A stretch of DNA of 64,000 nt, taken from positions 20,214,001 to 20,278,000 of the forward strand of contig CM097885.1 in assembly GCA_044892525.1 (NCBI GenBank). The letters are read 5' to 3'. The position numbers and the translations under genes are program-made. The DNA is from Schmidtea polychroa (taxonomy: Eukaryota). Numbering within the stretch: the stretch's first letter is position 1; each line of letters opens with the position of its first letter. Below are positions 1 to 64,000 of this stretch, in pieces. The notes beneath the pieces are model-generated. The model searched no databases. It was not told where the DNA came from and saw nothing but the letters and a program-made list of their open reading frames with translations.

Positions 1-752
1 ACCTCATCCCTTAATTTTACGGGAGGTTCGGGTGCTCGTCTTTTGCTCAACTCGTTCATTCTTATTATTTCGAGTTGCGTTGCTATCAACTGTCTCTTTA
101 ATTCTGGTATTTCTTGTAATTGCTTCTCTTTACTTTTCCATTTTCTCTGCTTGATGGTTATTGCCGTCTGCAATGCTTGCATGCTTCGTCGTTTTTGATT
201 TAAGATTCTCCGGTAATTTTCTTTCAACTTCCATTGTTTTTCTGTTTCCTCTCTTTGTTCCTTGATCTCTTCCTTGAGTTTTACATTTCTCTTCTCGACT
301 TTTTTACTTTCTCGCACTCTTGTTTTTGCATAAGCATATTGTGCTTCTAACTGCTCGATATAGACTTGGTCGATATTCACAATCTTTTTCAACTTCCTTG
401 TTTCTGATTTCCAATAATCTTCGATTACTGCCTGAGCTCTCAACTCTACTATCTCTTGTCTCAGGTTTTTATTTTCTGTCTCTTTTCGTTTCGATTCCTT
501 TATTTCCCTCAAAATTTCTTGCTTGACAGTGTTTATTAATCGTCTTGATTGAACAATATGCTGCCTCAATCTCGTAATCTCTACATTTTGATTTGCAATC
601 TTTAATTTGAACAACTTCTTGCTGACTCTCCATTTATTGCTATAATATTTCATCGGTTCTTGTTTGATTGGTATCATATCCTGGTTTTGTTCAGGTTGGT
701 CGTTTGACTTTCCTTCGTTACTCGTTGATTCTCTTTCTTTTAAATAATTCAT
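1..752 (-). CDS. Partial coiled-coil protein (>=250 aa, open to window edge; absent from the ORF track)
   Basis: Manual translation from ATG 752 (MNYLKERESTSNEGKSNDQPEQ...KRRAPEPPVKLRDE) has no stop to position 1. E/K/R/Q-rich with scattered W like the neighbouring 532-aa ORF; TTTTGTAG just upstream. Confidence 0.8.
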   Translation of the reverse strand, partial: MNYLKERESTSNEGKSNDQPEQNQDMIPIKQEPMKYYSNKWRVSKKLFKLKIANQNVEITRLRQHIVQSRRLINTVKQEILREIKESKRKETENKNLRQEIVELRAQAVIEDYWKSETRKLKKIVNIDQVYIEQLEAQYAYAKTRVRESKKVEKRNVKLKEEIKEQREETEKQWKLKENYRRILNQKRRSMQALQTAITIKQRKWKSKEKQLQEIPELKRQLIATQLEIIRMNELSKRRAPEPPVKLRDE

Positions 753-835
753 ATCTACAAAAATATACATATCATATTTCCTTTTGTCTTCTTTTTATTC
801 TGAATTTTTTGGTTTTGTAATTTTTATTTGGTTTT

Positions 836-837
<2 letters not shown>

Positions 838-901
<64 letters not shown>
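838..901 (-). repeat. 64-nt poly(A) tract on the coding strand
   Basis: Uninterrupted T-run on +, about 33 nt downstream of the 532-aa ORF stop and just after AAATAAG on minus. Confidence 0.9.
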
Positions 902-933
902 CATTCTTATTTACAGGCAACATCTCCCTTCGA

Positions 934-2532
934 CTAAATCCATGTTGCGTTATTTTGTTCGTTATTTTCATCGAAGCCTTCATCTGTGGTGACTTCGGCA
1001 GGCTGTGGCACTTGCAACGGGAACGGGTAGAGTGGCATTAATAATATTGGTGGTTGTCTCCTTAACCGATCTATTTCCTCTCGTAGTTCCGTTGAGATGT
1101 TTATTTCCTCATCCAATAAAAACGTTAATCTACCTTCGTTTTCTATCCTTTCGTTTAATTCCTCTTCCAATCGTTGGGTTCTTTCGAGCGTTTTTAGTTT
1201 TTCAATTTCCGCTCTCAAATTTGCTTCATTTTCTTCGAAGCATCGTTTTATTATCTCGGTTTCCTGTTTGGTTTGTTGAATTGTCTTGTCGCACTCCTCT
1301 CTATATTTCGCATTAAGCTCAATCTGGTGCTTCCAATTCACATCCCTTTGGGTGTACATACCTTTATATCCGTTCATCTCTTGATTGGCTTCTTCCACTT
1401 CGGTTTGTAATTGTCGGATCTGTCGATCTTGGTCTGTCAATTGTTGTTCCCATCTCTTTTCCTGGAATTCATACCTTCTTATTTCTCGAGTCTGTTTCTT
1501 TATGATTCTCTGTCTACCGTCGCTGATCCGCGTCTTGATTCTATGTTCTCTACTCAATCGGCTGATCTCATCTTTTTGGTTTTCTATCGTTTCCCATATT
1601 TTAAATTCGTCTCTTTCCATCAGTTTTATTGGTAACTGTCTTAACTCCTCTTTGGTCTCTTTCCAATTCTTTTTCCATTTTCGGGCTTGATGCTTGAGAC
1701 ACTTTTCGGTTTCCTCAGTTTTTTGCTGTCGTTTTCTCCACTCTACTTCCTCTTCTTCTCGCTGTGCAGCTCTTGTTTCGTAAAATTCTTGGTCTGCTTT
1801 TCGTAATCGCAGTTGTTCCTTGCTACTGATTTTCCAATAGAGTACTTGAGTTTGACTTCCTAGGTATTTATACTTCCATTTCTGGGCTTGTATCTTTATT
1901 TGTGTGTTAATTCGCTCTAATACGTTATCTCTAACAATTGGTTCTCTATGCGGTGTTCTCCTCCCTTGCCCTCTGACTTCGTTTAGGGTCTTTTTGCATC
2001 TTTCCCATTTTTCTTTCATCATTGCGCATTTGCCCTTTACTTCTTCTAGTTCGGCCTTGTAATTCCGTATTTGATGTTCGTGACTATCATTCTGCCTTGT
2101 CTGGAGGGTTTCGTACTTTAGTTTCCATTGTTGCGCTTGTAGTTTTATTCGTTCCGTTTTACGCTGTTCTTCCTCGTATTGCTCCTTTGCTTCCCTAATT
2201 TGTGCCTTCTGCATTATTATTTCTCCGCATAACCCAACTATCTCCATAATCCGCTGAGTTCGTAAATTCGAGAGCTCCTCCTCCAATTCTTGGTATGTTG
2301 AGGTATTTCTCACATCCTCGGTTAATTCCTCTACCTGTTTCATCCACTCCTCCTTTGTTGCTAGTGCTTCCGCCTTCTCCGCTTCTAATTCTTGTTGCTT
2401 TTTCTCATACATGGTTTTGTACATTTCTATTTCTCTCTTTACTCTTTCTGCTTCGTATGTTTGTATGATGGATTTGTACTGTTCGAGTTGTTGCATCTCG
2501 GTTTCCACATAGGTTTGTGATTCTTTATTCAT
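934..2532 (-). CDS. 532-aa coiled-coil accessory protein of the element, function unknown
   Basis: Long intact ORF with E/Q/K/R-rich heptad pattern, recurring 'QAxxWK' motif (QAQQWKLKY, QAQKWKYKY, QARKWKKNW) and a Pro-rich tail. Confidence 0.85.
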   Translation of the reverse strand: MNKESQTYVETEMQQLEQYKSIIQTYEAERVKREIEMYKTMYEKKQQELEAEKAEALATKEEWMKQVEELTEDVRNTSTYQELEEELSNLRTQRIMEIVGLCGEIIMQKAQIREAKEQYEEEQRKTERIKLQAQQWKLKYETLQTRQNDSHEHQIRNYKAELEEVKGKCAMMKEKWERCKKTLNEVRGQGRRTPHREPIVRDNVLERINTQIKIQAQKWKYKYLGSQTQVLYWKISSKEQLRLRKADQEFYETRAAQREEEEVEWRKRQQKTEETEKCLKHQARKWKKNWKETKEELRQLPIKLMERDEFKIWETIENQKDEISRLSREHRIKTRISDGRQRIIKKQTREIRRYEFQEKRWEQQLTDQDRQIRQLQTEVEEANQEMNGYKGMYTQRDVNWKHQIELNAKYREECDKTIQQTKQETEIIKRCFEENEANLRAEIEKLKTLERTQRLEEELNERIENEGRLTFLLDEEINISTELREEIDRLRRQPPILLMPLYPFPLQVPQPAEVTTDEGFDENNEQNNATWI

Positions 2533-2614
2533 TGTCTAAATAATTACACTATTACTACCACTATTATTTCATACATTTATTATCTACACTTTATACACGG
2601 AATTTTAATTTTTT

Positions 2615-2986
2615 TTATTGATCGGCGTAGCGGAATCCTTTGATTCGCTGCGCAATCCTCTGTCTGCACATCGGACATTCCTTTACTTTTCTACTACATG
2701 TGGCACATGCGATCAAATGTCCGCATGGCATATGAATAACTTCTACACTCCTCTCCCAACACATAGTACATTTGATATCTCGTAAGATAGCTGTTTTGAC
2801 CATTGATTCTTCTTTTATTTTTGTTTCAGGTTTTTCTCTATACTGGGTTATCGCTCTGATCATATCGTACGTTGTTGTTGGTATATGTACATTTTTCTGT
2901 AGTTTCTCTCTAATCATGTTCTTTGCCCTTGTCGTGCCTATTCCGGCTGCTTTCAACGCTCTGCACATGTTGGGTTTGTCTACCAC
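2615..2986 (-). CDS. C3HC4 RING protein of IAP/MUL1/MDM type; frame stays open upstream to about 3082, overlapping the polyprotein end
   Basis: CTMCWERSVEVIHMPCGHLIACATCSRKVKECPMCRQRI matches the C-terminal RING pattern of IAP-like E3s. The track start is GTG. Confidence 0.85.
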   Translation of the reverse strand: MVDKPNMCRALKAAGIGTTRAKNMIREKLQKNVHIPTTTYDMIRAITQYREKPETKIKEESMVKTAILRDIKCTMCWERSVEVIHMPCGHLIACATCSRKVKECPMCRQRIAQRIKGFRYADQ

Positions 2987-2990
2987 TTCG

Positions 2991-5900
2991 TCAACCTCTT
3001 GTTCGTCGATCCATAGCTGTTCCGGTATCTTTCCGTTTTGGCGGATTGTAAGTTGTATCTTTTGACGTGGTCGCTCCTGGATCTACTCTCCAGTTGCTCC
3101 ATTCATCGGTTGTGGTTACATCTTTATTGGCACCTCTTTCCACGTTATCTAAATCCGTCTCGGCTTCCGTCGTTTCCACTGGTTGTCTCTGCGCGCATAC
3201 AAATCCATCTAAATCATCAGTTGTCGGTTCACCTTCGTCGATAAATAGATCTCCTGATTGCGATGCTCTCATAATCTCGCCTGCTTCTACTATCTCTTGT
3301 AATTCATCCAGTATTTCGTCTTCTCCCGTTGTTTCGATCGTCACTTCACTAACCGCATTTGGAACTTCTGGTGTGTCCAAACTTCCTGGTTGTTGGGTGG
3401 ATGATTTTTGCTTTATCTCTCTTCTCCTTAGCTCTCTACCTGCAATTTTACTCACCGTTAATCTGTTCACAATTTCTCCTTGGAGTGGTGTCACACCGAT
3501 CTCAATATCGTCGTCTAATGATCGTCCCTCGTGTTGTAAGTGGAATGGGAGTTCATAAGGTATTCTCTTTTTAACTTCTCTGACTTTAGCTGTCGTATAG
3601 AATTCCTTTTCCATTGGTTCAAAATCTGGCATGAATATTTTTAATTGATATTTCTCAGGTGAGTTTTCGGCCCACTCTTGTTGTTTCCATTTCCGGATAA
3701 TTTCACCAAATTGTTCAGGGTACCATACGTACACCCGTCGATATTCTTCAATCGCTTTAACGATTTTTCGTAGGTTTTGAATCCTTTTGCATGATTCGGC
3801 TATCCATTTTGCTAGTTCTACCACCGCTCGTCGACGATTTTTCGCCCCGTTTTGTAATATCTCCATCAACTCCTTACATTTTTGTGCTTCCAACAATGTT
3901 GCTGCTTCTTCCTCATCTGCGTCGGCGTCTATTGGTAGATGTCCTGAATCAGACACTCTTCTCCTCATCATACAGATTCTCGGTTGATTTTCTGGTATGT
4001 TCAGTCGTTGGTTCATTTCTTGTTCTGTTTCAACTTCTACTCTGATCTGGATAGCATTGTTTTTCACAAATTTTGACTGCTCATTCTCAATGTAACTTAG
4101 ACGTATTAATTTAGGTGTCCCAGAAGCGATATTTTCTGATGTTGTTGGTCGTTGATAGCAGGCGCTCCTTGGATCTGGTTTCAATGTTTCTTTATGCCTG
4201 TTAAGGCTATCTTTCAATGGTTCGATTGCTATCGTCACTTTTCTGCTAAACGGCCATGGTACCTTGTCGTCATAATTTCCTTTGCAGATGACGAAGAATG
4301 CCGACACATAACTTCCTTTACCTATCCCGTCTCCGTTCGGGTATATTCGCAATTTCATCTTGTACTCACCTAATCCTGAGTAGAACGGTGGACTTACTAA
4401 TCGTGTGATTTTCTCTTCCTTTGCTGATTTTATCTTTTCCATCCAATTCTCAATTTTCCACGTGAATGGTGCTAACCTTACTGGTTCTCGTATCTCCTCA
4501 TCTTCTCCTGATGGTAATTCATTTTGGAATTCTTGTGGTAATATATCCTGGTAAGTATCGATCGGTTTCTCTCTTACCCATACTGCTGCGATCTCTTCGG
4601 GTATATTATCTATCCAATTTGGTTCCAACTTTTGCTGCTCCCAATCCCATCGAGCTTCACTTTCGATCCACACTTTTTTCCATGGTATCAGTTTGCAATC
4701 TTCGTCATTGAAGGCTGCTAGTTTTAGTTTATCATCCTTTAGCCAATGGTTATAAATATCTATTATTCGATCCATCTTTGCTCTCATTCCCCATTGGAAT
4801 CTTTTAACTTGTTGCTCGGTTTTCGTGGCGTTTTTGTGCCCACCAGATGGTTCATCCATCGCGATTATATTGATGACGGCTCCATCTTCCCAGATTCCTA
4901 GTTCGTAAATTACAGTTCGGTCTCCTCTTTCTAGCATGTGCCGGTTGTACATTATTATCACATCTTCGATCATTCCATCCTCACTATTTTCTCGAGCTTT
5001 TTGGATGATCTCTTGATCTATGATTTGCACTAACTCGTCAACTTGGCAATCGGGATTAACTTCTATTATTTGTTTCTCTTCATTTGGCAACTTCACCTTT
5101 ATTTTTATCGTTTCATGCTCGCATTTGGTTCTCTCGTATTCTCCGTATTTAGATATCAATTCTGTCGCTCGTTTGTCTTCGAATCTCATAATTTCCGTGT
5201 CTCGTACGTCTTTAACAAATTGTTTCATTAGTTGTGGCCATCTTTCTCTCAATCTATTAATGTATTTCCTTGTCTGATCGATAGCTTGTTTGACTAAGAT
5301 TATTTGGTTTTCTTTCATTATTTTTCGTTCGATCTTTTCCAATTCTGGTTCCACTTCATTGTTAAACACTTGTTGGATTTTCTTGAACATTTCTGCTACC
5401 GAGTCGTCATCTCTGGTTTTCTCTAAGGTTAAGATGTTAGTTTCGTTTGGCCATATCATCGCATCTACCAAATGTATGCCCATTTTAACTTTGTAACCAT
5501 CGACATATAATTGTTTATTTTTATGGCTCGTTCCCATTTTTTCCTGTACCCAGTTGTACAGTTCATCGGTATTTGTTCCTTTTAATTCAATAGTCTGTAT
5601 CTGAATCTCGGGGTGTTGAATACTTACTTGATATTGATCTGGGCCTGCTTCCTTTAGTTTCTCTTTATATTTTGTTGCTAAATCTTTCCATGCTGCCGTT
5701 ATTATACCTCCTTCGCACTGGTATACTTGAGTTATAAGTTTTAAGCATTTTCTGTATGTTAACTCGTTGATGTAGCTCTCATTTCGCTCTATTTCTGTTA
5801 CTGTGTCGAGAATTTCCTCGAATATCTCTTCTTCATCTTTTTCTATCATTGATTTCATGTCATCATTTTCACTCTCCTCACTACTTTGAGGTGTTTCACT

Positions 5901-7925
5901 GTTTGGAGGTGTTTTCGGTTCGTTATTTTCCTCACTTGACTGAAATAATTCGCCTCCCAGGCTACTCACCTCACTTTTCTCATCTTCCTGATCCGTCTGA
6001 TCGCTCCGCATTTGTCTCAGCATGTTTATTTTAGCTTTAGTATGTGGTTCCTTCTTTTCAAACCACTCATTTTTCCTGAACCAATGCTCTTTCACTTTTT
6101 CTTTTATTTGTTCCTCAGTTAATGTAGGATTTTCGTTTTTGATTCTGTCTTCGATTTTTTGTAGTAGTACCCTCTGAATTCGATTTTTTGTAATTATCTC
6201 ATTGCTTTTTGGTTCGTCTTTACTCTCATCTCTCTTTTGTCTCCTTTCTTTCTCCTCTTTGGTAAATTCTTTAATCAATTGTATTTTCTCTTCACTGCTC
6301 AATTCTGTTCGTGGATCAATCTCATCTTCTTTTGTCGTTTTTATCTCCTTGTTTATTATCGGTTCACTCCCGTCGTTGTTAACACACTGCTCCGCAGTGT
6401 GCGATTCCTCTTTATTTGTTAATCTCATCATATTTATTCTTCCGGGATTCGCTTCCCGTTGTTTCCATCTTTCTTGAATTTCTCTGGCTTCCTCGTTTTG
6501 TAATCTTTGCCATTCGACTCGTTGCTGATCTTGTTGTTGCTTACTTGGTTGGTTCCGGATTTCCTCGGTGCTCTGCATCATGTTGATTCGTTGTTGTTGG
6601 TTATTAGTCGGTATTCGCAGGATCATATCTCTTAATTGTTCGATTTCCTGCATGAGGTTGATTTGTGTGTTCTGAACTGGATTGTTTGATCCTGGTTGAT
6701 TTGGTTTGGTTCTCATCGTGCATTCTCTTGCCATGTGTCCAGGCTGATTACAATTGTAGCAGGTTCTGGTTCCTCCTCTGCTCATAGACATCATGGGTCC
6801 TCTGCAGACATTTTCCGTGTGGCCTCTTCTCCCACACTTTTGACACATCCTTGCTTTATAACATTCATTGCTCCAATGCCCTGGTCGTTGGCATATGTTG
6901 CACGTTCGATTGTTGATGTCGTTGTTCCTGAAATTATTAGTAAAATTTTGAATATTACCTCCATTGTTTTGGTTTCTTGTTTGTGGAGTTTTGAACAACT
7001 GTTGCGATCCTGGGATGAATTGATTCATTACTGGATTTGCATTATTGACTTGGTTGTTTGTGGTTGTTGCTGTTGTTGCTGGAGCTGCTGGGGCTGCTGT
7101 CATTGCTGCTACTTGTATTGGTGTTAGGTAAGTTTCACATTTGTTAGCTATTTTTAGTGCTTCTTCCAGCGTCTCTGGTGCTCGGCATCCCAAAGTTGCT
7201 CGTATATCCTCCCGTTTCATGCCATCTACGAATACGGCTATTATTTTGTCTTCCGGAACTGGTTGATTTGAATCGAAGGCTTCTCGTGCTAGTCGTCTCA
7301 ATTCGCATGCGTACAGTGCGTTGGATTCGTTATATTTCTGCTTTCGATGCAGAAAGTCTAACATTTTTCGATTTCCCTCTTTTTCGGTACCGAATGTTTT
7401 TATTAAAAACTCCTTGATCTCTTTCCACGTTCTCAACTTAGTTGCATCACATTTCGCCTCCAAGTATACATCTTGGGCGCTTCCCTTTAGATATAGGGGT
7501 ATTCGTTCTCGTACGACTATGTCTGGCCAGTGACATATCGTAATGTATACTTCGAATTCCTTTATAAACGTTTCCAGCTGGTTTATATTTCCATCGAATG
7601 GCTCTCCTCGAAATTTCTCTCTGAATTCTCCAATGTTGACGTGCACATTACTTGTTTCCGGTGGGTCCGTTAGCCCTGTTACATTTGGAATTCCGTCTGT
7701 CATTATTTCTTGACACAAAATTGTTATATTGGTTGACTCTGAACTATTTCCTTCCTCGTCTGATGATTCAATGTCACTTATCGGATCTAGTTCGGTTCGT
7801 TTAAGATCGTCGCTGTTCTCAAATTCGTTTGTTAAACTATCTGATTCAAATACTGTTTCTACTGATGCTGGCTTCCTGTGTAGTTTTCTGTTGGTCTTGG
7901 CCTTTTGTATCTCTTCCTTTTCCAA
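2991..7925 (-). CDS. gag: Gag polyprotein fused to host-like domains: capsid - 3x CCHC - Ubl - Ubl - TRAF MATH - Ubl
   Basis: Capsid ~7125-7620 (PFDG...LYLKGSAQ...RKQKYNES...PETLEEA). Three CX2CX4HX4C knuckles 6720-6902. Ubl-like segments ~5418-5636, ~4839-5111 (ends SGG) and ~3446-3653. MATH ~4029-4469 (FTWKI..SPPFYS..YPNGDG.GKGSYVS..WPF). Track start is TTG; first ATG is 7703. Confidence 0.9.
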   Translation of the reverse strand: MEKEEIQKAKTNRKLHRKPASVETVFESDSLTNEFENSDDLKRTELDPISDIESSDEEGNSSESTNITILCQEIMTDGIPNVTGLTDPPETSNVHVNIGEFREKFRGEPFDGNINQLETFIKEFEVYITICHWPDIVVRERIPLYLKGSAQDVYLEAKCDATKLRTWKEIKEFLIKTFGTEKEGNRKMLDFLHRKQKYNESNALYACELRRLAREAFDSNQPVPEDKIIAVFVDGMKREDIRATLGCRAPETLEEALKIANKCETYLTPIQVAAMTAAPAAPATTATTTNNQVNNANPVMNQFIPGSQQLFKTPQTRNQNNGGNIQNFTNNFRNNDINNRTCNICQRPGHWSNECYKARMCQKCGRRGHTENVCRGPMMSMSRGGTRTCYNCNQPGHMARECTMRTKPNQPGSNNPVQNTQINLMQEIEQLRDMILRIPTNNQQQRINMMQSTEEIRNQPSKQQQDQQRVEWQRLQNEEAREIQERWKQREANPGRINMMRLTNKEESHTAEQCVNNDGSEPIINKEIKTTKEDEIDPRTELSSEEKIQLIKEFTKEEKERRQKRDESKDEPKSNEIITKNRIQRVLLQKIEDRIKNENPTLTEEQIKEKVKEHWFRKNEWFEKKEPHTKAKINMLRQMRSDQTDQEDEKSEVSSLGGELFQSSEENNEPKTPPNSETPQSSEESENDDMKSMIEKDEEEIFEEILDTVTEIERNESYINELTYRKCLKLITQVYQCEGGIITAAWKDLATKYKEKLKEAGPDQYQVSIQHPEIQIQTIELKGTNTDELYNWVQEKMGTSHKNKQLYVDGYKVKMGIHLVDAMIWPNETNILTLEKTRDDDSVAEMFKKIQQVFNNEVEPELEKIERKIMKENQIILVKQAIDQTRKYINRLRERWPQLMKQFVKDVRDTEIMRFEDKRATELISKYGEYERTKCEHETIKIKVKLPNEEKQIIEVNPDCQVDELVQIIDQEIIQKARENSEDGMIEDVIIMYNRHMLERGDRTVIYELGIWEDGAVINIIAMDEPSGGHKNATKTEQQVKRFQWGMRAKMDRIIDIYNHWLKDDKLKLAAFNDEDCKLIPWKKVWIESEARWDWEQQKLEPNWIDNIPEEIAAVWVREKPIDTYQDILPQEFQNELPSGEDEEIREPVRLAPFTWKIENWMEKIKSAKEEKITRLVSPPFYSGLGEYKMKLRIYPNGDGIGKGSYVSAFFVICKGNYDDKVPWPFSRKVTIAIEPLKDSLNRHKETLKPDPRSACYQRPTTSENIASGTPKLIRLSYIENEQSKFVKNNAIQIRVEVETEQEMNQRLNIPENQPRICMMRRRVSDSGHLPIDADADEEEAATLLEAQKCKELMEILQNGAKNRRRAVVELAKWIAESCKRIQNLRKIVKAIEEYRRVYVWYPEQFGEIIRKWKQQEWAENSPEKYQLKIFMPDFEPMEKEFYTTAKVREVKKRIPYELPFHLQHEGRSLDDDIEIGVTPLQGEIVNRLTVSKIAGRELRRREIKQKSSTQQPGSLDTPEVPNAVSEVTIETTGEDEILDELQEIVEAGEIMRASQSGDLFIDEGEPTTDDLDGFVCAQRQPVETTEAETDLDNVERGANKDVTTTDEWSNWRVDPGATTSKDTTYNPPKRKDTGTAMDRRTRG

Positions 7926-8793
7926 TAAACTGAGGTTTCCTTTACTTTTTCGCCTCGTTCGGTTAGCTATGCTATCAATTTTTCCTCTTTTTAATATCCT
8001 TTGATAAATTTTCTACTTTGTCAATCGAGCTCGATGTTTTCTAAGTATTTTTCTCGCTTTAATCTTTACGATTCTCTAACTCTTCTTGGATTTGGTTTTA
8101 TTAATTTCCTTGATTCTTCGCTTCTAATTGATTTCTCTATATCTCTTGATTTCTATTGCTTTCTTGATTTCTTTGATTTCTTTCTGAATTGTTTGCTTTA
8201 TTCTAAAATAATTAACACCTCTAGTACATATCATAAATTCTCTTTATTAAACCCTTCATTTACTTTCCTTTTCCCTTTATTTTACTGTCCCTTCGCTTCA
8301 AATTTTCTAGCTTTCTACACTTCTCGCTATTCGCCCCATTTTGATTTTAAGTTGATTTTAAATTATCTATAACTCGTATCAATTATCTATATAGTCGTAT
8401 CAATTATCTATCCCTTTTATTATTATCATAGAAATATAATATTAATCACATAAATATCAAAATAAACATATCATTAATAAATAAAATTCAATAATTCAAC
8501 TACTATCTATTCGTTCGCTTTTCCCCATCCAAAAACTGGTTTAATTTTCGCTTGCGCCGGCGCTTTATCATAATTCTCCTCTACTCATTACATATTTATC
8601 GCACTTAATCTATTTCAGTTTAATCAATTTCATAGTTAATCATTGATGCTTTGGTTCGCGCGACCTCTACATCCACCTTTATTTACCATCGGCTCTCTGG
8701 CCGGTTTGTTCAACTCCTTTATTTTCATTTAAATCATTTCACTCAATTACCATCGGCTCCTTGGCCGGTTTAATCAACTCATTTTAATCTCAT

Positions 8794-9103
8794 GAAGTCT
8801 TTTACGACTCCTAGACGCCTGGGCTTTTACACCATTACGCCATATAATCTACTATTACCCATCAACGCTTTGGTTTGTTAGACCTCCGCGTCGGCATCGG
8901 CTTCCGGCCGGTTTAATCAAAATTGAAGTCTTTTACGACTCCTAGACGCCTGGGCTTTTACACCATTACGCCATATACTCTACTATTACCCATCAACGCT
9001 TTGGTTTGTTAGACCTCCGCGTCGGCATCGGCTTCCGGCCGGTTTAATCAAAATTGAAGTCTTTTACGACTCCTAGACGCCTGGGCTTTTACACCATTAC
9101 GCC
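8794..9103. repeat. 131-bp tandem repeat (~2.4 copies) upstream of gag, with degenerate pieces at 8645-8790
   Basis: GAAGTCTTTTACGACTCCTAGACGCCTGGG... starts at 8794, 8925 and 9056. Confidence 0.9.
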
Positions 9104-9222
9104 GTATTCGCGGTCTTCGGTCCCTGACCGGTTTCAAATGCCCTAAATGAGGTTTCTTCAACCCCCAGACGCCTTCGGTTTTAACACCTACTATCGTCCC
9201 TACCGCGATTAAATTGAGTTGA

Positions 9223-9789
9223 CAGTTGACTTTCGGGCTAATCAAAAATTCGAGGCTCCTCCTACTCCAACTCTTAATCTGCTGAGGCCTCACAACTGGC
9301 TCAATTCTTGGCCGCTTATTGAAAAGAGTCTAATACCGGTAACTCTAATCTCATCGCCGTTTCACTGGGCCTATCGGTACTCGGTGTGGGCATCCGGGTT
9401 TTGTACCGACCCCTGCTAGCAATAATCACGAAGAAAAACATCCTATCTATCAGGATTTAAAAAACACGGAAATGCCTAATCGCCTTGATCGTGATTCTCA
9501 AAAGTGATGAACCAGATCTCCCGACTAGTGAAGATAAAAGGAAATTGGATATGCAGTTGACTTTCGGTCTTCCGCCTCACAACTGGTCCAATCTTGGTTG
9601 CCTATTGAGTACGAGTCCTTTACCGGTTGACTCGCATCTCACAACCGTTTCACTGGGCTCCTTGATACTCGGTGTAGGTAACTGGGTCTCTCTCGCTCGC
9701 TACCCTTCCGGGTTTTTGTATCAAGTCCCGCTAGCAACTCAAAAAAGTGCGCCCAATACTCGGTGTGGCATCCGGGTTTTTGTATTGGG
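9223..9789. promoter_or_regulatory. Duplicated GC-rich hairpin modules upstream of gag (candidate packaging or translation signal)
   Basis: 9223-9420 and 9553-9738 are diverged duplicates. Hairpins at 9374-9409, 9661-9725 and 9752-9789 share a core and have compensated outer stems. Confidence 0.55.
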
Positions 9790-10511
9790 TGATCCAGCAT
9801 CATCAGTCCCTTGGCTGATAATCTCCTGGACACTACAGTCCGGTGGTTAGCCGCTGTACTCGGGTGCCTCATCACTCGCTAGGGAAAAATCATTATTCTC
9901 ATCTGATTTGAAGTCCAAAAACGGTTTCTTCAAATCCGCAGCTGCTCTCGGATTGAATTTTTTAACATTTAGCGCGCGTTTTTCAATTTTTATTTTATTT
10001 TTCTATTTTTATTCACCCTTTTTGTTAGTCCCCGTCTCCCAGACAAAAAAATATAATAATCGCGTTGGTTCGTTTCCCACAAGTGGTGATCAGTCACTGG
10101 ACAGAAACTCCCCAACATTTGCGATGGATCCTACTACATTCTCTCATCAGGGTGATCAGGATTTCCCCATCCGGGCAAGTGTCGTAAGGACGATTCACTT
10201 GTCATCCCCTCATTATCGTATCTCTTTATGCCAAAATAACAAACAGGAAGAAAAGAAAATTGGAAATAAAAATCGTACTGATCTTAGCGATCAGCTCATT
10301 CATACGACTATGATCAGTCCTGCATTCAACTTTGATTTTAGTTCTAATTGCTGTGTTGCTTGTCTATTTATTTAACGTATTTTGTGTCCTTTATATGTCT
10401 ATGTTCATCGTATGTTTTACACCTTTCGGTTGCTATAATGGATTTTTAATATAATTTACTAATTTTATCACTTCATATTCATTCACAAGAAATTTATTTG
10501 ACAACATCTCC

Positions 10512-10994
10512 TTATGGGAGGTATATTACAATTTTCTCTCTAACATTCGTATCGCATACGTTGCATCGTTTAATTTTCTCTGCGCAATTCTCGCAGTAGC
10601 ATAAATGACCACATGGAATCGTCATTACTCGTATTTCATTGGTTCTGCATATGAAGCATTTTCTAAAATCTTTAACTTGATGTTCGATTGCTTCTTTAAT
10701 TTCTTCCTCGATCGTTTCCATTTTTATCATTATCTCCTGCCATTTGATGTTAAATTTGGCATTGTCTAATCGTAAATTTTGAAGTTGATAAACTCTTTTA
10801 GTGGTCAATTCTGCATTAGGTGTCGCTATTTTCATCATTACGCATATTTCCTCAGCTTGCGGTCTTGGATTCAAGCTCATCTCATCTTGGATTTTTATCA
10901 ACTGGTCCGCTTTGCGATTTAGCCGTTGTAACGAATTGTGTGTTAAATCTACGAATTTTTCGAGTCTCTTTGTAATGTAGCCGGTTGATTCCAT
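10512..10994 (-). CDS. 160-aa coiled-coil plus IAP-type RING protein
   Basis: CFICRTNEIRVMTIPCGHLCYCENCAEKIKRCNVC...IYLP C-terminus; TTAATTAG directly before ATG; AATAAA at 10493-10498. Confidence 0.88.
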   Translation of the reverse strand: MESTGYITKRLEKFVDLTHNSLQRLNRKADQLIKIQDEMSLNPRPQAEEICVMMKIATPNAELTTKRVYQLQNLRLDNAKFNIKWQEIMIKMETIEEEIKEAIEHQVKDFRKCFICRTNEIRVMTIPCGHLCYCENCAEKIKRCNVCDTNVREKIVIYLP

Positions 10995-11370
10995 CTAATT
11001 AAGATTTATTAATTAAAGTTCTCTTTTTATTAATATTCCGCGTCATTTTTCCCCCTTTATCGTTTTTCCCCCTAATATCCAGAATACTTTATTTTATTAG
11101 TGCTTCGATAAACCTTTACATTCTACTTATTACCCTTAACAACCCCGTCTCCCTCTGTTTAATGCTCTATTCCGCGCACATTTCTTTCATGATCTTGTGA
11201 TTTTATTACAATCGTTTTAATTATATATAACTCATATCCCATTCCTTATCGCCATATTTTACACGTTTTCTGATTAAGTTTAATTTCATTGTTCATTTGT
11301 TCTATCTTTATTAGCGTGCTATCCCCCCTTTTCCCTATTTTTAAATTTTTATTATTTCCTTATATTTACA

Positions 11371-11508
11371 TTTTATTAATCGTTGCTATTTACAATTTTT
11401 TTATAATTTGTTTTCGTTTTAATTTTCATTTATCCTCAATTTTATTAATCGTTGCTATTTACAATTTTATTATAATTTGTTTTCGTTTTAATTTTCGTTT
11501 ATCCTCAT
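11371..11508. repeat. 69-bp tandem duplication
   Basis: TTTTATTAATCGTTGCTATTTACAATTTT... at 11371 and 11440. Confidence 0.8.
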
Positions 11509-11789
11509 TCATTCTATTACTAAGTTATTCGTACAGCATTCTCATACCCACTTTCAATACATTCATATGTCGTCATACTTTAAAACTTCCATCACTCATT
11601 TAGACATTCTACATACATTTTATCATATTCGCATATCCATATACTAAGTTTAAGCGCTTGGGAAAACAACCTGCTCGGTCTTGAATGCATATCACTTTAT
11701 ATCCGCTTTTACTCTCTCTATTATATCTATTCTCGGGTTCTTTCACCAATTAAATTTTCAATATCCCGGCTGAGCCCCCAAATTTGTAT

Positions 11790-12010
11790 GGTGGGTTACT
11801 GGTGGTTGAATGATTGAGTGCTGTTACCAGCGTAACCCAAAATACAACATTGTTTTTCCGCTTGGTACCCGTTGAGTGATCAACGTTGGTACTGTACCAA
11901 GGGTTGAGTACTCGCAAAAAGTGAGCGCATCAAAGCACTATAGTTGTCGAGTACTCCGTGGGTTCACGGACTACCGATAGAAGGTGTGTGTCCGATTTCT
12001 CAGGTCCCTT
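11790..12010. ncRNA. Conserved structured cis-element, copy 1
   Basis: Inverted homologue at 23398-23630 with compensatory changes in at least three stems. Confidence 0.6.
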
Positions 12011-12186
12011 TATCAAAATTGTTTTCCCAACCTTATGCACAAACTCTCATTTCCCAGGCAATCATAAACTGTACTAGTCCTTATTTTATCACTACAAAAC
12101 GTGCAGTATTTTAACAAGGAACATATTATTTGAAGACTACCACAATACATAAAAATACTACAAAACACCTAAAACCGAATATAAGT

Positions 12187-12699
12187 TCAAACAGGCTTAT
12201 TGGTAGGACTGGCCAATTCCGTCGCAGCTGCTAGTGACGAATTTGCTTGTCGCTCGTATTCGGCCAGTCTAGCTTTCTTCAATTTTTCCCGAATATTTCG
12301 GCCTAACCGCTTTCTTTTGGGTTTCTCTTTCGCGGCCGGGGGGTATATTGCTGCTAGTTCCACGGTCAACGGCCGGATTTGGCTTATGGCGGCTCCGTGA
12401 ACTACTTGTTCATTTCGCTCGGTTTCTAGCGCGCGGAGCTGGAGCTTCAGTGCCCGGATCTCCATCTGATCCTGCGCGGCTTGAGTCTGCAGTTGAAGGA
12501 CCTGCGCCACCTTCTTTTTCATATCCTCGGGACTAAACCAGGTGCTTTCTAGTTCCCGGCACCGTCCCTTGAGCTTGTCTACTCGTATGCGGAGCTCCTC
12601 GGACTGTTTTTGAGCTTCTGCCCTATCTCTTCGCAGATTTTCCAATAGTTTGAACACTAGATAAATTCAACGATTATATTCTTGCAGCGTACTATTCAT
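12187..12699 (-). CDS. Coiled-coil protein with basic NLS-like patch (KPKRKR); one in-frame TGA near the likely start
   Basis: The 156-aa track ORF starts at GTG. The same frame reads ATG(12699) NSTLQEYNR*IYLVFKLL..., so either a point nonsense change or a 36-nt GT..AG intron removes the stop. Confidence 0.65.
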
Positions 12700-12866
12700 T
12701 CAATTATAAAATAAAATCAATATTATAAATAGACATGGTTTCGGGTGTTAAGCACGCAATACACAAGATGATTTATTAAAAGGACTGAAATAATTATCAC
12801 TAAAATCAAAGTTTAATAAAGTCACAACTGGATGATAATTTGCAAAAACAAAATTTTGACGATGAG

Positions 12867-13232
12867 TCAGTTCAGTCGCTTGCGAGGCCTTCCCCTCTTC
12901 CGCGGGGTTGCCTCGGCCTCTTCTAGGTCCTCCACGGTTTTTCCCTCTTTTTCTGCTTGGATTTGCAGCTCGATCTTCTTGAGTCGCATCTGAGCTGCCT
13001 CTACCTCGATGGCCGCTCGGTCGCGGGCCTCTTGCAAAAAATCGTTTGTGGGCTCTGTTTTTACCCACGCCGGAGCGTCCGGCTCCGGCCCACTCCTGAT
13101 TACTGGGCCAAAGTTGTCGAGGTCCAAACCCCGATTCCAATCATGGATACGGTGCCATATGTACCGTGTACGGAGTCTGGTAAGCAGCTGTCGGTCGGCT
13201 TCTTCGTGGCTATCGCTGTCAGAGTAGGACAT
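12867..13232 (-). CDS. 121-aa protein with C-terminal AT-hook
   Basis: Ends TPRKRGRPRKRLN (RGRP core); has a VKTE SUMO-consensus site and a short coiled coil; TTTTGTAG 2 nt before ATG. Confidence 0.75.
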   Translation of the reverse strand: MSYSDSDSHEEADRQLLTRLRTRYIWHRIHDWNRGLDLDNFGPVIRSGPEPDAPAWVKTEPTNDFLQEARDRAAIEVEAAQMRLKKIELQIQAEKEGKTVEDLEEAEATPRKRGRPRKRLN

Positions 13233-13617
13233 TTCTACAAAATAATAATCAAGCCCCTCTATACTGATTGAGATACGACGTCAACCACAAGATTTTGTTG
13301 ACCCTTTTTCCCTTTAAAAAAAAAATATTTTATTTTAAGACTAACATCTATAAGCTTAGGAGTAGTGGAATAAGATTTCCTACTTTATCAAAACAAACAC
13401 AAAAAAAAAAAGAATTTCGTCAAAATTCGTTTGTTTAAATTAATCATTTCCATTCAAAATTTTGTTTACCACCGAGTGGTAATCTTAATTACTATTTATA
13501 AATTTTAATTTATATGTTAATAAAATGTGAATTTTTTTTTTAGATCGTCATTTTTAGGCCACTAAATTCGGGCACGCTGGGGCGACAGGTACTAGCAACG
13601 AACTAAGCTCTTCGTCT

Positions 13618-13628
13618 GCTTACCTTTC
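13618..13628 (-). promoter_or_regulatory. Candidate major splice donor GAAAG|GTAAGC
   Basis: Consensus 5' splice site in a GC-rich island (13555-13670) upstream of all minus-strand ORFs. Confidence 0.45.
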
Positions 13629-13747
13629 CTTCGGTTGTGCTCGTTATGAGTGGTTTGCTCTGCATACAAGTAATTTATTTAATTTGCTAATTTCTAAATT
13701 TCCAGGTGATCGATATCGGATTGGGATATCGATTTTTTGTAGTTAAC

Positions 13748-14100
13748 TGTAATAATACCAATAATAATAACAATGAAATAACGATACTAATAATAATAAT
13801 AATAATGATAATAATAATATTAATAATAGCAATGATAGTAATAATAATAAGAATAATAATAAATTTTAATAATGGTAATAATAATAATACTAATAATAAT
13901 AATAACAAGAATAATAATAAATTTTTATAATGGTACTGATAATGATGATAAATATAATAATGCTAATTATGATATTCATAATAATGATAACAATAATATA
14001 ATAATAATAAGAATAAGAATAATAATACTAATAGTAATGATAATGTTGATACTGCTAATAGTAATAACAAGGGAAATGATCAGGATTATGATAACTATAA
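13748..14100. repeat. Degenerate (AAT)n microsatellite
   Basis: Read directly. Confidence 0.9.
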
Positions 14101-14849
14101 TTTTACAATCCCATGTTTTAGAATTATAAATTTATGTTTTATAATTTATACTTTGATAATTTTCGATTTATAATTTAAAATTTTTCAATTTAGGGATTTA
14201 CAATCTTGTAATTTATAATTATAATTTCATATTTTGAAATTTATACATTCATATTTTATAAGTTATAATTGCTTAACTTATAATTTCTAAGTTTATAATC
14301 TGAAATTTATACTTTTGTAATTCGTATTTTCGTACTTTATAATTTGAAATTTTTAGTCGACGGAATATACTTCTTACAACTTCCTTTCTATGATCAACAT
14401 TGTTTTCCGCAGTACTTACAGATTTCCTGGTCCTATTTGTGGATTAAACTTCAGGGTTCTAGCGCGTCTATCGCCTATTACTATCTCTGATCAGACTTTC
14501 TCCATTAACACTTTACATTTTCAGGATCGACGTGATTTGTACCTAGCTATCGTAATTATTTATAACTTATAGTTTTATGGTTAACAACAAGAATATTACA
14601 ACTAAGAGCCTACACATTTACAAACCTTTTAAAGTGGGAACTAGATTTAAAATGTCTATCTTTACTCGGAATCAGCATATCTAGGCCAAGTTATACCTGT
14701 ACGTATGCCGAATATCTCTCTTATTTCTATTACTTTATCAAAGATCCTTACTACAAAATCTAGTTCGGCATATGTCTAAGCATAATTGAAATTACCATTA
14801 TGAATCAACTAGCTACATTAATGTGAGTGTAGAATTGTGTAATTTTAGG

Positions 14850-16074
14850 TACGAGCTCTACTCAAATTAGAACCTTAGTGTAGAGTTATTGTTCAGGATT
14901 TTAAGTGTTGAGTTTAATTGTATATTACGCAATGAGTCGGGAAGAATATTGCTTCCATGGCCCCACTGTGACCACGTCCACAAACCTTAGTGTTGTGTGC
15001 TAAGTCAACCATTTACGGCTGACCTTAAATAAATACGAAGAGTCAGGCGGAGGGTTTCCTCGACCTAACTCCATGGCAGGACCATGAAGTAGTTCGACCT
15101 CCGGCTGACCCGAACAAAAAGAAATCATATAATAAATATCACTATAATAATGATAATGCGTGTCTGCATGTCCTGTTAATAACGATTTTAATAAATTGGA
15201 TGCAGGACTGAACAACGACGCAGGAATACCAGTACGCCGTTGATCACTCATACATCGCAAAAAAAAAATTTAAGCAAAAATAAATTTAAAATACCATCTA
15301 TATAATTAAACAATTAATATACAAATAAAGATCAATGCTTACTATCGATTTTGGAAATTTCGTCACAAAAATTTGGCATAAAAGTGATTGATTGTGACTG
15401 AAACGTGTCAGTATATATACCTATTTAGTACACGTGTATGTATTGATGCATTAAAACAAACTCGAATTCTTTTTATTCCAGAATTTTCTATTTTACGATT
15501 TTGCTATTTTTAATGGCAATTTTTTGTGCCATAATTTTTGTTTTTATTTTTATATTTTTATTTTTTAATTATTTTTCATTAATTTTACGTCCATGATGGA
15601 TTTGGAACGGTTCCAGAACATTCTATTTTACTTTTAATTTAATTTTTATTTTAACTGATGTTTTTATGAATTCTTTTTGAGATTTTTTTATTTTTAATAC
15701 TAATTCATTTATTTTCCTTAACTTTTGTTGTTCTAGATGACTTTTGTGATGGTCATCGCCATTTTATAGAATGTTCTGGGTTTTTCTGGAATTTTTTACT
15801 ATTTTTATCGTCTTTTCAGTTATTCGAGTTTGCTTTTGGTAATTCTATGTTTGTTTGATTATTTTTGAGTTAGGTTTTTGCATCACTTCTTGCTTCTGTA
15901 TAATTTTATTTAATTTCTTTGTTTATGTTTTTGTTGCTTTCTCCTTTAGTTAATATTGTTTATTTGGTGTGTATTTTAATATTTAACTATACTTTTTGCT
16001 TTTTACATGTTGTGTACCTGCACGTTTCAGTCACAATTAGTAGTTTGGGTCTAGAAATCAGTTCTAGCCCAACA
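14850..16074 (-). repeat. Terminal repeat copy A (LTR end or long TIR)
   Basis: Outer ~750 bp closely matches 25080-26273; inner 14935-15120 closely matches the reverse complement of 19030-19215. Confidence 0.85.
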
Positions 16075-16374
16075 CTCTGGTGTTGGGCATATCTATAATG
16101 ATAAAAGAGACATTAAAACGACTCCTTGTTCCTCCAACTACGGGGTTACTCCAAAAGTTCTGAATACACCTTTACAATTTACGTTCTAGCATGATATACA
16201 TTTCATCCAACAGACAATAGTTTTTGCATGTAGGGTAGTTTTAAATTACGAACTAATTTCCATATTCGATTTTTATACCCCCTTTTACTAGATTTAGTCG
16301 GGTTTACCAAATTAAGTTAGGTTCGCATATTAAAAATCAGAGATGAATAATTCTAGGTTTTACTGAATCAATAG

Positions 16375-16622
16375 TCAAAATGGATAACTTACCTTTAATG
16401 AAATAAATTTACAATCACTCCTACTGAATTAATAATTAGTACAGCAAAAATGGGTAACTTACCTCTAATGAAATAGATTTAAAATCACTCTTACCGAATT
16501 AATAATTAATACAATAAAAATGGGTAACTTACCTTTAATGAAATAAATTTAAAATCACTCTTACTGAATTAATAATTAGTACAATAAAAATGGGTAACTT
16601 ACATTTTATAAATTAAATTTAA
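16375..16622. repeat. 70-bp tandem repeat, ~3.5 copies
   Basis: TGG(G/A)TAACTTAC at 16381, 16451, 16521 and 16591. Confidence 0.9.
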
Positions 16623-17683
16623 AATTATTCATATCAATGCCTGTTGTTTAAGTTAACCAAAAATTTGATTTGTTAGTTTAATACACAGATAGTGAATAGA
16701 AGAAAAAACTTGGTATCCATATGGTTAATGGAATTTAGGCTGCTCTGACCCACTATGGGAAGCGGATATTGCAAATTGTCTGAATTGCAAATTGTCAGCT
16801 CTTTGTGAATCCCTGACCATAGTGGTTTTAAGTGGCTCCCTCATCAGCTGGTACTCGACGGGTAAGTTAAATTTTCATTTTTTAGATTTGTCTAATTTCA
16901 GGAATGGGTCTCCAAGCCCTCGGTTTTTTACATGGTATTTCAGTCAGTTAACGTATTTGAGCTATTACCGCTTGGTGGTAATCCAAAATATGCCCATACT
17001 CTCAATTCGTGGGGCATTTCGTTGGAAATTTTGGAAATTTATGTTTGTTTCAGAATTTTTCTTGATCTGAGCCGTGGGAAGTTAAAGCAACAATTTGAAC
17101 TTGAGGGTTTCCGAGTAGCCCTCTCCCATTCATTCCTTGATATTACCGGTAAGACTCTTTTAGTGGCTAGAATGGTTTCTTAAGTAAATTTTATGATTTC
17201 GTTAAATACATTTTCGCTTTTGCTGAATTTCATTTAAGTAATTTTGTTTAACGTAAAGTAATAATTATCAAGCAATTTTGTTAGCTCTTCATGGGAACCT
17301 ACATAATTCGCGATCATAACTGTTATTATTCCTGACTTTTGATTCTACTGGGTAGGTATTCTAATTAAAACAGTCGCTCTCGGGAACAAGGTCCCTTGTC
17401 ATGCATGAGATCTACTTCTGGGATAACAGGGTTAAATCTGCCAGGGTGTCATGGGTTTCACACGAAGATTGGAGTTCTTACTATCTTGGTCGATGTTGAT
17501 TGGTTCGTTCATAAGAGTGTATGTGTCGCCCATTCGGTCAACTAGAAATGGTTCGATGAGGGTAACCCTTGGCTTGCAGGGTTGTTACTATTAATAGAAG
17601 CGGTATTATTGGTCAAACTTTACTATGAGGGAAAGAAAAATCGATAATGTCGGTTTTGAACTTTTCTATTAATAGTAACGTTT

Positions 17684-17769
17684 TAATAATAATAATAATA
17701 TTACTAATAATAATAATAATAGTAATCATAATAATAATAACAATAATAATAATTATAGCAATAGTAATG

Positions 17770-17833
<64 letters not shown>

Positions 17834-17863
17834 TAATAATGATTATTACAATCATAATAATAA
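17684..17863. repeat. (AAT)n microsatellite
   Basis: Read directly. Confidence 0.9.
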
Positions 17864-20184
17864 CAAGAGTCGGTTTCATTTGAGAAATTTGATTGTAAGA
17901 TTATAATTTTAATCAATCTCAGAACTTGGCTCTGTCTTCTTTTACAATTCATTCCTGCGTTAGCTTCCTTAAGTAAAATATTGTTGGGCTAGAACTGATT
18001 TCTGAACCCAAAGTTAGGAATGGGACGAAATGTGTCAGTACACAACACGTATACCCAGCATTAAGTTTACTTAAATAAAAATATATAAAACACCAAGTAA
18101 ACAATGATAATAGAGAGATAATATACCCAAAAATAAAACATCTGAATTAAAAATAAAATAAAATACTAGCAAGAAGTATTACACGAAAACTTACTCAAAT
18201 ATAACCGAAAGACATAAAACAACAAAAAACAAATTCGAATAAAGGCGATTAGTAAAAATTAAAAAAGAAAATTATAGAAAATCTTCATAAAATCTGACGT
18301 AAAGAAAATTATATCAATATTTTGAATAAAAATCCAGAACAATTCATAAAAATGGCGAAATCCATCATGACCGCCAAACGACCCAATAAAATTTATAAAA
18401 AATAAATATTTTAGTTTAAAAAATAAAATTTTTAGAAAAGAAATCATAAAAACAATTTAAAAATAAGAAATAGATTAAATTTAGCATGAAATGTTCTGGA
18501 AATGCTGAAATCCATCATGGAGGCAAATTTAATAAAAAATAATTCAAAAACAAAATTCCAAAAATAAAACAAAAATTCTTACTGAAAAATCGCCATCAAA
18601 ATCGATAAAAATTAAAAATCGTATGTTCGAGAATTAAAATAATCCGAATTTGTTTTACTGCATCAATGCACGCATGTATACTTACACGTCAAACAGAGGC
18701 TATATAAACTAACACATTTCGTCACTTTTTAAGGAAAAAAATGCAAATGAATATTTTTACTCTTATGCCAATTTTTTGGTTTTGATTTTTCTGAGATTGT
18801 AGGTAAGGACGATTTCATTGTGAATTATAAATTATTATTATTGAAACCTTGTTTTCATTATTTCTTTTTAACTATAGAAATGTAGGTTTGAGTGAGATCG
18901 TCGGTTATCATTGATTTTGAAGCGAGATCCCAGCCAACCCTGCACTTATGCACTTTATCATCGATGAGTAAACAGCCCACAATGATTGCAGGCCACTGCC
19001 TGGCACGCACTTCTCAATATTATTGGTTTTTTTTTGTTCGGTCATCGGAGGTCGGCCACTTCATGGTTCTGCCATGGAGTTGTGTCGATAAAACCCCTCC
19101 GCTATGGCTCCATATAATTATTTATCGGTCGACAGCGATGTTTCGACTCGACACTACAGTAGGGCTTGTCGTAGCGGTCACAGTGGGGCCGTGTAAGCAA
19201 GCATTCTTCCCGACTATGAATGCATTACACAATTAAAATCACCATTAAAAATTCGGCACACTAAGTCACACTAGAAGTATAATCGAGTAGATCTCAGACC
19301 TAAATTAAACACAACAATCGCAATTTGAGTAATGTAGTCAGTTAAAAACAACTTTACTTATACGCTTGTCGAATGTCACTTGTAGATAAATTTTTAGTAA
19401 CAGCATAATGATCTTCTCGTAACTAATCGTAATAATATCATAAAGAAGTTCGACATGCGGAATAAGCCTAATTAATTATAAAATCCTCAATAACCGTCAT
19501 ATAGCTTTACCTCGTGGTTAAAATATAGATCGCTAAAGCCCAAGTCAATCTTGAAATGTAAAGTCTGGGTGTAGAAAAATTAACCCCTCATATTATCAAT
19601 CATCAAATGTTCTTAATTTGGCATTAAAAATCGTTCCATCAACTGTAAACCGTTATCAATAAATTATTATCGGCTACAAAATGAAAGATAGCATTGAAAA
19701 ATGAGTCAAACCTAATTCTATATTATGTATAAATACCTAACATCGCCAATCATGAAAGGAATTTATTTAGAAATTTCTTCTACAGCCAGAAACCTAAGCT
19801 ATATAAATCATTAAGGATAAATTTATATTACGACCAAGAACCGGAACCGTATATCCTCCTTCTGCTTAAATTATAATGTATCAAATTGCCAATTATAACT
19901 TCGGAATTAATAGTACTACGTATGACCCAATTTGTCCCTCAAATGTGGATTAGGAACGCGAGTATTTATGAAAATTTACAATGATCTTATAAATGATAAA
20001 TCGTAACTTTAATCTATATATCGAGTATAAATTAAAAGCCTTCTTCAAGTATAAATTGTGCAGTATAAATTACCTACATTGTAAATTATAACTTAAATCG
20101 TCAATGATTGCTTGAGCATATTAGATTATATCGCATTTATATAGGGTTGAATTGTAGTTCCTTTGAAAGCATAATTTCTTAATT

Positions 20185-21050
20185 TTATGACCCCCTTTTA
20201 ATTCATATAACCATCGACCACCAATTAATACAATAATCCGGACTATTTAACATATATCCTTAATCTAGGTTACCTTCAAAATTATAGTTGAAAAATTTGT
20301 CATCAAAGACCCCCAATAAACCATATCGTCATCATCTACCACCTAAATATGCTAAATTGGCTTATCAGAATATATATTTAACTTATTTTATATTTAAAAA
20401 TGTAAATTGTAAATTTTCATGAATGACCCCCCTCAACTTCATATAGTCATTAACCACTACCTAAATATATTAAATTGGCTTATCCGAATATATATTTAAC
20501 TTATTTTATATTTAAAAATGTAAATTGTAAATTTTCATGAATGACCCCCCTCAACTTCATATAGTCATTAACCACTACCTAAATATATTAAATTGGCTTA
20601 TCAGAATATATATTCAACTTATTTTATATTTAAAAATGTAAATTGTAAAATTTTATGAATGACCCCCCCCCCTCAACTTCATATAGTCATTAACCACTAC
20701 CTAAATATAATAAATCAGCTTATCATAATATATATTTAACTTATATTATAGTTAAAAATGTAAATGGTAAATTTTTATAAATGACCCCCCCCTCAGATCA
20801 TATAGTCATTAATGACAGCCAAAAAGTGCTAATTTAACTTGTTTTCGGATGTAATCAACTTATATAACCTTTAAAGATACAACTTGTAATTTTTATTTAA
20901 TCGACCCCTCAAATCAGGTAGTCATTAACTAGTACGTAGGGATACTGAATTGTATCATAGTCATAGACAGTTAAATTATATTTCATTTAAAATTATAAAT
21001 TCATAAATTTTCGTAAATGACCCCTTCCCCCATATGTGGTAATCTTATAC
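20185..21050. repeat. ~118-bp tandem repeat, four close and about four degenerate copies
   Basis: ATGACCCCCC..CATATAGTCATTAA at 20423, 20541, 20659 and 20781; inverted degenerate relatives near 23790-23980. Confidence 0.85.
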
Positions 21051-21065
21051 AAATATAAATTTATA

Positions 21066-21088
21066 TTTATTATTATTATCGTTATTAA

Positions 21089-21148
<60 letters not shown>

Positions 21149-21240
21149 CATTATTATTAGTATTAGTATTGTTACCAGCAACATTATCACTCTCATTATT
21201 ATTATTACTATTATCATTATTATTATTATTATATTATTAA
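21066..21240. repeat. (ATT)n microsatellite
   Basis: Read directly. Confidence 0.9.
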
Positions 21241-21925
21241 AATAATCTTTATTTCATGAAAATAAAATTATAAAACAAATTATTGATTTTGGGATTCCCC
21301 TATCTCTAAATTTAGTTTCAATGGCCCTATCTTCCAATCAAATTACGAAAAATCACTAAAATCTATTTTTAGTAACACCCCCCCCCCTGAAAACGACATC
21401 AATATTATTAATTTAAATTATATCCATATATGTATATATGTGTGGGTGTATATGTATATGTATGTGTGTATGTATATATAGATTTAGAAAATAACAAATA
21501 CTATAATCTTCCCCCCTCAAGACCCCATGTAGAATAATTTACACAACCCCTTTAAAGTAATAAAGATAGAATAATTTATAAAAATTATGGACAAAATTAT
21601 GTTCAAATCAAATCAAAAGACAAAACCCAATGGTAAACTAAATTTATTAATTTCAATCACCAAATTTATTTACATCATTGTTTCTTTGAGTCATATTCAT
21701 ACCAACAAGTCCTTCGAGCTCAGTTGATGGACCATCCCGATGAAATACATTTCCTGGGGTTGGAAAATGGAAAACTTATATTAAAATATTTTTCGGAATT
21801 TCTTTTAGATTTCCACAATTAAATAATTCCAAATTATTTCTCACAAATATATTCGATCAAAAAGAATTTTAATATTTTATTTAATTACAACATCCTGAAT
21901 AAAAACTCAAAAAAAAAAACTCCAA

Positions 21926-22592
21926 CTACAAATCGGCATTATTTCTTTGCTTGGGCTGCTTTAGGATCATAAATGGGCATTTTTCATTTATTAATCGGAT
22001 AAAATCAGTTTTTTCTGTACAACCTTTACATTCTTCACCCCAGCTTTCTAATATTTTTTGAGATCTTTAACGCGAGCTTTGTTTAGATTAATACCAGTAA
22101 GATCAATAGGTTTGTCTGAAAAATAGTTGAATTAATATTTAAAATCTTAACTGAACATACCATATTTTAATTCACAAACTTGTGAATCCATTGCTTTTAG
22201 TTTTTCAGACTTTTTCAGCGGGCATAACCCAACTCAAAGGCTGAGACAAATGTTTTACAATATATGTAGTAGATGTTACCAATCCTCCAATATAATAACA
22301 CTAAAATTAAATTACAATTTTATATTAACCAGTTATAATAACTTACAAGACTTTATTCTTTTCCTTTACTTGTTTTGCACATTTCTTTGAATTTGTTTTC
22401 AATATTTTCGATATTTGTACTTTCATATTTATCTAGACTAGCTTTCAGGCGTCTCACAAACTTAACACAAACTGAACAATTTTTAAATATAATAAAAATA
22501 AGTGCCAAATACCTTCGCAATCATTTTCATTAACTGCAGCTGACATTACATAGTAAACATTGATTAGAAAAAAAAACTGATAAAATTTTCAT
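21926..22592 (-). pseudogene. MANF: MANF/ARMET-family gene copy, 4 exons, several frameshifts
   Basis: Exons 22592-22513, 22471-22347, 22300-22161 and 22115-21926 with GT-AG introns of 41, 46 and 45 nt. They give a signal peptide, DCEVCVKF, CYYIGG, DSQVCELKYDKPIDL, RVKDLKK..SWGEECKGCTEKTDFI and a C-terminal NADL*. Confidence 0.9.
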
Positions 22593-23397
22593 TGCAAAAT
22601 ATCACTAATTAATAATATATAATAAAAAAAATGGTTTGTTAAAAATAATTAGTTAAAACAAGTTTAAAATACTTCAAACTGACGTATAAGTTTTATTTAA
22701 AATGTAAGCAACGAGTATTGTAAAATTAATTTAATATTATTATAAATTTTGAATTAAAATTTTTTTTAAAAAAATTCTAGAAAAAATCTATTATTAATAG
22801 AAAAAAAAATTTTTAAAAATAAATAAAGTTTCAGTCAATTTGAATTTTCTAGAAGTATCTCTTAAAATTATATAGGGAATTGTTTCGTAACAGTTATTGA
22901 TGTATTTTGAATTTGTTTAACTTGAATTAAAAATATAATATTAACAAAAACGTATTGTGAGATTTTGATTGTTGATCTAACCATCTCTCTATAACTACCC
23001 GGGCTCAACAAAGGGAGTGTCATTGTAGGTCAACTAGGACAATCATAGTCACCACGAAATACGCTTAGTCAAATAATACGCGGTCATAAACAATCATGGT
23101 TCTTGTAAAGTTATTATATTTTGTTGTTGTGGTTGGTGAAATTTCTGACCCTTATTTGTATGTTCACCAATATATAAGTTTTTTTTTGATTGTTCTCTAA
23201 TTAAATTCATTATCCTCAAAAATTTCTTAAGGTATGTTTAATAAACTATGGCTATGTTTCACTTAATTTATATTCAAACATTTTAGATGTGGTATTGTAT
23301 GAACAGGTTTTAATAGATTAATGTATGATTCCTGGTGACTTATGATCGTTTGAGGATAGAAAGTTTGTATAGGCATAGTTGAGAAAGTAATTATAAT

Positions 23398-23630
23398 AAG
23401 GGACCTGCGTAAATCGGACATATATCTTCTAACGATAGTCCGTGAACCCAAAGGAGTGCTCAACAATTACAGTGCAAGTAGTGCGCTCACGTTTTGCGAG
23501 CACTCACCCTCTTGATACAGTACCAACGTTGATTACTCAACGGGTATCAAGCGGTAAGCAATGTCGTATCCTGGGTTACGCTGGTAACAGCACTAAAGAG
23601 CAAAATATTTGATCATCAGAAACCCACCAA
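23398..23630. ncRNA. Conserved structured cis-element, copy 2 (inverted relative to copy 1)
   Basis: Reverse complement aligns to 11790-12010. Confidence 0.6.
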
Positions 23631-25667
23631 TATCATAAATTGGTTGGAGTAAGTTATATAGTTAATAAGTAGGGTCAGATGGGATGTTAGATCGATGATG
23701 TCGTAAGGGATAGGAGATGAATTATGAGTGACTTTTTCCGGATATCAACTAAATTAGCATGGCTAGGCCGATATCAACGACGGTATGAACCAAGGGGGGG
23801 GGGTCTTTTGTGAAGATTTATAAGTAATCATCCTAAATATACTGCAAGTTAAATCTATATTGAAATAAGTTAGTTTATGCAGGGGGTCATTTATGAGTAT
23901 TTATAAATTATCATTTTACTACACTACAAGCTTAGGTACTCTGAGGGCTATTTATGAATATCAATGAATTATAATTCTAAAATTCGATGGCTGTACGTAT
24001 ATAAGTTAATTTACTACTATATATATGAAACCTAAGTACTTATGGAACAAGGTGAGCTATACGCTTATAAGTTTCAAATATACATATATAAGTTAGATTA
24101 TGAATATGAACATGTGTTTCGACGATTTCGTAACTTTGGGTTAGTTAGGAAAAATTATAATTTTTTGTTTTTTAAAGTTTAATATACTTATATATGCTTT
24201 AATATACTAATGGTAATGATATACTCTTTATTAATGTAACTTTGTAAAAATAATAATTATAATAATAATGATCCTGAAGATGATAGTATTATTAGGGCAC
24301 AAAAAAATCTTTAAAGATTTTATATAAGCTAAATTTCAATACATATAAAGGTAAATATAAAATTTTTACGAAATGAATCTAGTCCATAATAACACACCAT
24401 CGAACGTGAACTAGACTACATTTATGATTGAATATAATTATGAATAATATTAGTAGAGTCTATTAATGATAGATAATATTGAGCATACTGAATAATAGTT
24501 TGTGCAATTAGCCGACTACTTGAGAACTTTTGTGATAATTTGAGTCTGGAATATTTCCCGTTTAGATGTTCCTAATGATGCATTTCCTATCGAATATTTG
24601 AGTGTGCATTTTATGTATGTGATTTACCGAAAGGTCGAATTAATTAAAATTTTCCTACTTTCCCGACTCAACTGAATACGGTACGATAGGCCTTATTGGA
24701 TTATGTTTCCCGCGATTACTAGCCCAAATTTTATTTCGTCCGCATAGTCCCTGCGACTATGGCAACTACCTGGATGGATTTACCGCCCTACTCCTGGTTA
24801 GAAACCATTTGTTCGTGGCGACCTTCAGGTTAAAAAAAAATGAAATTTTGTGCATGTAGGGCCGTAGACCCGAATTTGTGCATGTGAAATAGTAGTTGGA
24901 AACAAGGCTGATCAGCGTCGCGAATAAAACCCGTCGACGACGCTGGTCACTCTTGTTACGTAATAGTAAAATGATAACAAAAAAAAAGGACAAAATTAAA
25001 AATCAATATAATGTATCATAAAATAATAATTATACAATAAATATAATCGACCATCCTTACTTTCAATACTACTTGAAGTTTCGGTAAAAATTTTTGGCAT
25101 ACAAAAATATCTGAATTGTGACGAAAATGCGTCGGTATATATACCTGTTTTGTACACGTGTATGTATTGATGGATTAAAAAAAACTCGAATTCTTTTTAT
25201 TCCAGAATTTTCTATTTTGTAATTTTAATATTTTTAATGGCAATTTTAGTGCCATAATTTTTATTTTTAAATTTTTATTTTTTAATTATTTCTTGTTATT
25301 TTTACGTCCATGATGGATTTGGAACGGTTCCAGAACATTCCATATTACTTTTAGTTTAATTTTTATTTTTAACTGATATTTTACGAATTTCTTTTTAAGA
25401 TTTTTTATTTTTAATACTAATTTATTTATTTTCTCTCCTTTTTATGGTTCTAGATGGCTTTTGTGATGGTCATCGCCATTTTTATGGAATGTTCTGGGTT
25501 TTTCTGGAATTTTTTACTATTTTTACCGTCTTTTAAGTTATTCGAGTTTGTTTCTTCTAACTCTATGTTTATTTGGTTATTTTTGAGTTCGATGTTGCAT
25601 AACTTCTTGCTTTTGGTATAATTTTATTTAATTTCTGTGTTTATGCTTTTGTTGTTTTCTCCTTTAA

Positions 25668-26145
25668 CACGTTGACTGCCACGCGTGTTTACAACAAAAT
25701 CCCCGTCAGGCCACCGGCGCCACTGTAAGATGCGTGCTCTGCTACCGCATGTCTGTTTACATTTCTTTCGGTACTCTCAGCCCGATATCTATTACGATCC
25801 TCATTTATCACGTTATTACTCTGCACGAGCAGTTGTAATCTTTGCCGTGCAAATCTCAGAAAACCCACTACTTTTTGTCCAAGCTGCCCTGGTCAACCGC
25901 AACTTTGCAGTGAATGCTTCAATATTTTACACTGTAAATAATTTTGTTAATAAACGATTTTTAAAAAAATTCAACAGTATTATTATCTCCTGTCATATAT
26001 TTATCTAAATATGTTCGGAAATCCTTTGGAAGGAGTCACCCGATGTGGCCTGATGAGAACTCTTGCTGTCACCCGAATACGGGTGACGTGGCCTGATGAG
26101 AACTTTTGCTGTCACCCGAATACGGGTGACACGGCAGTTAACGTG
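25668..26145. mobile_element. Non-autonomous piggyBac-type element, 478 bp
   Basis: TTAA on both sides; TIR CACGTTGACTGCC / GGCAGTTAACGTG; empty site visible in the paralogous terminus at ~15941-15960; 43-bp subterminal repeats. Confidence 0.9.
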
Positions 26146-27606
26146 TTAATTAATATTGTTTATTTGGTGTATTTTTAATATTTAACTACACTTTTTGCTT
26201 TTTGCATGTTGTGTACCTACGCATTTCAGCCACAATTAGAAGTTTGGGTCTAGAAATCAGTTCTAGCCCAACAGATATATGTGCAATGGTGCAACGCATT
26301 TTGGAAGCTTTTAAAGGTGAATTAAAAATTTACAATGTAAATTATAGAATTTAATCAGTGTAAAAACAGAAAAAAATAGAAATATTGTCGATATAAAATT
26401 TAAATAATTATAATTCTAATTTAAAAACAGATTTAAAAAAATTCTTAAAATTTTTGCATACGTTCACGAGCCTAGCGGCGTATTTACCTGTTCTATTCTT
26501 TGGTCAAAATTTAGAAACTAAGCCATGAAAAAAAAATATTACAGGGGCCACAATAATTGATTTTTGCCTAGGGCCTCAATTTGTTAAAATCCGCCTCTGC
26601 ACGAGCCACTAATACCTTTGGTTTATATTGTCCCTATCTTTTTTGTATTTATTAAAAAACTTGACTGTGAAACAGAAAATAATTCTTTTTTATTTTTATA
26701 TTAATAGATACACGACCTAAATTTATGAAGAAGCTGAAAGTTTTTAAAGTTTTCATTAGAAATTTTTTAAAATTTTAAGTGCATAAATTTTTAAATAAAA
26801 TTTCAATTTAAATAAAATATTGAGTTATTTAGTAATTTACCAACCGATGTTAATGTTCTAACGGATGAAAATCCTAATAAATTTAAAATAACTTTATTTG
26901 TGTCCTTCAATATAAATATATTATTACATTATTATAAACATAAAATGTTTATTAATATTAATAACTTTAATAATCTATATAATTTTATCAATAATATCAT
27001 TAGAATTAATAATGGATAATAATAATAATAATATATTATAAAATGTTTAGTTCCCAGAATATCAATTACAGCGGTTTTACTGAATCTTCAGTAATAAATA
27101 AAAAATGGAAAATACTAATGTTTTCTCATAAAGTTGTATTCAAAGAAGACTTTATGCATAATACTACGATAAGGAGACATTATAAGCAGAGAAAATGAAT
27201 TATATTATACCTCTAATAAGAAAATGTTCTTGTGGCAAAACTAATGAATAATTCATTTACAGCACAAATCAATAGTAAACTGTCCATATTATGGAAATGC
27301 GGTGAACACTCATTCTATTAAACTACTTTAAGAATTTTCAATCGCTATTAAAATGTCCTCTATAAAAGGTTTTCGTCATTTCCTTGCAAAAAATTAAAAA
27401 TTTTAGTATAAATTTTTAAGATAGTAAGGTATTAAATATAAAATTTTAAAAAAATACAAATTTAAAAACGTTTATATTCACCATAAACCAATGAAAACAA
27501 AATGAAGTTTAAAATTTATTATCCAACTAATTGTATTTCACAAAAGCTAATCAAGAGGAATAAATTTGAAAAATTTCAAAAATAAAAATCACATTAAAGC
27601 TCCGAT

Positions 27607-27947
27607 TTAAACGTTAACAGCCAATTTAATTGCATCTGTGAACTCTTTCAACAGTTGAGAAACGAGAGTAATTTGTTCCGAATTCACTTTAATATTGCAA
27701 ACAGAATCACCAATATTGTTAGGATTATATTTAACGGTAATTTCAATAAGACACGGTAACTGACTGGAACAAGAACTTCCAGCGTATCGCAAAATAATAC
27801 CAAAATCATCTCGGTTATTGGAGACTGTAGTAATATTCGATACACTATACACAGCTTGACTGATCCGTTTAATGAAATCTTTGACAGTTAGAGTAGATGA
27901 AAGAAGTGGAAAAGAATTTGTGAATTCATTCATTCCTCTTAACTTAT
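27607..27947 (-). CDS. AP3B1: AP-3 beta last exon (ear domain)
   Basis: TTTAG acceptor, then KLRGMNEF...[18 protein letters not shown]...AVNV*. Confidence 0.85.
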
Positions 27948-30900
27948 CTAAAAATAAGTAAGACAATTTTTTAACTTAGACAAGATTCTTTTTATCGAAT
28001 TTAAAATTTTTATTTCATTAACATTAATATTAAAATTTAAATTCTCATAACTTGTAAAAATATGAAATCATATGTAACTTAAAAAAAACCTTTAAATATT
28101 CATCTAAACTTTTATTGATAAAAATTAATATTTTAATATTTTCGAAATAATGCTTATTGTGATTTATATTATATGATTTATTTTAAATTAACATTTTGTT
28201 AAGCTATTAGCAATCTTTATATATGGTCAATTAATAATATCAATTAATTTCAATTAATAATACCAATTTTTAAATTTATATATAATTATAATACAAAATT
28301 ACTGCAATAGAAGTACAAAATATCGAATGACGGAGAGAAAAGGAAATATTTATTATTATTTATTTCTACCAAGTTAGTTAAATATGTCATATAGTATTTT
28401 GACGCGGCCAATTCATATTTTGCTGATCAAGTTTTCAGTGCGGCTTATGACCATAAAGCAGTGAAAGAATACAGATTAAAACATCAACTCCCCCAACAAG
28501 CCAACGTTCAAATGTATTTTAGATCAACTGGATAATGACGAATATTTATTAGCTATGGACAATTGGAAAAGGTTTACTAAACTATAACTTTCTTAAACCT
28601 CTATGCTTTGTGATTAATAAACTATTGCATGTGATATGTGTGTTATTCCGTAATTAGTTTAATTTTTACTTTAATTAAAATGTTATTTTTATTTTGGATT
28701 ATTGAAAATTTTTTTAAAGAAAGGATAGGGGTTGACAGGAAATTATTTTGCACGCAGGCGGCCTAACAGCTTGGAGCACCTCTGCATTGACTTAGGATAA
28801 ATTCATCACAATAAAATCATGTAGTTAAAACGATTAACAAGTAAAAGAAATATCCAAAGTTTATTTGTACAGATAGTGTCTTCAGAGGCGTAACTGGAGT
28901 TTCGACGCCCTTGGTTAATTTATTTTTGGCGCCCTTGACAAATTTCAGCTTTGCGACTTTTTCAATTGTATGAAAAAATAATTGAATTTCTCTTATTTTA
29001 TTTATAAAATAATTACTTAGTCTGACAGTGACAGTCATACAACGTGGATATCAAAAATGCAAAAGACAGGAACAATACAAATTTACAGTTTATTATTTAC
29101 TAAATAATAGGGAATGATAGGGAATTTAATTAATTACTTATTCATAAAAGAATTGATTAATTGATTTCAGTTACTAAAAATCTAAAATCGATAAGGTATT
29201 AATAACATTCAATTAATTAATTAAAAATCGTATGCGAAACACTACAACTTTGCAACAAGTGCAGACTGTGCAGTTTTATTGTTTTTCCCTTCCGGTTCCG
29301 GTAGACTGCAGTGTTGCCAATAAAATCATTGAAATTTGTATGATAAGAAGCTCCACAAAGACAACAAACATAATAAAAAAATATAATGATTTAAATGAAA
29401 TACATTTAAATATAATTAATTATTAGCATTTTTGTTATCAAGGATAAAAATGAAATTTATATTTAAATATTAGAGATTTAGTGGCGCCCTTGGCAACTTC
29501 CCCCAAATCCGAGCCGTTGTTACGCCACTGATTGTCTTCGTGATTTGATGTATTTGATTAGTTTCGTCATCGAGCTAGACAAGACTGATATTTGGTTGAA
29601 CAGTGAATTGATTAACTTTTGTAGACGCATTGAGAAGTATACCGGGTTAGGTGACAAGAAAATCCAGCTGATTAGGCTGATAATGAGGAACATTCCAAAG
29701 CATATGTTAGTTATGTTGGGGTTGTTAAATTTAAAATGATATAATTAAAAATGGAATATTGGAAAATTCAAAAGATAAACAAATTATCGAATTAACATTT
29801 GAAAAACGGGTCAGATCCAAATTTGATGATGGGAAAGATCATGGCGAGAACGGATTCACCAGAATATGTTCAGAAAGAGTCGAAAAACAAGAAAACGTAC
29901 AAAAACAGAAAATCGTTACTTAAGTAAAACCCAAATAAGTAAACAAAATAGGTTCTGGGAAACCATTATCATGACAACATGAGTAATGGGAAAATGGGAA
30001 AAATATTACCCAAGAGGGACGCACGGTGAAACAAATAATTATTTCTTTTGAAGATTAAAAGATAAAAAAACCGCGGAACAAAGCTTGTCAAAATGAGAGG
30101 ATCTAGTTGAAATGTCATTAATCAAGGCGGTTATTTCCACTATATAAGGGAGCTCAAATTCATAAACAATCGGCATTTTGGCTCCTGTAGGGAAGAAGAA
30201 AGCAACATTAGGCTAAAAAAGGAAAAACTAAAGATATAAGATAGAACTAGCGGAGAGGAAAATAAAAGGATCAAGTTAAGTCAAAGGAGTAAGTAAAAAA
30301 AGTGATTATTGTTGCAGAACGTGCTGAACCATTGAATAGTCAAAATAGACATTTATTGCGATATTCGAAGTTTTGTAAGTTGTAGTTTATATAAATTTGA
30401 TTACAAATATACATTGAGTATTGTCTAGCTAATTGTTTTATAGAACACGTGGAGTCAGAAACACCGACGTTAATATTTATATAATGAAAAACTCAACAGT
30501 TGAATCTGTAGATGTCTTGAGGTCAATTTGATAGAACTGAGACGCAATCTGTTTTTGCAGCGAGTTCATTAACTTCTGTAGATATTCTGTGAAATATACA
30601 GGATTCGATGACGAGAAAATCGAGTAGGTTAGCTCAATAATGATGAACATTCCAAAATTTATGTTGGTTGAATCTATTGATGTCTTGAGGTCAATTTGAT
30701 ATGTTTTCCATCCGAAACGCAATGATTGAAAAATTTATAGATTGAATTTTTGATGATCATAGAAAATAGTGATTGTTTGCTTCAGAATTTATTGTGTTAT
30801 TGAAAAAACTGTAAAAAACATGTCTCGTTTATTTAAACAAATTTTAATTGTTATTCAATTTAATAATGCATTTGTAATTTAATTAATAAATTAATATATG

Positions 30901-33900
30901 TGTTAAACTGTCTTTAGACAATGTTCTATTATAAAAAGAATTTCATTTTATGAATTCAAACTTTTTATTCATAAATTTCATAAACGTGTCAGTTACAACA
31001 ATCAGTTCCACCTAAAGATTTATTTTACTATTAAAACAGAGTGATCACTCTTAAATAGTAATGTATATTGCGCAATAATTAACACATTGTATAGTCTGAA
31101 CTGCTACACATTTTTAGTATTTGGCCTCTAATGTAATATCATTACTGTTTTCATAGCATATTTGTGTGAGAAAACATTCTAAACATTGTCGGTAATCAAA
31201 ACAAAATACTGAAATCAACTGAACTTTTATGCTATCTTGCCAAAATAGCTCTTCAATCATGAATTTAAAAATATTACACAATAATAGCAGTAAATCCTCA
31301 CACTAAATTTTATTAATTATTTTATAAATCTGTTTATCGATATATAATAAGTAAATTGAAATCAATTGAAATTAATATTAAATTTTATGATTTATTTACA
31401 AATTTTTACAATTGGAAAAGTTTGGAAGTGGTCAATTAAATTGTATTTGAACTAAATATTTATTTTCAGTTCTCAAAAAAGTTTAAATAAAAAAATGAAG
31501 ATTAAGGACACTGAAAAAAAGATTATTGGGAAAAAGATAAAATAATTTATTGATAATTTAAATACACATTAAAATAATTTACTTTGATATTGAAGGAATT
31601 CCTTTTCAGTCATGTTGATCGGTTGAAACAATTCTCCAATTGGGGATTTTATTTTCAATTCAACTTGTTTTTCTTGCTCTCTTGTCCGAGGGGTACTATC
31701 ATTATGATCTGTAACGTTACTTTCGATTAGTGTGTAGAACCCAACGGTGAGCATAACTGGTTGACTACAATCCTTAAAATCAATTGCTAAAAGAAGACCT
31801 AACGTCTTGCCAGGAAGAAGTGTATCTGATAAATAAATTTAATTTTACACAAAAATGTAATGATTAACCGATATGAGAAGAAGAATCTATATTAGAAGAT
31901 GATAACTCACGCAGAATTCTGACATTATGCAGCGTCTCACTACATATATTTGTTATTAGGAGATTGACGGAAATATATTTTGGATGGTTCATAAGTACGG
32001 ACAAGGATCTAGTAAACTGGCAGTCAATACTCACTAATCTGCTATCAAATTTAGATAACAGCGCAATCGACTTTATTGGAATATCCGTTGGAATGTAAAA
32101 CTAAAATTGTATGAACAATTTATGTTTTACAAATGTATTTATGACAACTTACATCATCATAAATAGATTTAGCCGTCGATATATTGGAATCAGCAGAAAT
32201 TATTTTATCCATAAATGATGGAGTAAGTGGCATAGATGAAATTGGGGTTGCTTTGGAAAAATTTGAACCCATTATACTATCTAGAAAATTCATAGAAAAA
32301 AATCAAATGCCCAAGATGATGAAATTAAAGGATTAGGAATGTTTACCCCCCTCCCCTAAACGGTTTGCTAAAACATACCTGATCGCATTATAAATAAAAT
32401 TGTATTTATTTATTTAAATAATTATTAATCGTTAAATAATTATTAAATAAATATTAATACAATATTAATATAGCCGCTTAAAAATGATAAATTGGTTGGA
32501 GAAAGTTATATAGGCAGAAGGATATGAAATATTATGCATGCTTTTCTATATGAAATCATACCAAATGAGCAGATATGTGTGTATTGCAGCAAGAATATGA
32601 AGATTAAAAGAAACAATAGTCATGTTGAAAAGTACGAATGGTGTTGTAGCAGGTAGCATAATTTATTCGGATGATAATTTATAAGACATAATTTATAAGA
32701 CAATTTATAAGCATAATTTATTAGACATTAGCCCACAATTATGAATACGAATATTCCACTGTTTGTCATAAATACAACTTTGTAAATCCTGAAACTTGCG
32801 TGAATACCCAGCACGTTGAATCCTATGACAATCGACTAAGGATGAAGATCAAAGCAATGAAAAGCATGACAACAAATCAACGAAATAGTTTTTCGAAGGA
32901 ATTCATTTTTAGAGAAAGAAATAAAGCAATATTTTCACTTACTTGCTAATGAAAAATAAAAAATAAATTTATTTCTTCTTCATTTAATTTAAATAAAAAT
33001 AATCCTGTATTTTATTCGGGTGTGAAACATAGATGATCCAAATTAAATCTGGATAATTAACAACAATAATTCCCCAGTATTGAAATGAAACAATATAAAA
33101 ACAATTGTTTAAAACATGCCTGTTCAACCCAAACAGCTCAGGGAATAACTCATTAAGGCTTTTACTGGAGTTCCACAAAAACACGATAACATGGAAAAGA
33201 AGCCGAGTTTTGTTATTTTTTAAAAGCTCAGTAAATTTTAAGATGCGCATAAACTTCTCTATAACTATGCACCATTATTGTCTTATACTTTTTTCATCAT
33301 CTAAACTAATTCGGCCTTATATTTATTAGAAGAGGGTTTCTATTCTCACTCATAAATTCAGCAGTTTCTTAGTCATTTCTTCGTCCAATAACCATTGAGA
33401 ACATTGATATTAAAAGTGTGTTGATATGCGATCATATAAAGAGAGAAATGATCTAAATAAAAAGACAAAATATATAGATTAAATGATTTTAAGGTTTCGT
33501 ATGTTAAAAGTTAAATGTCTACACGGTAAATTTTATTAATTTATAAAAGTTACATCTACGTTATTTAATATATATGAAAGGAAAGTATATTAAAATAATT
33601 ACCACCAATAGGTTCATCAAAATCCAATAATAAATCTATTTCCGGTACTTTCGACTTTTGAGGCTTAGACTCAGCTGGTTTTGTAGGTGCTTTCTAAATA
33701 ATTAATTTATCCTTAAATGATTTTAATTGGAAACATAGTACGATATCAAGGTAATTATGGAAAAGTTTCTGTAAAGCATACAGTAATACCCCGCACTTAC
33801 GTACACTTTGGGACCGGAGCGTGTACGTAAAACAAAAATGTACGTAAAATGAATCTATTGCTTTTATTGATGAATATGTTTGAAATAAACTAAAACAATA

Positions 33901-36900
33901 AATATATAAATAAAAAGAAAAAGAAGAAGAGGGATATTATGCATATATATACTTTTATTTCATACTTTTTATACTATATTTAATACTTAACGTGTATTAA
34001 AAAAACAAAACAAAAAACAAATTCATATAGATACATATTAAACAAAACTTAAAAATAAACATAAACTTCAAAATTCATCAATACATAATTTAAATATAAA
34101 TAATGTTGCAATTCAAATTTAATTGCTCGATGACGTGGAGAATGATGTATCATCTTCATCTTCATAAGTGATGTAATCAACCGCTAAACGCTTTTTTGCT
34201 GGTGAGTCAGGAGATGTAGATGAACTTATTGAAAAAGTCTTGCGACTTCCTGAAGTGGATGCCAAATTCCGATTTTCTTTTGATTTCGAGCTAGGTGATA
34301 TAGTTTTTGTAGCAAAAAAATCTTTTAAAGAGGTTTGTTTACTATGTTTTTTCATTTCCCTGTATAATTCTGAATAACAGGAATATGCGTCCATAATGTC
34401 TTTGTTAACCTTTGAACTCCTCTCAAAATCTGGATCGTATTTTTCAAAAAGAGCCATTCCATTTTGAAAACATTGGAAAGCATCTGATAAAATTTTGATT
34501 GTTAGTCCTTCAGATTGAGTGGATTTTTCTGCGACATTGCATTCTAAATTTTCAGGTTGTATTTGTTCATTTAATTCTAAAAGATCTTCATTGTTGAGAG
34601 GTTCATCGTAGGATGCTACAAGTTGAACTACATCATTTGAATCTACTTCTAACTAAAGATGTTGCGTCATATCTACAATATTACCAATGATTTCAGCGTT
34701 ATTATCTTCGAAATCTTCCCTATCGTTTGTCTCCTGTGGAAATAATTTATTCCAGGCCTCTTTCATTGTAGAAACTGAAATATCATTCCAGGTGTCTCGA
34801 AGTATTTTTATGCAATCTAAAATATTGTATTCCACCAAACCTTTTTTAAAACTTCCCTACCTGATCCTTCTTTACTGTCGATTGCAGAAATTATTTTACT
34901 GAATGTCTTTTTTAAATAGTTCAGTTTAAATGACGCGATAACACACTGGTCCATGGGTTGAAGGATAGATGTGGTGTTTGGAGGTAAAAATTCAACTCGA
35001 ATATTACCGTTGCCTAAATTTTGCGGATGACCGGGAGCATTATCGATAACTAATAAAATTTTATACGGTATTTTTCTGCTTCTACAATATCCTTTAACTT
35101 CAGCTGTAAAACATTTGTTAAACCATTCTTCAAAAATATATGCAGTAACCCATGCTTTAGGGTTAGATCTATAGTAGACTGGCAGTTTAGCTTTCGCATA
35201 GTTCTTTAACGCTCTAGGGTTTTCATAGCGATGCAAAAGCATGGGTTTAAGTTTATACGTTCCTGCGGCATTACCACCTAATAAAAGAGTAATTCTCTCT
35301 TTATTTACTTTATATCCTAGCATAGTCTTTTCTTCTTTAGAAATAAACGTTCGAGCTGGCATCTTCTTCCAAAAAAGACCTGTCTCATCGACATTAAAAA
35401 TTTGGTCTTTTGTATATCCTCCTTCTTTCACAATTTTTGCAAGTTTTTCTGGATATATTTTTGCAGCCTCAACATCTGCAGCTGCTGCTTCACCGGTGAC
35501 TTTAATGTTATGTAAGTTGTATCTGTTTCTGAAACGATGAAACCATCCACGACTAGCACAAAATTTAGTCTCGTTTGCGCCTTTTTTAACTTTTAAGTCA
35601 TTAAACAATCTTTGCATTTTACTTTGAATAATAGCCTGACTTAAGGGTACGTGTTGTTTTGTTTGATTTTCTATCCAGATGACTAGTAATTTCTCCATAT
35701 CTGCAACAAGACCGTGTTCTTTTCTTATGATGGTACTATTTATTGGTATAGCATTTTTCACTGCAAAAAGAATTTTATCTTTGTTCTTGACTACAGTGTT
35801 TACAGTAGAACGTTTCAAATCTAGTTGGCGGGCTACTTCACTTGAGGAGTTCCGTCATCGCACATTCTAATTATCTTAACTTTGGCTTTCAGCGAAAGAA
35901 CATTTCGAGTTTTTTAAAATTTTTTATCTGCCATTTCTTAGAGAAAAAAATTTAAGAATTTAAAAAAAAATAAACGTATTTCTACTTACTGTGCAAGTTA
36001 ATATTTCATAGAATTATTGTTCCAAGAAAAAAACTACATAAATCAAAATAGAAAAATTATTCTTTATTCTTCTAAAGTCGAATTAATTATGAATATTTTG
36101 TATTTATATTTTACAAAGGTTTTTATATTGATTTATTTCTACAAAAGTACATTCATAATTTATTATCCTAGTACATATTTTTCCCCATAAATTGCAAAAC
36201 CAGAAAAAATGTAAGTAAAAAAAGTATTTGTACGTAAGTGTGAATCATTGTACGTATAATGGGCAAATGGGGACAAAAATGAGATGCACGTAAGTGCGAG
36301 TGTACGTAACACGGGGTATTACTGTATATTTTTTATTAGAGAAATTTATGAAAATTTTTAAGAAATAAAACAAATTACAGATAATGTTAACATACACTGG
36401 TTTGTAACATTACCTCCAATAATGTGATTAAAATTTTATTAAATCCAGCCATTTCGGCCCTGCCAGTGGCATTTGCCACCATAACATTTACGGGGCTCTA
36501 CTTACTGTGCCTGTCCATATTTTTGCTTTTAATCACTGGATGTCTTTCTTTATAGGAATTATCTTAGAAAACTATTAATAGTTGTTAAGCATGCATGCAT
36601 AGACACTCTTATTGAAATCTATATAAATCTTATATGAAACGCATAATTAAATGAAGTTCTCAATTCTTTACAATATTTGGAAATTCTTAATCTCCGAACT
36701 TTTGTTAATAAACATTCCAGCCATTAACAATTTATATTTTTTATAATATTTCTTATTTAAAGTTTATTGAATTTTTGTGTATCTAAAAGTTGGCTGAAAA
36801 AGGCATTGTTTAAGATGTTATGATTGTGAATTTAAAATAAATAATGATGTCATTTATTAGAGATTTAAATTCTATCTATATATTGTTTGAGTGAAAATAT

Positions 36901-38679
36901 CTGAAGTTGTTTAAAAAATTGTGTAAATTCAAAAATGGTGCACTAAAAATGAAATTTTACAATTTTGATTACGTCATAGTCACATTTAATAGAGATTTAA
37001 ATTTTATCTACATATTGTTTGAGTGAAAATATCTGAAGTTGTTTATAAAATTGTGTAAATTCAAAAATGGTGCACTAAAAATGAAATTTTACAATTTTGA
37101 TTACGTCCTAATCACATTTAATAGAGAATTTAATTTCAAGTATATTGACATAAAAGATTCTTAAAAATGAAAATTGATGACGTTTAGTAGAGATTTAAAT
37201 TCTATCTATATATTGCTTAAGTGAAAATACCTGAAGTTGTTTAAAAAATTGTGTAAATTCAAAAATGATGCACTAAAAATGAAATTTTACAATTTTGATT
37301 ACATCATAATCACATTTAATAGAGAATTTATTTTCAAGTATATTGACATAAAAGATTCTTAAAAATGAAAATTATTGACGTAATCAGCGATTTAAACAAA
37401 ACGGAAATTATTATGTAATCGATAATTAAAACAAAATTTAAAATTAAAAAAAAGTAGGGGGTATCATTCGACCAGAAAAAATGTTTGTGAGAGTCGAGGA
37501 TTCCTGTTGGGCTGGAATCCACAATACTATCTACTACTTTGTTTTGTATTTGTTTTATATTCTATTATTTTTTTAATTACTGCCAGAGAAATATTTCGGA
37601 TTTTTGTTTGTTTTACCACATGAAGTGAAATAATTTTTCCAAAATATTATACTAATAATTTTCCTTTCTGATCGAGCCATAAATACGGCTGTTTCACTGA
37701 CAAATTATAATCCCCAAGATTTGCTTCGAATTAACTAGATTTTCCTGCTATTTTGCCTGTATCAATTACGACTAATTCTTATTTATAAAATAATTTTAAG
37801 TTGTTTAATCGTTCCCAAAATTGATATCCAGCTACTGTTATTTCTCAAGCTCTTTTTCTAATTGTCTAAAATCTAATCTATTTTATACTCAGTTATAAAA
37901 TTAAAAGTGAAAATTGTTTATTTCTTATTGTTTATTTATTACTATTTAAATTAATATTTATTTTTATACTATTTATATTATTATTATTATTGTAACGTCA
38001 TGGCAACCCCCAAACGAAAATCAGATCCAACCCTAACATATATTTGCATATTCTAAATATTGTGCATAACTAAATATATTTTTAAAACAGAAATAACAAG
38101 TGTTGTCTTATCCAATTCATATTATTATTTATACCTACACGCTATCAAGTATATCTTTGGAGTCAGATAAATCAGTAAATTGTGTTAGATATCTTCGTCC
38201 ATAAAAGCAATCCTAACATTGGAACATATATTTATGAATCAAACTTCAAATAAATCATAAATCAATAACTATAGCATAAAGTGTTAAAAGTTAATTTACT
38301 TTTTTCGATGTAACTACTGGAGTTTTATAGTCACTTGAAGCATCACTGTCACTAGCATCTGTAGAGGAGGACTCAGAATTTGAGGATTCGTTGGTACTTT
38401 CTTTCCTTTTACTTTGAGATTTATTTTGAACTTCAGATTTAGCAATTTTCGAAATCTTGTCTTTAGGATTTTTATCATTTAATTTATCCGATAAATCCTT
38501 TTTAGGAGTAGATATTCGAGCTAGAGCAAAAATTATGAAATTTAATAAAATATTTCATTTATACCAATTCTTAAGGTTTTGTGAATACATATTAAGTAGT
38601 TCAGTTTAATTAAGTCTTAATAAGTTTTAAGTATTTAAGTAATAATGATGATAAAAAAAATAAATAATATTAATAATGA

Positions 38680-38740
<61 letters not shown>

Positions 38741-38847
38741 TAATATAAATAAATAAAAAATAAATAAATAATAATTATAATAATAATAAATTATAATAAT
38801 AAAAATTATTAATAAATAAAAAATTAATAATAATGATAATAATAATG

Positions 38848-38883
<36 letters not shown>

Positions 38884-38971
38884 TAATAATATTAATAAAT
38901 AAAAAATAAATTATAATAATAATATAAATAAATAAAAAATAAATAAAAAATTAATAATAATGATAATAAAT

Positions 38972-39011
<40 letters not shown>

Positions 39012-39039
39012 TAATAATATTAATAAATAAAAAATAAAT

Positions 39040-39083
<44 letters not shown>

Positions 39084-39155
39084 TAATAATAATAATAATA
39101 AAATAATAATATTAATAAATAAAAAATAAATAAAAAATTAATAATAATGATGATG

Positions 39156-39193
<38 letters not shown>

Positions 39194-39224
39194 TATAATA
39201 TTAATAAATAATAATAAAAATAAA

Positions 39225-39298
<74 letters not shown>

Positions 39299-39342
39299 TT
39301 AATAAATAAAAAATAAATAAAAAATTAATAATAATGATGATG

Positions 39343-39380
<38 letters not shown>

Positions 39381-39413
39381 TATAATATTAAAAAATTAAT
39401 AATAATGATGATG

Positions 39414-39477
<64 letters not shown>

Positions 39478-42400
39478 TTAATAAATAATAACAATAATTA
39501 TAATAAATTATAATAATAATACTAATAATTATTATTATAATTCTACAATCCTATATGAAAAATGAAACAGTGCAAACCTGGTATTTCTTCACCTGTTTCC
39601 TCACTCTCAGTGTCACTACTAGACTCTGATGAATCCTCAGTTTCTGTTTCAGCCTAATAGAAATATGTATAATAATTTAACAGTAATTAAAACATGTCAT
39701 ACTTTCTCTTCACTGTTTGCAGACGAATCTTTACTTTCATCAGAAGAGGATTCAGATGATTCAGACGAAGAAACTGAATCATCATTCGAATGTTTCTTTT
39801 TGTGTGCATTGCTTGGATTAACGAGAAGACTGCCTGTATTGTAAGGAGACTCGTTGACTTCTTTAACAACTCTTAAAGATGGATCAGGAGCAACTTCAGG
39901 CCAATTAGGCAAATCATTATAGCCGTTTACTCGCTGATTAAGTATATGTGATAAAGTTCCTAATTGATACTGATGTCTATCTAGATGACAGAGTAAAGTA
40001 TATAACAAAGCAACATAATTATACCTTTATAATTAGAATGCAATAGCGGAGCAGGTTTAGTAGCTAAAAATATCTTTTTAATTCGTTTAGAAAGAAATGA
40101 CGTAGACATAACAGTATTTTGAGAATCATCTTTATTATTGTCTTGAGCCTCAAATATTGAAATAAACTAAAAGGAATCACATATTTAAACAATACTTGAG
40201 GAAACAGAAGAGCACGGACAAATCGACCACGATCTCGTATGTCATAGTTCATATCATATTTTGCCAAATTTAATACGTATTGAGTCAGTAATCTGCTCTG
40301 TTTCGGATTAGTAATAAACAATTTGGCTGCCAAATTAATAGTCTAAACTTATTTCTAAAAAAGATTCCTAGCTATGAAAATTAAACCTGTAATTTGACAA
40401 TGTCTTTTTCATCAATGAAACTTTTCGCTGCTTTTCGCAAAACATCAGGTGCTAATTTTGGTACTCTGTCACAATACTCGCCAATAAGCCAAATGATTGA
40501 AGCTTTTGCCATCGGAACATTAATAGTATCAAGTAATAAAGCCATGCTAATAATAATATCTCTGTGATCAGATGTCTAAAGAATGTGAAATTATTAGAAA
40601 GAAAAAATATCTAAAATTCATTTTACAACTTGTATTTTCATAAACAAGGACGCAACTAGGATTTTATTAAAGAGGACTGAAAACCTTTTTCTTGTTTAAC
40701 CTCAATTTCTTAATAATCTGTGCATTTATTAAGAAAATAATTATGTATCGCCGATGTTATTAAGAAATTTGTGAGATGCGAAATTGGTTTATCATTTACA
40801 CTCGTCACAATAGTATTTACTTTAATAGTGACACCAATTGGTCAATGGAATATATGATCTCTATTTTGTTACATAAAACAAATGAACTGTTTTAACAGTA
40901 ATGAGGATAATTTTGAAAAATTCAACGCGAATGAAATTTTATCAAAATAAATAGAAGTTTGTTTGTCTTAAAAACCTTGACTGTCAATGCATTTTCAACA
41001 AGTTTTTAAAAAGAAATCTGTAATTATTAACATTATCTGAATGATTAAAAATATATGGCATACGATATCTGTAAAGCAGCGGTGTCCAACAGAAATTTGA
41101 TTGTAGCCACAATCGTCAATTTAGAAATTTTCATTCGCCACATTAAAATAAATTTAAAACAAAATGTTTTATAATAGTTTTTTATTTTAATCAATTTTAG
41201 GAATTACACAAGTTTTTTAATAACATTAAACACAAAATACAAAAATTATTTAATGTGATGCTTGGCAATTTTTTTCTTGCACAATACCCTTGAAATCTGG
41301 TGTAAACCTCACGCTAACTGCACATTTTAATTCTGCCTCCAAATTTTCATCACTAATATTGGATCGGTATTTTGATTTTATGAAAGTTACAGCTGAAAAA
41401 GTAGATTCGCAAACCCAAGTTGTTCCAAACATACTCAATAGCTTCGCAATAGCTGAGTTGAGAACCACAAACTCATTTGACTTTAAGAGGCGTGTCCACA
41501 TCATTAAAATAGATTCATCGTTTCTAGAATAATTGATCTGACTTTGAAGTAAAAGCATATCTGCTTCAAAATCACGTCGGTCCAAACTTAGCAAATTCGC
41601 GATATCTTTAGACAACTCAGAATTGGTGATGTCAAAATGGAAAGGATCTTGCATCAGTTGAAAAGCAGGTCTAAATTTCTCAACATCAATAAAACGTTCT
41701 TCAAATTTTTCTTGTAGTTTCTGTAACCATCCGACATAACGCTGTATATTAAAATTGGTATCTTCTTTATATTTTCCATATTATCGAAATGCGTGAAATC
41801 ATAATCTTTTAACTGTGTCACAAAAAGTTTTAATTTAGAGACAAATTCTCGTATATACTGTGCCAAATCACATATTAGCTTTCCTTTTCCTTGAAGTTTT
41901 AAATTTAATTCATTAATATGTAACGTTATATCAGTGAGAAAAATTAAATCGCATTGCCATTCCTTATTTTCTATTTCAGAAAAATTGATAAGCATTTCTT
42001 TTTCTTGAAGGAAATTTCGGATGGGATTTAATAATGATACAAATCGTTCCAAAACTTTACCACGACTTAACCACCGAACATTTGTAAAAAATAGCAGATC
42101 TTTAAATTCAGTGCCCTCAATTTCCTTTAAAAGCTCCAGAAACTGACGATGGTTTGTAGCACTATTACGAATATAATTAACAACTTTAACAACTAAATCC
42201 ATCATATTTTTCAAAATGTCTGTTCCAGATAATTGAGCACATATATTTTCCACATGTATCATGCAGTGGAAAGAAGCGACCAAGCGTACGTGTATTTGTT
42301 TCAAAATACCGACAAATCCAGATTTTTGTCCAAGCATCGCTGGAGCACCATCTGTTGTGACAGAAACTAATTTCGTCATATCTAATTGAAAGTCTTCAGC

Positions 42401-45400
42401 GACACTTTTGAAAATTTCAAAAATATCTACGCCTCTAGTACGGTCTTTCATTCCACGGATTGTCAACATTTCTTCATATATTTCCAAGTCTTTTGAAACC
42501 AGGCGTATCCAAAAAATTAACTGAGCAGTGTCTCGGATGTCACATGACTCGTCTAATGCTAAAGAAAAACATATACAACTTTTCAAATGTTGGAGCAATT
42601 GCTTGCATTCTACGAGCAATAGTTTGGTGACTCAATTGCATGTTTTCTATTTTTTGCATTATATCTTTCTTCAAAGGTTCTTCATAATTTTCAAGTAAAA
42701 TTTCCATAATAGACAGGACAATCTCTTTGATTAGTTCTCCATCCGAAAAAGGTTTTCTTTTTTGAGCTAAAATCCAAGCCGTTTTGTAGCTAGCCAAAGT
42801 AATAAGTTCGGATGTAGTTAAAAACCGTTTAAAAAAAGATTGCTGTCCTTCTAATTTTGACTTTAAGCGAGTTATTTCATTCGTTCTAACTTGCTTGCCG
42901 ACAGGAAACTTACAATCAAATTCACTATGCATTTGTTGATAATGCTTTTTTATGTTGTCCACTTTATTGTCATTAAAAGTTTTGTTACACAATATACATA
43001 CAGTTTTTTGGTTTTGTTCCATTACAGCAAATTCTAGTTCCCATTTACCATTAAATTTGCGGCAAACCTTTTTCCAATCTCTTTTTTTGGGTTCTAATTG
43101 AGTTGAACCAGTTGCTTCTTCTTGCCTAGCTGAACTATCAGTATCGGAATGTCGTTTTAAATATTTATCCATTTTTTACTGTGAAATAATTTTAATATAA
43201 TTTCAAAAGAATAATATGTAATATTTAAAGTCGCACGTTAGTTGTTTATTTAACATGGGATTCATACAACGGGAAAACAAACCAAAAAAACGCCTACTTT
43301 GATGAAAATGTCATTTGTTTTTAAATTTTAAAAAAGCGTTTTCACAAATAGATAAAGTGTAATCACAAATAGATAAGAAGCACATTTTGGCATAAAAATT
43401 TTTTTTTGTTTTCTTCTGTTTACTACTTGTAACAAAATTATAATAAATTAGGAATTAACTTAAACAATAATAAATATGAATGAGAGTGCAGATACTTAAA
43501 ACATCCTACTGTCTCACTATGTGTACGTACGTAATGTTAGTTGGAACATAGTGCATTGGTTGGAAAAAGCAGACTATATATAAATTTACAGAAAAGTACT
43601 GCTGTTTACATCTATTACATTCATAACGCTAACATAGTGTTTTTCGGTATACGACAGGTATACGGTTACTGACTGTAGATTAATATATTTTTTGTAGAAT
43701 GTAGAGCTATCTCCTTTTTTTGTAACCCTATCTTCCTTTTGTAACCCAATTGTAAACAACAGCAATGCAGGTAAATAACAATAATAATCATTTAAATTAC
43801 TTTAGTTTATTTGAAAACACCTAAATTAATTAAAAACGAAATTTTAGTTCTTAATAAACAATCACATGACACTATGTGTACGTAAATTTGACACACCGGG
43901 ATCTGCCATGAGCATTTCTTAGCATGTAAGATTACAAAATAAAAATTTGTCGTTGTTTATGTTTTGGTTACAACTTTGTATTATGGATAGAATTGAAGTA
44001 TTAAATAAAACATAAAAAAAAATGCTACATTCGCCACAAGCACATAGCCCACTCGCCACATGTGGCGAGTGGCGACTGTGTTGGACATCACTGCTGTAAA
44101 GGTTAATGAAAAATATTCCAAGGAAAATCTAAACAATTTAATCTCCAGAATTACATTGTCTATAAATAACATTGATACATTTTAACGAGGACAATTTTTT
44201 TTGTTTATATGAATCGACATTAAGCAAACTCACTCAATAATTAGACGTAAGTAAGAATAAAATATTAGCAGTTGGTTTGGTATACTGTTTATATATAAAG
44301 AGTATTCTCAAGTACACTTTGTTTCTTAATAAAATGTATTAAATGCCTTTATGGTATTTTATATGTTGCGTCATATAAAATTATGTCAAGAATTATCATT
44401 TTATTAAAATTAGGTAATATATGATAGCAATATAATTAATTTCAAGTATGTCCTTTAGTGTAGTAAAGCACCTTTAAAATGGATTAAAAAACCCTAACTA
44501 TTGACGTAATTAAGAATCATTATGTTCAATATAAAATACAGCCTTTTTACATTAAAAAGCAATTTCTATCCAATATATAATTTTCACAAAATATACCATG
44601 AAAGCATTGCCACAAGAGTCCGAATATAGCAAAGGATGAGTATGGTGGGATATTTTAAGTAGGAATTTTGAAATCTCAGATTTTTTTAATTCCTGTAACT
44701 CTCTAGATTTCGAATAATTTTCGTTAAAATTATGGAAAAAATTGATATTAAAAATTAATTAAGGAAAAACTATTATTATATACTGTAGTGGTGTTAGACC
44801 CTCCAAGGTACTATATAAACAATAATGTGAATGAAATATTGGGAGGAAAAAAATAGAGATAAGTCCCTCTTCTCTTAAATAAAGGCTTTATTCTATTGCG
44901 TTTCTCTCCAAATTACACATACAATATCGATTTTTTATATTTACACACAATAATAGATTTTCTTGTAAAATTTTGAATGTATATAAGGGTAATAAGTGTG
45001 GTAAAAATGTTTAAAGGTATTATCGTTGGAGATGGCTTCGTCAAAAGACAAATAGTTCCCACTAAATTTCCATTTCCATTTTTTTAGGAAGACAAAGTGG
45101 TACAGTTATAAAAGAAGGATCAAACTATGAGAAGCAAACTTGAAGTCAGTCGACAAACTAATATTTGTGAAATGTCGATCTTTAAAGTAAGCACGTTTCA
45201 AAATTTTCTAGGAATGAAACATTTCCAAGTGCATCGTTATCAATGGAAGAAATTCTAACTTCCTTTTATTATAGCGTTATTTTCTAGAGACAACTTCTCT
45301 TGTACACGATTTGTTACAATTAAATGCTTTAATCCTGTCGCTTGACAGACTCTGAACCAAAACCTTATTTATAGAATGTTCTAGAACAAGAAGGCCCGCG

Positions 45401-47127
45401 GAATGGTGGTAGTTCTGACAAGTTCACTAAGGACACCACCTGACAAATCCCATGGCAATAAAAACACTTGGGTCAACAAATTCTAAAATATTTTATACCT
45501 ACTTTCAAACAATAACATTTGGTCTTTCAAGAGCTCTTAACCATACGAATTTTATTTTAAATATAATGTGTTAAATGTATTAATACCTTTTAAATCATAA
45601 AACTTGAATCCCTATACTTTTAAGAAAAATTACCAGGACTCGAGACAGCAGAAAAGCTGGGAATTCCTGTCATGTCTTGACTTAGAAATTCTAATTACAG
45701 TTTACTGTCAAATTCAAGATCAGTTAAGAATTTTAATTCAATATAGAACCAATTCATCTATTTATTAGCACATTGTTAAAACAATATCTTATTATACAGA
45801 ATAACAGAAATAAAAAAATACATGTGACTGGTAAAAATTTCAATTTAAAACAAAAATAAAGTCATAATAAAATTGTAGGAGATCGTGAAAGAATTGCTTG
45901 AAAAAAGATGGAATAGAAACAAAGTTATGTTAATTAAACCATTGAATTCTTGTTTATTTGGGAACAAAATAATGCTGAAGAATTCTTGTTTAAATGACAG
46001 AGAAAAAAACCAGTCCCAGTCATAGAAATAATAACAACTAGCCACAAAACCTTTATAGAGCATGTTACTAAAATGTCTAATTTATATGCATTATTCTAAG
46101 TGAAACTATCCTGCCTGACCTTATATTATTTAGAAAACATTCTTTATTATAGTTTGGAGCTTTTGTTTTGTCTAGTCAAAGGGAGTAAGGAAATATTATA
46201 AATTAATCTAGTCGTTTCGACCACTGTGGTCCAAAAAATGTTAAAAAGATTTCATAAAATAATAAATATTCTTTATTTAGAATAATAATTATTTTAACTT
46301 TTATATGAGTACCACTATTCAAATACAAAGGTTGTGAGTGAATTTGTGAGTGAACTTGCATGCTTATCAATTAAATATTCACATTATTTCAATCAAAAAT
46401 GGCAATGTTTAATAATAATTGCAATAATAACAATACAAATAGATAGTTGGCAATGAATTATTTAACAGCCACAATTACTAACGAGCATGTACATTACAAT
46501 ATTGGATATATAATAATCAAAGGAAAAGGTGCGAACAAACCGATACTAATTGATGTTAGTACGAAAATGATACGAAAAGACAAATGACAAAAAAAGCGAA
46601 AGTTTTAATTAAAATGTTATAATTTATAGATGAAATTCAATGAATGCAAATCTTTCAATTCATAATACATACTCACCGAAGCACGACATATCTGTAATAA
46701 ATTAGATTTTGTGGAATGAACAATTTATACAATACGTATATAAAAATCAAATTAAATCAGAATCTATTAAATACATTACGAATCAAACTATAAAGGAACC
46801 TCATCGATGTTAAAATAGCTAAACAAACATACATGGAAACGATTTAATTATAAGAAAGAGCCACTCAAGCACATTCGTTTTACGATATATTTCGACAGTT
46901 TTACTTTCATCATCAGGTAGAATAGAATAACTATAGAAATTATAGATTTTTGAACAAATTTATTTATTATATAACTTTTTAATAAAAAATTATTTTATTT
47001 TTTTAAAATTATAATAATTATAATTTAAAAAATATTTATTTTTTAAACTGTAGCAACTAAAAATGAAATATTAAAATATTGAAATTTAAAATTATTCAAT
47101 TTAATAATTTAATTTAACAACAACAAT

Positions 47128-47184
<57 letters not shown>

Positions 47185-50100
47185 AAGGTGTCTTTAGAAA
47201 TTTGTCACCCTTGTGCTATAAACTATAGTGCGCCCCTAAAAAAAAGTTTTTACAAAAATATATGTTTATTAATAATATTACACATTATTGCATATACATA
47301 TTAATATTATGTATTACATCATTTTATTTCAATGACTAGGATAACAAACGAACAAAAAAAACAATAAAAAAATAATATTAAAGTAACATTATTTTTTTAT
47401 TGTTTTTTTTTGTTCGTTTGTTTTTTTTTCAATTTTATCAAATTTATGGCTTTTACAAAATTTACGGCGCCCCCTGTGCTTAGCACAGTTAGCACAATGG
47501 AAGAGACGGCGCTGTATATATATATATATATATATAAAAATTTGTAAAAAACCTATTTAAAAACATTTAAAACGCAAGTGTTCAATGCAGTTTGCACATT
47601 AATTTTCAGATCCAACGACTTTATCAATAACGCTTCACAAATTATACGTTCCCAATGATTATTGAAATTTTTAAATAAAACTTTAAAATCAGACGTACTT
47701 ATTTTTCTGTATTATTGTACTCACTAGAGTTAATCAATGCCTTCGGTCTATAATGTTCCCGAGCTCAAATACAGAGATGTTTGGAAGCCTCTCCAGTGTA
47801 TGCGGCATTACACCCATTACATGTAAATTTAAATACGAGATTAAAACACAATTCATCCGGAATTTTAGACTTATTAATAAACATATTGCACACTTTACAT
47901 GATTTTGACACAATCTTATAATTTAAATTCCCAAACTGCTTCCTTATCTTTCTATAATCTGAAAAACTTTCGGAGTACGGCAATACCACGATGTTAAAAT
48001 AAATTCGATTAACACAATCACCCATATATCTAGCATTACTAACTTCTATAGTAACCACTTTTTTCCTGTGCCTCACTCACAAAAAACCCTATAAGTGTAT
48101 GTTGGGACTGAAAATATTCAGTAATTTGTGTTGATCATTTTGTTGGAATTCTACATTTTAACCCTTTCTAAGGCAAAGGAAACTAAAAGTGATGTAAAAC
48201 TCAAAGTTTATTAATAATAATTATATAGTTACAAATGATCATAAAAAATAAAAACATAAAATTTGTTCTCGTGGCTCAATATATGTCAGTAGTTGTACCA
48301 AAAGTAAAAATGATTACCGACAGCGTTACACTTAGATATTTTTATTAGTTTAAAATGGTGTACAGTATATTGCCATTAAACGATTCTATCAATCGATGCT
48401 ACAATGTGAACTATTTTTGACAAAAAGTGTAAGCCATTTCTTTATTTGTTAAATTTATAAAAATTAAATTATTTTTTGAAATTTGAAATAATAAAAAATA
48501 CGAATTTCTAATCTTTATTCTTAGACAAGAAAGGAATTAACTTGTGAAATGTTTTCCAAATTCATTAAAAAAATAATTTCGTTAAAAATGAATGAATTTT
48601 GTGTGCAGTAGACGCATTTACAGTGTTGACAGAAAGTTTAAGGTAAAATTTTAAAAAATGAATAAATCGATTAATGCTATATTATCATTGCTTCCAACAC
48701 ATTATAATGGGACTGTAAACTTGCAGGTTAGACTTATTTTACCTTACTAAGTGTTTCCTGTTAGTTCCAAGGTGTAATTACACAGATAAATGACATTTTA
48801 AGTACAGCATGAATTATTCGCCGTGGCATGAACTTAACAAGGTGTCTACACATGACTTGCAGCGAATGAAAGCTGTTGGTGTGGTATATGTAAGGTTTAT
48901 AAGGAGTGGAGACATGACACGCTATCATATTTTTGTAAAATGGAAAAAGCGAAGCAGATTTCTCCAGAGGTGTGCAACAAGATAACAAATTTGAGTCAAT
49001 ATCCAGAATCCACTCTGAATCAGGCTAAAATCACAAATCAACGAATCAGAGTATAATAGGATCAACAACACATAAACCACGATCTGCACGTCCAAAGAAC
49101 AACCCCGATCGTACAGATGGCGCGCCAGATCAAGTCAAATGCTGGTTCTCCCCTAGTTATGTAAGGTTAGCAACAATCAAGAACAGATTAGTGAATAAAT
49201 TCAATATGACACCCATAAACCACTCAAGCCACTAATAACACAGGAAGCACGTACTTTGCGGTTAACCTGGCTGCTACACCTGTAATGAAGTGGTTTAGAG
49301 ACCAGAACATTCAGTGGTTGACTGAGTAATTACAGATTGGAATTAACGAGAAACACTTAGTAAGGTAAAATAGGTATAATTTACAAGTTTTCAGTCCCAT
49401 ATTAACGTACTGGAAGCATTAATAATCTCGTGACACTGGTCGCACCAGATGATAAAAGAAAATTCCATTAAGACTATATAATTTGGCAGACAATGAACAA
49501 ACGTTATTTAAAGGTACTAGATTATGAAGTAATTTAAATCACAAAACCTTTCGAGAATTGTATAAAACCCAATAAGCTTCCTATAAAAATAATGTTTCAA
49601 ATTTAAAATCTTGATAATTATTTGAGAAGAATGTTTTTTCAAGAATTGAAGATTTAATGACAATTAAAAACAAATTAAATCAAGAGTATTTATTTAATTT
49701 ATTGGCCCACAATACTGTTACATCATTGTCTTTTACTTATATATTCATATTGATTGTTGAATATCAATACCTGGGATGGCAAAAATTTCTTTGAAATATA
49801 TTTCGTGTTTCTTTATTATTAAATAAATTTATCTTTTATAATTAAATGAAAATTAATTTTGACAATTTGTGGCAGCTTTCTTAAGTATTTAATCAATCAA
49901 TCTTCTACTTCTTCGAAAATTGTAAATTTTTCTTAATAATAAACTGCAAGTTACAATTAATTCATTTTTATTGGGTGTCTAATAAGTTATTCAGTTTTTG
50001 TCAATACCTGGACCTTCTATTTTTATATGAAATACATATTTTATACTGATATCATTTATAGAGTAAACAGTAAACACATGTGCTTGATCAGCCATAAGCA

Positions 50101-50314
50101 TTTTAATAATAATAATAAGAATAATAATGATAATAATTATAAAGTTATGATTTCCTAGTAGTAGCATTAATTAAATGTAAATGATAGGGGTTGATTATCA
50201 ATTATCAATTGATAAGAATTATTTTTACAATCGAAAATTATTTCATTTTATTAAATATATACTTTGTAATAGAAGGCTGATTTTATCATTTACTTGTTTA
50301 ATAATAACAATAAC

Positions 50315-50398
<84 letters not shown>

Positions 50399-51671
50399 TA
50401 ATAACAGATAAAAAAATAATTACAATAATTATTATTTGAGTTCTGAGTGATGTTTTATTTAAAACAAACCAAAGAATTACGTACTTGCATTTGAAGGAGT
50501 TTGCGAATAACAACAATTGCTTCAGCTACTATATTTTCTAAAAAAAAACAATAATAATGCAATAATAATTATAATAAATAATTGTATTTCCCCAAATTTT
50601 ATAGTTTGTTTTAATTAATCTTATTTAAACCGTTAACAGATTAAAATTTATTTCGAATCTTTTTATTTATTACTGAATACATGTACAATGCTTCCTGCAT
50701 ATTAGTTTTAATCTTGAAAAGGAAAATCTTTTAAAAACTTGGTAAACTGCTAGATGATTTCGAAAATTTGAGTAATGAATAAACCAACACGAAAATAATA
50801 ACCTTACCATCTTTTCGCGAAATTAATTGAACCAATCCTGATAGACAATTATCGGATACATCGGCTATATTACTGGCACAGCGGCCAATAGCTTGAATTG
50901 TAGCTGTAACAAATTCTTGATCAGTGTTACCAACATAGCTCTAATGAAATAGCTTTCATATTATCAACTCTGTCAACATATAAAAACCTGCAGTTCCCGA
51001 AGAATAACAGATATGTTATTTTCATTTGCCAGATTTGTCAATATTTCTAATTTTAATAATTTAACCTGAGTAGGTTCACTATTGTATACATAAAACGATT
51101 TTAAGTTTCCTTGGAATAGTTCAGGTTGATTAATTGACATTGTTGCAATATTATTCAGAACAACATATTGCACTTCTCTATATGAAGTTAAATATTGAAA
51201 TTGTAACAAAATCAGAGAAAATAATTACAATTTATTACTTTGTACCAATATAAAGTTTAAAGACAAAATATAAAAATACAATTGCATTTTTAAAAAATTT
51301 TAAGTTTATTAGTGAAAATTAAATTAATTTGTCACTGTAAAACATATTAACAATTGATGAAACAAAAATAGCAATGTAGTTGCGAAATAGTTCGAACTAT
51401 GCTTTCTAAATTTTTATAACTGAAAATTAAAAACAAAATATAAATGTTGAAATTATAAACTAACTTGTTACACTTTAAAAGTCTAATTAAAGACATAATA
51501 ACAACATTCATTTCCGATTTGGGGGCACAATGATAAAATAATTGCACCACACTCATAACCACCTAATAATTATATAATGAATTAATAAATAAATAATATT
51601 AATAATAAAAATAATAATATTAATAATAATAATTAATAATAATAATAATATTATTAATAATGATAATAAAA

Positions 51672-51738
<67 letters not shown>

Positions 51739-51940
51739 TTAATAGTCAATCCTGAATATGTAGTGTGAATCCAATGAAATGTTAAATTTTTGAAGTATCA
51801 TAAATATCATAACGTAATTATTTTATTTTATGGAATAATAATAATAAAATAGTATTAATATTTGGGGGCACAGTAATAAAATAATTGCACCACACTCATA
51901 ACCACCTAATAATTATATAATGAATTAATAAATAAATAAT

Positions 51941-52025
<85 letters not shown>

Positions 52026-52222
52026 TAAAATGATGATTTCTTGGTAGCAGCATTTATTATTTAAAACAATAAAATGATAATTTAAGCCTTTTGCTGCAAA
52101 TAATGTATTTAATGAAAGAATTTTCGACTATAAGATAGTCCTTGTCAATCTTATAGTCGAAAATTCTTTCATTAAATACATTATTTGCAGCAAAAGGCTT
52201 AAATTATCATTTTATTGTTTTA

Positions 52223-52286
<64 letters not shown>

Positions 52287-55200
52287 ATAATAATAATATT
52301 AATATTAATAATAATAATAATATTAATAATAAAAACAATATTATTAATAGTCAATCCTGAATATGTAGTGTGAATCCAATTAAATATTAAATTTTTGAAG
52401 TATCATAAATATCATTACGTCATTATTTTATTTTATGGAATAATAATAATACAATAGTATTGAAAACTATTCGAGATTTATAATTTATTGTCCACATTTT
52501 TATTTTTTGGGCTTCTAGATAAAAAGGTGGAAGGTTATACATTCCACAGGGAAAAATAATTAAGGAAATAAAATTATGTGAGGCCTGGTTGCTATTTTCG
52601 AAATTAAAATTGACCTTTCACGATAAAAAGGTTTACCATCACTGAATTAAACTATTAATTATAATTTCACAATTTCACAACCATTTGTTAGGGTTTGGTC
52701 AGTAGATAATCCAATAGTGATTACACAAATAAAATAAGAACTACAAATAAACATATAAATACTAAAAATAATAAATTGATAATATTAGTCATTCATAATA
52801 ACTAAAAATAGCGTAAGGGATTAAATATATAAATAAAGGGTCAAATTTTGAGGAAGTCAGTAAAGAAAATACATATAAATATATATAGAATAAAAAGCAA
52901 TTAAAGGTATTAACATTATAGTTGATTTACCTAGCAAGAAATTGACGAGAGGGTGTCAGTAAATTTTACTGCACTACCTGATTTCTTTGTTTGTTGTGAA
53001 TAAATTTCCAGTGAGTCAAACGATAGGATAGAGTTTTCAAAAAAATTTGGTTGTTCTTTTCGAAGATCTAGCTACGTGAAGTTGAACAAATTTATGGATA
53101 TTTTGAAAATCTGAGGCATTTATAGATAGGCATTAATTGACAGTTTAGAAAATGAATATAAAGAAAATTGAAAAAATATCAATGGTACAGATTATAGATT
53201 TTAATGATGTGAATTTATATTTTAAGAGAACAATCATAAAATTTTGCAAAGCAAAAGAATTTGAGGGTCAGATTGTACAAAACTATTATCTGTTGAAAAT
53301 TATCAATTAACAAAAATTTATTAAATATTTTCAAATAAATATTTCTTACAGCTGAATTTCGACTATGTAAGAGTGGTCGAGCACTTTGCAATAACAAACG
53401 ATGATCAGAATCCATTAGTTTTGGTTTAGATGAACTTTGCGGTTTGTCACCGTCAGAATCACTATTACTAGAATTATCTTCATCAGAATAGAATTTTTTA
53501 TCAACTTCTATTATTTCCTAGTTTTGAAAATAACCATAAAGATGTAGCTTTCAGAAATTATGTCCAATTAGAAATGATATAAAATACCAATCGTAATTAA
53601 ATACAATAAATTATATTATAAAACATATTTTGGTATACACGCCTTACACAGAAAATTTATTTTAAAAAAACAATAGAAAAAATCAAATTATTAAATAGTT
53701 TTATAGATTTATTTTAAATATTGTATTTAATAAAAAGCTTGACTATGAATCAGTAAAGATATCGATGTTTTTTTGATATTCATGAATTTTCGGCACTGCC
53801 TTTTTCAAGTGATTTTGATCATTTTAAATGATATTAAGATTTTAGATATTTCTTATATTATTTTGTAATTTAAATTAAAATTTTAGATAAATGTCCCTGA
53901 AATTTCATTTAGTTGAATGTTGATGGAGGGTTTATGCTTTTTGATAAAGAGTTTCTGCGGCTAAATCCTTGTAATGTATTTTTAACGCATCTTGTAATAT
54001 TTTGCATTTTTTTTCGTGTACGAGTGGTGCGTATTTGTTAACTTTTTCCCAGTGTTCGTGATAATAACTGGTTTTGTTTTTGATGTGTTCATTGAGTCTT
54101 GTTTGGAACGTTCTATTTGTTTCCCCTATGTATGTTGCGTCGCATCTTGTGCAAATGATTTGATATACAATGTTTTTTGAAAAGCAAAAACCTTTGGTAG
54201 AGGAGTGGCATAGACAATCTCGATGAAACAGGTTTGATGTTGGAGATTTTTGAGATTTCCGATGTTGTGATTTCAAAGGTGCAACGGTGATAAAAGTGGG
54301 GCGAATATGTACCGGTTAATTTTAAATAGTTAATTATGTGATTTATAGTTTTTCAATAAATAAATTTTTAATAATATTTCATTTATTTTCATTATGACTA
54401 TAGTAAAAATATAGAAATAAAGCGCAATTCAAAAATATTAATATTATTAAAAAATATTTTTGAATATTCCTTAATTATAATTTTTTAATATTATGTTTAT
54501 TTACAATTATTTAATACGAATGAAATGTAACACACCACAATAGGAAATTAATAGATATGGAAAATTGCAGATACTGAATATGGAATACTAATTTATTTTT
54601 GTTCGATTATGAAAAATGAAATAATTGAGATTAAAATGTATATACATTTTTATATAGGAATTTAAAAGGACAAAGCTTAAAATAATGTCAAAAGTGGTTT
54701 CTTTGAGAAATGAATAAAACTAAAAGACAACAGCCTCAAATAAAAGACATTAATTAAATTAAATTATTTGTTCTGTGTAACACAACTTTTCGGCATTGGC
54801 TTTATCAATCTAAAAATTACTTATTGAAATAAGTTTAAAATAAATCTAAAGCCTAATAATTCTACAAAAGTAATATTTCTTATCGTAATTCTCAGACTAT
54901 ACAATTCTCTTAATTAAAAATTTGATGGTTTCTTAGTAGAAGCATAAATTAAATATTAAACTAAAAAATGATAAAGTAAGATCTTAATTGCAAGTCCTTT
55001 CATGCAAAAATGTTCGATTCTAAAATAATTCTTTAACCGTTACGCTGCTGAAGTCGTTTGAAAAGACACACTACGTATCAATTTATTGACTCTCCGCAGT
55101 CTAACGGTTAACCGTTAATTGGTGAATTATGAGTTTATGTCGCGTCTGTGTGCGTTTTTTTGCTTTTGACATTGGATTGAGTTGTATGCGCACACAGACG

Positions 55201-58046
55201 CGATCAGTGTAATATTTTGGAATTTTGTAACTTGTGAGTTTTTTATTTAAATGGAATTAAATTGATTTGTTTTTTAGAATTTTTAATTGCTCGAATTTGT
55301 TTAAAAAAGTGAAATTTGGAGTTTTTATCAGTTTGTTCAAATTTTGGATTTTTATATCAGGTTTTAAATATTGTGAGTTTCTGGAAGTTTGAAAATAAAG
55401 ATTTTTTGTTGATTGGTTTAATTAATTTCAAAATGGAAAAGGATATTATGATTGTATGGAGTTTAGAAGATGGCAAACAGAGTGATATATTATATGGACA
55501 TTCAGAATCAATAACGAAATTAATCAACGAAACTAACTCATTCCTTGTAAGTGTGGATTTATGTGATTATGTAATCGTATGGAAATTAAATCTTGATCAA
55601 ATGAAGTTGAATAAATTCAAATCAGTTGAAGGTTCAGAAATGATTGACTTTAAGCGGATAGTTGATCCATTATCCAAATATGAACTTCTATATATTCGAA
55701 CAATAAAACTGGAACAGGCATATGGAAATTTGGCTTGACTTTATCCCCGAACATGAGTTATTATTATATGAGGAATCAAGTCAAAGGCTTTTAGCTGATG
55801 CTTCGAAAGAAGATGATGCTCAATACAAGAGCGAGTTTATCAGAGCCAACATGTTCCGTTCGACATTTAAACAGTTAATAATTAAAACATACATTTGGTT
55901 CTGGAAATAATGCATCATACTGAAGAATTCTAAGCTCTGATAATTTTACATTGTATGAATAAATTTCTATATGCTTAGATAGTATGCTGTTAGTGTTTTC
56001 TTAAATCCTGAATATGGGTATGCAAGTAAAGCGACTGCAAATTAAACCCAAGACCAAGAGGCTCCTAACTGTTACATTCTTTATATAACACACATAATTA
56101 CTCATAATTTTATTTTAAACTATTTTCTCAACATTTTCGCCTTGTCAGTATATTAATTAGTCCATTAAATGATTTATACCAAATTTATGGCTTACGGACT
56201 AATTTCCGCATACCAAAAACCAATTAACAAACATTCAAACTTTTTATTTTTATCATTGTATAACTTGAAAATTCCAAACAAAACCCATAAATTATGATTT
56301 TTATATTAAATTAAAGATATTTTTAAAATGCGATTATCAAAAAATGGAGTTAGCCATCTATGGTGTTTACATTTTTTAATATTTATATTGAAATGTTATA
56401 TTATTGCTGTCTTAGTTTTGAACTGGTAATGATGTTATTATTAATTTTTTCAAATTTTTTATATGATCATTATAAATAAAAATATAAAATTAAAATTTAT
56501 TAAAAGCTTGAAAACATCGATATATTTACTGATTCATAGTCTTCAAGCTTTCTAATAAATATAATGGAAAAGAAATCAGTGGTGAAATTTGAAAATGTTC
56601 TTATAATAAAATTTAATATTATAAGATTATTTTCAAATTTCGCCACTGATTTCTATTCAATTGACTTTGTATTTAATAAAAAACTTGACTATGAATCAAT
56701 AAATATATCGCTGTTTTTTATTCATATTATTCATATTCTTAATTTCAAAAAAACATCGATATATTTACTTAGAGCTTTTTTTCTGACGGAACGCTCCGGA
56801 ACGGTGTTCCGGCATCTTTTTTCGCTGAATGATTTTAAAAAATTGACATGTTTTGGTTTTTTGTCGTATTTCTATTTCTGACATTTCAAATAGTCAATTA
56901 CAATCAAATTAAAAGTAGTAGTCATACGCCAAAGCGAGTGAATCATAACTCCATGCTTCCTATGTGTTATTACTATTATATAAAACACACTCACGGTAAA
57001 TATACGCGATTAAAATCGTTTCCTGTCGTCGGCATTGTAAATACACATTGTAAAATAATCAATTTCAGTGTCATTTTTTTACACATAAAGGATAGTACAG
57101 ATATGTTCCGCACCTTTTTTTCCAGAAAAAAGGCACTGTATTTACTGATCCATAGTCAAGTTTTTTAATAAATAAAATACCTGTTTCGACCAGTCAGATG
57201 GAGGAATAACTTCTCCATCTAACTGGCTGCAATTTCGAGTTCACGCCTGTGTGCACACACACACGGACAATGTGTTTTTAATGGAATTATTTTTGGAATA
57301 TATTGGTATTCGGTTTGTCTTTGTTTAAATATGCAAAAAATATATCAACACGGGTTTTTATGTTTGAATTTGATAATGAAGACGAAGGAGATCGGATGTT
57401 GAAAAGAAAGTATATAACTGAATTAATGGAACAAGGAGAGAGTAAGTTGTATGATTCTAAAGGTTCTGAAGAAACAGATATTTTTTTTAGTGAAGGATAT
57501 CAATCACTACTTAAAGAATGTGGCTTGTCCCTACCTTTTGATTATGACACCGGTGATGTTGAGGAATCTAATTCAATGAAATTTTCAAATTAGCTGTTCA
57601 ATGTCTACAATGCTGCTAATCGAAACAAACGTTATGGAATTGCGCTCAATGAATATTTACGAGGATTGGATATATTATATGCTGTCGATAGAGACTGATG
57701 ACGAGGAGAAAATTCGAGGGGTCATGTTGTGAAATTATATTTGAATATAGCTCATTGTGATTTAAAATTAAACAGGGGACCATCTGCAATTAAATGTTGC
57801 AATACAGTGCTTGCTAAGCAGTTGGTGAATGCAAAAGGCCTTTATCGAAAAGGAAAGGGTCTGATGGTTATTGAAGAATTTGAAGCTGGTATTTCAAAAA
57901 TGTCAAATTCGAGAACATACTTTGTTGGCTTATACACTTGGAGTCAAGCAAATGATATTTGATGCAAATAAAACCTTGATTTTTAGTTTAATTAGATTTT
58001 ATTTGTTCAATACCATTAAATTGATAAAAATGCAATAAGAAAATCA

Positions 58047-58117
<71 letters not shown>

Positions 58118-58888
58118 TTAGCATATATAATAACTAAAAAAATTTATCCATTATAAAAGAAAAACCTCAAATATATAAATGGCAATTATTAAATTGATAA
58201 AAATGCAATAAATAAGAAAATTAAATAAACACATTTATAATAAAAACAAATTTAACAATACATCTTATTTCGAGGGCCCAAATTATGGGCTATAACTCTC
58301 TAGGACTCCACAATATCTCTATTTTTAATCACTATTTTTATAATCTAATTCTTTCATTATCTTAAGTATTCAAAATTTTTATTTACATTATTGTACAACT
58401 TGAAAAATTAAAACCAAACTTCAAATAAATATTTTAATAGTTTTTCATATTGAATAAAAATTTTAATTATTTGATGATGATGAGAAAACACGCGTAGGAT
58501 GTTAAGAATTTCTTAAGAATCTGTTAAGAATCTGTAGTATTGGGTAAAAATTTGTCATAGAATTTAAATTATATGACAACACTTATAAACTTACGACTGA
58601 ATTTGGATCCACAAATTGCGTTCTTGCATACCTTGTCAACATGTTTATGATAACCACTTGACCCCATTCCTCTACATCGATCAATAAAGAACATAACTTT
58701 CGATAGTGCCTAAACATTTTGTTCATTTCGATTCAATTATCACACAATTCTACTTGTGTATTAAATCTAATCGTTCAGGACAAACTTCTTCAAAAGCTTG
58801 AATTGCACTTCCAGCAACTAATGTTGTTTTATCTGCAAGTAATTTTTCAATCACTTCTATTAGTTGCTCCTTAGAACCAGCATCAAGA
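27607..58888 (-). CDS. AP3B1: AP-3 complex subunit beta; 18 exons visible, 5' exons not found in window
   Basis: Exons 58888-58754, 58709-58595, 53517-53350, 51562-51465, 51177-50988, 50940-50808, 50537-50485, 40575-40387, 40342-40196, 40166(or 40148)-40025, 39980-39703, 39653-39578, 38520-38300, 33693-33603, 32280-32153, 32100-31869, 31825-31583 and 27947-27607 join in frame. Beta-3 motifs present: [41 protein letters not shown], acidic Ser-rich hinge, [13 protein letters not shown]. Confidence 0.93.
28883..29530. mobile_element. hAT-type MITE
   Basis: TIR CAGAGGCGTAAC / GTTACGCCACTG; 8-bp flanks AGTGTCTT / ATTGTCTT. Confidence 0.8.
31583..32280 (-). CDS. AP3B1: AP-3 beta, three exons (hinge and ear)
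   Basis: [42 protein letters not shown] introns. Confidence 0.85.
32330..33039 (+). mobile_element. Internally deleted Merlin (IS1595/ISXO2-like) transposon
   Basis: Perfect 8-bp duplication AAATTAAA; GG...CC imperfect TIRs; remnant [23 protein letters not shown] at ~32754-32823. Confidence 0.8.
33603..33693 (-). CDS. AP3B1: AP-3 beta hinge exon with clathrin-box-like LLLDFD
   Basis: [30 protein letters not shown] between TTTAG and GTAATT. Confidence 0.85.
33781..36324 (-). mobile_element. Full-length pogo/Tigger DNA transposon
   Basis: TA duplication; ~26-bp TIR CAGTAATACCCCG...TTACGTACACT at both ends. Confidence 0.95.
34119..35934 (-). pseudogene. Tigger/CENP-B-like transposase, frameshifted
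   Basis: [14 protein letters not shown]; catalytic motifs [17 protein letters not shown] and LQPMDQ; split over several frames. Confidence 0.92.
36600..36636 (+). other. Planarian spliced-leader exon relic
   Basis: TAGACACTCTTATTGAAATCTATATAAATCTTATATG matches the Schmidtea SL as I recall it (…TAGACGGTCTTATCGAAATCTATATAAATCTTATATG) at 34/37; no GT donor follows. Confidence 0.75.
36859..37385. repeat. Complex tandem repeat: three copies of a ~132-bp unit, two with a ~66-bp extension
   Basis: AGAGATTTAAATT(C/T)TATCTA... at 36859, 36991 and 37189. Confidence 0.9.
38300..38520 (-). CDS. AP3B1: AP-3 beta hinge exon
   Basis: K/S/D-rich open frame between CTAG and GTAAAT, in phase with its neighbours. 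Confidence 0.8.
38640..39540. repeat. ~900-bp compound (AAT)n/AAAT microsatellite
   Basis: Read directly. Confidence 0.95.
39578..40575 (-). CDS. AP3B1: AP-3 beta, five exons (trunk end and hinge)
   Basis: [60 protein letters not shown]. Confidence 0.92.
41077..44093 (-). mobile_element. Full-length hAT (Buster/Charlie/SPIN-like) transposon
   Basis: Perfect 8-bp duplication CTGTAAAG; TIR CAGCGGTGTCCAACA / TGTTGGACATCACTG. Confidence 0.95.
41250..43172 (-). pseudogene. hAT transposase (GTF2IRD2/Buster-like) with two frameshifts
   Basis: BED-like Cxx[29 protein letters not shown] and [12 protein letters not shown] spread over three ORFs. Confidence 0.92.
44784..44917 (+). mobile_element. Possible 134-bp solo LTR
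   Basis: TGTA...TACA ends; internal TATATAAA then AATAAA; flanks TATAC / CATAC. Confidence 0.35.
46878..46922 (-). ncRNA. Minimal type I hammerhead ribozyme motif (Penelope-associated), slightly decayed
   Basis: ttctac CTGATGA t gaaag-taaaa-ctgtc GAAA tata TC gtaaaa; ~650 bp downstream of a GIY-YIG remnant on the same strand. Confidence 0.6.
47183..47514. mobile_element. MITE-like insertion in a (TA)n tract
   Basis: CA...TG ends with weak inverted similarity, GCGCCCC subterminal motifs, (TA)n on both sides. Confidence 0.55.
47560..48076 (-). pseudogene. Penelope-like element, GIY-YIG endonuclease remnant
   Basis: LPY motif and [22 protein letters not shown], then stop and REH. Confidence 0.8.
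48681..49426. mobile_element. Unclassified element with ~90-bp imperfect terminal inverted repeats
   Basis: TATTTTACCTTACTAAGTGTTTC versus GAAACACTTAGTAAGGTAAAATA, plus matching ATGGGACTG / CAGTCCCAT. Confidence 0.6.
50485..51562 (-). CDS. AP3B1: AP-3 beta, four trunk exons
   Basis: [61 protein letters not shown]. Confidence 0.93.
51519..52461. repeat. Local tandem duplication that includes the 5' half of an AP-3 beta exon
   Basis: 51519-51620 is repeated at 51861-51960, and 51740-51856 at 52345-52461. Confidence 0.85.
52054..52230. repeat. Perfect 83-bp inverted repeat with 11-nt spacer
   Basis: Arms 52054-52136 and 52148-52230 are exact reverse complements. Confidence 0.9.
53350..53517 (-). 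CDS. AP3B1: AP-3 beta exon
   Basis: KFYSDED...[22 protein letters not shown]. Confidence 0.92.
53778..53814 (-). ncRNA. Candidate minimal hammerhead with U3-A8 core variant
   Basis: aatcac TTGAAAA a ggc-agt-gcc GAAA at TC atgaat, ~120 bp downstream of the GIY-YIG ORF; related copy at 54781-54812. Confidence 0.4.
53900..54290 (-). pseudogene. Penelope-like element, GIY-YIG endonuclease remnant
   Basis: [30 protein letters not shown]. Confidence 0.88.
55037..55107. mobile_element. 71-bp piggyBac-type mini element
   Basis: TTAA flanks; TIR CCGTTACGCTGC / GCAGTCTAACGG. Confidence 0.55.
55433..56040 (+). pseudogene. Intronless decayed coding fragment: WD40-like repeat followed by unidentified (possibly FKBP-like) pieces
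   Basis: [24 protein letters not shown]...[16 protein letters not shown]; frameshifts and stops downstream; FLNPEYGY near 56000. Confidence 0.45.
56770..57138. mobile_element. hAT-type MITE
   Basis: Perfect 8-bp duplication TATTTACT; TIR TAGAGCTTTTTT / AAAAAAGGCACTG; it interrupts a repeat seen intact at 56515-56545. Confidence 0.85.
57360..57962 (+). pseudogene. Intronless TPR-immunophilin (FKBP6/Shutdown-like) pseudogene fragment
   Basis: [36 protein letters not shown]...AIKCCNTVL...[10 protein letters not shown], with stops and frameshifts. Confidence 0.65.
58595..58888 (-). CDS. AP3B1: AP-3 beta, the two most 5' exons seen
   Basis: [37 protein letters not shown] | [32 protein letters not shown]; 44-nt intron. 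Confidence 0.95.
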
Positions 58889-59592
58889 CTTAAAATAAAC
58901 TCTGATTTTAGAATTTTTATTATATATATATATATATATATTGCAAATTTAAATGAATCGTTGGTGTGGAGTTAGAAAGATAGCATCAAGCCATTTTATT
59001 ATTTATAATTTGAGCCATAAACCTTGTAAACCTACATTAATGAACCAATCAACAGTCACTAAAGTAAAATTGTATTATTTTTTACTTAATATTAAACAAT
59101 TATATCAAATAGTTTTTGTTTCGTACATTATGTAATATTTCGATTCTTTTGGCCTTTATTGAAACTATTTTAGTTTTCGAAGAAATTAGTTCAATAAAAT
59201 AAATTTTGGCAAAAGAAATTTTATTATGTATAATTGAAAATACAGAAGTATAAATAGACCAAGAATTGGAAATGACTGATTTATAATGATCAGTAAAATA
59301 TATTAGGAATGAAGGTTAAGGCATTCCAGAATGTTTAGAAAACATTGAGATCCGGAAGTTAGCATTTTTTAAATTTTCATGTTGAATATTATATTTAGGT
59401 TTATGCATAAGTAACGTCGTATTTTTTAAGAAAACAAAAGTTAATATTTTCATATAAATTTTATTAAATTAGTCAATTACATAATTTCTCCTATCGTTCT
59501 GTCAACTTTTTAATCCCTTTAGAATAAAATATTTCAGATTTCAACACGAAGAACGTGTCAAGTGCTGTTTTTACTTTCGCTGTTGTATTTAA

Positions 59593-60008
59593 AAGTAGAT
59601 GGATTGGGCACCGCAAAGCCAGAACTCCACAAGACCACCCCCACCTCCGTTAGAAAAGTTTTTTTGAACTTAATATTATTATTATTTCATTTACAAAGTT
59701 ATTATTATTATCATTCGTTTTCAAGCAATTAAAATCCAATTTACAATAAAAATAGCAATATTTTACAGTTAACAAGTGTCTTCTGATATTAAACCGTTTT
59801 CCAGTGTTACTATGTAAAGTATACAGTCCCACTATCATCGTAATAACTCACAACTTCTAAATTTTAACTGCTACATTTGACTAAATAATTTATATTTAAT
59901 AAATATTTCACCCAAACAATTATTTACGCTTTCTTTTTCAAGCAATTAAAATCCAATTTACAATAAAAATAGCAGTATTTTGCGATCAACAGGCGCCTTC
60001 TGATATAA

Positions 60009-60102
<94 letters not shown>

Positions 60103-60499
60103 ATTATTTTCAATCTATATATAAATAGCAAAACATTAAATTTATTTGACACCAATGCAAAAAAAATATCTACACATTATTAGGATTCTCACCTGATAAA
60201 ATATTAACATAGGTTGGTAAATTACTAAATATCTCCATAAATTTTATTTAAGAAATTATGCACTCAAGATTATCTATCTTCAATTTGTTTGCTATTTAAA
60301 CAAATTTTAATATTCCTTTCAAAATATTTTTAAAATTTAGAACATTTTCTAATTAAAACTTTTAGAATCTTTCAGCTTTCTCATACACATAAAATAAGCG
60401 TTCGCGAATTGAAAAAAAAGTTCAAAAAACCTCTTCTAACCGGCTGGGAGGGGGTGGTCTTGCGGAGTCCTGGTTTCGTGGTGCCCAATTCATCTACTT
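59593..60499. mobile_element. MITE with ~80-bp TIRs and TTAA flanks (Kolobok-like ends)
   Basis: TTAA-AAGTAGATGGATTGGGCACC...GGTGCCCAATTCATCTACTT-TTAA. Confidence 0.75.
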
Positions 60500-61349
60500 T
60501 TAAATAATTTTTTAAAGATAAAAATAAAAGGAAATCAGAAGTAGCTAAGTCAAGAGAATAAGGTGGATGATTTAAAAATTAGAACTAAAAATTATATAGT
60601 TTGGTTAAATATATATTTAATTAATTTATTTTGTAAAGAGAATCAATCAATAGCATCTTATTATCTATAAGATTATAAAAACACTGCTTTAAAACATTCT
60701 GATTTAGCTCCATTAATTTGTGCTGCGTCATAATTGCAGAATGTGGCTGTGCATTATCGTGGCGAAAGTTGACACCTTTGCGATTGATTAGTTCTGGTCG
60801 CTTTTTAACGAGTGCTGAGCTTAATATTTGTAGCTGTTCACAATATCTCTAGATTTCAATAACTCGTAATAAATAATGCCCTTCATATCCCATTAAACAC
60901 AAAGTATTATTTTTTTGATAAATTTCTGCCTTTGGAGCGTGCAAATGAATTTGTCCCGGCTTGGCCGAGTGTCGCTTTCTGGATTTCATTGTTATAGACA
61001 TCCCATTTTTCATCTACTGTCACTAGTCGATGCAAAAAAGGTCTATGCTTTTGTCTCGCACGCAAAGAAACACATGTGGTAACTCGGTCCACCTCTGCCG
61101 TACATATCACATATGTTTTTCGTTGCCACAGTTGCATTATGGGCTTCATCGAATTCAAAAAATAAACAGTGTCGAATATGCGTTTACTTCTCAAAAGGTT
61201 TAAAAATTCACAAGGGCTCTGTATAACTCAACCGCTAACGATAAACTGAAAAAAATGTTTTACAAACCCTGCTTTATATAATGCAAAGACAATATTAATA
61301 ACAGATGTTTTGGTGAAAAGAATATATTATGGTATATGTAAAAATACGA

Positions 61350-61771
61350 TCCACTAATAGGGAACGTGAGCTGGGTTTAGACCATCGTGAGACAGGTTAG
61401 TTTTAACCTACTATATAATTTGTCATGATAAAAGTAATTCTTCTCAGTACGAGAGGAACCGCAGATTCGGATCACTGGTAAATGTGCTTGATCGAAAGGT
61501 CAGTGGTACGAAGCTACCATCCGAGAGATTAAGACTGAACGCCTCTAAGTCCGAATCTCGCCTAAAAATCATGATATTTTGTGCCATCCTCGTAATGAGG
61601 CAATGTTATCATTCATTATAGTCATATATTTAAACTCTAACCATTCTAAGAAAATAGTTTGAATGTTTGAATCATTTTTAATGATTTACGTGTTGGCATT
61701 AAATCGTTTGTAGACGACTTACTTTACGGTCGGGGAAGCGTAAGAATTCGAGTTGTGTAAACTGCGAGATT
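61350..61771 (+). rRNA. 28S rRNA 3'-region fragment (pseudogenic insertion)
   Basis: CCACTAATAGGGAACGTGAGCTGGGTTTAGACC, sarcin-ricin loop AGTACGAGAGGAAC and GACTGAACGCCTCTAAG; flanked by a 23-bp direct repeat. Confidence 0.95.
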
Positions 61772-62739
61772 TTATGGTATATGTAAAAATACGACGTAAC
61801 TTTTGCATCAACCTGATATACTAAGATTTTCAAATGATCTCAGAAATTTTTTAACGGCCGATTCGCTTTAAATTTCATTAAATCATCTGACCTTGTATTA
61901 TTATAGCTATTTTACCTATTATAAAGCCTATCCTTATTATTAACTATCAATTGGGTCAATGTAAGACTTCTTGTATGGATTCTGCCCATTGAAAGTGTTT
62001 GACAGCTTAAATGCAGTACTTTGACTTCTATTCGTAAATAATCTAAAATTTTAAACAAATTACCGACCTATGAAATAACATAGATATTGCCACTGCTGAT
62101 GTTACTTCCGTAAACTTGTCTGCCTATGGATGTCCTAAGTCTAATTACCTATCAAATGATGATGAAAACCATACCTAACCAGATTATCCAAACAAACACC
62201 AAAGTCCTAAATCCTTATTGACATTAGATACATCCTAAAATGACGTCCATAAGCCTAACTAATTTCACAAAAGCCTTTCAAATGAATAGTCTTCGATGAT
62301 GTCCTGAAAGCCTAAATGGAGTGCAACCAAATATATCCCAACGGCCATGGCTTACCATGTTTATCCTGTTGACAGCCTAGTGGATTACAACCCCAATTAC
62401 CACGTTCTAACGATTGAGCCTCGGATTATCGTTCATAGATTAAATAAGGGTTTTAGAATTTTAAGGGTGAGAATTTATCCCCTTCAGCCTTAACCGGCAT
62501 GAGTGTTTATTAAAATAAAATTTGATTTGTTTTTTTTCGTTTCTGCGCATTTCGATATTTGTTTACTCATATATTTGATATATTTTTGCTCAGTGTATAC
62601 TTCAAAGTTGTCCAAACACATTTTAAGGTTAGAGTAATTTGTTTACTTGTAAATAATTAGATCTTAATTTTTTTCCCAGTTTATGGAGAAATCGCCAATC
62701 AAATTCCAGAAGGTACATATCAGGGATTTTGTACTTTTT

Positions 62740-63135
62740 GAGTTGCAACAATTGCTACCAAAACCATTTGCGATGCTTTTCCAAGTGTAATAGACGTTTG
62801 TAAATGCCAAACGTGGTTTTATAAGTTCAAATCGGGTAATTTTGATCTTTACGACTTGTATCGATCAGGAAGGCCACTATCTAAGCAAATCCGTGTCAGG
62901 CAATCGAGGAACCTTGATTTGCCATCCAAGAACATTGGTAAAGTAAGCAGAGCGGGTGTTTGGGGTCATGCATCACCTGTTCAAAGAAAACAAAGATAAC
63001 CAATCCACCACATGTAACTTAATGCTTCACCGACACAATACAGAAGCGTTTATGATCGCTTGATCACTAGGGATGAAAAATGAATCCTCTATAATGATCA
63101 ACGATGCAAAATCCGAATGAATCTCCACCCAAATA
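62740..63135 (+). pseudogene. Mariner transposase remnant (second family)
   Basis: TKTICDAF...CQTWFYKFKSGNFDL...RSGRP; GKVSRAGVW; DRLITRDEK*. Confidence 0.75.
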
Positions 63136-63375
63136 TGAACGTTTGATTAAATTAGGAATGACCGAAATTTGATTGTTAATCAATAATTTCCAAAATTTCT
63201 GTATCATCGCCTCCTCCTTTTGTATAATTGTAGTTTATATAGATAAGTAAATATTTATTTATTTTACAGTAGTGTGCGAATTATTGTAAACACGAAATAA
63301 TGTATATGTTTTCTCAGTTATGTCGAAATTAGCAACCGCTTTGTTTTACTGTTTTACATTTAGTGAGTGACAACG

Positions 63376-64000
63376 TATATCAGCACGAATTGAGTGGATC
63401 AATTATATATCAGCACGAATCGAGCGAATCAATTATATATCACTATGAATTGAGGGGATCAATGATATATCAGCACCAACAGAAGGGATCAATGATATAT
63501 CAGCACCAATAGCGGGGATCAATGATATATCAGCACCAATAGCGGGGATCAATGATATATCAGCACCAACAGAAGGGATCAATGATATATCAGCACCAAC
63601 AGAAGGGATCAATGATATATCAGCACCAACAGAAGGGATCAATGATATATCAGCACCAATAGAGGGGATCAATTATATACCATCACGAATAGAGGGGATC
63701 AATGATATATCAGCACCAATAGCGGGGATCAATGATATATCAGCACCAACAGAAGGGATCAATGATATATCAGCACCAACAGAAGGGATCAATGATATAT
63801 CAGCACCAATAGAGGGGATCAATTATATACCATCACGAATAGAGGGGATCAATGATATATCAGCACCAATAGCGGGGATCAATGATATATCAGCACCAAC
63901 AGAAGGGATCAATGATATATCAGCACCAACAGAAGGGATCAATGATATATCAGCACCAATAGAGGGGATCAATGATATATCAGCACCAATAGAGGGGATC
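63376..64000. repeat. 30-bp minisatellite, >20 copies, running off the window
   Basis: Unit GGGATCAATGATATATCAGCACCAA(C/T)AG(A/C)(A/G). Confidence 0.95.

Follow-up and report, generated by a model that had tools for sequence, protein, structure and literature searches.

The question raised by this locus is how a mobile element can express a series of open reading frames (ORFs) that follow each other on one strand. The window (the whole stretch of DNA that was analysed, 64,000 nucleotides from Schmidtea polychroa) carries an element on its minus strand, of which about 13.7 kb is in view; this is its 5′ part, and the 3′ end lies beyond position 1. Judged from its sequence, the element is a Burro-type Ty3/Gypsy LTR retroelement. 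Its copy number is high, and 10 of the 15 sequencing runs listed contain part of the stretch. All features described below are on the minus strand unless noted otherwise.

A candidate 5′ LTR of 1884 bp (11785..13668, TGTATG...CATACA) has a firm inner end and a tentative outer start. Its terminal inverted repeat matches at 6/6 positions; TGTATG is also found at 15254, and a 9/10 match lies at 12149. The inner end (CA at 11785; end 11785-11789) is backed by the primer-binding site (PBS), by a relic LTR and by two contig joints at 11789. The R/U5-like segment (11785..12030) is conserved and folds strongly: it is 80% identical to the relic at 23340-23597, its fold has a z of -3.74 and none of 200 shuffles was equally stable. 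A shorter LTR of 365 bp starting at 12149 is unsupported, as similarity to the relic LTR declines beyond about 12070. The stretch 13750-14830, outside the candidate LTR, could also be part of the element. The LTR end is followed by a candidate PBS of the tRNA-Pro type (11763..11780), the first 9 nt of which correspond to the conserved PBS-Pro head (PMC10602909), and loose contig ends of run X2 fall at its edge (11762/11763). Two TATAAAT boxes (13514 and 13500; 13494..13514) may act as promoter. An ARAGORN tRNA scan and an Rfam scan of 1-16000 gave nothing useful (two sub-threshold matches in the latter), and a 22-nt U5 motif found no match in metagenome or viral contigs.

The gag polyprotein (1570 aa, 2991..7703) was recognized by profile search. 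It contains a Retrotrans_gag/Ty3 capsid region (Retrotrans_gag E 6e-7, above the cut-off; Ty3_capsid E 1e-6, just under it), three CCHC knuckles (zf-CCHC E 2e-11), a weak ubiquitin-like segment (a weak Pfam hint in one of three segments tested) and a MATH domain. The gag capsid with zinc knuckles, and the LTR ending in CA (11785) followed by a PBS-Pro-type site (11780), are both as in Ty3/Gypsy elements. Comparison of the gag tail with PDB sequences gave nothing useful, and no gag relative was found in metagenome contigs. PR, RT, RH and IN were not detected by domain scan of the polyprotein, nor by profile scan in any of the seven element ORFs in the 13.7 kb in view, and the element is probably a non-autonomous derivative as far as this part of it tells.

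The accessory ORFs are found on both sides of gag. ORF A1 (121 aa, 12867..13232) has a basic C-terminus that we take to be AT-hook-like; no Pfam family or homologue was found, the Atlas was also blank, and its sole match, an immunoglobulin-repeat protein, was rejected as homologue. ORF2 (12187..12666, 159 codons) is coiled-coil/basic and its 5′ end is interrupted near 12670 in this copy; a T-rich AG lies at 12657. Between the PBS and gag, ORF A2 (160 aa, 10512..10994) encodes a C3HC4 RING (PF13920, E 3e-12); residues 6-154 of protein P0001, which begins at the corresponding Met, match it at 31%. A second RING ORF (RING2, 117 aa, 2615..2968, by profile search) has no acceptor; its frame, which differs from that of gag, is open from 3082 and overlaps the gag end. 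ORF A3 (532 aa, 934..2532) yielded no Pfam family and no homologue among the best 7999 candidates. ORF A4 (1..752) extends past the window edge and shows a weak match, of 34% over 76 aa (E 3e-4), to the C-terminal end of P0004; an additional in-frame ATG is present at 770, upstream of the A4 acceptor. The coiled-coil-like character of A3 and A4, neither with a Pfam match, was judged from sequence. Non-coding landmarks include a 131-bp tandem repeat (2.4 copies, 8793..9107) in the long leader, a 64-nt A run between A3 and A4 (838..901) and the 10-mer GGAGATGTTG, found directly after the A2 stop (10502..10511) and again after the A3 stop (918..927).

An earlier note on this DNA had placed an acceptor-like T-rich AG before each of four accessory ATGs. 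All four were recovered at those places, with AG ends at 13235, 10995, 2536 and 755: A1 (13235..13246), A2 (10995..11003, the weakest of the set), A3 (2536..2545, 79 nt past the RING2 stop) and A4 (755..764, 179 nt past the A3 stop). The first exon bases would be 13234, 10994, 2535 and 754, the ATGs being at 13232, 10994, 2532 and 752. A T-rich TAG thus stands 0-3 nt before the ATG in 4 of the 7 minus-strand ORFs of at least 100 aa. The rule applied (YAG 0-3 nt before ATG with at least four T in 9 nt) was fixed after the sites were known; it fits 11 of 253 first ATGs of chance ORFs (P 1e-4 versus the element's 4/7), 69 of 1696 host-side ATGs (P 9e-5) and 0 of 100 other ATGs in the non-coding DNA of the element, while local shuffles gave P 6e-6. 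Even for YAG alone, found at 23 of 253 chance-ORF starts, P is 2e-3. The sites share their shape with the acceptors of three 41-46-nt introns in a host gene at about 22590-21940, presumably MANF-like.

A fifth site of this kind, overlooked in the earlier note, was found by acceptor scan ahead of gag (8203..8216). It is one of 14 strong acceptor-like sites, and the next ATG lies 499 nt downstream. The gag ORF is preceded by an ATG-free run (7704..8228); among 307 ATGs, the longest ATG-free gap is the one starting at the 8203 site (526 nt versus 263 for the next). The probability of finding no ATG in the 500 nt before gag is 5e-5 by base shuffle and 0.012 under a dinucleotide model. The gag frame is open as far up as 8012, and its conservation begins with an ATT codon at 7979. 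These AGs are well supported by statistics as putative splice acceptors serving separate ORFs, gag included, and it is probable that they are spliced at all.

Alternatively, the T-rich TAG could mark start sites or a translation context belonging to internal promoters, or be a relic of host-cassette capture, with the ORFs read from unspliced RNAs. Sequencing runs bear on this reading. Four of the 15 (X1, X2, X5 and X7) were compared as contigs over 905-13745, with acceptor 755 outside this range; none of the 15 listed is identified as RNA, X1, X2 and X5 being presumed RNA as a guess, and rare forms are lost from contigs. All tested acceptors that had cover were crossed unspliced: acceptor 2536 by contigs of X1 (1871-2605, depth 247), X2 (1871-2847) and X5 (2315-2702), and acceptor 8203 by contigs of X1 and X2. 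Since these contigs are unbroken, a spliced form is not dominant at either site. Unspliced genome RNA is expected under any model, however. The TAG of A2 and A3 is also the in-frame stop that bounds the ORF, but such stops are already accounted for by the ORF-start control. The 10-mer common to the ends of A2 and A3 (P 0.012), together with the A run after A3, would suit modular cassettes, whereas the gag site, at 499 nt from its ATG, is more easily read as a splice site or 5′ end than as the context of a start codon. A role of the motif outside splicing is thus considered rather unlikely.

Further products of the run comparison can be given here. No junction to the tested acceptors was present among the 15 of 39 joints listed; the listed depths are all at least 160, exceeding the depth of X2 and X5, which makes this a weak negative. 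Letter differences at the acceptors were absent among the 40 of 566 listed. Three joints were discounted: 13334-2603 and 6450-13671 are likely to be AT-rich mismatches, and 8236-8340, which does not have GT-AG ends, was read as a divergent segment. Cover is low at 12917-13745 in X1 and X5; in X2 the last bin is covered and 12059-13345 is uncovered, and bin depth was not used as evidence.

If the sites are spliced, a partner has to be found. The earlier note had pointed to one consensus donor, AAG/GTAAGC, from which a shared leader exon ending at 13624 would be joined to all four acceptors in the style of complex retroviruses. The donor-like motif is indeed there (13618..13626, GT at 13623), but it does not rise above chance. 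It scores 8/9, as do five other sites inside element ORFs. At the host donor rate of 0.23 per kb, about 1.3 such sites would fall in the 5.8 kb that precede the gag frame, where 13623 is the only one; a single such donor is thus what chance would give. The motif is situated either outside the LTR or no more than 45 nt within its likeliest start (13668), 1.8 kb upstream of the primer site and ahead of both the TATAAAT boxes and the folded R/U5-like block (12030-11785). From this position near the outer edge of the LTR, it probably belongs to U3 or the flank and not to the 5′ leader. The shared-leader model depends on a transcription start upstream of 13624, and this would require a very short U3 or an LTR start beyond 13668; the LTR start and the transcription start are both tentative, and 13750-14830 could belong to the element. 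A joint in X7 (depth 910) has its start precisely at 13624 and skips 152 nt to land at about 13471, resembling an intron lost from some copies, but in this copy the landing place ends in GG instead of AG, and it coincides with none of the four acceptors. The run of nine purines ahead of 13623 may just as well be a polypurine tract. No junction from 13624 to 13234, 10994 or 2535 is among the 15 of 39 joints listed. The shared leader exon is therefore left unsupported and appears quite improbable. The AATAAA-type signals that had been noted after several ORFs are present near 3 of 6 stops, no more than chance would give with 29 of them in 4673 non-coding nt, and were rejected as support for an expression plan.

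Other donors could serve instead, with short 5′ exons (from R/U5 or local internal promoters) joined to the acceptors in cis, partly through mini-introns of host size. A GTA donor is indeed found 38-65 nt upstream of three of the five acceptors (A1 at 42, gag at 61 and A3 at 39-61 nt), matching host intron size, but 45% of non-coding positions carry such a GTA by chance and none is present for A2 or A4. Likewise, TATA-like boxes lie 60-270 nt before the A1, A2, gag and A3 acceptors, although such matches are common (14 in 13.7 kb, 5 of them inside ORFs). SL acceptors in flatworms often double as cis sites (PMC12582326, PMC4558846), yet no junction of this kind occurs among the joints listed (15 of 39). 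Local cis-splicing is accordingly regarded as unlikely.

The preferred reading is that the acceptors provide every cistron with a separate mRNA, probably through trans-splicing of the host spliced leader (SL); it is advanced tentatively. Unspliced element RNA would be polycistronic with a 4-kb ATG-rich leader, placing most ORFs out of reach for cap scanning. Each cistron would be preceded by a 3′ splice site (13235, 10995, 8203 for gag, 2536 and 755), and these sites, having no dedicated upstream donor, would most likely receive the SL as outron or operon-type sites. One capped mRNA would be produced per ORF, and most of the RNA would be left unspliced as genome. Given splicing, the choice of an SL rather than a cis exon as partner would come close to an even matter.

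This reading, which the earlier note had raised as its second option, fits the spacing and the type of host. RING2 and A3 are 79 nt apart and A3 and A4 179 nt, each with an acceptor at the downstream start, below the 300-bp operon threshold used for flatworms; such sites show the least cis-splicing and low SL levels (PMC12582326). The A2 and gag acceptors do not have operon spacing, since the closest landmark upstream is 768 and 2309 nt away, respectively. No 8/9 donor is present in the PBS-to-gag interval. Reads lend no support so far, as no SL-like end at any acceptor was among the 22 of 720 loose ends listed. The host presumably possesses SL trans-splicing; it is described for S. mediterranea (cited in PMC12582326), and a Gypsy-like element, Cer1, has SL trans-splicing on a subgenomic RNA (PMC3315495).

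When compared by description with Burro/GYPSM1, as given in section 7 of PMC6431247, the element shares Retrotrans_gag with three CCHC, MATH and RING cargo, coiled-coil ORFs, an accessory ORF upstream of gag, a tandem repeat, a very high copy number and an AT-rich host. The cargo typical of Burro (gag with two or three CCHC plus MATH, RING and an SMC-like part) is found here, with the SMC-like/coiled-coil part judged from sequence. In contrast, the single polyprotein of about 5000 aa with env, PR, dUTPase, RT, RH and IN is not; it ends at 1570 aa, those domains and BCL2 are undetected, and BIR and ankyrin are absent from the 13.7 kb in view. A weak search found no relatives of 2749-5000 aa. 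Burro elements exceed 30 kb in total length, whereas 13.7 kb of this element is in view, with no RT by which it could be placed in a tree with Burro1-4. Burro RNA increases when piwi is knocked down (PMC8532177). That section of the review holds nothing on the expression of Burro accessory ORFs. More generally, the expression of ubiquitin- or apoptosis-related cargo ORFs in giant planarian retroelements is not addressed in the main texts consulted.

In complex retroviruses and foamy viruses, an acceptor precedes each of several accessory ORFs, some ORFs lie within the LTR or overlap it, and the major donor follows the cap site. Accessory ORFs behind acceptors and within or overlapping the LTR are also seen here, but the donor of this element seems to precede its likely promoters, and no env or pol is in view. 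Foamy-like fish ERVs are named in PMC6431247. Cer1 of C. elegans is described as Gypsy-like (PMC3315495); its genome-length RNA is unspliced, and a subgenomic RNA is able to carry the host SL. It has a single SL site and one 2.4-kb RNA that undergoes multiple cis-splicing, whereas here five acceptors, known from sequence, precede separate ORFs. The SL-resolved operons of flatworms (PMC12582326, PMC5832876) similarly have ORFs on one strand, separated by 80-180 nt, with an acceptor adjoining the downstream start, but these are host genes and not a retroelement. In Schistosoma mansoni the SL is reported to be fused to some transposons, though not as a means of resolving their ORFs. With ta-TRIM and lennie of Echinococcus (PMC4558846), the element shares the form of a non-autonomous flatworm LTR element with its PBS four bases from the LTR end, and there an LTR donor can be cis-spliced to an SL acceptor; ta-TRIM is, however, below 1 kb and non-coding.

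Taken to its full extent, the proposal would be that a Burro-type element is organised in the manner of a flatworm operon: the host SL would cut the genome-length RNA into at least five capped mRNAs including that of gag, gag would carry a conserved AUG-less N-terminal extension from an AUU codon, and the LTR would be protein-coding, making solo LTRs small genes. In this complete form it is to be viewed as somewhat doubtful. The acceptor claim is directly testable at the five named positions using existing kinds of RNA data. The SLs of S. mediterranea include a stem-cell-enriched one (cited in PMC12582326). If the acceptors take the SL, a mobile element would rely on the host operon machinery for its entire expression, going further than Cer1 with its single known site, and the balance between genome RNA and mRNA would depend on the SL supply.

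The element is a variant of the Burro-like Ty3/Gypsy retroelements, of which about 13.7 kb of the 5' part lies in the window on the minus strand. Its 1570-aa gag ORF (7703-2991) contains the Retrotrans_gag/Ty3 capsid, CCHC knuckles and a MATH domain (Pfam), while two short ORFs encode C3HC4 RINGs. No Pfam family was matched by A1, ORF2, A3 or A4 (the ATGs of A1 to A4 lie at 13232, 10994, 2532 and 752). The basic C-terminus of A1 is an AT-hook-like motif, and A1 and A4 each carry a SUMO-consensus-like KxE site. The cargo is like that of the planarian Burro/GYPSM1, where an upstream accessory ORF has also been noted and the polyprotein continues into env, PR, RT and IN (PMC6431247). No pol domain was found in the element ORFs within view. 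This resemblance and an AT content of 70% (cf. PMC11410931) point to a planarian-like flatworm as the probable host. As 22301 contigs of sequencing run X7 cover the whole of 905-13745, the element is very high-copy. Five database gene models (P0001-P0005) match gag at 52-58%, and no RT was found in the three that were scanned. An A2-like RING ORF stands at the start of P0001 and a weak A4-like piece at the end of P0004; the order of ORFs thus seems to be shared.

At the polyprotein domain borders, the motif I-N/C-M/L-M/L occurs five times (7979-2991, minus strand; gag frame residues about 445, 470, 520, 656 and 1340 counted from 7979), and it is also found in P0001-P0005. These are candidate protease sites for a protease that is itself not in view, which would fit in-trans processing by an autonomous Burro. 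In runs X1 and X5, a relative is represented by long contigs (longest records 19130 and 14104 nt) whose likeness to the element at 4408-5325 is confined to short pieces; this relative is possibly the autonomous partner. At 3082-2991 on the minus strand, the second RING frame (RING2) overlaps the gag end in a different frame and lacks an acceptor. It may be a separate cistron, or reflect a programmed frameshift or a break in this copy.

The earlier note had described an acceptor just before each of the four ATGs and a single upstream donor (AAG/GTAAGC, GT at 13623), and all five motifs lie where it put them. The seven minus-strand ORFs of at least 100 aa in 1-13232 include four whose ATG is preceded, at 0-3 nt, by a T-rich TAG. 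The same holds for 69/1696 ATGs elsewhere in the window (P 9e-5 for the ORF starts), for 0/100 other ATGs within the element's non-coding DNA and for 11/253 first-ATG starts of chance ORFs (P 1e-4; 23/253 for YAG alone, P 2e-3), with P 6e-6 against local shuffles. Because the rule was fixed with the sites already known, all of these P values flatter the signal somewhat. The acceptor signal is real and non-random.

The element contains 14 strong acceptor-like sites, three of which precede A1, A3 and A4. Another acceptor-like site, at 8203, precedes the longest ATG-free gap among all 307 ATGs (526 nt; the next is 263). The following 500 nt hold no ATG, against 8.5 expected from a base shuffle (P 5e-5) and 4.4 from a dinucleotide model (P 0.012). 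On the minus strand, the gag frame opens at 8012; four of the five gene models begin to match at the ATT codon at 7979, and the remaining one does so at 8054. Conserved residues are present upstream of the gag Met at 7703. By our reading, an exon-like block that opens with ES-I is present near the corresponding position in four of the models. This pattern suggests a start or a splice of the gag mRNA near 8203 as well, and gag translation may start from a near-cognate codon. Between 8012 and 7703, about 92 open and conserved codons precede the first ATG, and the ATT at the start is in good context; a non-AUG start is possible. The four acceptors of the earlier note and the site at 8203 are probably 3' splice sites, and it is rather doubtful that the acceptor motifs are something other than splice sites.

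The tRNA-Pro-type primer binding site (PBS, 11780-11763) lies four bases past CATACA. Its first nine bases are identical to a conserved PBS-Pro head (PMC10602909), and the LTR-PBS gap is also four bases in ta-TRIM (PMC4558846). The PBS places the LTR end at 11785-11789, together with a relic (23340-23643) that has 12030-11789 in common with the element and ends there, two X7 joints at 11789, loose ends at 11762/11763 in run X2 and the fold of the 12030-11789 segment (z -3.74). This relic of a related LTR end, on the plus strand, matches at 80% over 262 nt and lacks a primer site. A1, ORF2 and the donor therefore lie in or before that LTR. Two ORFs (13232-12187, minus) appear to sit inside it. 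The LTR most likely starts with the TGTATG at 13668, which lies 45 nt before the donor, although a match of six bases is weak support and the LTR could begin further out.

This placement bears on the shared leader exon of the earlier note, which would end at 13624 and be spliced to all four acceptors. TATAAAT boxes lie downstream of the donor, at 13514 and 13500; if transcription starts after them, or near 12000, where a block is conserved, the donor belongs to U3, is present only at the RNA 3' end and cannot serve A2, gag, A3 or A4 from there. Nor does the donor exceed chance, as six element sites score 8/9 (five of them inside ORFs), at the host rate of 0.23 per kb. A working donor is favoured by an X7 joint (depth 910) whose start coincides with 13624 and which picks up again at about 13471; in this copy, the sequence at the landing place ends in GG. 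The joint thus reflects either an intron that copies differing at this place have lost, or a simple difference in length beside a purine run, which could be a polypurine tract. On balance, the single donor is improbable.

No run recorded as RNA contains the stretch; contigs from X1, X2 and X5 (possibly RNA, three studies) and X7 (probable DNA) were compared with 905-13745. Among the 15 of 39 joints listed, each with a depth of at least 160 in some run, none connects 13624 to 13234, 10994 or 2535, and none of the 22 of 720 loose ends listed falls at an acceptor; these negatives are weak, since contig depth is 5-16 in X2 and X5 and rare forms are lost in contigs. More tellingly, single contigs cross 2536 (X1, X2 and X5) and 8203 (X1 and X2) unspliced, and spliced forms therefore do not predominate at these positions; every model predicts unspliced genome RNA.

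AATAAA-type signals, said in the earlier note to follow several ORFs, are indeed near three of six stops, but at chance level (29 in 4673 non-coding nt). Directly after the A2 and A3 stops stands GGAGATGTTG (10511-10502 and 927-918, minus; P 0.012), followed by AAATAA and GAATGAA. It may act as a 3'-end signal or as an internal site resembling a polypurine tract.

On its upstream side, the element is bounded by three diverged copies of a dispersed repeat (14836-16074, 17978-19311 and 24978-26278; 67-92% in pieces). A MANF/ARMET-like host gene at 22590-21940 (minus) has 41-46-nt introns and shifts frame at a T run; this may be an assembly error, a warning that further breaks in the window could be errors as well. 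Pfam further identifies an AP-3 beta C-terminal exon (27607-27933), a Tc5/pogo-type DDE transposase (34119-35698) and a hAT transposase in pieces (41250-43172), all on the minus strand.

Spliced leader (SL) sequence is known on subgenomic RNA of the Gypsy-like Cer1 (PMC3315495) and fused to some transposons in S. mansoni (PMC5832876). Burro expression has been shown, with splicing not mentioned in the accessible part of that report (PMC8532177), and the literature searches listed no paper on splice or SL signals ahead of the accessory ORFs of Burro. Cis donors elsewhere, or internal promoters combined with mini-introns, are an unlikely source of the 5' ends: a GTA lies 38-65 nt 5' of three of the five acceptors, but such a GTA also precedes 45% of random positions. 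SL addition is, tentatively, the likeliest splice partner, because no strong donor was found between the PBS and gag, the gaps of 79 and 179 nt are operon-like and the host group performs SL trans-splicing; flatworm operon acceptors show the least cis-splicing (PMC12582326). The mechanism is a proposal: if the RNA is polycistronic and its 4-kb leader rich in ATGs, the ORFs would need separate 5' ends, and the host SL would be added at the acceptors.

Follow-up and report, generated by a model that had tools for sequence, protein, structure and literature searches.

Recurrent hexamers in the Gag-cargo polyprotein of a Burro-like giant retrotransposon of Schmidtea polychroa as candidate sites of the element's own protease

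The analyzed stretch of the Schmidtea polychroa genome, hereafter the window, comprises 64,000 nucleotides (contig CM097885.1, positions 20,214,001 to 20,278,000) and harbors on its minus strand one copy of a long terminal repeat (LTR) retrotransposon, the features of which are collected in Table 1. The copy measures 21.8 kb from LTR to LTR. Its main gene is a single open frame that runs from a Met codon at 7703 to a stop codon at 2991-2993 and encodes Gag together with captured domains. Comparison with a full copy of the same family revealed that a 12.4-kb deletion took out the BCL2-like, fusion-protein, protease (PR), reverse transcriptase (RT), RNase H (RH), integrase (IN), ankyrin, TRAF and BIR parts, and no pol gene (PR, RT, IN) was found between the two LTRs. 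Among the 40 scored matches of 574 candidates, the deletion junction is spanned by the window copy only. The window copy derives by deletion from a giant Ty3/gypsy element of Burro-like type and no longer encodes a protease.

Table 1. Features of the window copy, with the hexamer sites of its polyprotein. Positions are those of the window unless a genome coordinate is given.
Feature	Position	Strand	Basis and remarks
Truncated Gag-cargo polyprotein	2994..7703	-	1,570 aa counted from first Met; terminates at deletion junction
Capsid region of Gag, limits approximate	7128..7640	-	Retrotrans_gag (E 6e-6) in aligned 71% sister protein; dN/dS 0.05
Nucleocapsid (NC), three CCHC zinc knuckles	6717..6902	-	Sequence; Pfam zf-CCHC
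Ubiquitin-like domain 1, likely	5400..5660	-	Atlas 0.88, ubiquitin-family clusters; lead only
Ubiquitin-like domain 2, likely	4839..5126	-	Atlas 0.77; Pfam OTU1_UBXL E 0.096; lead only
TRAF-type MATH domain	4032..4466	-	Pfam MATH_2 E 1e-29
12.4-kb internal deletion junction, 6-bp microhomology	2995..3000	-	Comparison with full copy
5' LTR, 4,286 bp	11789..16074	-	Identical to 3' LTR; TG...CA ends; 4-bp target duplication
3' LTR	G000:C1:20208277-20212562 (left of window)		Same 4,286-bp sequence as 5' LTR
Primer-binding-site-like 18-mer	11763..11780	-	8 nt inside 5' LTR
Site 1, QINLMQ	6648..6665	-	After NC; QINV[MI]Q, QINIMQ, QINLMQ in relatives
Site 2, RINMMQ	6573..6590	-	RINVM or RINMT in relatives; deleted in protease-less family
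Site 3, RINMMR	6423..6440	-	Unchanged in 7 of the 8 copies fetched from the protease-less family; the eighth has RINIMR
Site 4, KINMLR	6015..6032	-	Precedes Ubl-Ubl-MATH block; HINMLR in P0084, NINMLR in protease-less family
Site 5, RICMMR	3963..3980	-	After MATH; RISVLE at aligned place in P0084
Site 6, looser, QVAAMT	7098..7115	-	Capsid/nucleocapsid border; QVAV[LM] in relatives

The primer-binding-site-like 18-mer presumably resembles tRNA-Pro, and its spacing from the LTR end (window 11763-11788) is wider than usual. Further frames were observed on the minus strand, including a 160-aa RING protein upstream of gag (window 10512-10994), the RING half that the deletion left over from the BIR-RING frame, at the junction (2615-3082), two frames that are coiled-coil-rich in appearance (934-2535 and 3-794), and overlapping frames of 130-159 codons within the LTR (12187-13280). 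One of the LTR frames ends in an RGRP repeat, which we take to resemble an AT-hook.

The undeleted form of the element is represented by a full copy at G000:C1:224596458-224610830, which is 99% identical to the window copy over their common part and contains a frame of 4,791 codons. This copy measures 34.3 kb from LTR to LTR, with an internal region of 25.7 kb. Frames of at least 4,700 codons hold 83 of the 121 scored family matches, drawn from 5,666 genome candidates. The full frame encodes, in this order, Gag, MATH, a region with a weak BCL2-like match, a Monjiviricetes-type fusion glycoprotein, PR, RT, RNase H, integrase, ankyrin and, at the C-end, a second predicted membrane protein; TRAF and BIR-RING accessory frames come next. 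Pfam identified MATH_2 and Ank_2 within the full frame, BIR plus RING in the accessory frame, and Monjiviricetes_fusion (E 5e-69) in frame between the BCL2-like region and PR. The protease retains an intact DTG motif at residue 2720 and matches Pfam RVP and gag-asp_proteas. The match list of the BCL2-like region consists almost entirely of Bcl-xL chains, but with E values of 0.4-1.1, and a third ubiquitin-like (Ubl) candidate, between MATH and the BCL2-like region, had no ubiquitin match in a PDB sequence search. The interval between PR and RT contains a conserved stretch that is present in all relatives; Pfam yielded no dUTPase match there.

Around the fusion protein (residues ~1890-2497 of the full frame), a signal-like segment precedes it and a membrane segment follows it, and a second signal-like segment, an ectodomain and a membrane segment lie at the C-end (~4298-4701). 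The full-frame polyprotein appears to cross the membrane several times, and the C-end ectodomain with its membrane segment could be an attachment protein. Three hydrophobic segments of the full frame suggest membrane proteins that would be handled by the host signal peptidase.

PMC6431247, citing Jurka 2007 and Grohme et al. 2018, describes Burro1 (GYPSM1) of Schmidtea mediterranea as a giant LTR retrotransposon of the Ty3/gypsy type. We infer that the family described here is Burro/GYPSM1 of planarians, matched by the description in PMC6431247 and not by deposited sequence. According to that description, Burro1 is longer than 30 kb with its LTRs and has an internal region of up to ~25 kb, with which the full copies here (34 kb and 25.7 kb) agree. 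It likewise has one giant frame, quoted at 4,873 aa as compared to the 4,791 codons found here, that extends from a Gag with three CCHC knuckles through PR-RT-RH-IN, and it carries MATH/TRAF, ankyrin and BIR domains as well as an in-frame fusion protein between the BCL2-like region and PR. The description further places a Ubl between MATH and the BCL2-like domain and a dUTPase-like domain between PR and RT. The window copy differs from Burro1 in being without pol.

The earlier note on this DNA had listed five repeats of a hexamer, [RKQ]-I-[NC]-[ML]-[ML]-[QR], as a candidate protease cleavage code. All five are present at the coordinates given there, on the minus strand in one open frame (Table 1, sites 1-5), and the pattern has no other match in the six frames of the whole 64-kb window. 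Shuffled frames gave an expectation of 0.002 matches, with at least two matches in 0 of 20,000 shuffles, a significance that is overstated because the pattern was derived from its own matches. Three tests are independent of the pattern choice, namely the profile search of Pol junctions, the count of replacements within the family, and the held-out set of distant elements. The sites do lie in polar linkers, as proposed, with a 15-aa hydropathy of -0.35 to -2.7. Site 1 follows the last zinc knuckle and site 5 follows the Pfam end of MATH, by 18 aa each. The Ubl domains are leads only; a PDB sequence search with both Ubl segments of the window returned 0 matches, and a single-sequence fold that covered sites 1-5 and further residues was set aside because its mean pLDDT was 35. 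The statement that codons differ between the repeats is largely correct. Codons for the same non-Met residue are unlike in 13 of 23 pairwise comparisons between sites, and the 45-nt flanks agree at 7-21 positions, compared to 14.5 ± 3.2 for random in-frame pairs; nevertheless, sites 1 and 2 share 15 of 18 nucleotides, as do sites 3 and 4. The looser site 6 had been absent from the earlier list.

Conservation within the family was assessed in 21 fetched copies and the reference (92-99% identity), picked for long frames or greater divergence, at eight sites, comprising the five window hexamers and the capsid/nucleocapsid (CA/NC), pre-PR and post-PR sites. Replacements common to at least two copies were found at 0 of 48 codons of the eight sites, compared to 26 of 274 in the linkers (P 0.02). 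When only the five window sites are counted (0 of 30 codons vs. the same 26 of 274), the difference is not significant (P 0.09). Silent variants common to copies occur at 8 of 38 informative motif codons and at 257 of 1,479 overall, which is a normal rate. As judged from these substitution counts, the hexamer peptides are under purifying selection while their silent rate is normal. Contigs from 4 of 18 sequencing runs yielded one joint, which lies outside any motif.

Relatives at 45-65% identity retain QVAV[LM], QINV[MI]Q and RIN(V/M), and P0069 has RICMLK after PR. In P0084, which is 49% identical, HINMLR occupies site 4 behind an unconserved linker; the RISVLE at site 5 shares 2 of 6 residues with RICMMR, and the changes at this site are all conservative. 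Sites 2-3 are readable in few of the relatives P0063-P0081 because breaks after RIN look like gene-prediction artefacts; these relatives were not found in the present genome, where their best match has 64% identity. P0194, a database protein composed of rearranged pieces from the Gag region, has KISMLQ in place of site 4. Thus, the motif is retained among copies and relatives while the linkers change, in line with the conservation against flanking linkers for which the earlier note had proposed to look.

We trained a profile on the five window sites alone and ran it across the 3,386 positions that follow residue 1400 in the 4,791-codon frame. The first rank was QICTMR, directly after PR (per-window P 0.011), the second was RIFMLR, after IN (P 0.09), and the seventh was RICLII, at the RNase H/integrase border (P 0.20). 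TIAVLQ, upstream of PR, ranked 38th (P 0.37), and the pre-RT junction of the full copy has no clear site (best rank 84, P 0.87). The expected recurrence of the motif at Pol junctions is therefore seen at the C-end of PR, at the RNase H/integrase border and at the C-end of IN, but is weak before PR and before RT. The third rank, RICVMD, sits within a predicted ectodomain, so the hexamer pattern yields false positives. The fourth, QTEMMQ, lies after the BCL2-like region, is without Ile, and is kept in 19 of 21 copies. Taken alone, this per-window test is suggestive and not decisive. Cutting after the third residue gives a 124-aa protease with its catalytic Asp at residue 26. This position is close to that in retroviral proteases, such as Asp25 in HIV.

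A second family in the same genome, 71% identical in Gag, encodes a single frame of ~1,572 codons (for example L107:1086-5801, which is G000:C1:43938586-43943301 on the plus strand; also L111, L113 and L115-L119). This sister family has 4.9-kb LTRs and is abundant and non-autonomous, with ~55 of the 150 listed matches, as counted by eye, lying in frames of this length. The frame joins Gag-NC-linker-Ubl1 to a C-terminal part with acidic, signal, ectodomain and membrane portions, and one copy, followed from its first LTR to its second, encodes none of PR, RT, IN, fusion protein and MATH. Of the hexamers, the family retains the one at CA/NC and sites 1, 3 and 4; it has lost site 2 and the region of site 5. 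Motif residues are kept at 16 of 18 positions, compared to 171 of 260 in the linkers (one-sided P 0.03); measured against 12-residue flanks, the P value is 0.06. The dN/dS ratios of 0.05 in the capsid and 0.22 in the linkers correspond to purifying selection.

More distant elements were approached by a homologue search; among the 61 proteins that it yielded, a dozen are polyproteins with a fusion protein, at 33-43% identity. A six-position profile applied to 19 distant elements showed no junction enrichment except after IN, and motif learning with one junction left out at a time failed (Fisher P 0.69), while 1 of 10 shifted controls reached 0.002. A strict four-residue class pattern built on the element's own letters, with letter classes partly taken from homologous junctions, matched 12 of 72 junction windows in 14 distant elements, a set from which four close partners had been dropped, where 2.5-3.1 matches were expected. 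A wider class pattern, fixed after those proteins had been seen, matched 33 of 72 windows, with 9-10 expected. In a held-out set of 24 proteins fetched afterwards, which provided 16 windows with usable landmarks, the unchanged strict pattern matched 5 windows vs. 0.4-1.1 expected (P ~0.001); the matches include RINMLC and QVFMMK, both after integrase. The P values for distant elements are optimistic because these elements share ancestry.

The genome also contains a second fusion-protein family (L075-L077, G000:C4) with a 3,334-codon frame, 43% identical in Pol and without MATH. The wider core pattern occurs in 1 of its 6 junction windows, and its junction motifs are much looser. In several distant elements with a fusion protein (P0002, P0003, P0005, P0006, P0008-P0011 and P0016), a second D[TS]G protease-like domain was observed right after integrase, and a like hexamer precedes that domain.

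Taken together, we estimate at roughly 0.8 the probability that the five hexamers are recognized by the retroviral-type aspartic protease that the element itself encodes, acting in trans on the window copy. Since the window copy has lost pol, a protease for it must act in trans, as the earlier note had allowed; full-length sister copies have an intact DTG protease in the same frame as Gag and would be its source. In the predicted register, P3 is polar or basic, P2 is Ile or Val, P1 is small (Asn, Cys or Ala) and the cut falls after the third residue, with Met or Leu at P1' and P2' and Gln or Arg at P3'. By analogy to the Ty1 report (PMC6952103), a homodimeric protease would read a nearly symmetrical site in which P2 and P2' are hydrophobic whereas P3 and P3' are polar. 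The predicted products of the window copy are a capsid of 199 aa (from the first Met), a nucleocapsid of 150 aa, two peptides (25 and 50 aa), a helical piece of 136 aa, a Ubl-Ubl-MATH protein of 684 aa and a truncated tail. In the full copies, the post-MATH piece would span the BCL2-like domain and continue as far as the fusion protein's signal sequence. In the protease-less sister family, the enzyme would likewise be supplied in trans. The freed MATH and BCL2-like proteins might act on host TRAF and apoptosis pathways or within the particle; that a freed MATH protein interferes with host TRAF signalling is a guess from domain type.

The earlier note had taken an HIV site as its model, and Ty1 proved closer. 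The Ty1 protease sites given in PMC6952103 are TARAH/NVSTS, VPTIN/NVHTS and IHLIA/AVKAV (slash, cut), and they resemble the hexamers in having hydrophobic P2/P2' and polar P3/P3' (TIN/NVH, RAH/NVS); in two of them, P1 is also small or polar. Ty1, however, belongs to the copia elements, and its three sites share no hexamer, whereas the element here has ~10 predicted sites, a near-fixed core, and Met or Leu at P1'. Retroviral Gag-Pro-Pol, as outlined in PMC3185560, shares with this element a polyprotein-encoded aspartic protease that cuts linkers between domains, which is here a prediction. According to the same source, retroviral proteases do not allow a consensus to be stated, and HIV-1 type 2 sites have a hydrophobic P1. 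In contrast, Asn and Cys predominate at the P1 predicted here, and sites are also present at captured host-like domains. The strictness of the hexamer is unusual because retroviral proteases generally lack a consensus (PMC3185560).

Since the element has been described before and textbooks would lead one to expect processing by its protease, what is added here is a map of predicted sites and a proposed route of cargo release, not a system of a new kind. Section 7 of PMC6431247, on Burro, describes no cleavage sites. Our literature searches turned up no account of where Burro proteins are cleaved; processing may be reported by Lee et al. 2026 on Burro1 (10.1016/j.devcel.2026.03.001), Grohme et al. 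2018 or Jurka 2007. The site map, its strictness, the extension to captured domains, and the retention in a protease-less sister family were not found in print.

The alternative that survives best, which we nonetheless regard as improbable, is that only the classical borders (CA/NC, post-NC, and around PR, RT and IN) are cut, and that the copies flanking captured domains are leftover or weak, in which case Ubl-Ubl-MATH would remain fused or be partly released. The success of a sister family that lacks site 2 and the site 5 region is consistent with it, as is the low identity of site 5 to the RISVLE of P0084 (2 of 6 residues), and foamy virus Gag, according to PMC3185560, is hardly processed. 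However, sites 3 and 4 are the best-kept linker residues in the 71% family, and site 4 is likewise so in the 49% relative. Moreover, the changes at site 5 are all conservative, and none of the five sites has a common replacement among the 22 copies.

TRAF-type MATH domains bind short linear peptides, and the element has such domains. The hexamer could on this account be a repeated binding motif (MATH/TRAF docking, or a beta-strand for particle assembly) or a host-protease site, and it is indeed stricter than the usual retroviral protease sites. We consider this very unlikely, since like hexamers bracket PR at self-excision distance and flank integrase on both sides, and also occur at the same borders in unrelated elements without MATH; furthermore, the protease-less family has sites 1, 3 and 4 yet no MATH.

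An RNA-level signal, in which ATGs in start-like context would serve as internal translation starts for the downstream domains, has still less to commend it. Each of the five sites does contain one or two ATGs. In addition, the main family and the sister family (L107, L111 and L118) have 0 silent differences in 15-16 informative motif codons, where ~4.6 were expected (window 6015-6665 and 7098-7115; P ~0.003, noticed after the fact). This absence of silent differences is likely chance, because silent variants at motif codons accumulate at the normal rate within the family. Homologous sites without any Met (QINVIQ, RISVLE, RICLII, TIAVLQ) and the conserved Ile upstream of the ATG also argue against internal starts. 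That the hexamers are functionless relics of short duplications, or chance, is the least probable explanation, for although 15 of 18 nucleotides are common to sites 1/2 and to sites 3/4 and the pattern was defined from its own matches, the flanks are no more alike in DNA than random pairs, the peptide is under selection within the family and in the sister family, and junctions are enriched in the held-out proteins.

Returning to cleavage by the element's own protease, we tentatively extend this reading, at somewhat less than even odds, to a Burro protease of strict consensus whose sites flank the captured domains and would free Ubl-MATH and BCL2-like regulators of immunity and apoptosis. In this extended reading, the protease-less sister family, which keeps the same sites and has its own Gag and second membrane protein under purifying selection, would be a satellite processed in trans.

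With the predicted sites, a frame of some 4,800 residues can be read as a set of mature proteins whose predicted ends are open to testing, in an element that reportedly aids planarian stem cells. The sites assign to a retrotransposon protease an unusually readable predicted consensus. They also suggest a way in which an LTR element may carry host domains in frame with its particle unspoiled, which would be to flank them with its own protease site.

Follow-up and report, generated by a model that had tools for sequence, protein, structure and literature searches.

A very young, internally deleted insertion in Schmidtea polychroa that most probably belongs to the Burro1 type of giant Ty3/Gypsy LTR retroelements

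The window analysed here is a 64,000-nucleotide stretch of Schmidtea polychroa contig CM097885.1 (assembly GCA_044892525.1, positions 20,214,001 to 20,278,000 of the forward strand). Its left part holds most of an LTR-flanked insertion on the minus strand, which spans 21.8 kb; its left end lies outside the window, at L015 4277, and its right end at window position 16074 (Table 1). An initial annotation, made from the letters alone, had singled out an uninterrupted frame of 1644 codons in this insertion as a Gag polyprotein in which ubiquitin-like (Ubl) segments and a MATH domain take the place of pol. Open-frame reading shows the frame to be real, with a stop-to-stop extent of 2991..8012, or 1673 codons, and Pfam agrees that it contains no protease, reverse transcriptase (RT) or integrase domain.

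Table 1. Features of the insertion, from left to right. Positions are those of the window unless L015 is named; residues are those of the ORF1 protein.
Feature	Position	Strand	Remarks
3' LTR	L015 4277-8562	-	left of the window
Second accessory coiled-coil ORF	3..794	-	269 aa in the full copy; passes the window's left edge
Accessory coiled-coil ORF, 533 aa	934..2535	-	colinear with full copies
3' remnant of BIR-RING (IAP) gene	2615..2994	-	out of frame with ORF1; RING ~2648-2776; BIR part deleted
Truncated ORF1	2991..7925	-	1644 codons from TTG; most probably the first third of a 4791-aa polyprotein
Deletion junction	2995..3000	-	6-base microhomology AAGAGG (element strand), common to both parental sites
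Proposed Ubl segment 3	3441..3653	-	residues ~1425-1495; at the place of the Ubi2/SUMO-like motif in the Burro1 passages of PMC6431247
Four-helix module, conserved	3669..3926	-	residues ~1334-1419; no significant fold match
TRAF-C type MATH domain	4023..4466	-	residues 1154-1301; Pfam, solved structures, homologue search
Ubl (beta-grasp) domain 2	4845..5126	-	residues 934-1027, by predicted fold; SGG end in the Burro1 lineage only
Proposed Ubl segment 1	5391..5654	-	residues ~758-845; conserved across Burro families
Three CCHC zinc knuckles	6717..6911	-	residues ~339-403; translation and Pfam
Capsid (Retrotrans_gag-like), approximate	7218..7499	-	coordinates carried from relatives by a constant offset
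5' leader, LTR to ORF1	8013..11788	-	2.4 copies of a 131-bp tandem repeat at 8793-9107
5' LTR	11789..16074	-	4286 bp, TG...CA; 100% identical to 3' LTR
Target duplication CTCT, 4 bp	16075-16078 and L015 4273-4276		flanks the insertion

At the Gag end of the frame, the motif CX2CX4HX4C can be read three times in the translation (residues ~340-401); Pfam reports zf-CCHC (E 2.4e-11) and, at 339-357, zf-CCHC_3, and nucleocapsid chains in the PDB match the knuckle region at E 0.0026-0.09. The three zinc knuckles of the initial annotation thus stand. The Gypsy-type capsid proposed with them stands less directly: the window protein gives no Pfam capsid match at E <= 1, but two relatives that are 34-36% identical to it (L025 and L026, aligning to its residues 75/100-1094) match Retrotrans_gag (PF03732) at 7.6e-10 and 1.5e-9, and from this sequence relationship we infer a Gag capsid in the window protein as well.

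The remainder of the frame holds a clear TRAF-type MATH domain, for which Pfam gives MATH_2 at 1.5e-29 and TRAF-mep_MATH at 2.9e-27 on residues 1154-1298. Among solved structures its closest relative is TRAF3 (E 4e-31; residues 1154-1301 against chain 42-187), whose TRAF-C domain it matches along its own entire length, and TRAF-like proteins match it by the hundreds at ~40-45% identity. Whereas cellular TRAF2, TRAF3 and TRAF5 carry a RING, TRAF zinc fingers and a long coiled coil before the MATH domain, Pfam places none of these in the ORF1 frame; a RING/zinc-finger TRAF-like protein is instead encoded by a separate ORF downstream of pol in full copies of the element, and is deleted here. An exhaustive search of representative proteins returned 3460 matches at E <= 0.001, and among the 150 listed only P0002 extends beyond the MATH domain; a word-indexed homologue search returned one match of near-equal length (P0152) and one in a shorter class (P0002). 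For the region after MATH, no Foldseek row reaches E <= 0.001, the best being a designed helical repeat, the TFIIS LW domain and the LEDGF integrase-binding domain (E 0.25-0.7). The structure model of the four-helix module that lies there has a pLDDT of 62-92.

The initial annotation had proposed three beta-grasp segments in the frame, and one of them is borne out by predicted fold. Residues 934-1027 are modelled mostly at pLDDT 82-93, and Foldseek aligns the model with SUMO1, ubiquitin and other Ubls at E 5.6e-4. VIA gives Z scores of 10.3-9.5, with an rmsd of 2.0-3.3 over 71-83 residues in most rows and with whole target domains covered, so that a beta-grasp Ubl fold is confirmed for this segment at the level of the structure model. 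The domain shares its fold with ubiquitin, SUMO1, NEDD8, ISG15 and the Ubl of Ddi1, yet it differs from these in having a sequence identity to them of just 8-25%, in a helix-loop insertion where the pLDDT dips to 67, and in being embedded within a polyprotein. The SGG with which it was proposed to end is indeed present in the window protein but occurs in none of eight aligned relatives, and this lack of conservation also sets it apart from Ubl modifiers.

Segments 1 and 3 remain candidates, with low-confidence models and weak leads to the ubiquitin family. Segment 1 is modelled at pLDDT 32-51; its profile finds a redesigned ubiquitin as top match in the PDB (E 0.039), its Atlas features score 0.88 to ubiquitin clusters, a lead only, and 21 of its columns are invariant among seven sequences. 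Segment 3, likewise modelled at low confidence, matches Pfam ubiquitin in three of five family members (best E 0.028); its profile has ISG15 as top match (E 0.44) and its Atlas score is 0.88, both leads only. Comparison of the candidates with one another by hhalign (34% probability for segments 2 and 3, 10% for 1 and 3, 0.1% for 2 and 1) lends no support to a recent triplication.

A different picture of the frame emerges from its sister copies. All 29 copies that were scored, out of 7331 first-look candidates, are 99-100% identical to the window protein, and most of their frames extend much further: the open frame reaches 4791 aa in 17 of the 29 and at least 4672 aa in 22, the window's 1673 aa being the shortest. 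In a full copy this frame opens with Gag, three CCHC knuckles, Ubl modules (in part candidates), MATH, the helical module and a further Ubl candidate, and continues into a mononegavirus-type fusion glycoprotein, protease, RT, RNase H, integrase and ankyrin repeats (Pfam: Monjiviricetes_fusion 2.4e-68, RVT_1 4.5e-35, RT_RNaseH 1.7e-38, Integrase_H2C2 3.7e-21, rve 4.5e-12, RVP 4.7e-4, Ank_2 4.4e-8). Separate genes follow downstream: a TRAF-like RING/zinc-finger ORF that matches the RING-zinc-finger region of TRAF6 at 5.8e-10, a BIR-RING IAP (BIR 9.4e-16, RING 3.2e-12 by Pfam) and coiled-coil genes. The proposal that a ubiquitin-signalling cassette stands in place of pol therefore fails: most scored copies keep the same frame open up to 4791 aa, pol domains are present in the one examined, and the deletion in the window is unique to it.

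The window copy lacks ~12.2 kb relative to full copies. Window positions 2995-9424 match the full copy L003 at 99.5%, and positions 1-3000 match the same full copy 12.2 kb further downstream (L012 8364-5366), again at 99.5%, the hexamer AAGAGG being shared at the junction in a three-way alignment. A 44-mer spanning the junction has a single occurrence in the 781-Mb genome with up to two mismatches allowed. By BLAST, one of 40 scored matches (from 576 candidates) spans the junction, and that one is the window's own sequence; the remaining 39 cover bases 81-181 and no more. These relationships place the missing ~12.2 kb between two AAGAGG hexamers; ORF1 accordingly runs into a stop one codon past the junction, and the IAP tail, reduced to its RING, lies out of frame behind it. 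The loss may have arisen by RT template switching during the round that gave rise to the insertion or by microhomology-mediated repair soon after integration.

The junction also explains the IAP-type RING said to follow straight after MATH, since the polyprotein now abuts the final third of an IAP gene without sharing its frame. A RING is present (zf-C3HC4_3, 4.6e-13 by Pfam in the remnant frame 2615..3082), but it lies in a different frame and belongs to the remnant of a separate BIR-RING gene, not to the polyprotein. Pfam finds no BIR domain in that frame, only the RING; the BIR domain of the full copy sits upstream of the deletion's downstream end. A programmed frameshift from ORF1 into the RING frame was considered and rejected, the sequence after the stop being non-contiguous with ORF1 in all three usably aligned sisters (L003, L008 and L012).

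Giant Gypsy-like LTR retrotransposons of this design are known from Schmidtea mediterranea as Burro1/GYPSM1 (Jurka 2007; Grohme et al. 2018, cited in Arkhipova & Yushenova 2019, PMC6431247), and a passage in PMC8532177 describes BURRO1 as highly abundant and active. In its passages on Burro1, the 2019 review prints a domain set of Gag, three CCHC, MATH_TRAF_C, SUMO-like, BCL2-like, in-frame env, pol, ankyrin and BIR, places a Ubi2/SUMO-like motif after MATH and reports a dUTPase-like motif among others (PMC6431247). Full copies in the present genome share with this element a Gag with three CCHC knuckles followed by MATH_TRAF_C, an env in frame between gag and pol, the PR-RT-RH-IN order, ankyrin repeats, a BIR/RING gene and coiled-coil (Smc-like) ORFs, as well as a length above 30 kb (one copy, traced from L014 1681 to L013 6073, measures 33.9 kb) and a very high copy number. 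They would also share the ubiquitin/SUMO-like motif after MATH, to which candidate segment 3, with its low-confidence model, corresponds here.

The published ORF1 is longer, at 4873 aa, than that of the sister copies, whose frame counts 4791 aa from stop to stop. The Ubl fold at 934-1027, upstream of MATH, is unmentioned in the review's passages on Burro1 (PMC6431247). The window copy differs further in lacking ~12.2 kb, a stretch that begins where the Ubl-3 region ends and reaches to the middle of the IAP gene, and the in-frame env, PR-RT-RH-IN, ankyrin repeats and >30-kb length, present in the 33.9-kb sister, are absent from its 21.8 kb. Because both flanks of the deletion are 99.5% identical to that sister, which has all the domains, the window copy is a deletion derivative and not a different family. 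The name Burro1 is assigned here by matching architecture, size and copy number, not by a published consensus sequence. With this qualification, the 2991..7925 frame very probably represents the N-terminal third of an ORF1 whose parent element is a Burro1-type giant Ty3/Gypsy LTR retroelement, here present as one very young insertion with an internal deletion. Architecture and size agree with the Burro-type Gypsy element that the initial annotation had named, and its suspicion that such an architecture had already been reported proves right for Burro1/GYPSM1 in the review's passages (PMC6431247): the architecture is already known, and the element is not a new type of retroelement.

Other Burro families in the same genome, with an ORF1 of 4733 to ~4843 aa (L017-L020, L025 and L026), place the parts of the frame in a wider comparison. 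At 34-36% identity over residues 64-1094 and 1312/1351-1644, they share with Burro1 the Gag, the CCHC knuckles, Ubl segments 1 and 2, the helical module and Ubl segment 3, followed by the same fusion glycoprotein and protease. They lack the MATH block: ~50-90 residues stand where Burro1 has ~220-260, and Pfam finds no MATH domain in pieces of 2803 aa and 2779 aa. Two minor points are new: a Ubl fold upstream of MATH that is conserved across Burro families, and a MATH domain that, judged by these alignments, is an insertion confined to the lineage of Burro1.

The 4286-bp LTRs of the window copy, 100% identical and flanked by a 4-bp target duplication, mark a very young insertion and uphold the recent activity suggested earlier, although their identity could be inflated by assembly polishing. 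Selection on the frame, also suggested, is purifying: pN/pS is 0.10-0.17 (pooled 0.12) for the window copy and three gapless copies chosen by their DNA match elsewhere in the element. Of five copies chosen in this way, L029 was dropped for a 1-base gap and L027, which aligned only from base 1104, was scored apart (0.169). An earlier value of 0.08 came from copies ranked by protein score, a ranking that biases it downward. Variable codons number five in MATH and four in Ubl domain 2, too few for a pN/pS per domain. The constraint reflects the autonomous lineage; the window copy itself probably cannot move on its own.

Could the deletion be a product of assembly, the locus in truth holding a full-length element from which 12 kb were collapsed? 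The family is extremely repetitive, with near-identical copies by the thousand and 7331 first-look candidates, and no contig in four public runs (X1, X2, X5 and X9) bridges the junction; the contigs of these runs stop at 2995/3000 and run into full-length sequence, but since contigs drop rare variants, absence of the junction is not shown. On the other hand, the break falls at a 6-base microhomology outside any long internal repeat, the flanks are otherwise perfectly colinear, and LTR elements with internal deletions are common, so that we consider an artefact improbable.

Readings that take the truncated frame for a functional unit fare worse. That it represents a distinct element or subfamily, its ubiquitin/TRAF cassette having replaced pol and being maintained by selection as it propagates as a Gag-only cargo carrier, would fit an intact frame lacking protease, RT and integrase, the identical LTRs of a young copy and a pN/pS well under 1. 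The junction through which pol was lost is found nowhere else in the genome, however, which rejects a non-autonomous subfamily; both of its sides are 99.5% identical to copies with pol in the same frame; and the low pN/pS is common to, and measured against, pol-bearing copies, reflecting selection on the autonomous lineage. Such an element is thus highly improbable. Nor is there much to commend the view that the host has co-opted the Gag-Ubl-MATH frame as a gene of its own, for instance a Gag-derived restriction or signalling factor: Gag-derived host genes exist in other animals, and the frame is open and lies behind an intact 5' LTR, but the insertion stands alone, its LTRs are identical and a target duplication flanks it, which leaves no time for co-option, and the window copy has just eight private codon states among 10 copies (two non-synonymous, six synonymous). 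We regard co-option as barely credible. A broken copy of a described element remains the preferred reading, and as such the locus is not to be carried forward as a novelty.

In full copies, the putative Ubl and MATH parts would presumably be released from, or carried with, Gag, and would influence TRAF, ubiquitin and apoptosis pathways of the host, a host-modulating role for such domains that was already voiced as speculation in a passage of the 2019 review (PMC6431247). The comparison among families allows a more specific reading, which as a whole we hold to be unlikely. All Burro families would share an old array of up to three Ubls beside Gag, predating the capture of MATH. As Burro elements carry a viral fusion glycoprotein, the Ubl modules could tie the capsid protein to those parts of the host that bind ubiquitin, such as ESCRT, proteasome shuttles or deubiquitinases, and thereby serve in budding or processing; in retroviruses, budding can be supported by ubiquitin that is fused to Gag. 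The SGG behind the second module, which is confined to Burro1, could be cut by a host protease to free the MATH-bearing part, and the deleted copy could give rise to a protein of Gag, Ubl and MATH only, which would either interfere with the particles of full copies or be carried along in them.

The locus thus shows in precise detail how one very young Burro1 insertion with a deletion is built, evidence of a family recently mobile in this genome, and it confirms, at the level of predicted fold, a Ubl domain upstream of MATH that is common to all Burro families. Why parts related to TRAFs, IAPs and ubiquitin should be found in a retroelement is a question already in print, and one that is experimentally approachable.

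The open frame on the minus strand at 2991..7925 is uninterrupted, as the initial annotation held, with 1644 codons counted from the first TTG (1673 from stop to stop, 2991..8012). Its translation reveals three CX2CX4HX4C knuckles at residues ~340–401 of the 1644-codon frame (Pfam zf-CCHC, 2.4e-11; zf-CCHC_3 at 339–357), and residues 1154–1298 form a MATH domain (Pfam MATH_2, 1.5e-29; TRAF-mep_MATH, 2.9e-27) that can be aligned along its entire length with TRAF3's TRAF-C domain (E 4e-31), with TRAF5, TRAF2, TRAF1, TRAF4 and TRAF6 next in order. No Pfam match to a protease, reverse transcriptase (RT) or integrase falls within this frame. While the knuckles, the TRAF-type MATH domain and the pol-less frame thus stand as annotated, the reading placed upon them, that a ubiquitin-signalling cassette of three ubiquitin-like (Ubl) segments and MATH takes the place of pol, does not: pol in this copy was lost by deletion rather than replaced, and sister copies keep it in frame.

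BLAST places window positions 2995–9424 colinear with 6431–1 of L003, and 1–3000 colinear with 8364–5366 of L012, two pieces of one full sister copy, each at 99.5% identity. The two end points lie ~12.2 kb apart in the full copy, the hexamer AAGAGG at the junction is common to both parental sites, and the window diverges from sister copies L003 and L008 exactly where the frame ends, with a stop within one codon past the junction in ORF1, the long polyprotein frame. On the 3' side lies the last third of an IAP gene (EEVDEVVDKPN...RING), which has lost its BIR domain and is not in frame with ORF1. The joining of ORF1 to this tail accounts both for the missing pol and for the "IAP-type RING straight after" of the initial annotation: the RING is present (Pfam zf-C3HC4_3, 4.6e-13; 2615..3082), but in another reading frame, as a remnant of a separate IAP gene. 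With up to two mismatches allowed, the genome contains a single occurrence of a 44-mer that crosses the junction. A 181-base junction probe gave 576 BLAST candidates, of which 40 were scored; among these the window alone spans the junction, and the remaining 39 cover only one side. In contigs of four public runs, which drop rare variants so that absence is not implied, no junction-bridging piece was found; loose contig ends at the junction run on into full-length sequence.

A protein search of the window's own 781-Mb genome returned 7331 first-look candidates, and all 29 copies scored are 99–100% identical to the window protein. The open frame reaches 4791 aa in 17 of these and at least 4672 aa in 22, the window's 1673 aa being the shortest. 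Overlapping 10-kb pieces (L003, L011, L012) gave us the sequence of one full copy. Past the part common to the window, the same frame encodes a viral fusion glycoprotein (Pfam Monjiviricetes_fusion, 2.4e-68), an aspartic protease (RVP, 4.7e-4, only slightly over its cutoff), RT (4.5e-35), RNase H (1.7e-38), integrase (H2C2, 3.7e-21; rve, 4.5e-12) and ankyrin repeats (4.4e-8). The mononegavirus-type fusion glycoprotein recurs in two other Burro families (L025 and L026; 2.4e-68 to 1.2e-72 across all three). Separate ORFs follow ORF1, among them a TRAF-like RING/zinc-finger ORF that lacks MATH and is deleted from the window's copy; with MATH in ORF1, the two halves of a TRAF are thereby divided between different proteins of the element. 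Contig C1 bears two more Burro1 copies, L029, which has a 1-base gap within the Gag–MATH region, and L027, whose match to the window's ORF begins only at base 1104, so that other kinds of damaged copies exist.

Features of the window's Burro1 copy and of a full sister copy (L015, sequence left of the window)
Feature	Location	Size	Remarks
5' LTR	window 11789-16074	4286 bp	
3' LTR	L015 4277-8562	4286 bp	left of window
Four-helix module	window 3669-3926, residues ~1334-1419		pLDDT 62-92; kept in all Burro families aligned
Fusion glycoprotein	L011, ORF residues ~895-1218		in frame between Gag-proximal part and protease
TRAF-like RING/zinc-finger ORF	L012 3190-4212	340 aa	downstream of ORF1; resembles TRAF6 RING-zinc-finger region, 5.8e-10
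BIR-RING IAP ORF	full copy, separate, downstream of ORF1	392 aa	BIR 9.4e-16
Coiled-coil ORFs	full copy, separate, downstream of ORF1	533 and 269 aa	
Further ORF	full copy, separate, downstream of ORF1	341 aa	
64-T run	window 838-901		poly-A on element's strand; between two accessory coiled-coil ORFs
131-bp tandem repeat	window 8793-9107	2.4 copies	5' leader; 98% matches
69-bp tandem repeat	window 11370-11507	2.0 copies	5' leader; sister-copy match interrupted here, 69-base overlap
Imperfect (TAA)n microsatellite	window 13750-14044	~98 units	within LTR
Older Burro1 LTR-like fragments	window 25075-26273		87-92% identical; ~9 kb from young insertion

The two LTRs of the window's copy are 100% identical over their length, start with TG, finish with CA and are flanked on both sides by CTCT, marking a genuine, very recent integration with an internal deletion. 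This copy is 21.8 kb long; the full copy, which runs from L014 1681 to L013 6073, measures 33.9 kb. The deletion may have arisen either during reverse transcription or soon afterwards.

The frame was also thought to owe its integrity to recent activity or selection. The window copy and its nine best protein matches differ at 58 codons (44 synonymous, 14 non-synonymous), with a median pairwise pN/pS of 0.08 over 45 pairs, a ratio biased downward by protein-score ranking; we therefore took a second set of five copies, picked by DNA match elsewhere along the element. Three of these are gapless over codons 15–1643 (pN/pS 0.096–0.158; pooled 0.12, six pairs), L027 gives 0.169 over codons 369–1643 only, and L029 was left out for its gap. 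Values refer to the whole frame, changes being too few for individual domains. The identical LTRs and a pN/pS of at most 0.169 favour both parts of the suggestion, and the frame is constrained, but the constraint is that of the autonomous, pol-bearing lineage.

We next consider the three proposed Ubl segments, between which no mutual similarity is detectable. Residues 700–1100 were modelled with AlphaFold2 (mean pLDDT 73) from an alignment of relatives: P0002, a MATH-containing fragment from elsewhere with 49% identity; P0152, 35–36% identical; and, at 34–36% identity, ORFs that belong to further Burro families of this genome. Within segment 2 (934–1027), residues 940–1022 form a beta-beta-alpha-beta-beta unit (pLDDT mostly 82–93), and all 14 Foldseek matches at E <= 0.001 are ubiquitin-family chains (TINCR Ubl, SUMO1, ubiquitin variants; TM 0.66–0.76 on target); in VIA-align, such chains fall on model residues 235–328 (Z 10.3–9.5). 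At the level of the predicted structure, segment 2 is thus confirmed as a ubiquitin-like fold. Segments 1 and 3 are plausible Ubls. Segment 1 (~758–845) has pLDDT 32–51, a redesigned ubiquitin as its best PDB profile match (E 0.039) and language-model features that lead to clusters of ubiquitin at 0.88, under the 0.9 line. Segment 3 (~1425–1495; pLDDT 46–63, model mean 48.7) yields no Foldseek match at E <= 0.001; Pfam ubiquitin is matched in three of five family members (best 0.028), the top profile matches are ISG15 and ubiquitin variants (E 0.44–0.63), Atlas features reach 0.88, and a Ubi2/SUMO-like motif is given at this position by HHpred in the cited part of PMC6431247. The SGG said to end segment 2 is present in the window protein but missing from all eight aligned relatives, so that the di-glycine is not supported as a conserved feature. 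The confidently modelled four-helix module has no significant fold match; the TFIIS LW domain and the LEDGF integrase-binding domain are among its best rows (E 0.25–0.7).

Six ORFs from Burro families other than Burro1 can each be aligned to the window protein as far as residue 1094. Alignment resumes at 1312 or 1351 and continues to 1644 in four, resumes at 1351 and reaches only 1410 in a fifth, and shows no second block in the sixth; the five that resume have ~50–90 residues in place of Burro1's ~220–260. No Pfam match to MATH occurs in two long other-family pieces scanned, in agreement with a remark, in the cited part of PMC6431247, on a Dugesia tigrina element whose ORF1 is without MATH. 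By these alignments, the MATH insertion is confined to the Burro1 lineage.

The element's architecture, size and copy number, rather than alignment to a published consensus, would place it in Burro1. This family, earlier GYPSM1 (Jurka, 2007), is described in the part of Arkhipova & Yushenova 2019 (PMC6431247) cited here as >30 kb long, with thousands of copies and a 4873-aa ORF1 bearing Gag, three CCHC knuckles, MATH_TRAF_C and Ubi2/SUMO-like and BCL2-like motifs; an in-frame env that separates gag from pol and matches mononegavirus glycoproteins, so that the in-frame fusion glycoprotein is already in print; then a dUTPase-like motif, PR-RT-RH-IN and ankyrin. The same account also lists BIR, RING (AIR1) and Smc-like motifs, bearing out the suspicion of an IAP-bearing Burro1, and already proposes interference with host apoptosis and ubiquitination. 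The part of Li et al. 2021 cited (PMC8532177) describes BURRO1 as active, highly abundant and enriched in intestine; literature searches found no further description of Burro1/GYPSM1 domains. The features seen in the sequence hold up, the headline interpretation is wrong, and the family architecture, checked against print, is not novel. What is added is minor: the exact anatomy of one young deletion derivative of Burro1; model-based, fold-level support for a Ubl upstream of MATH that is kept across Burro families; MATH as a Burro1-lineage insertion; and a TRAF-like RING/zinc-finger accessory gene, by which the halves of a TRAF are split between two proteins.
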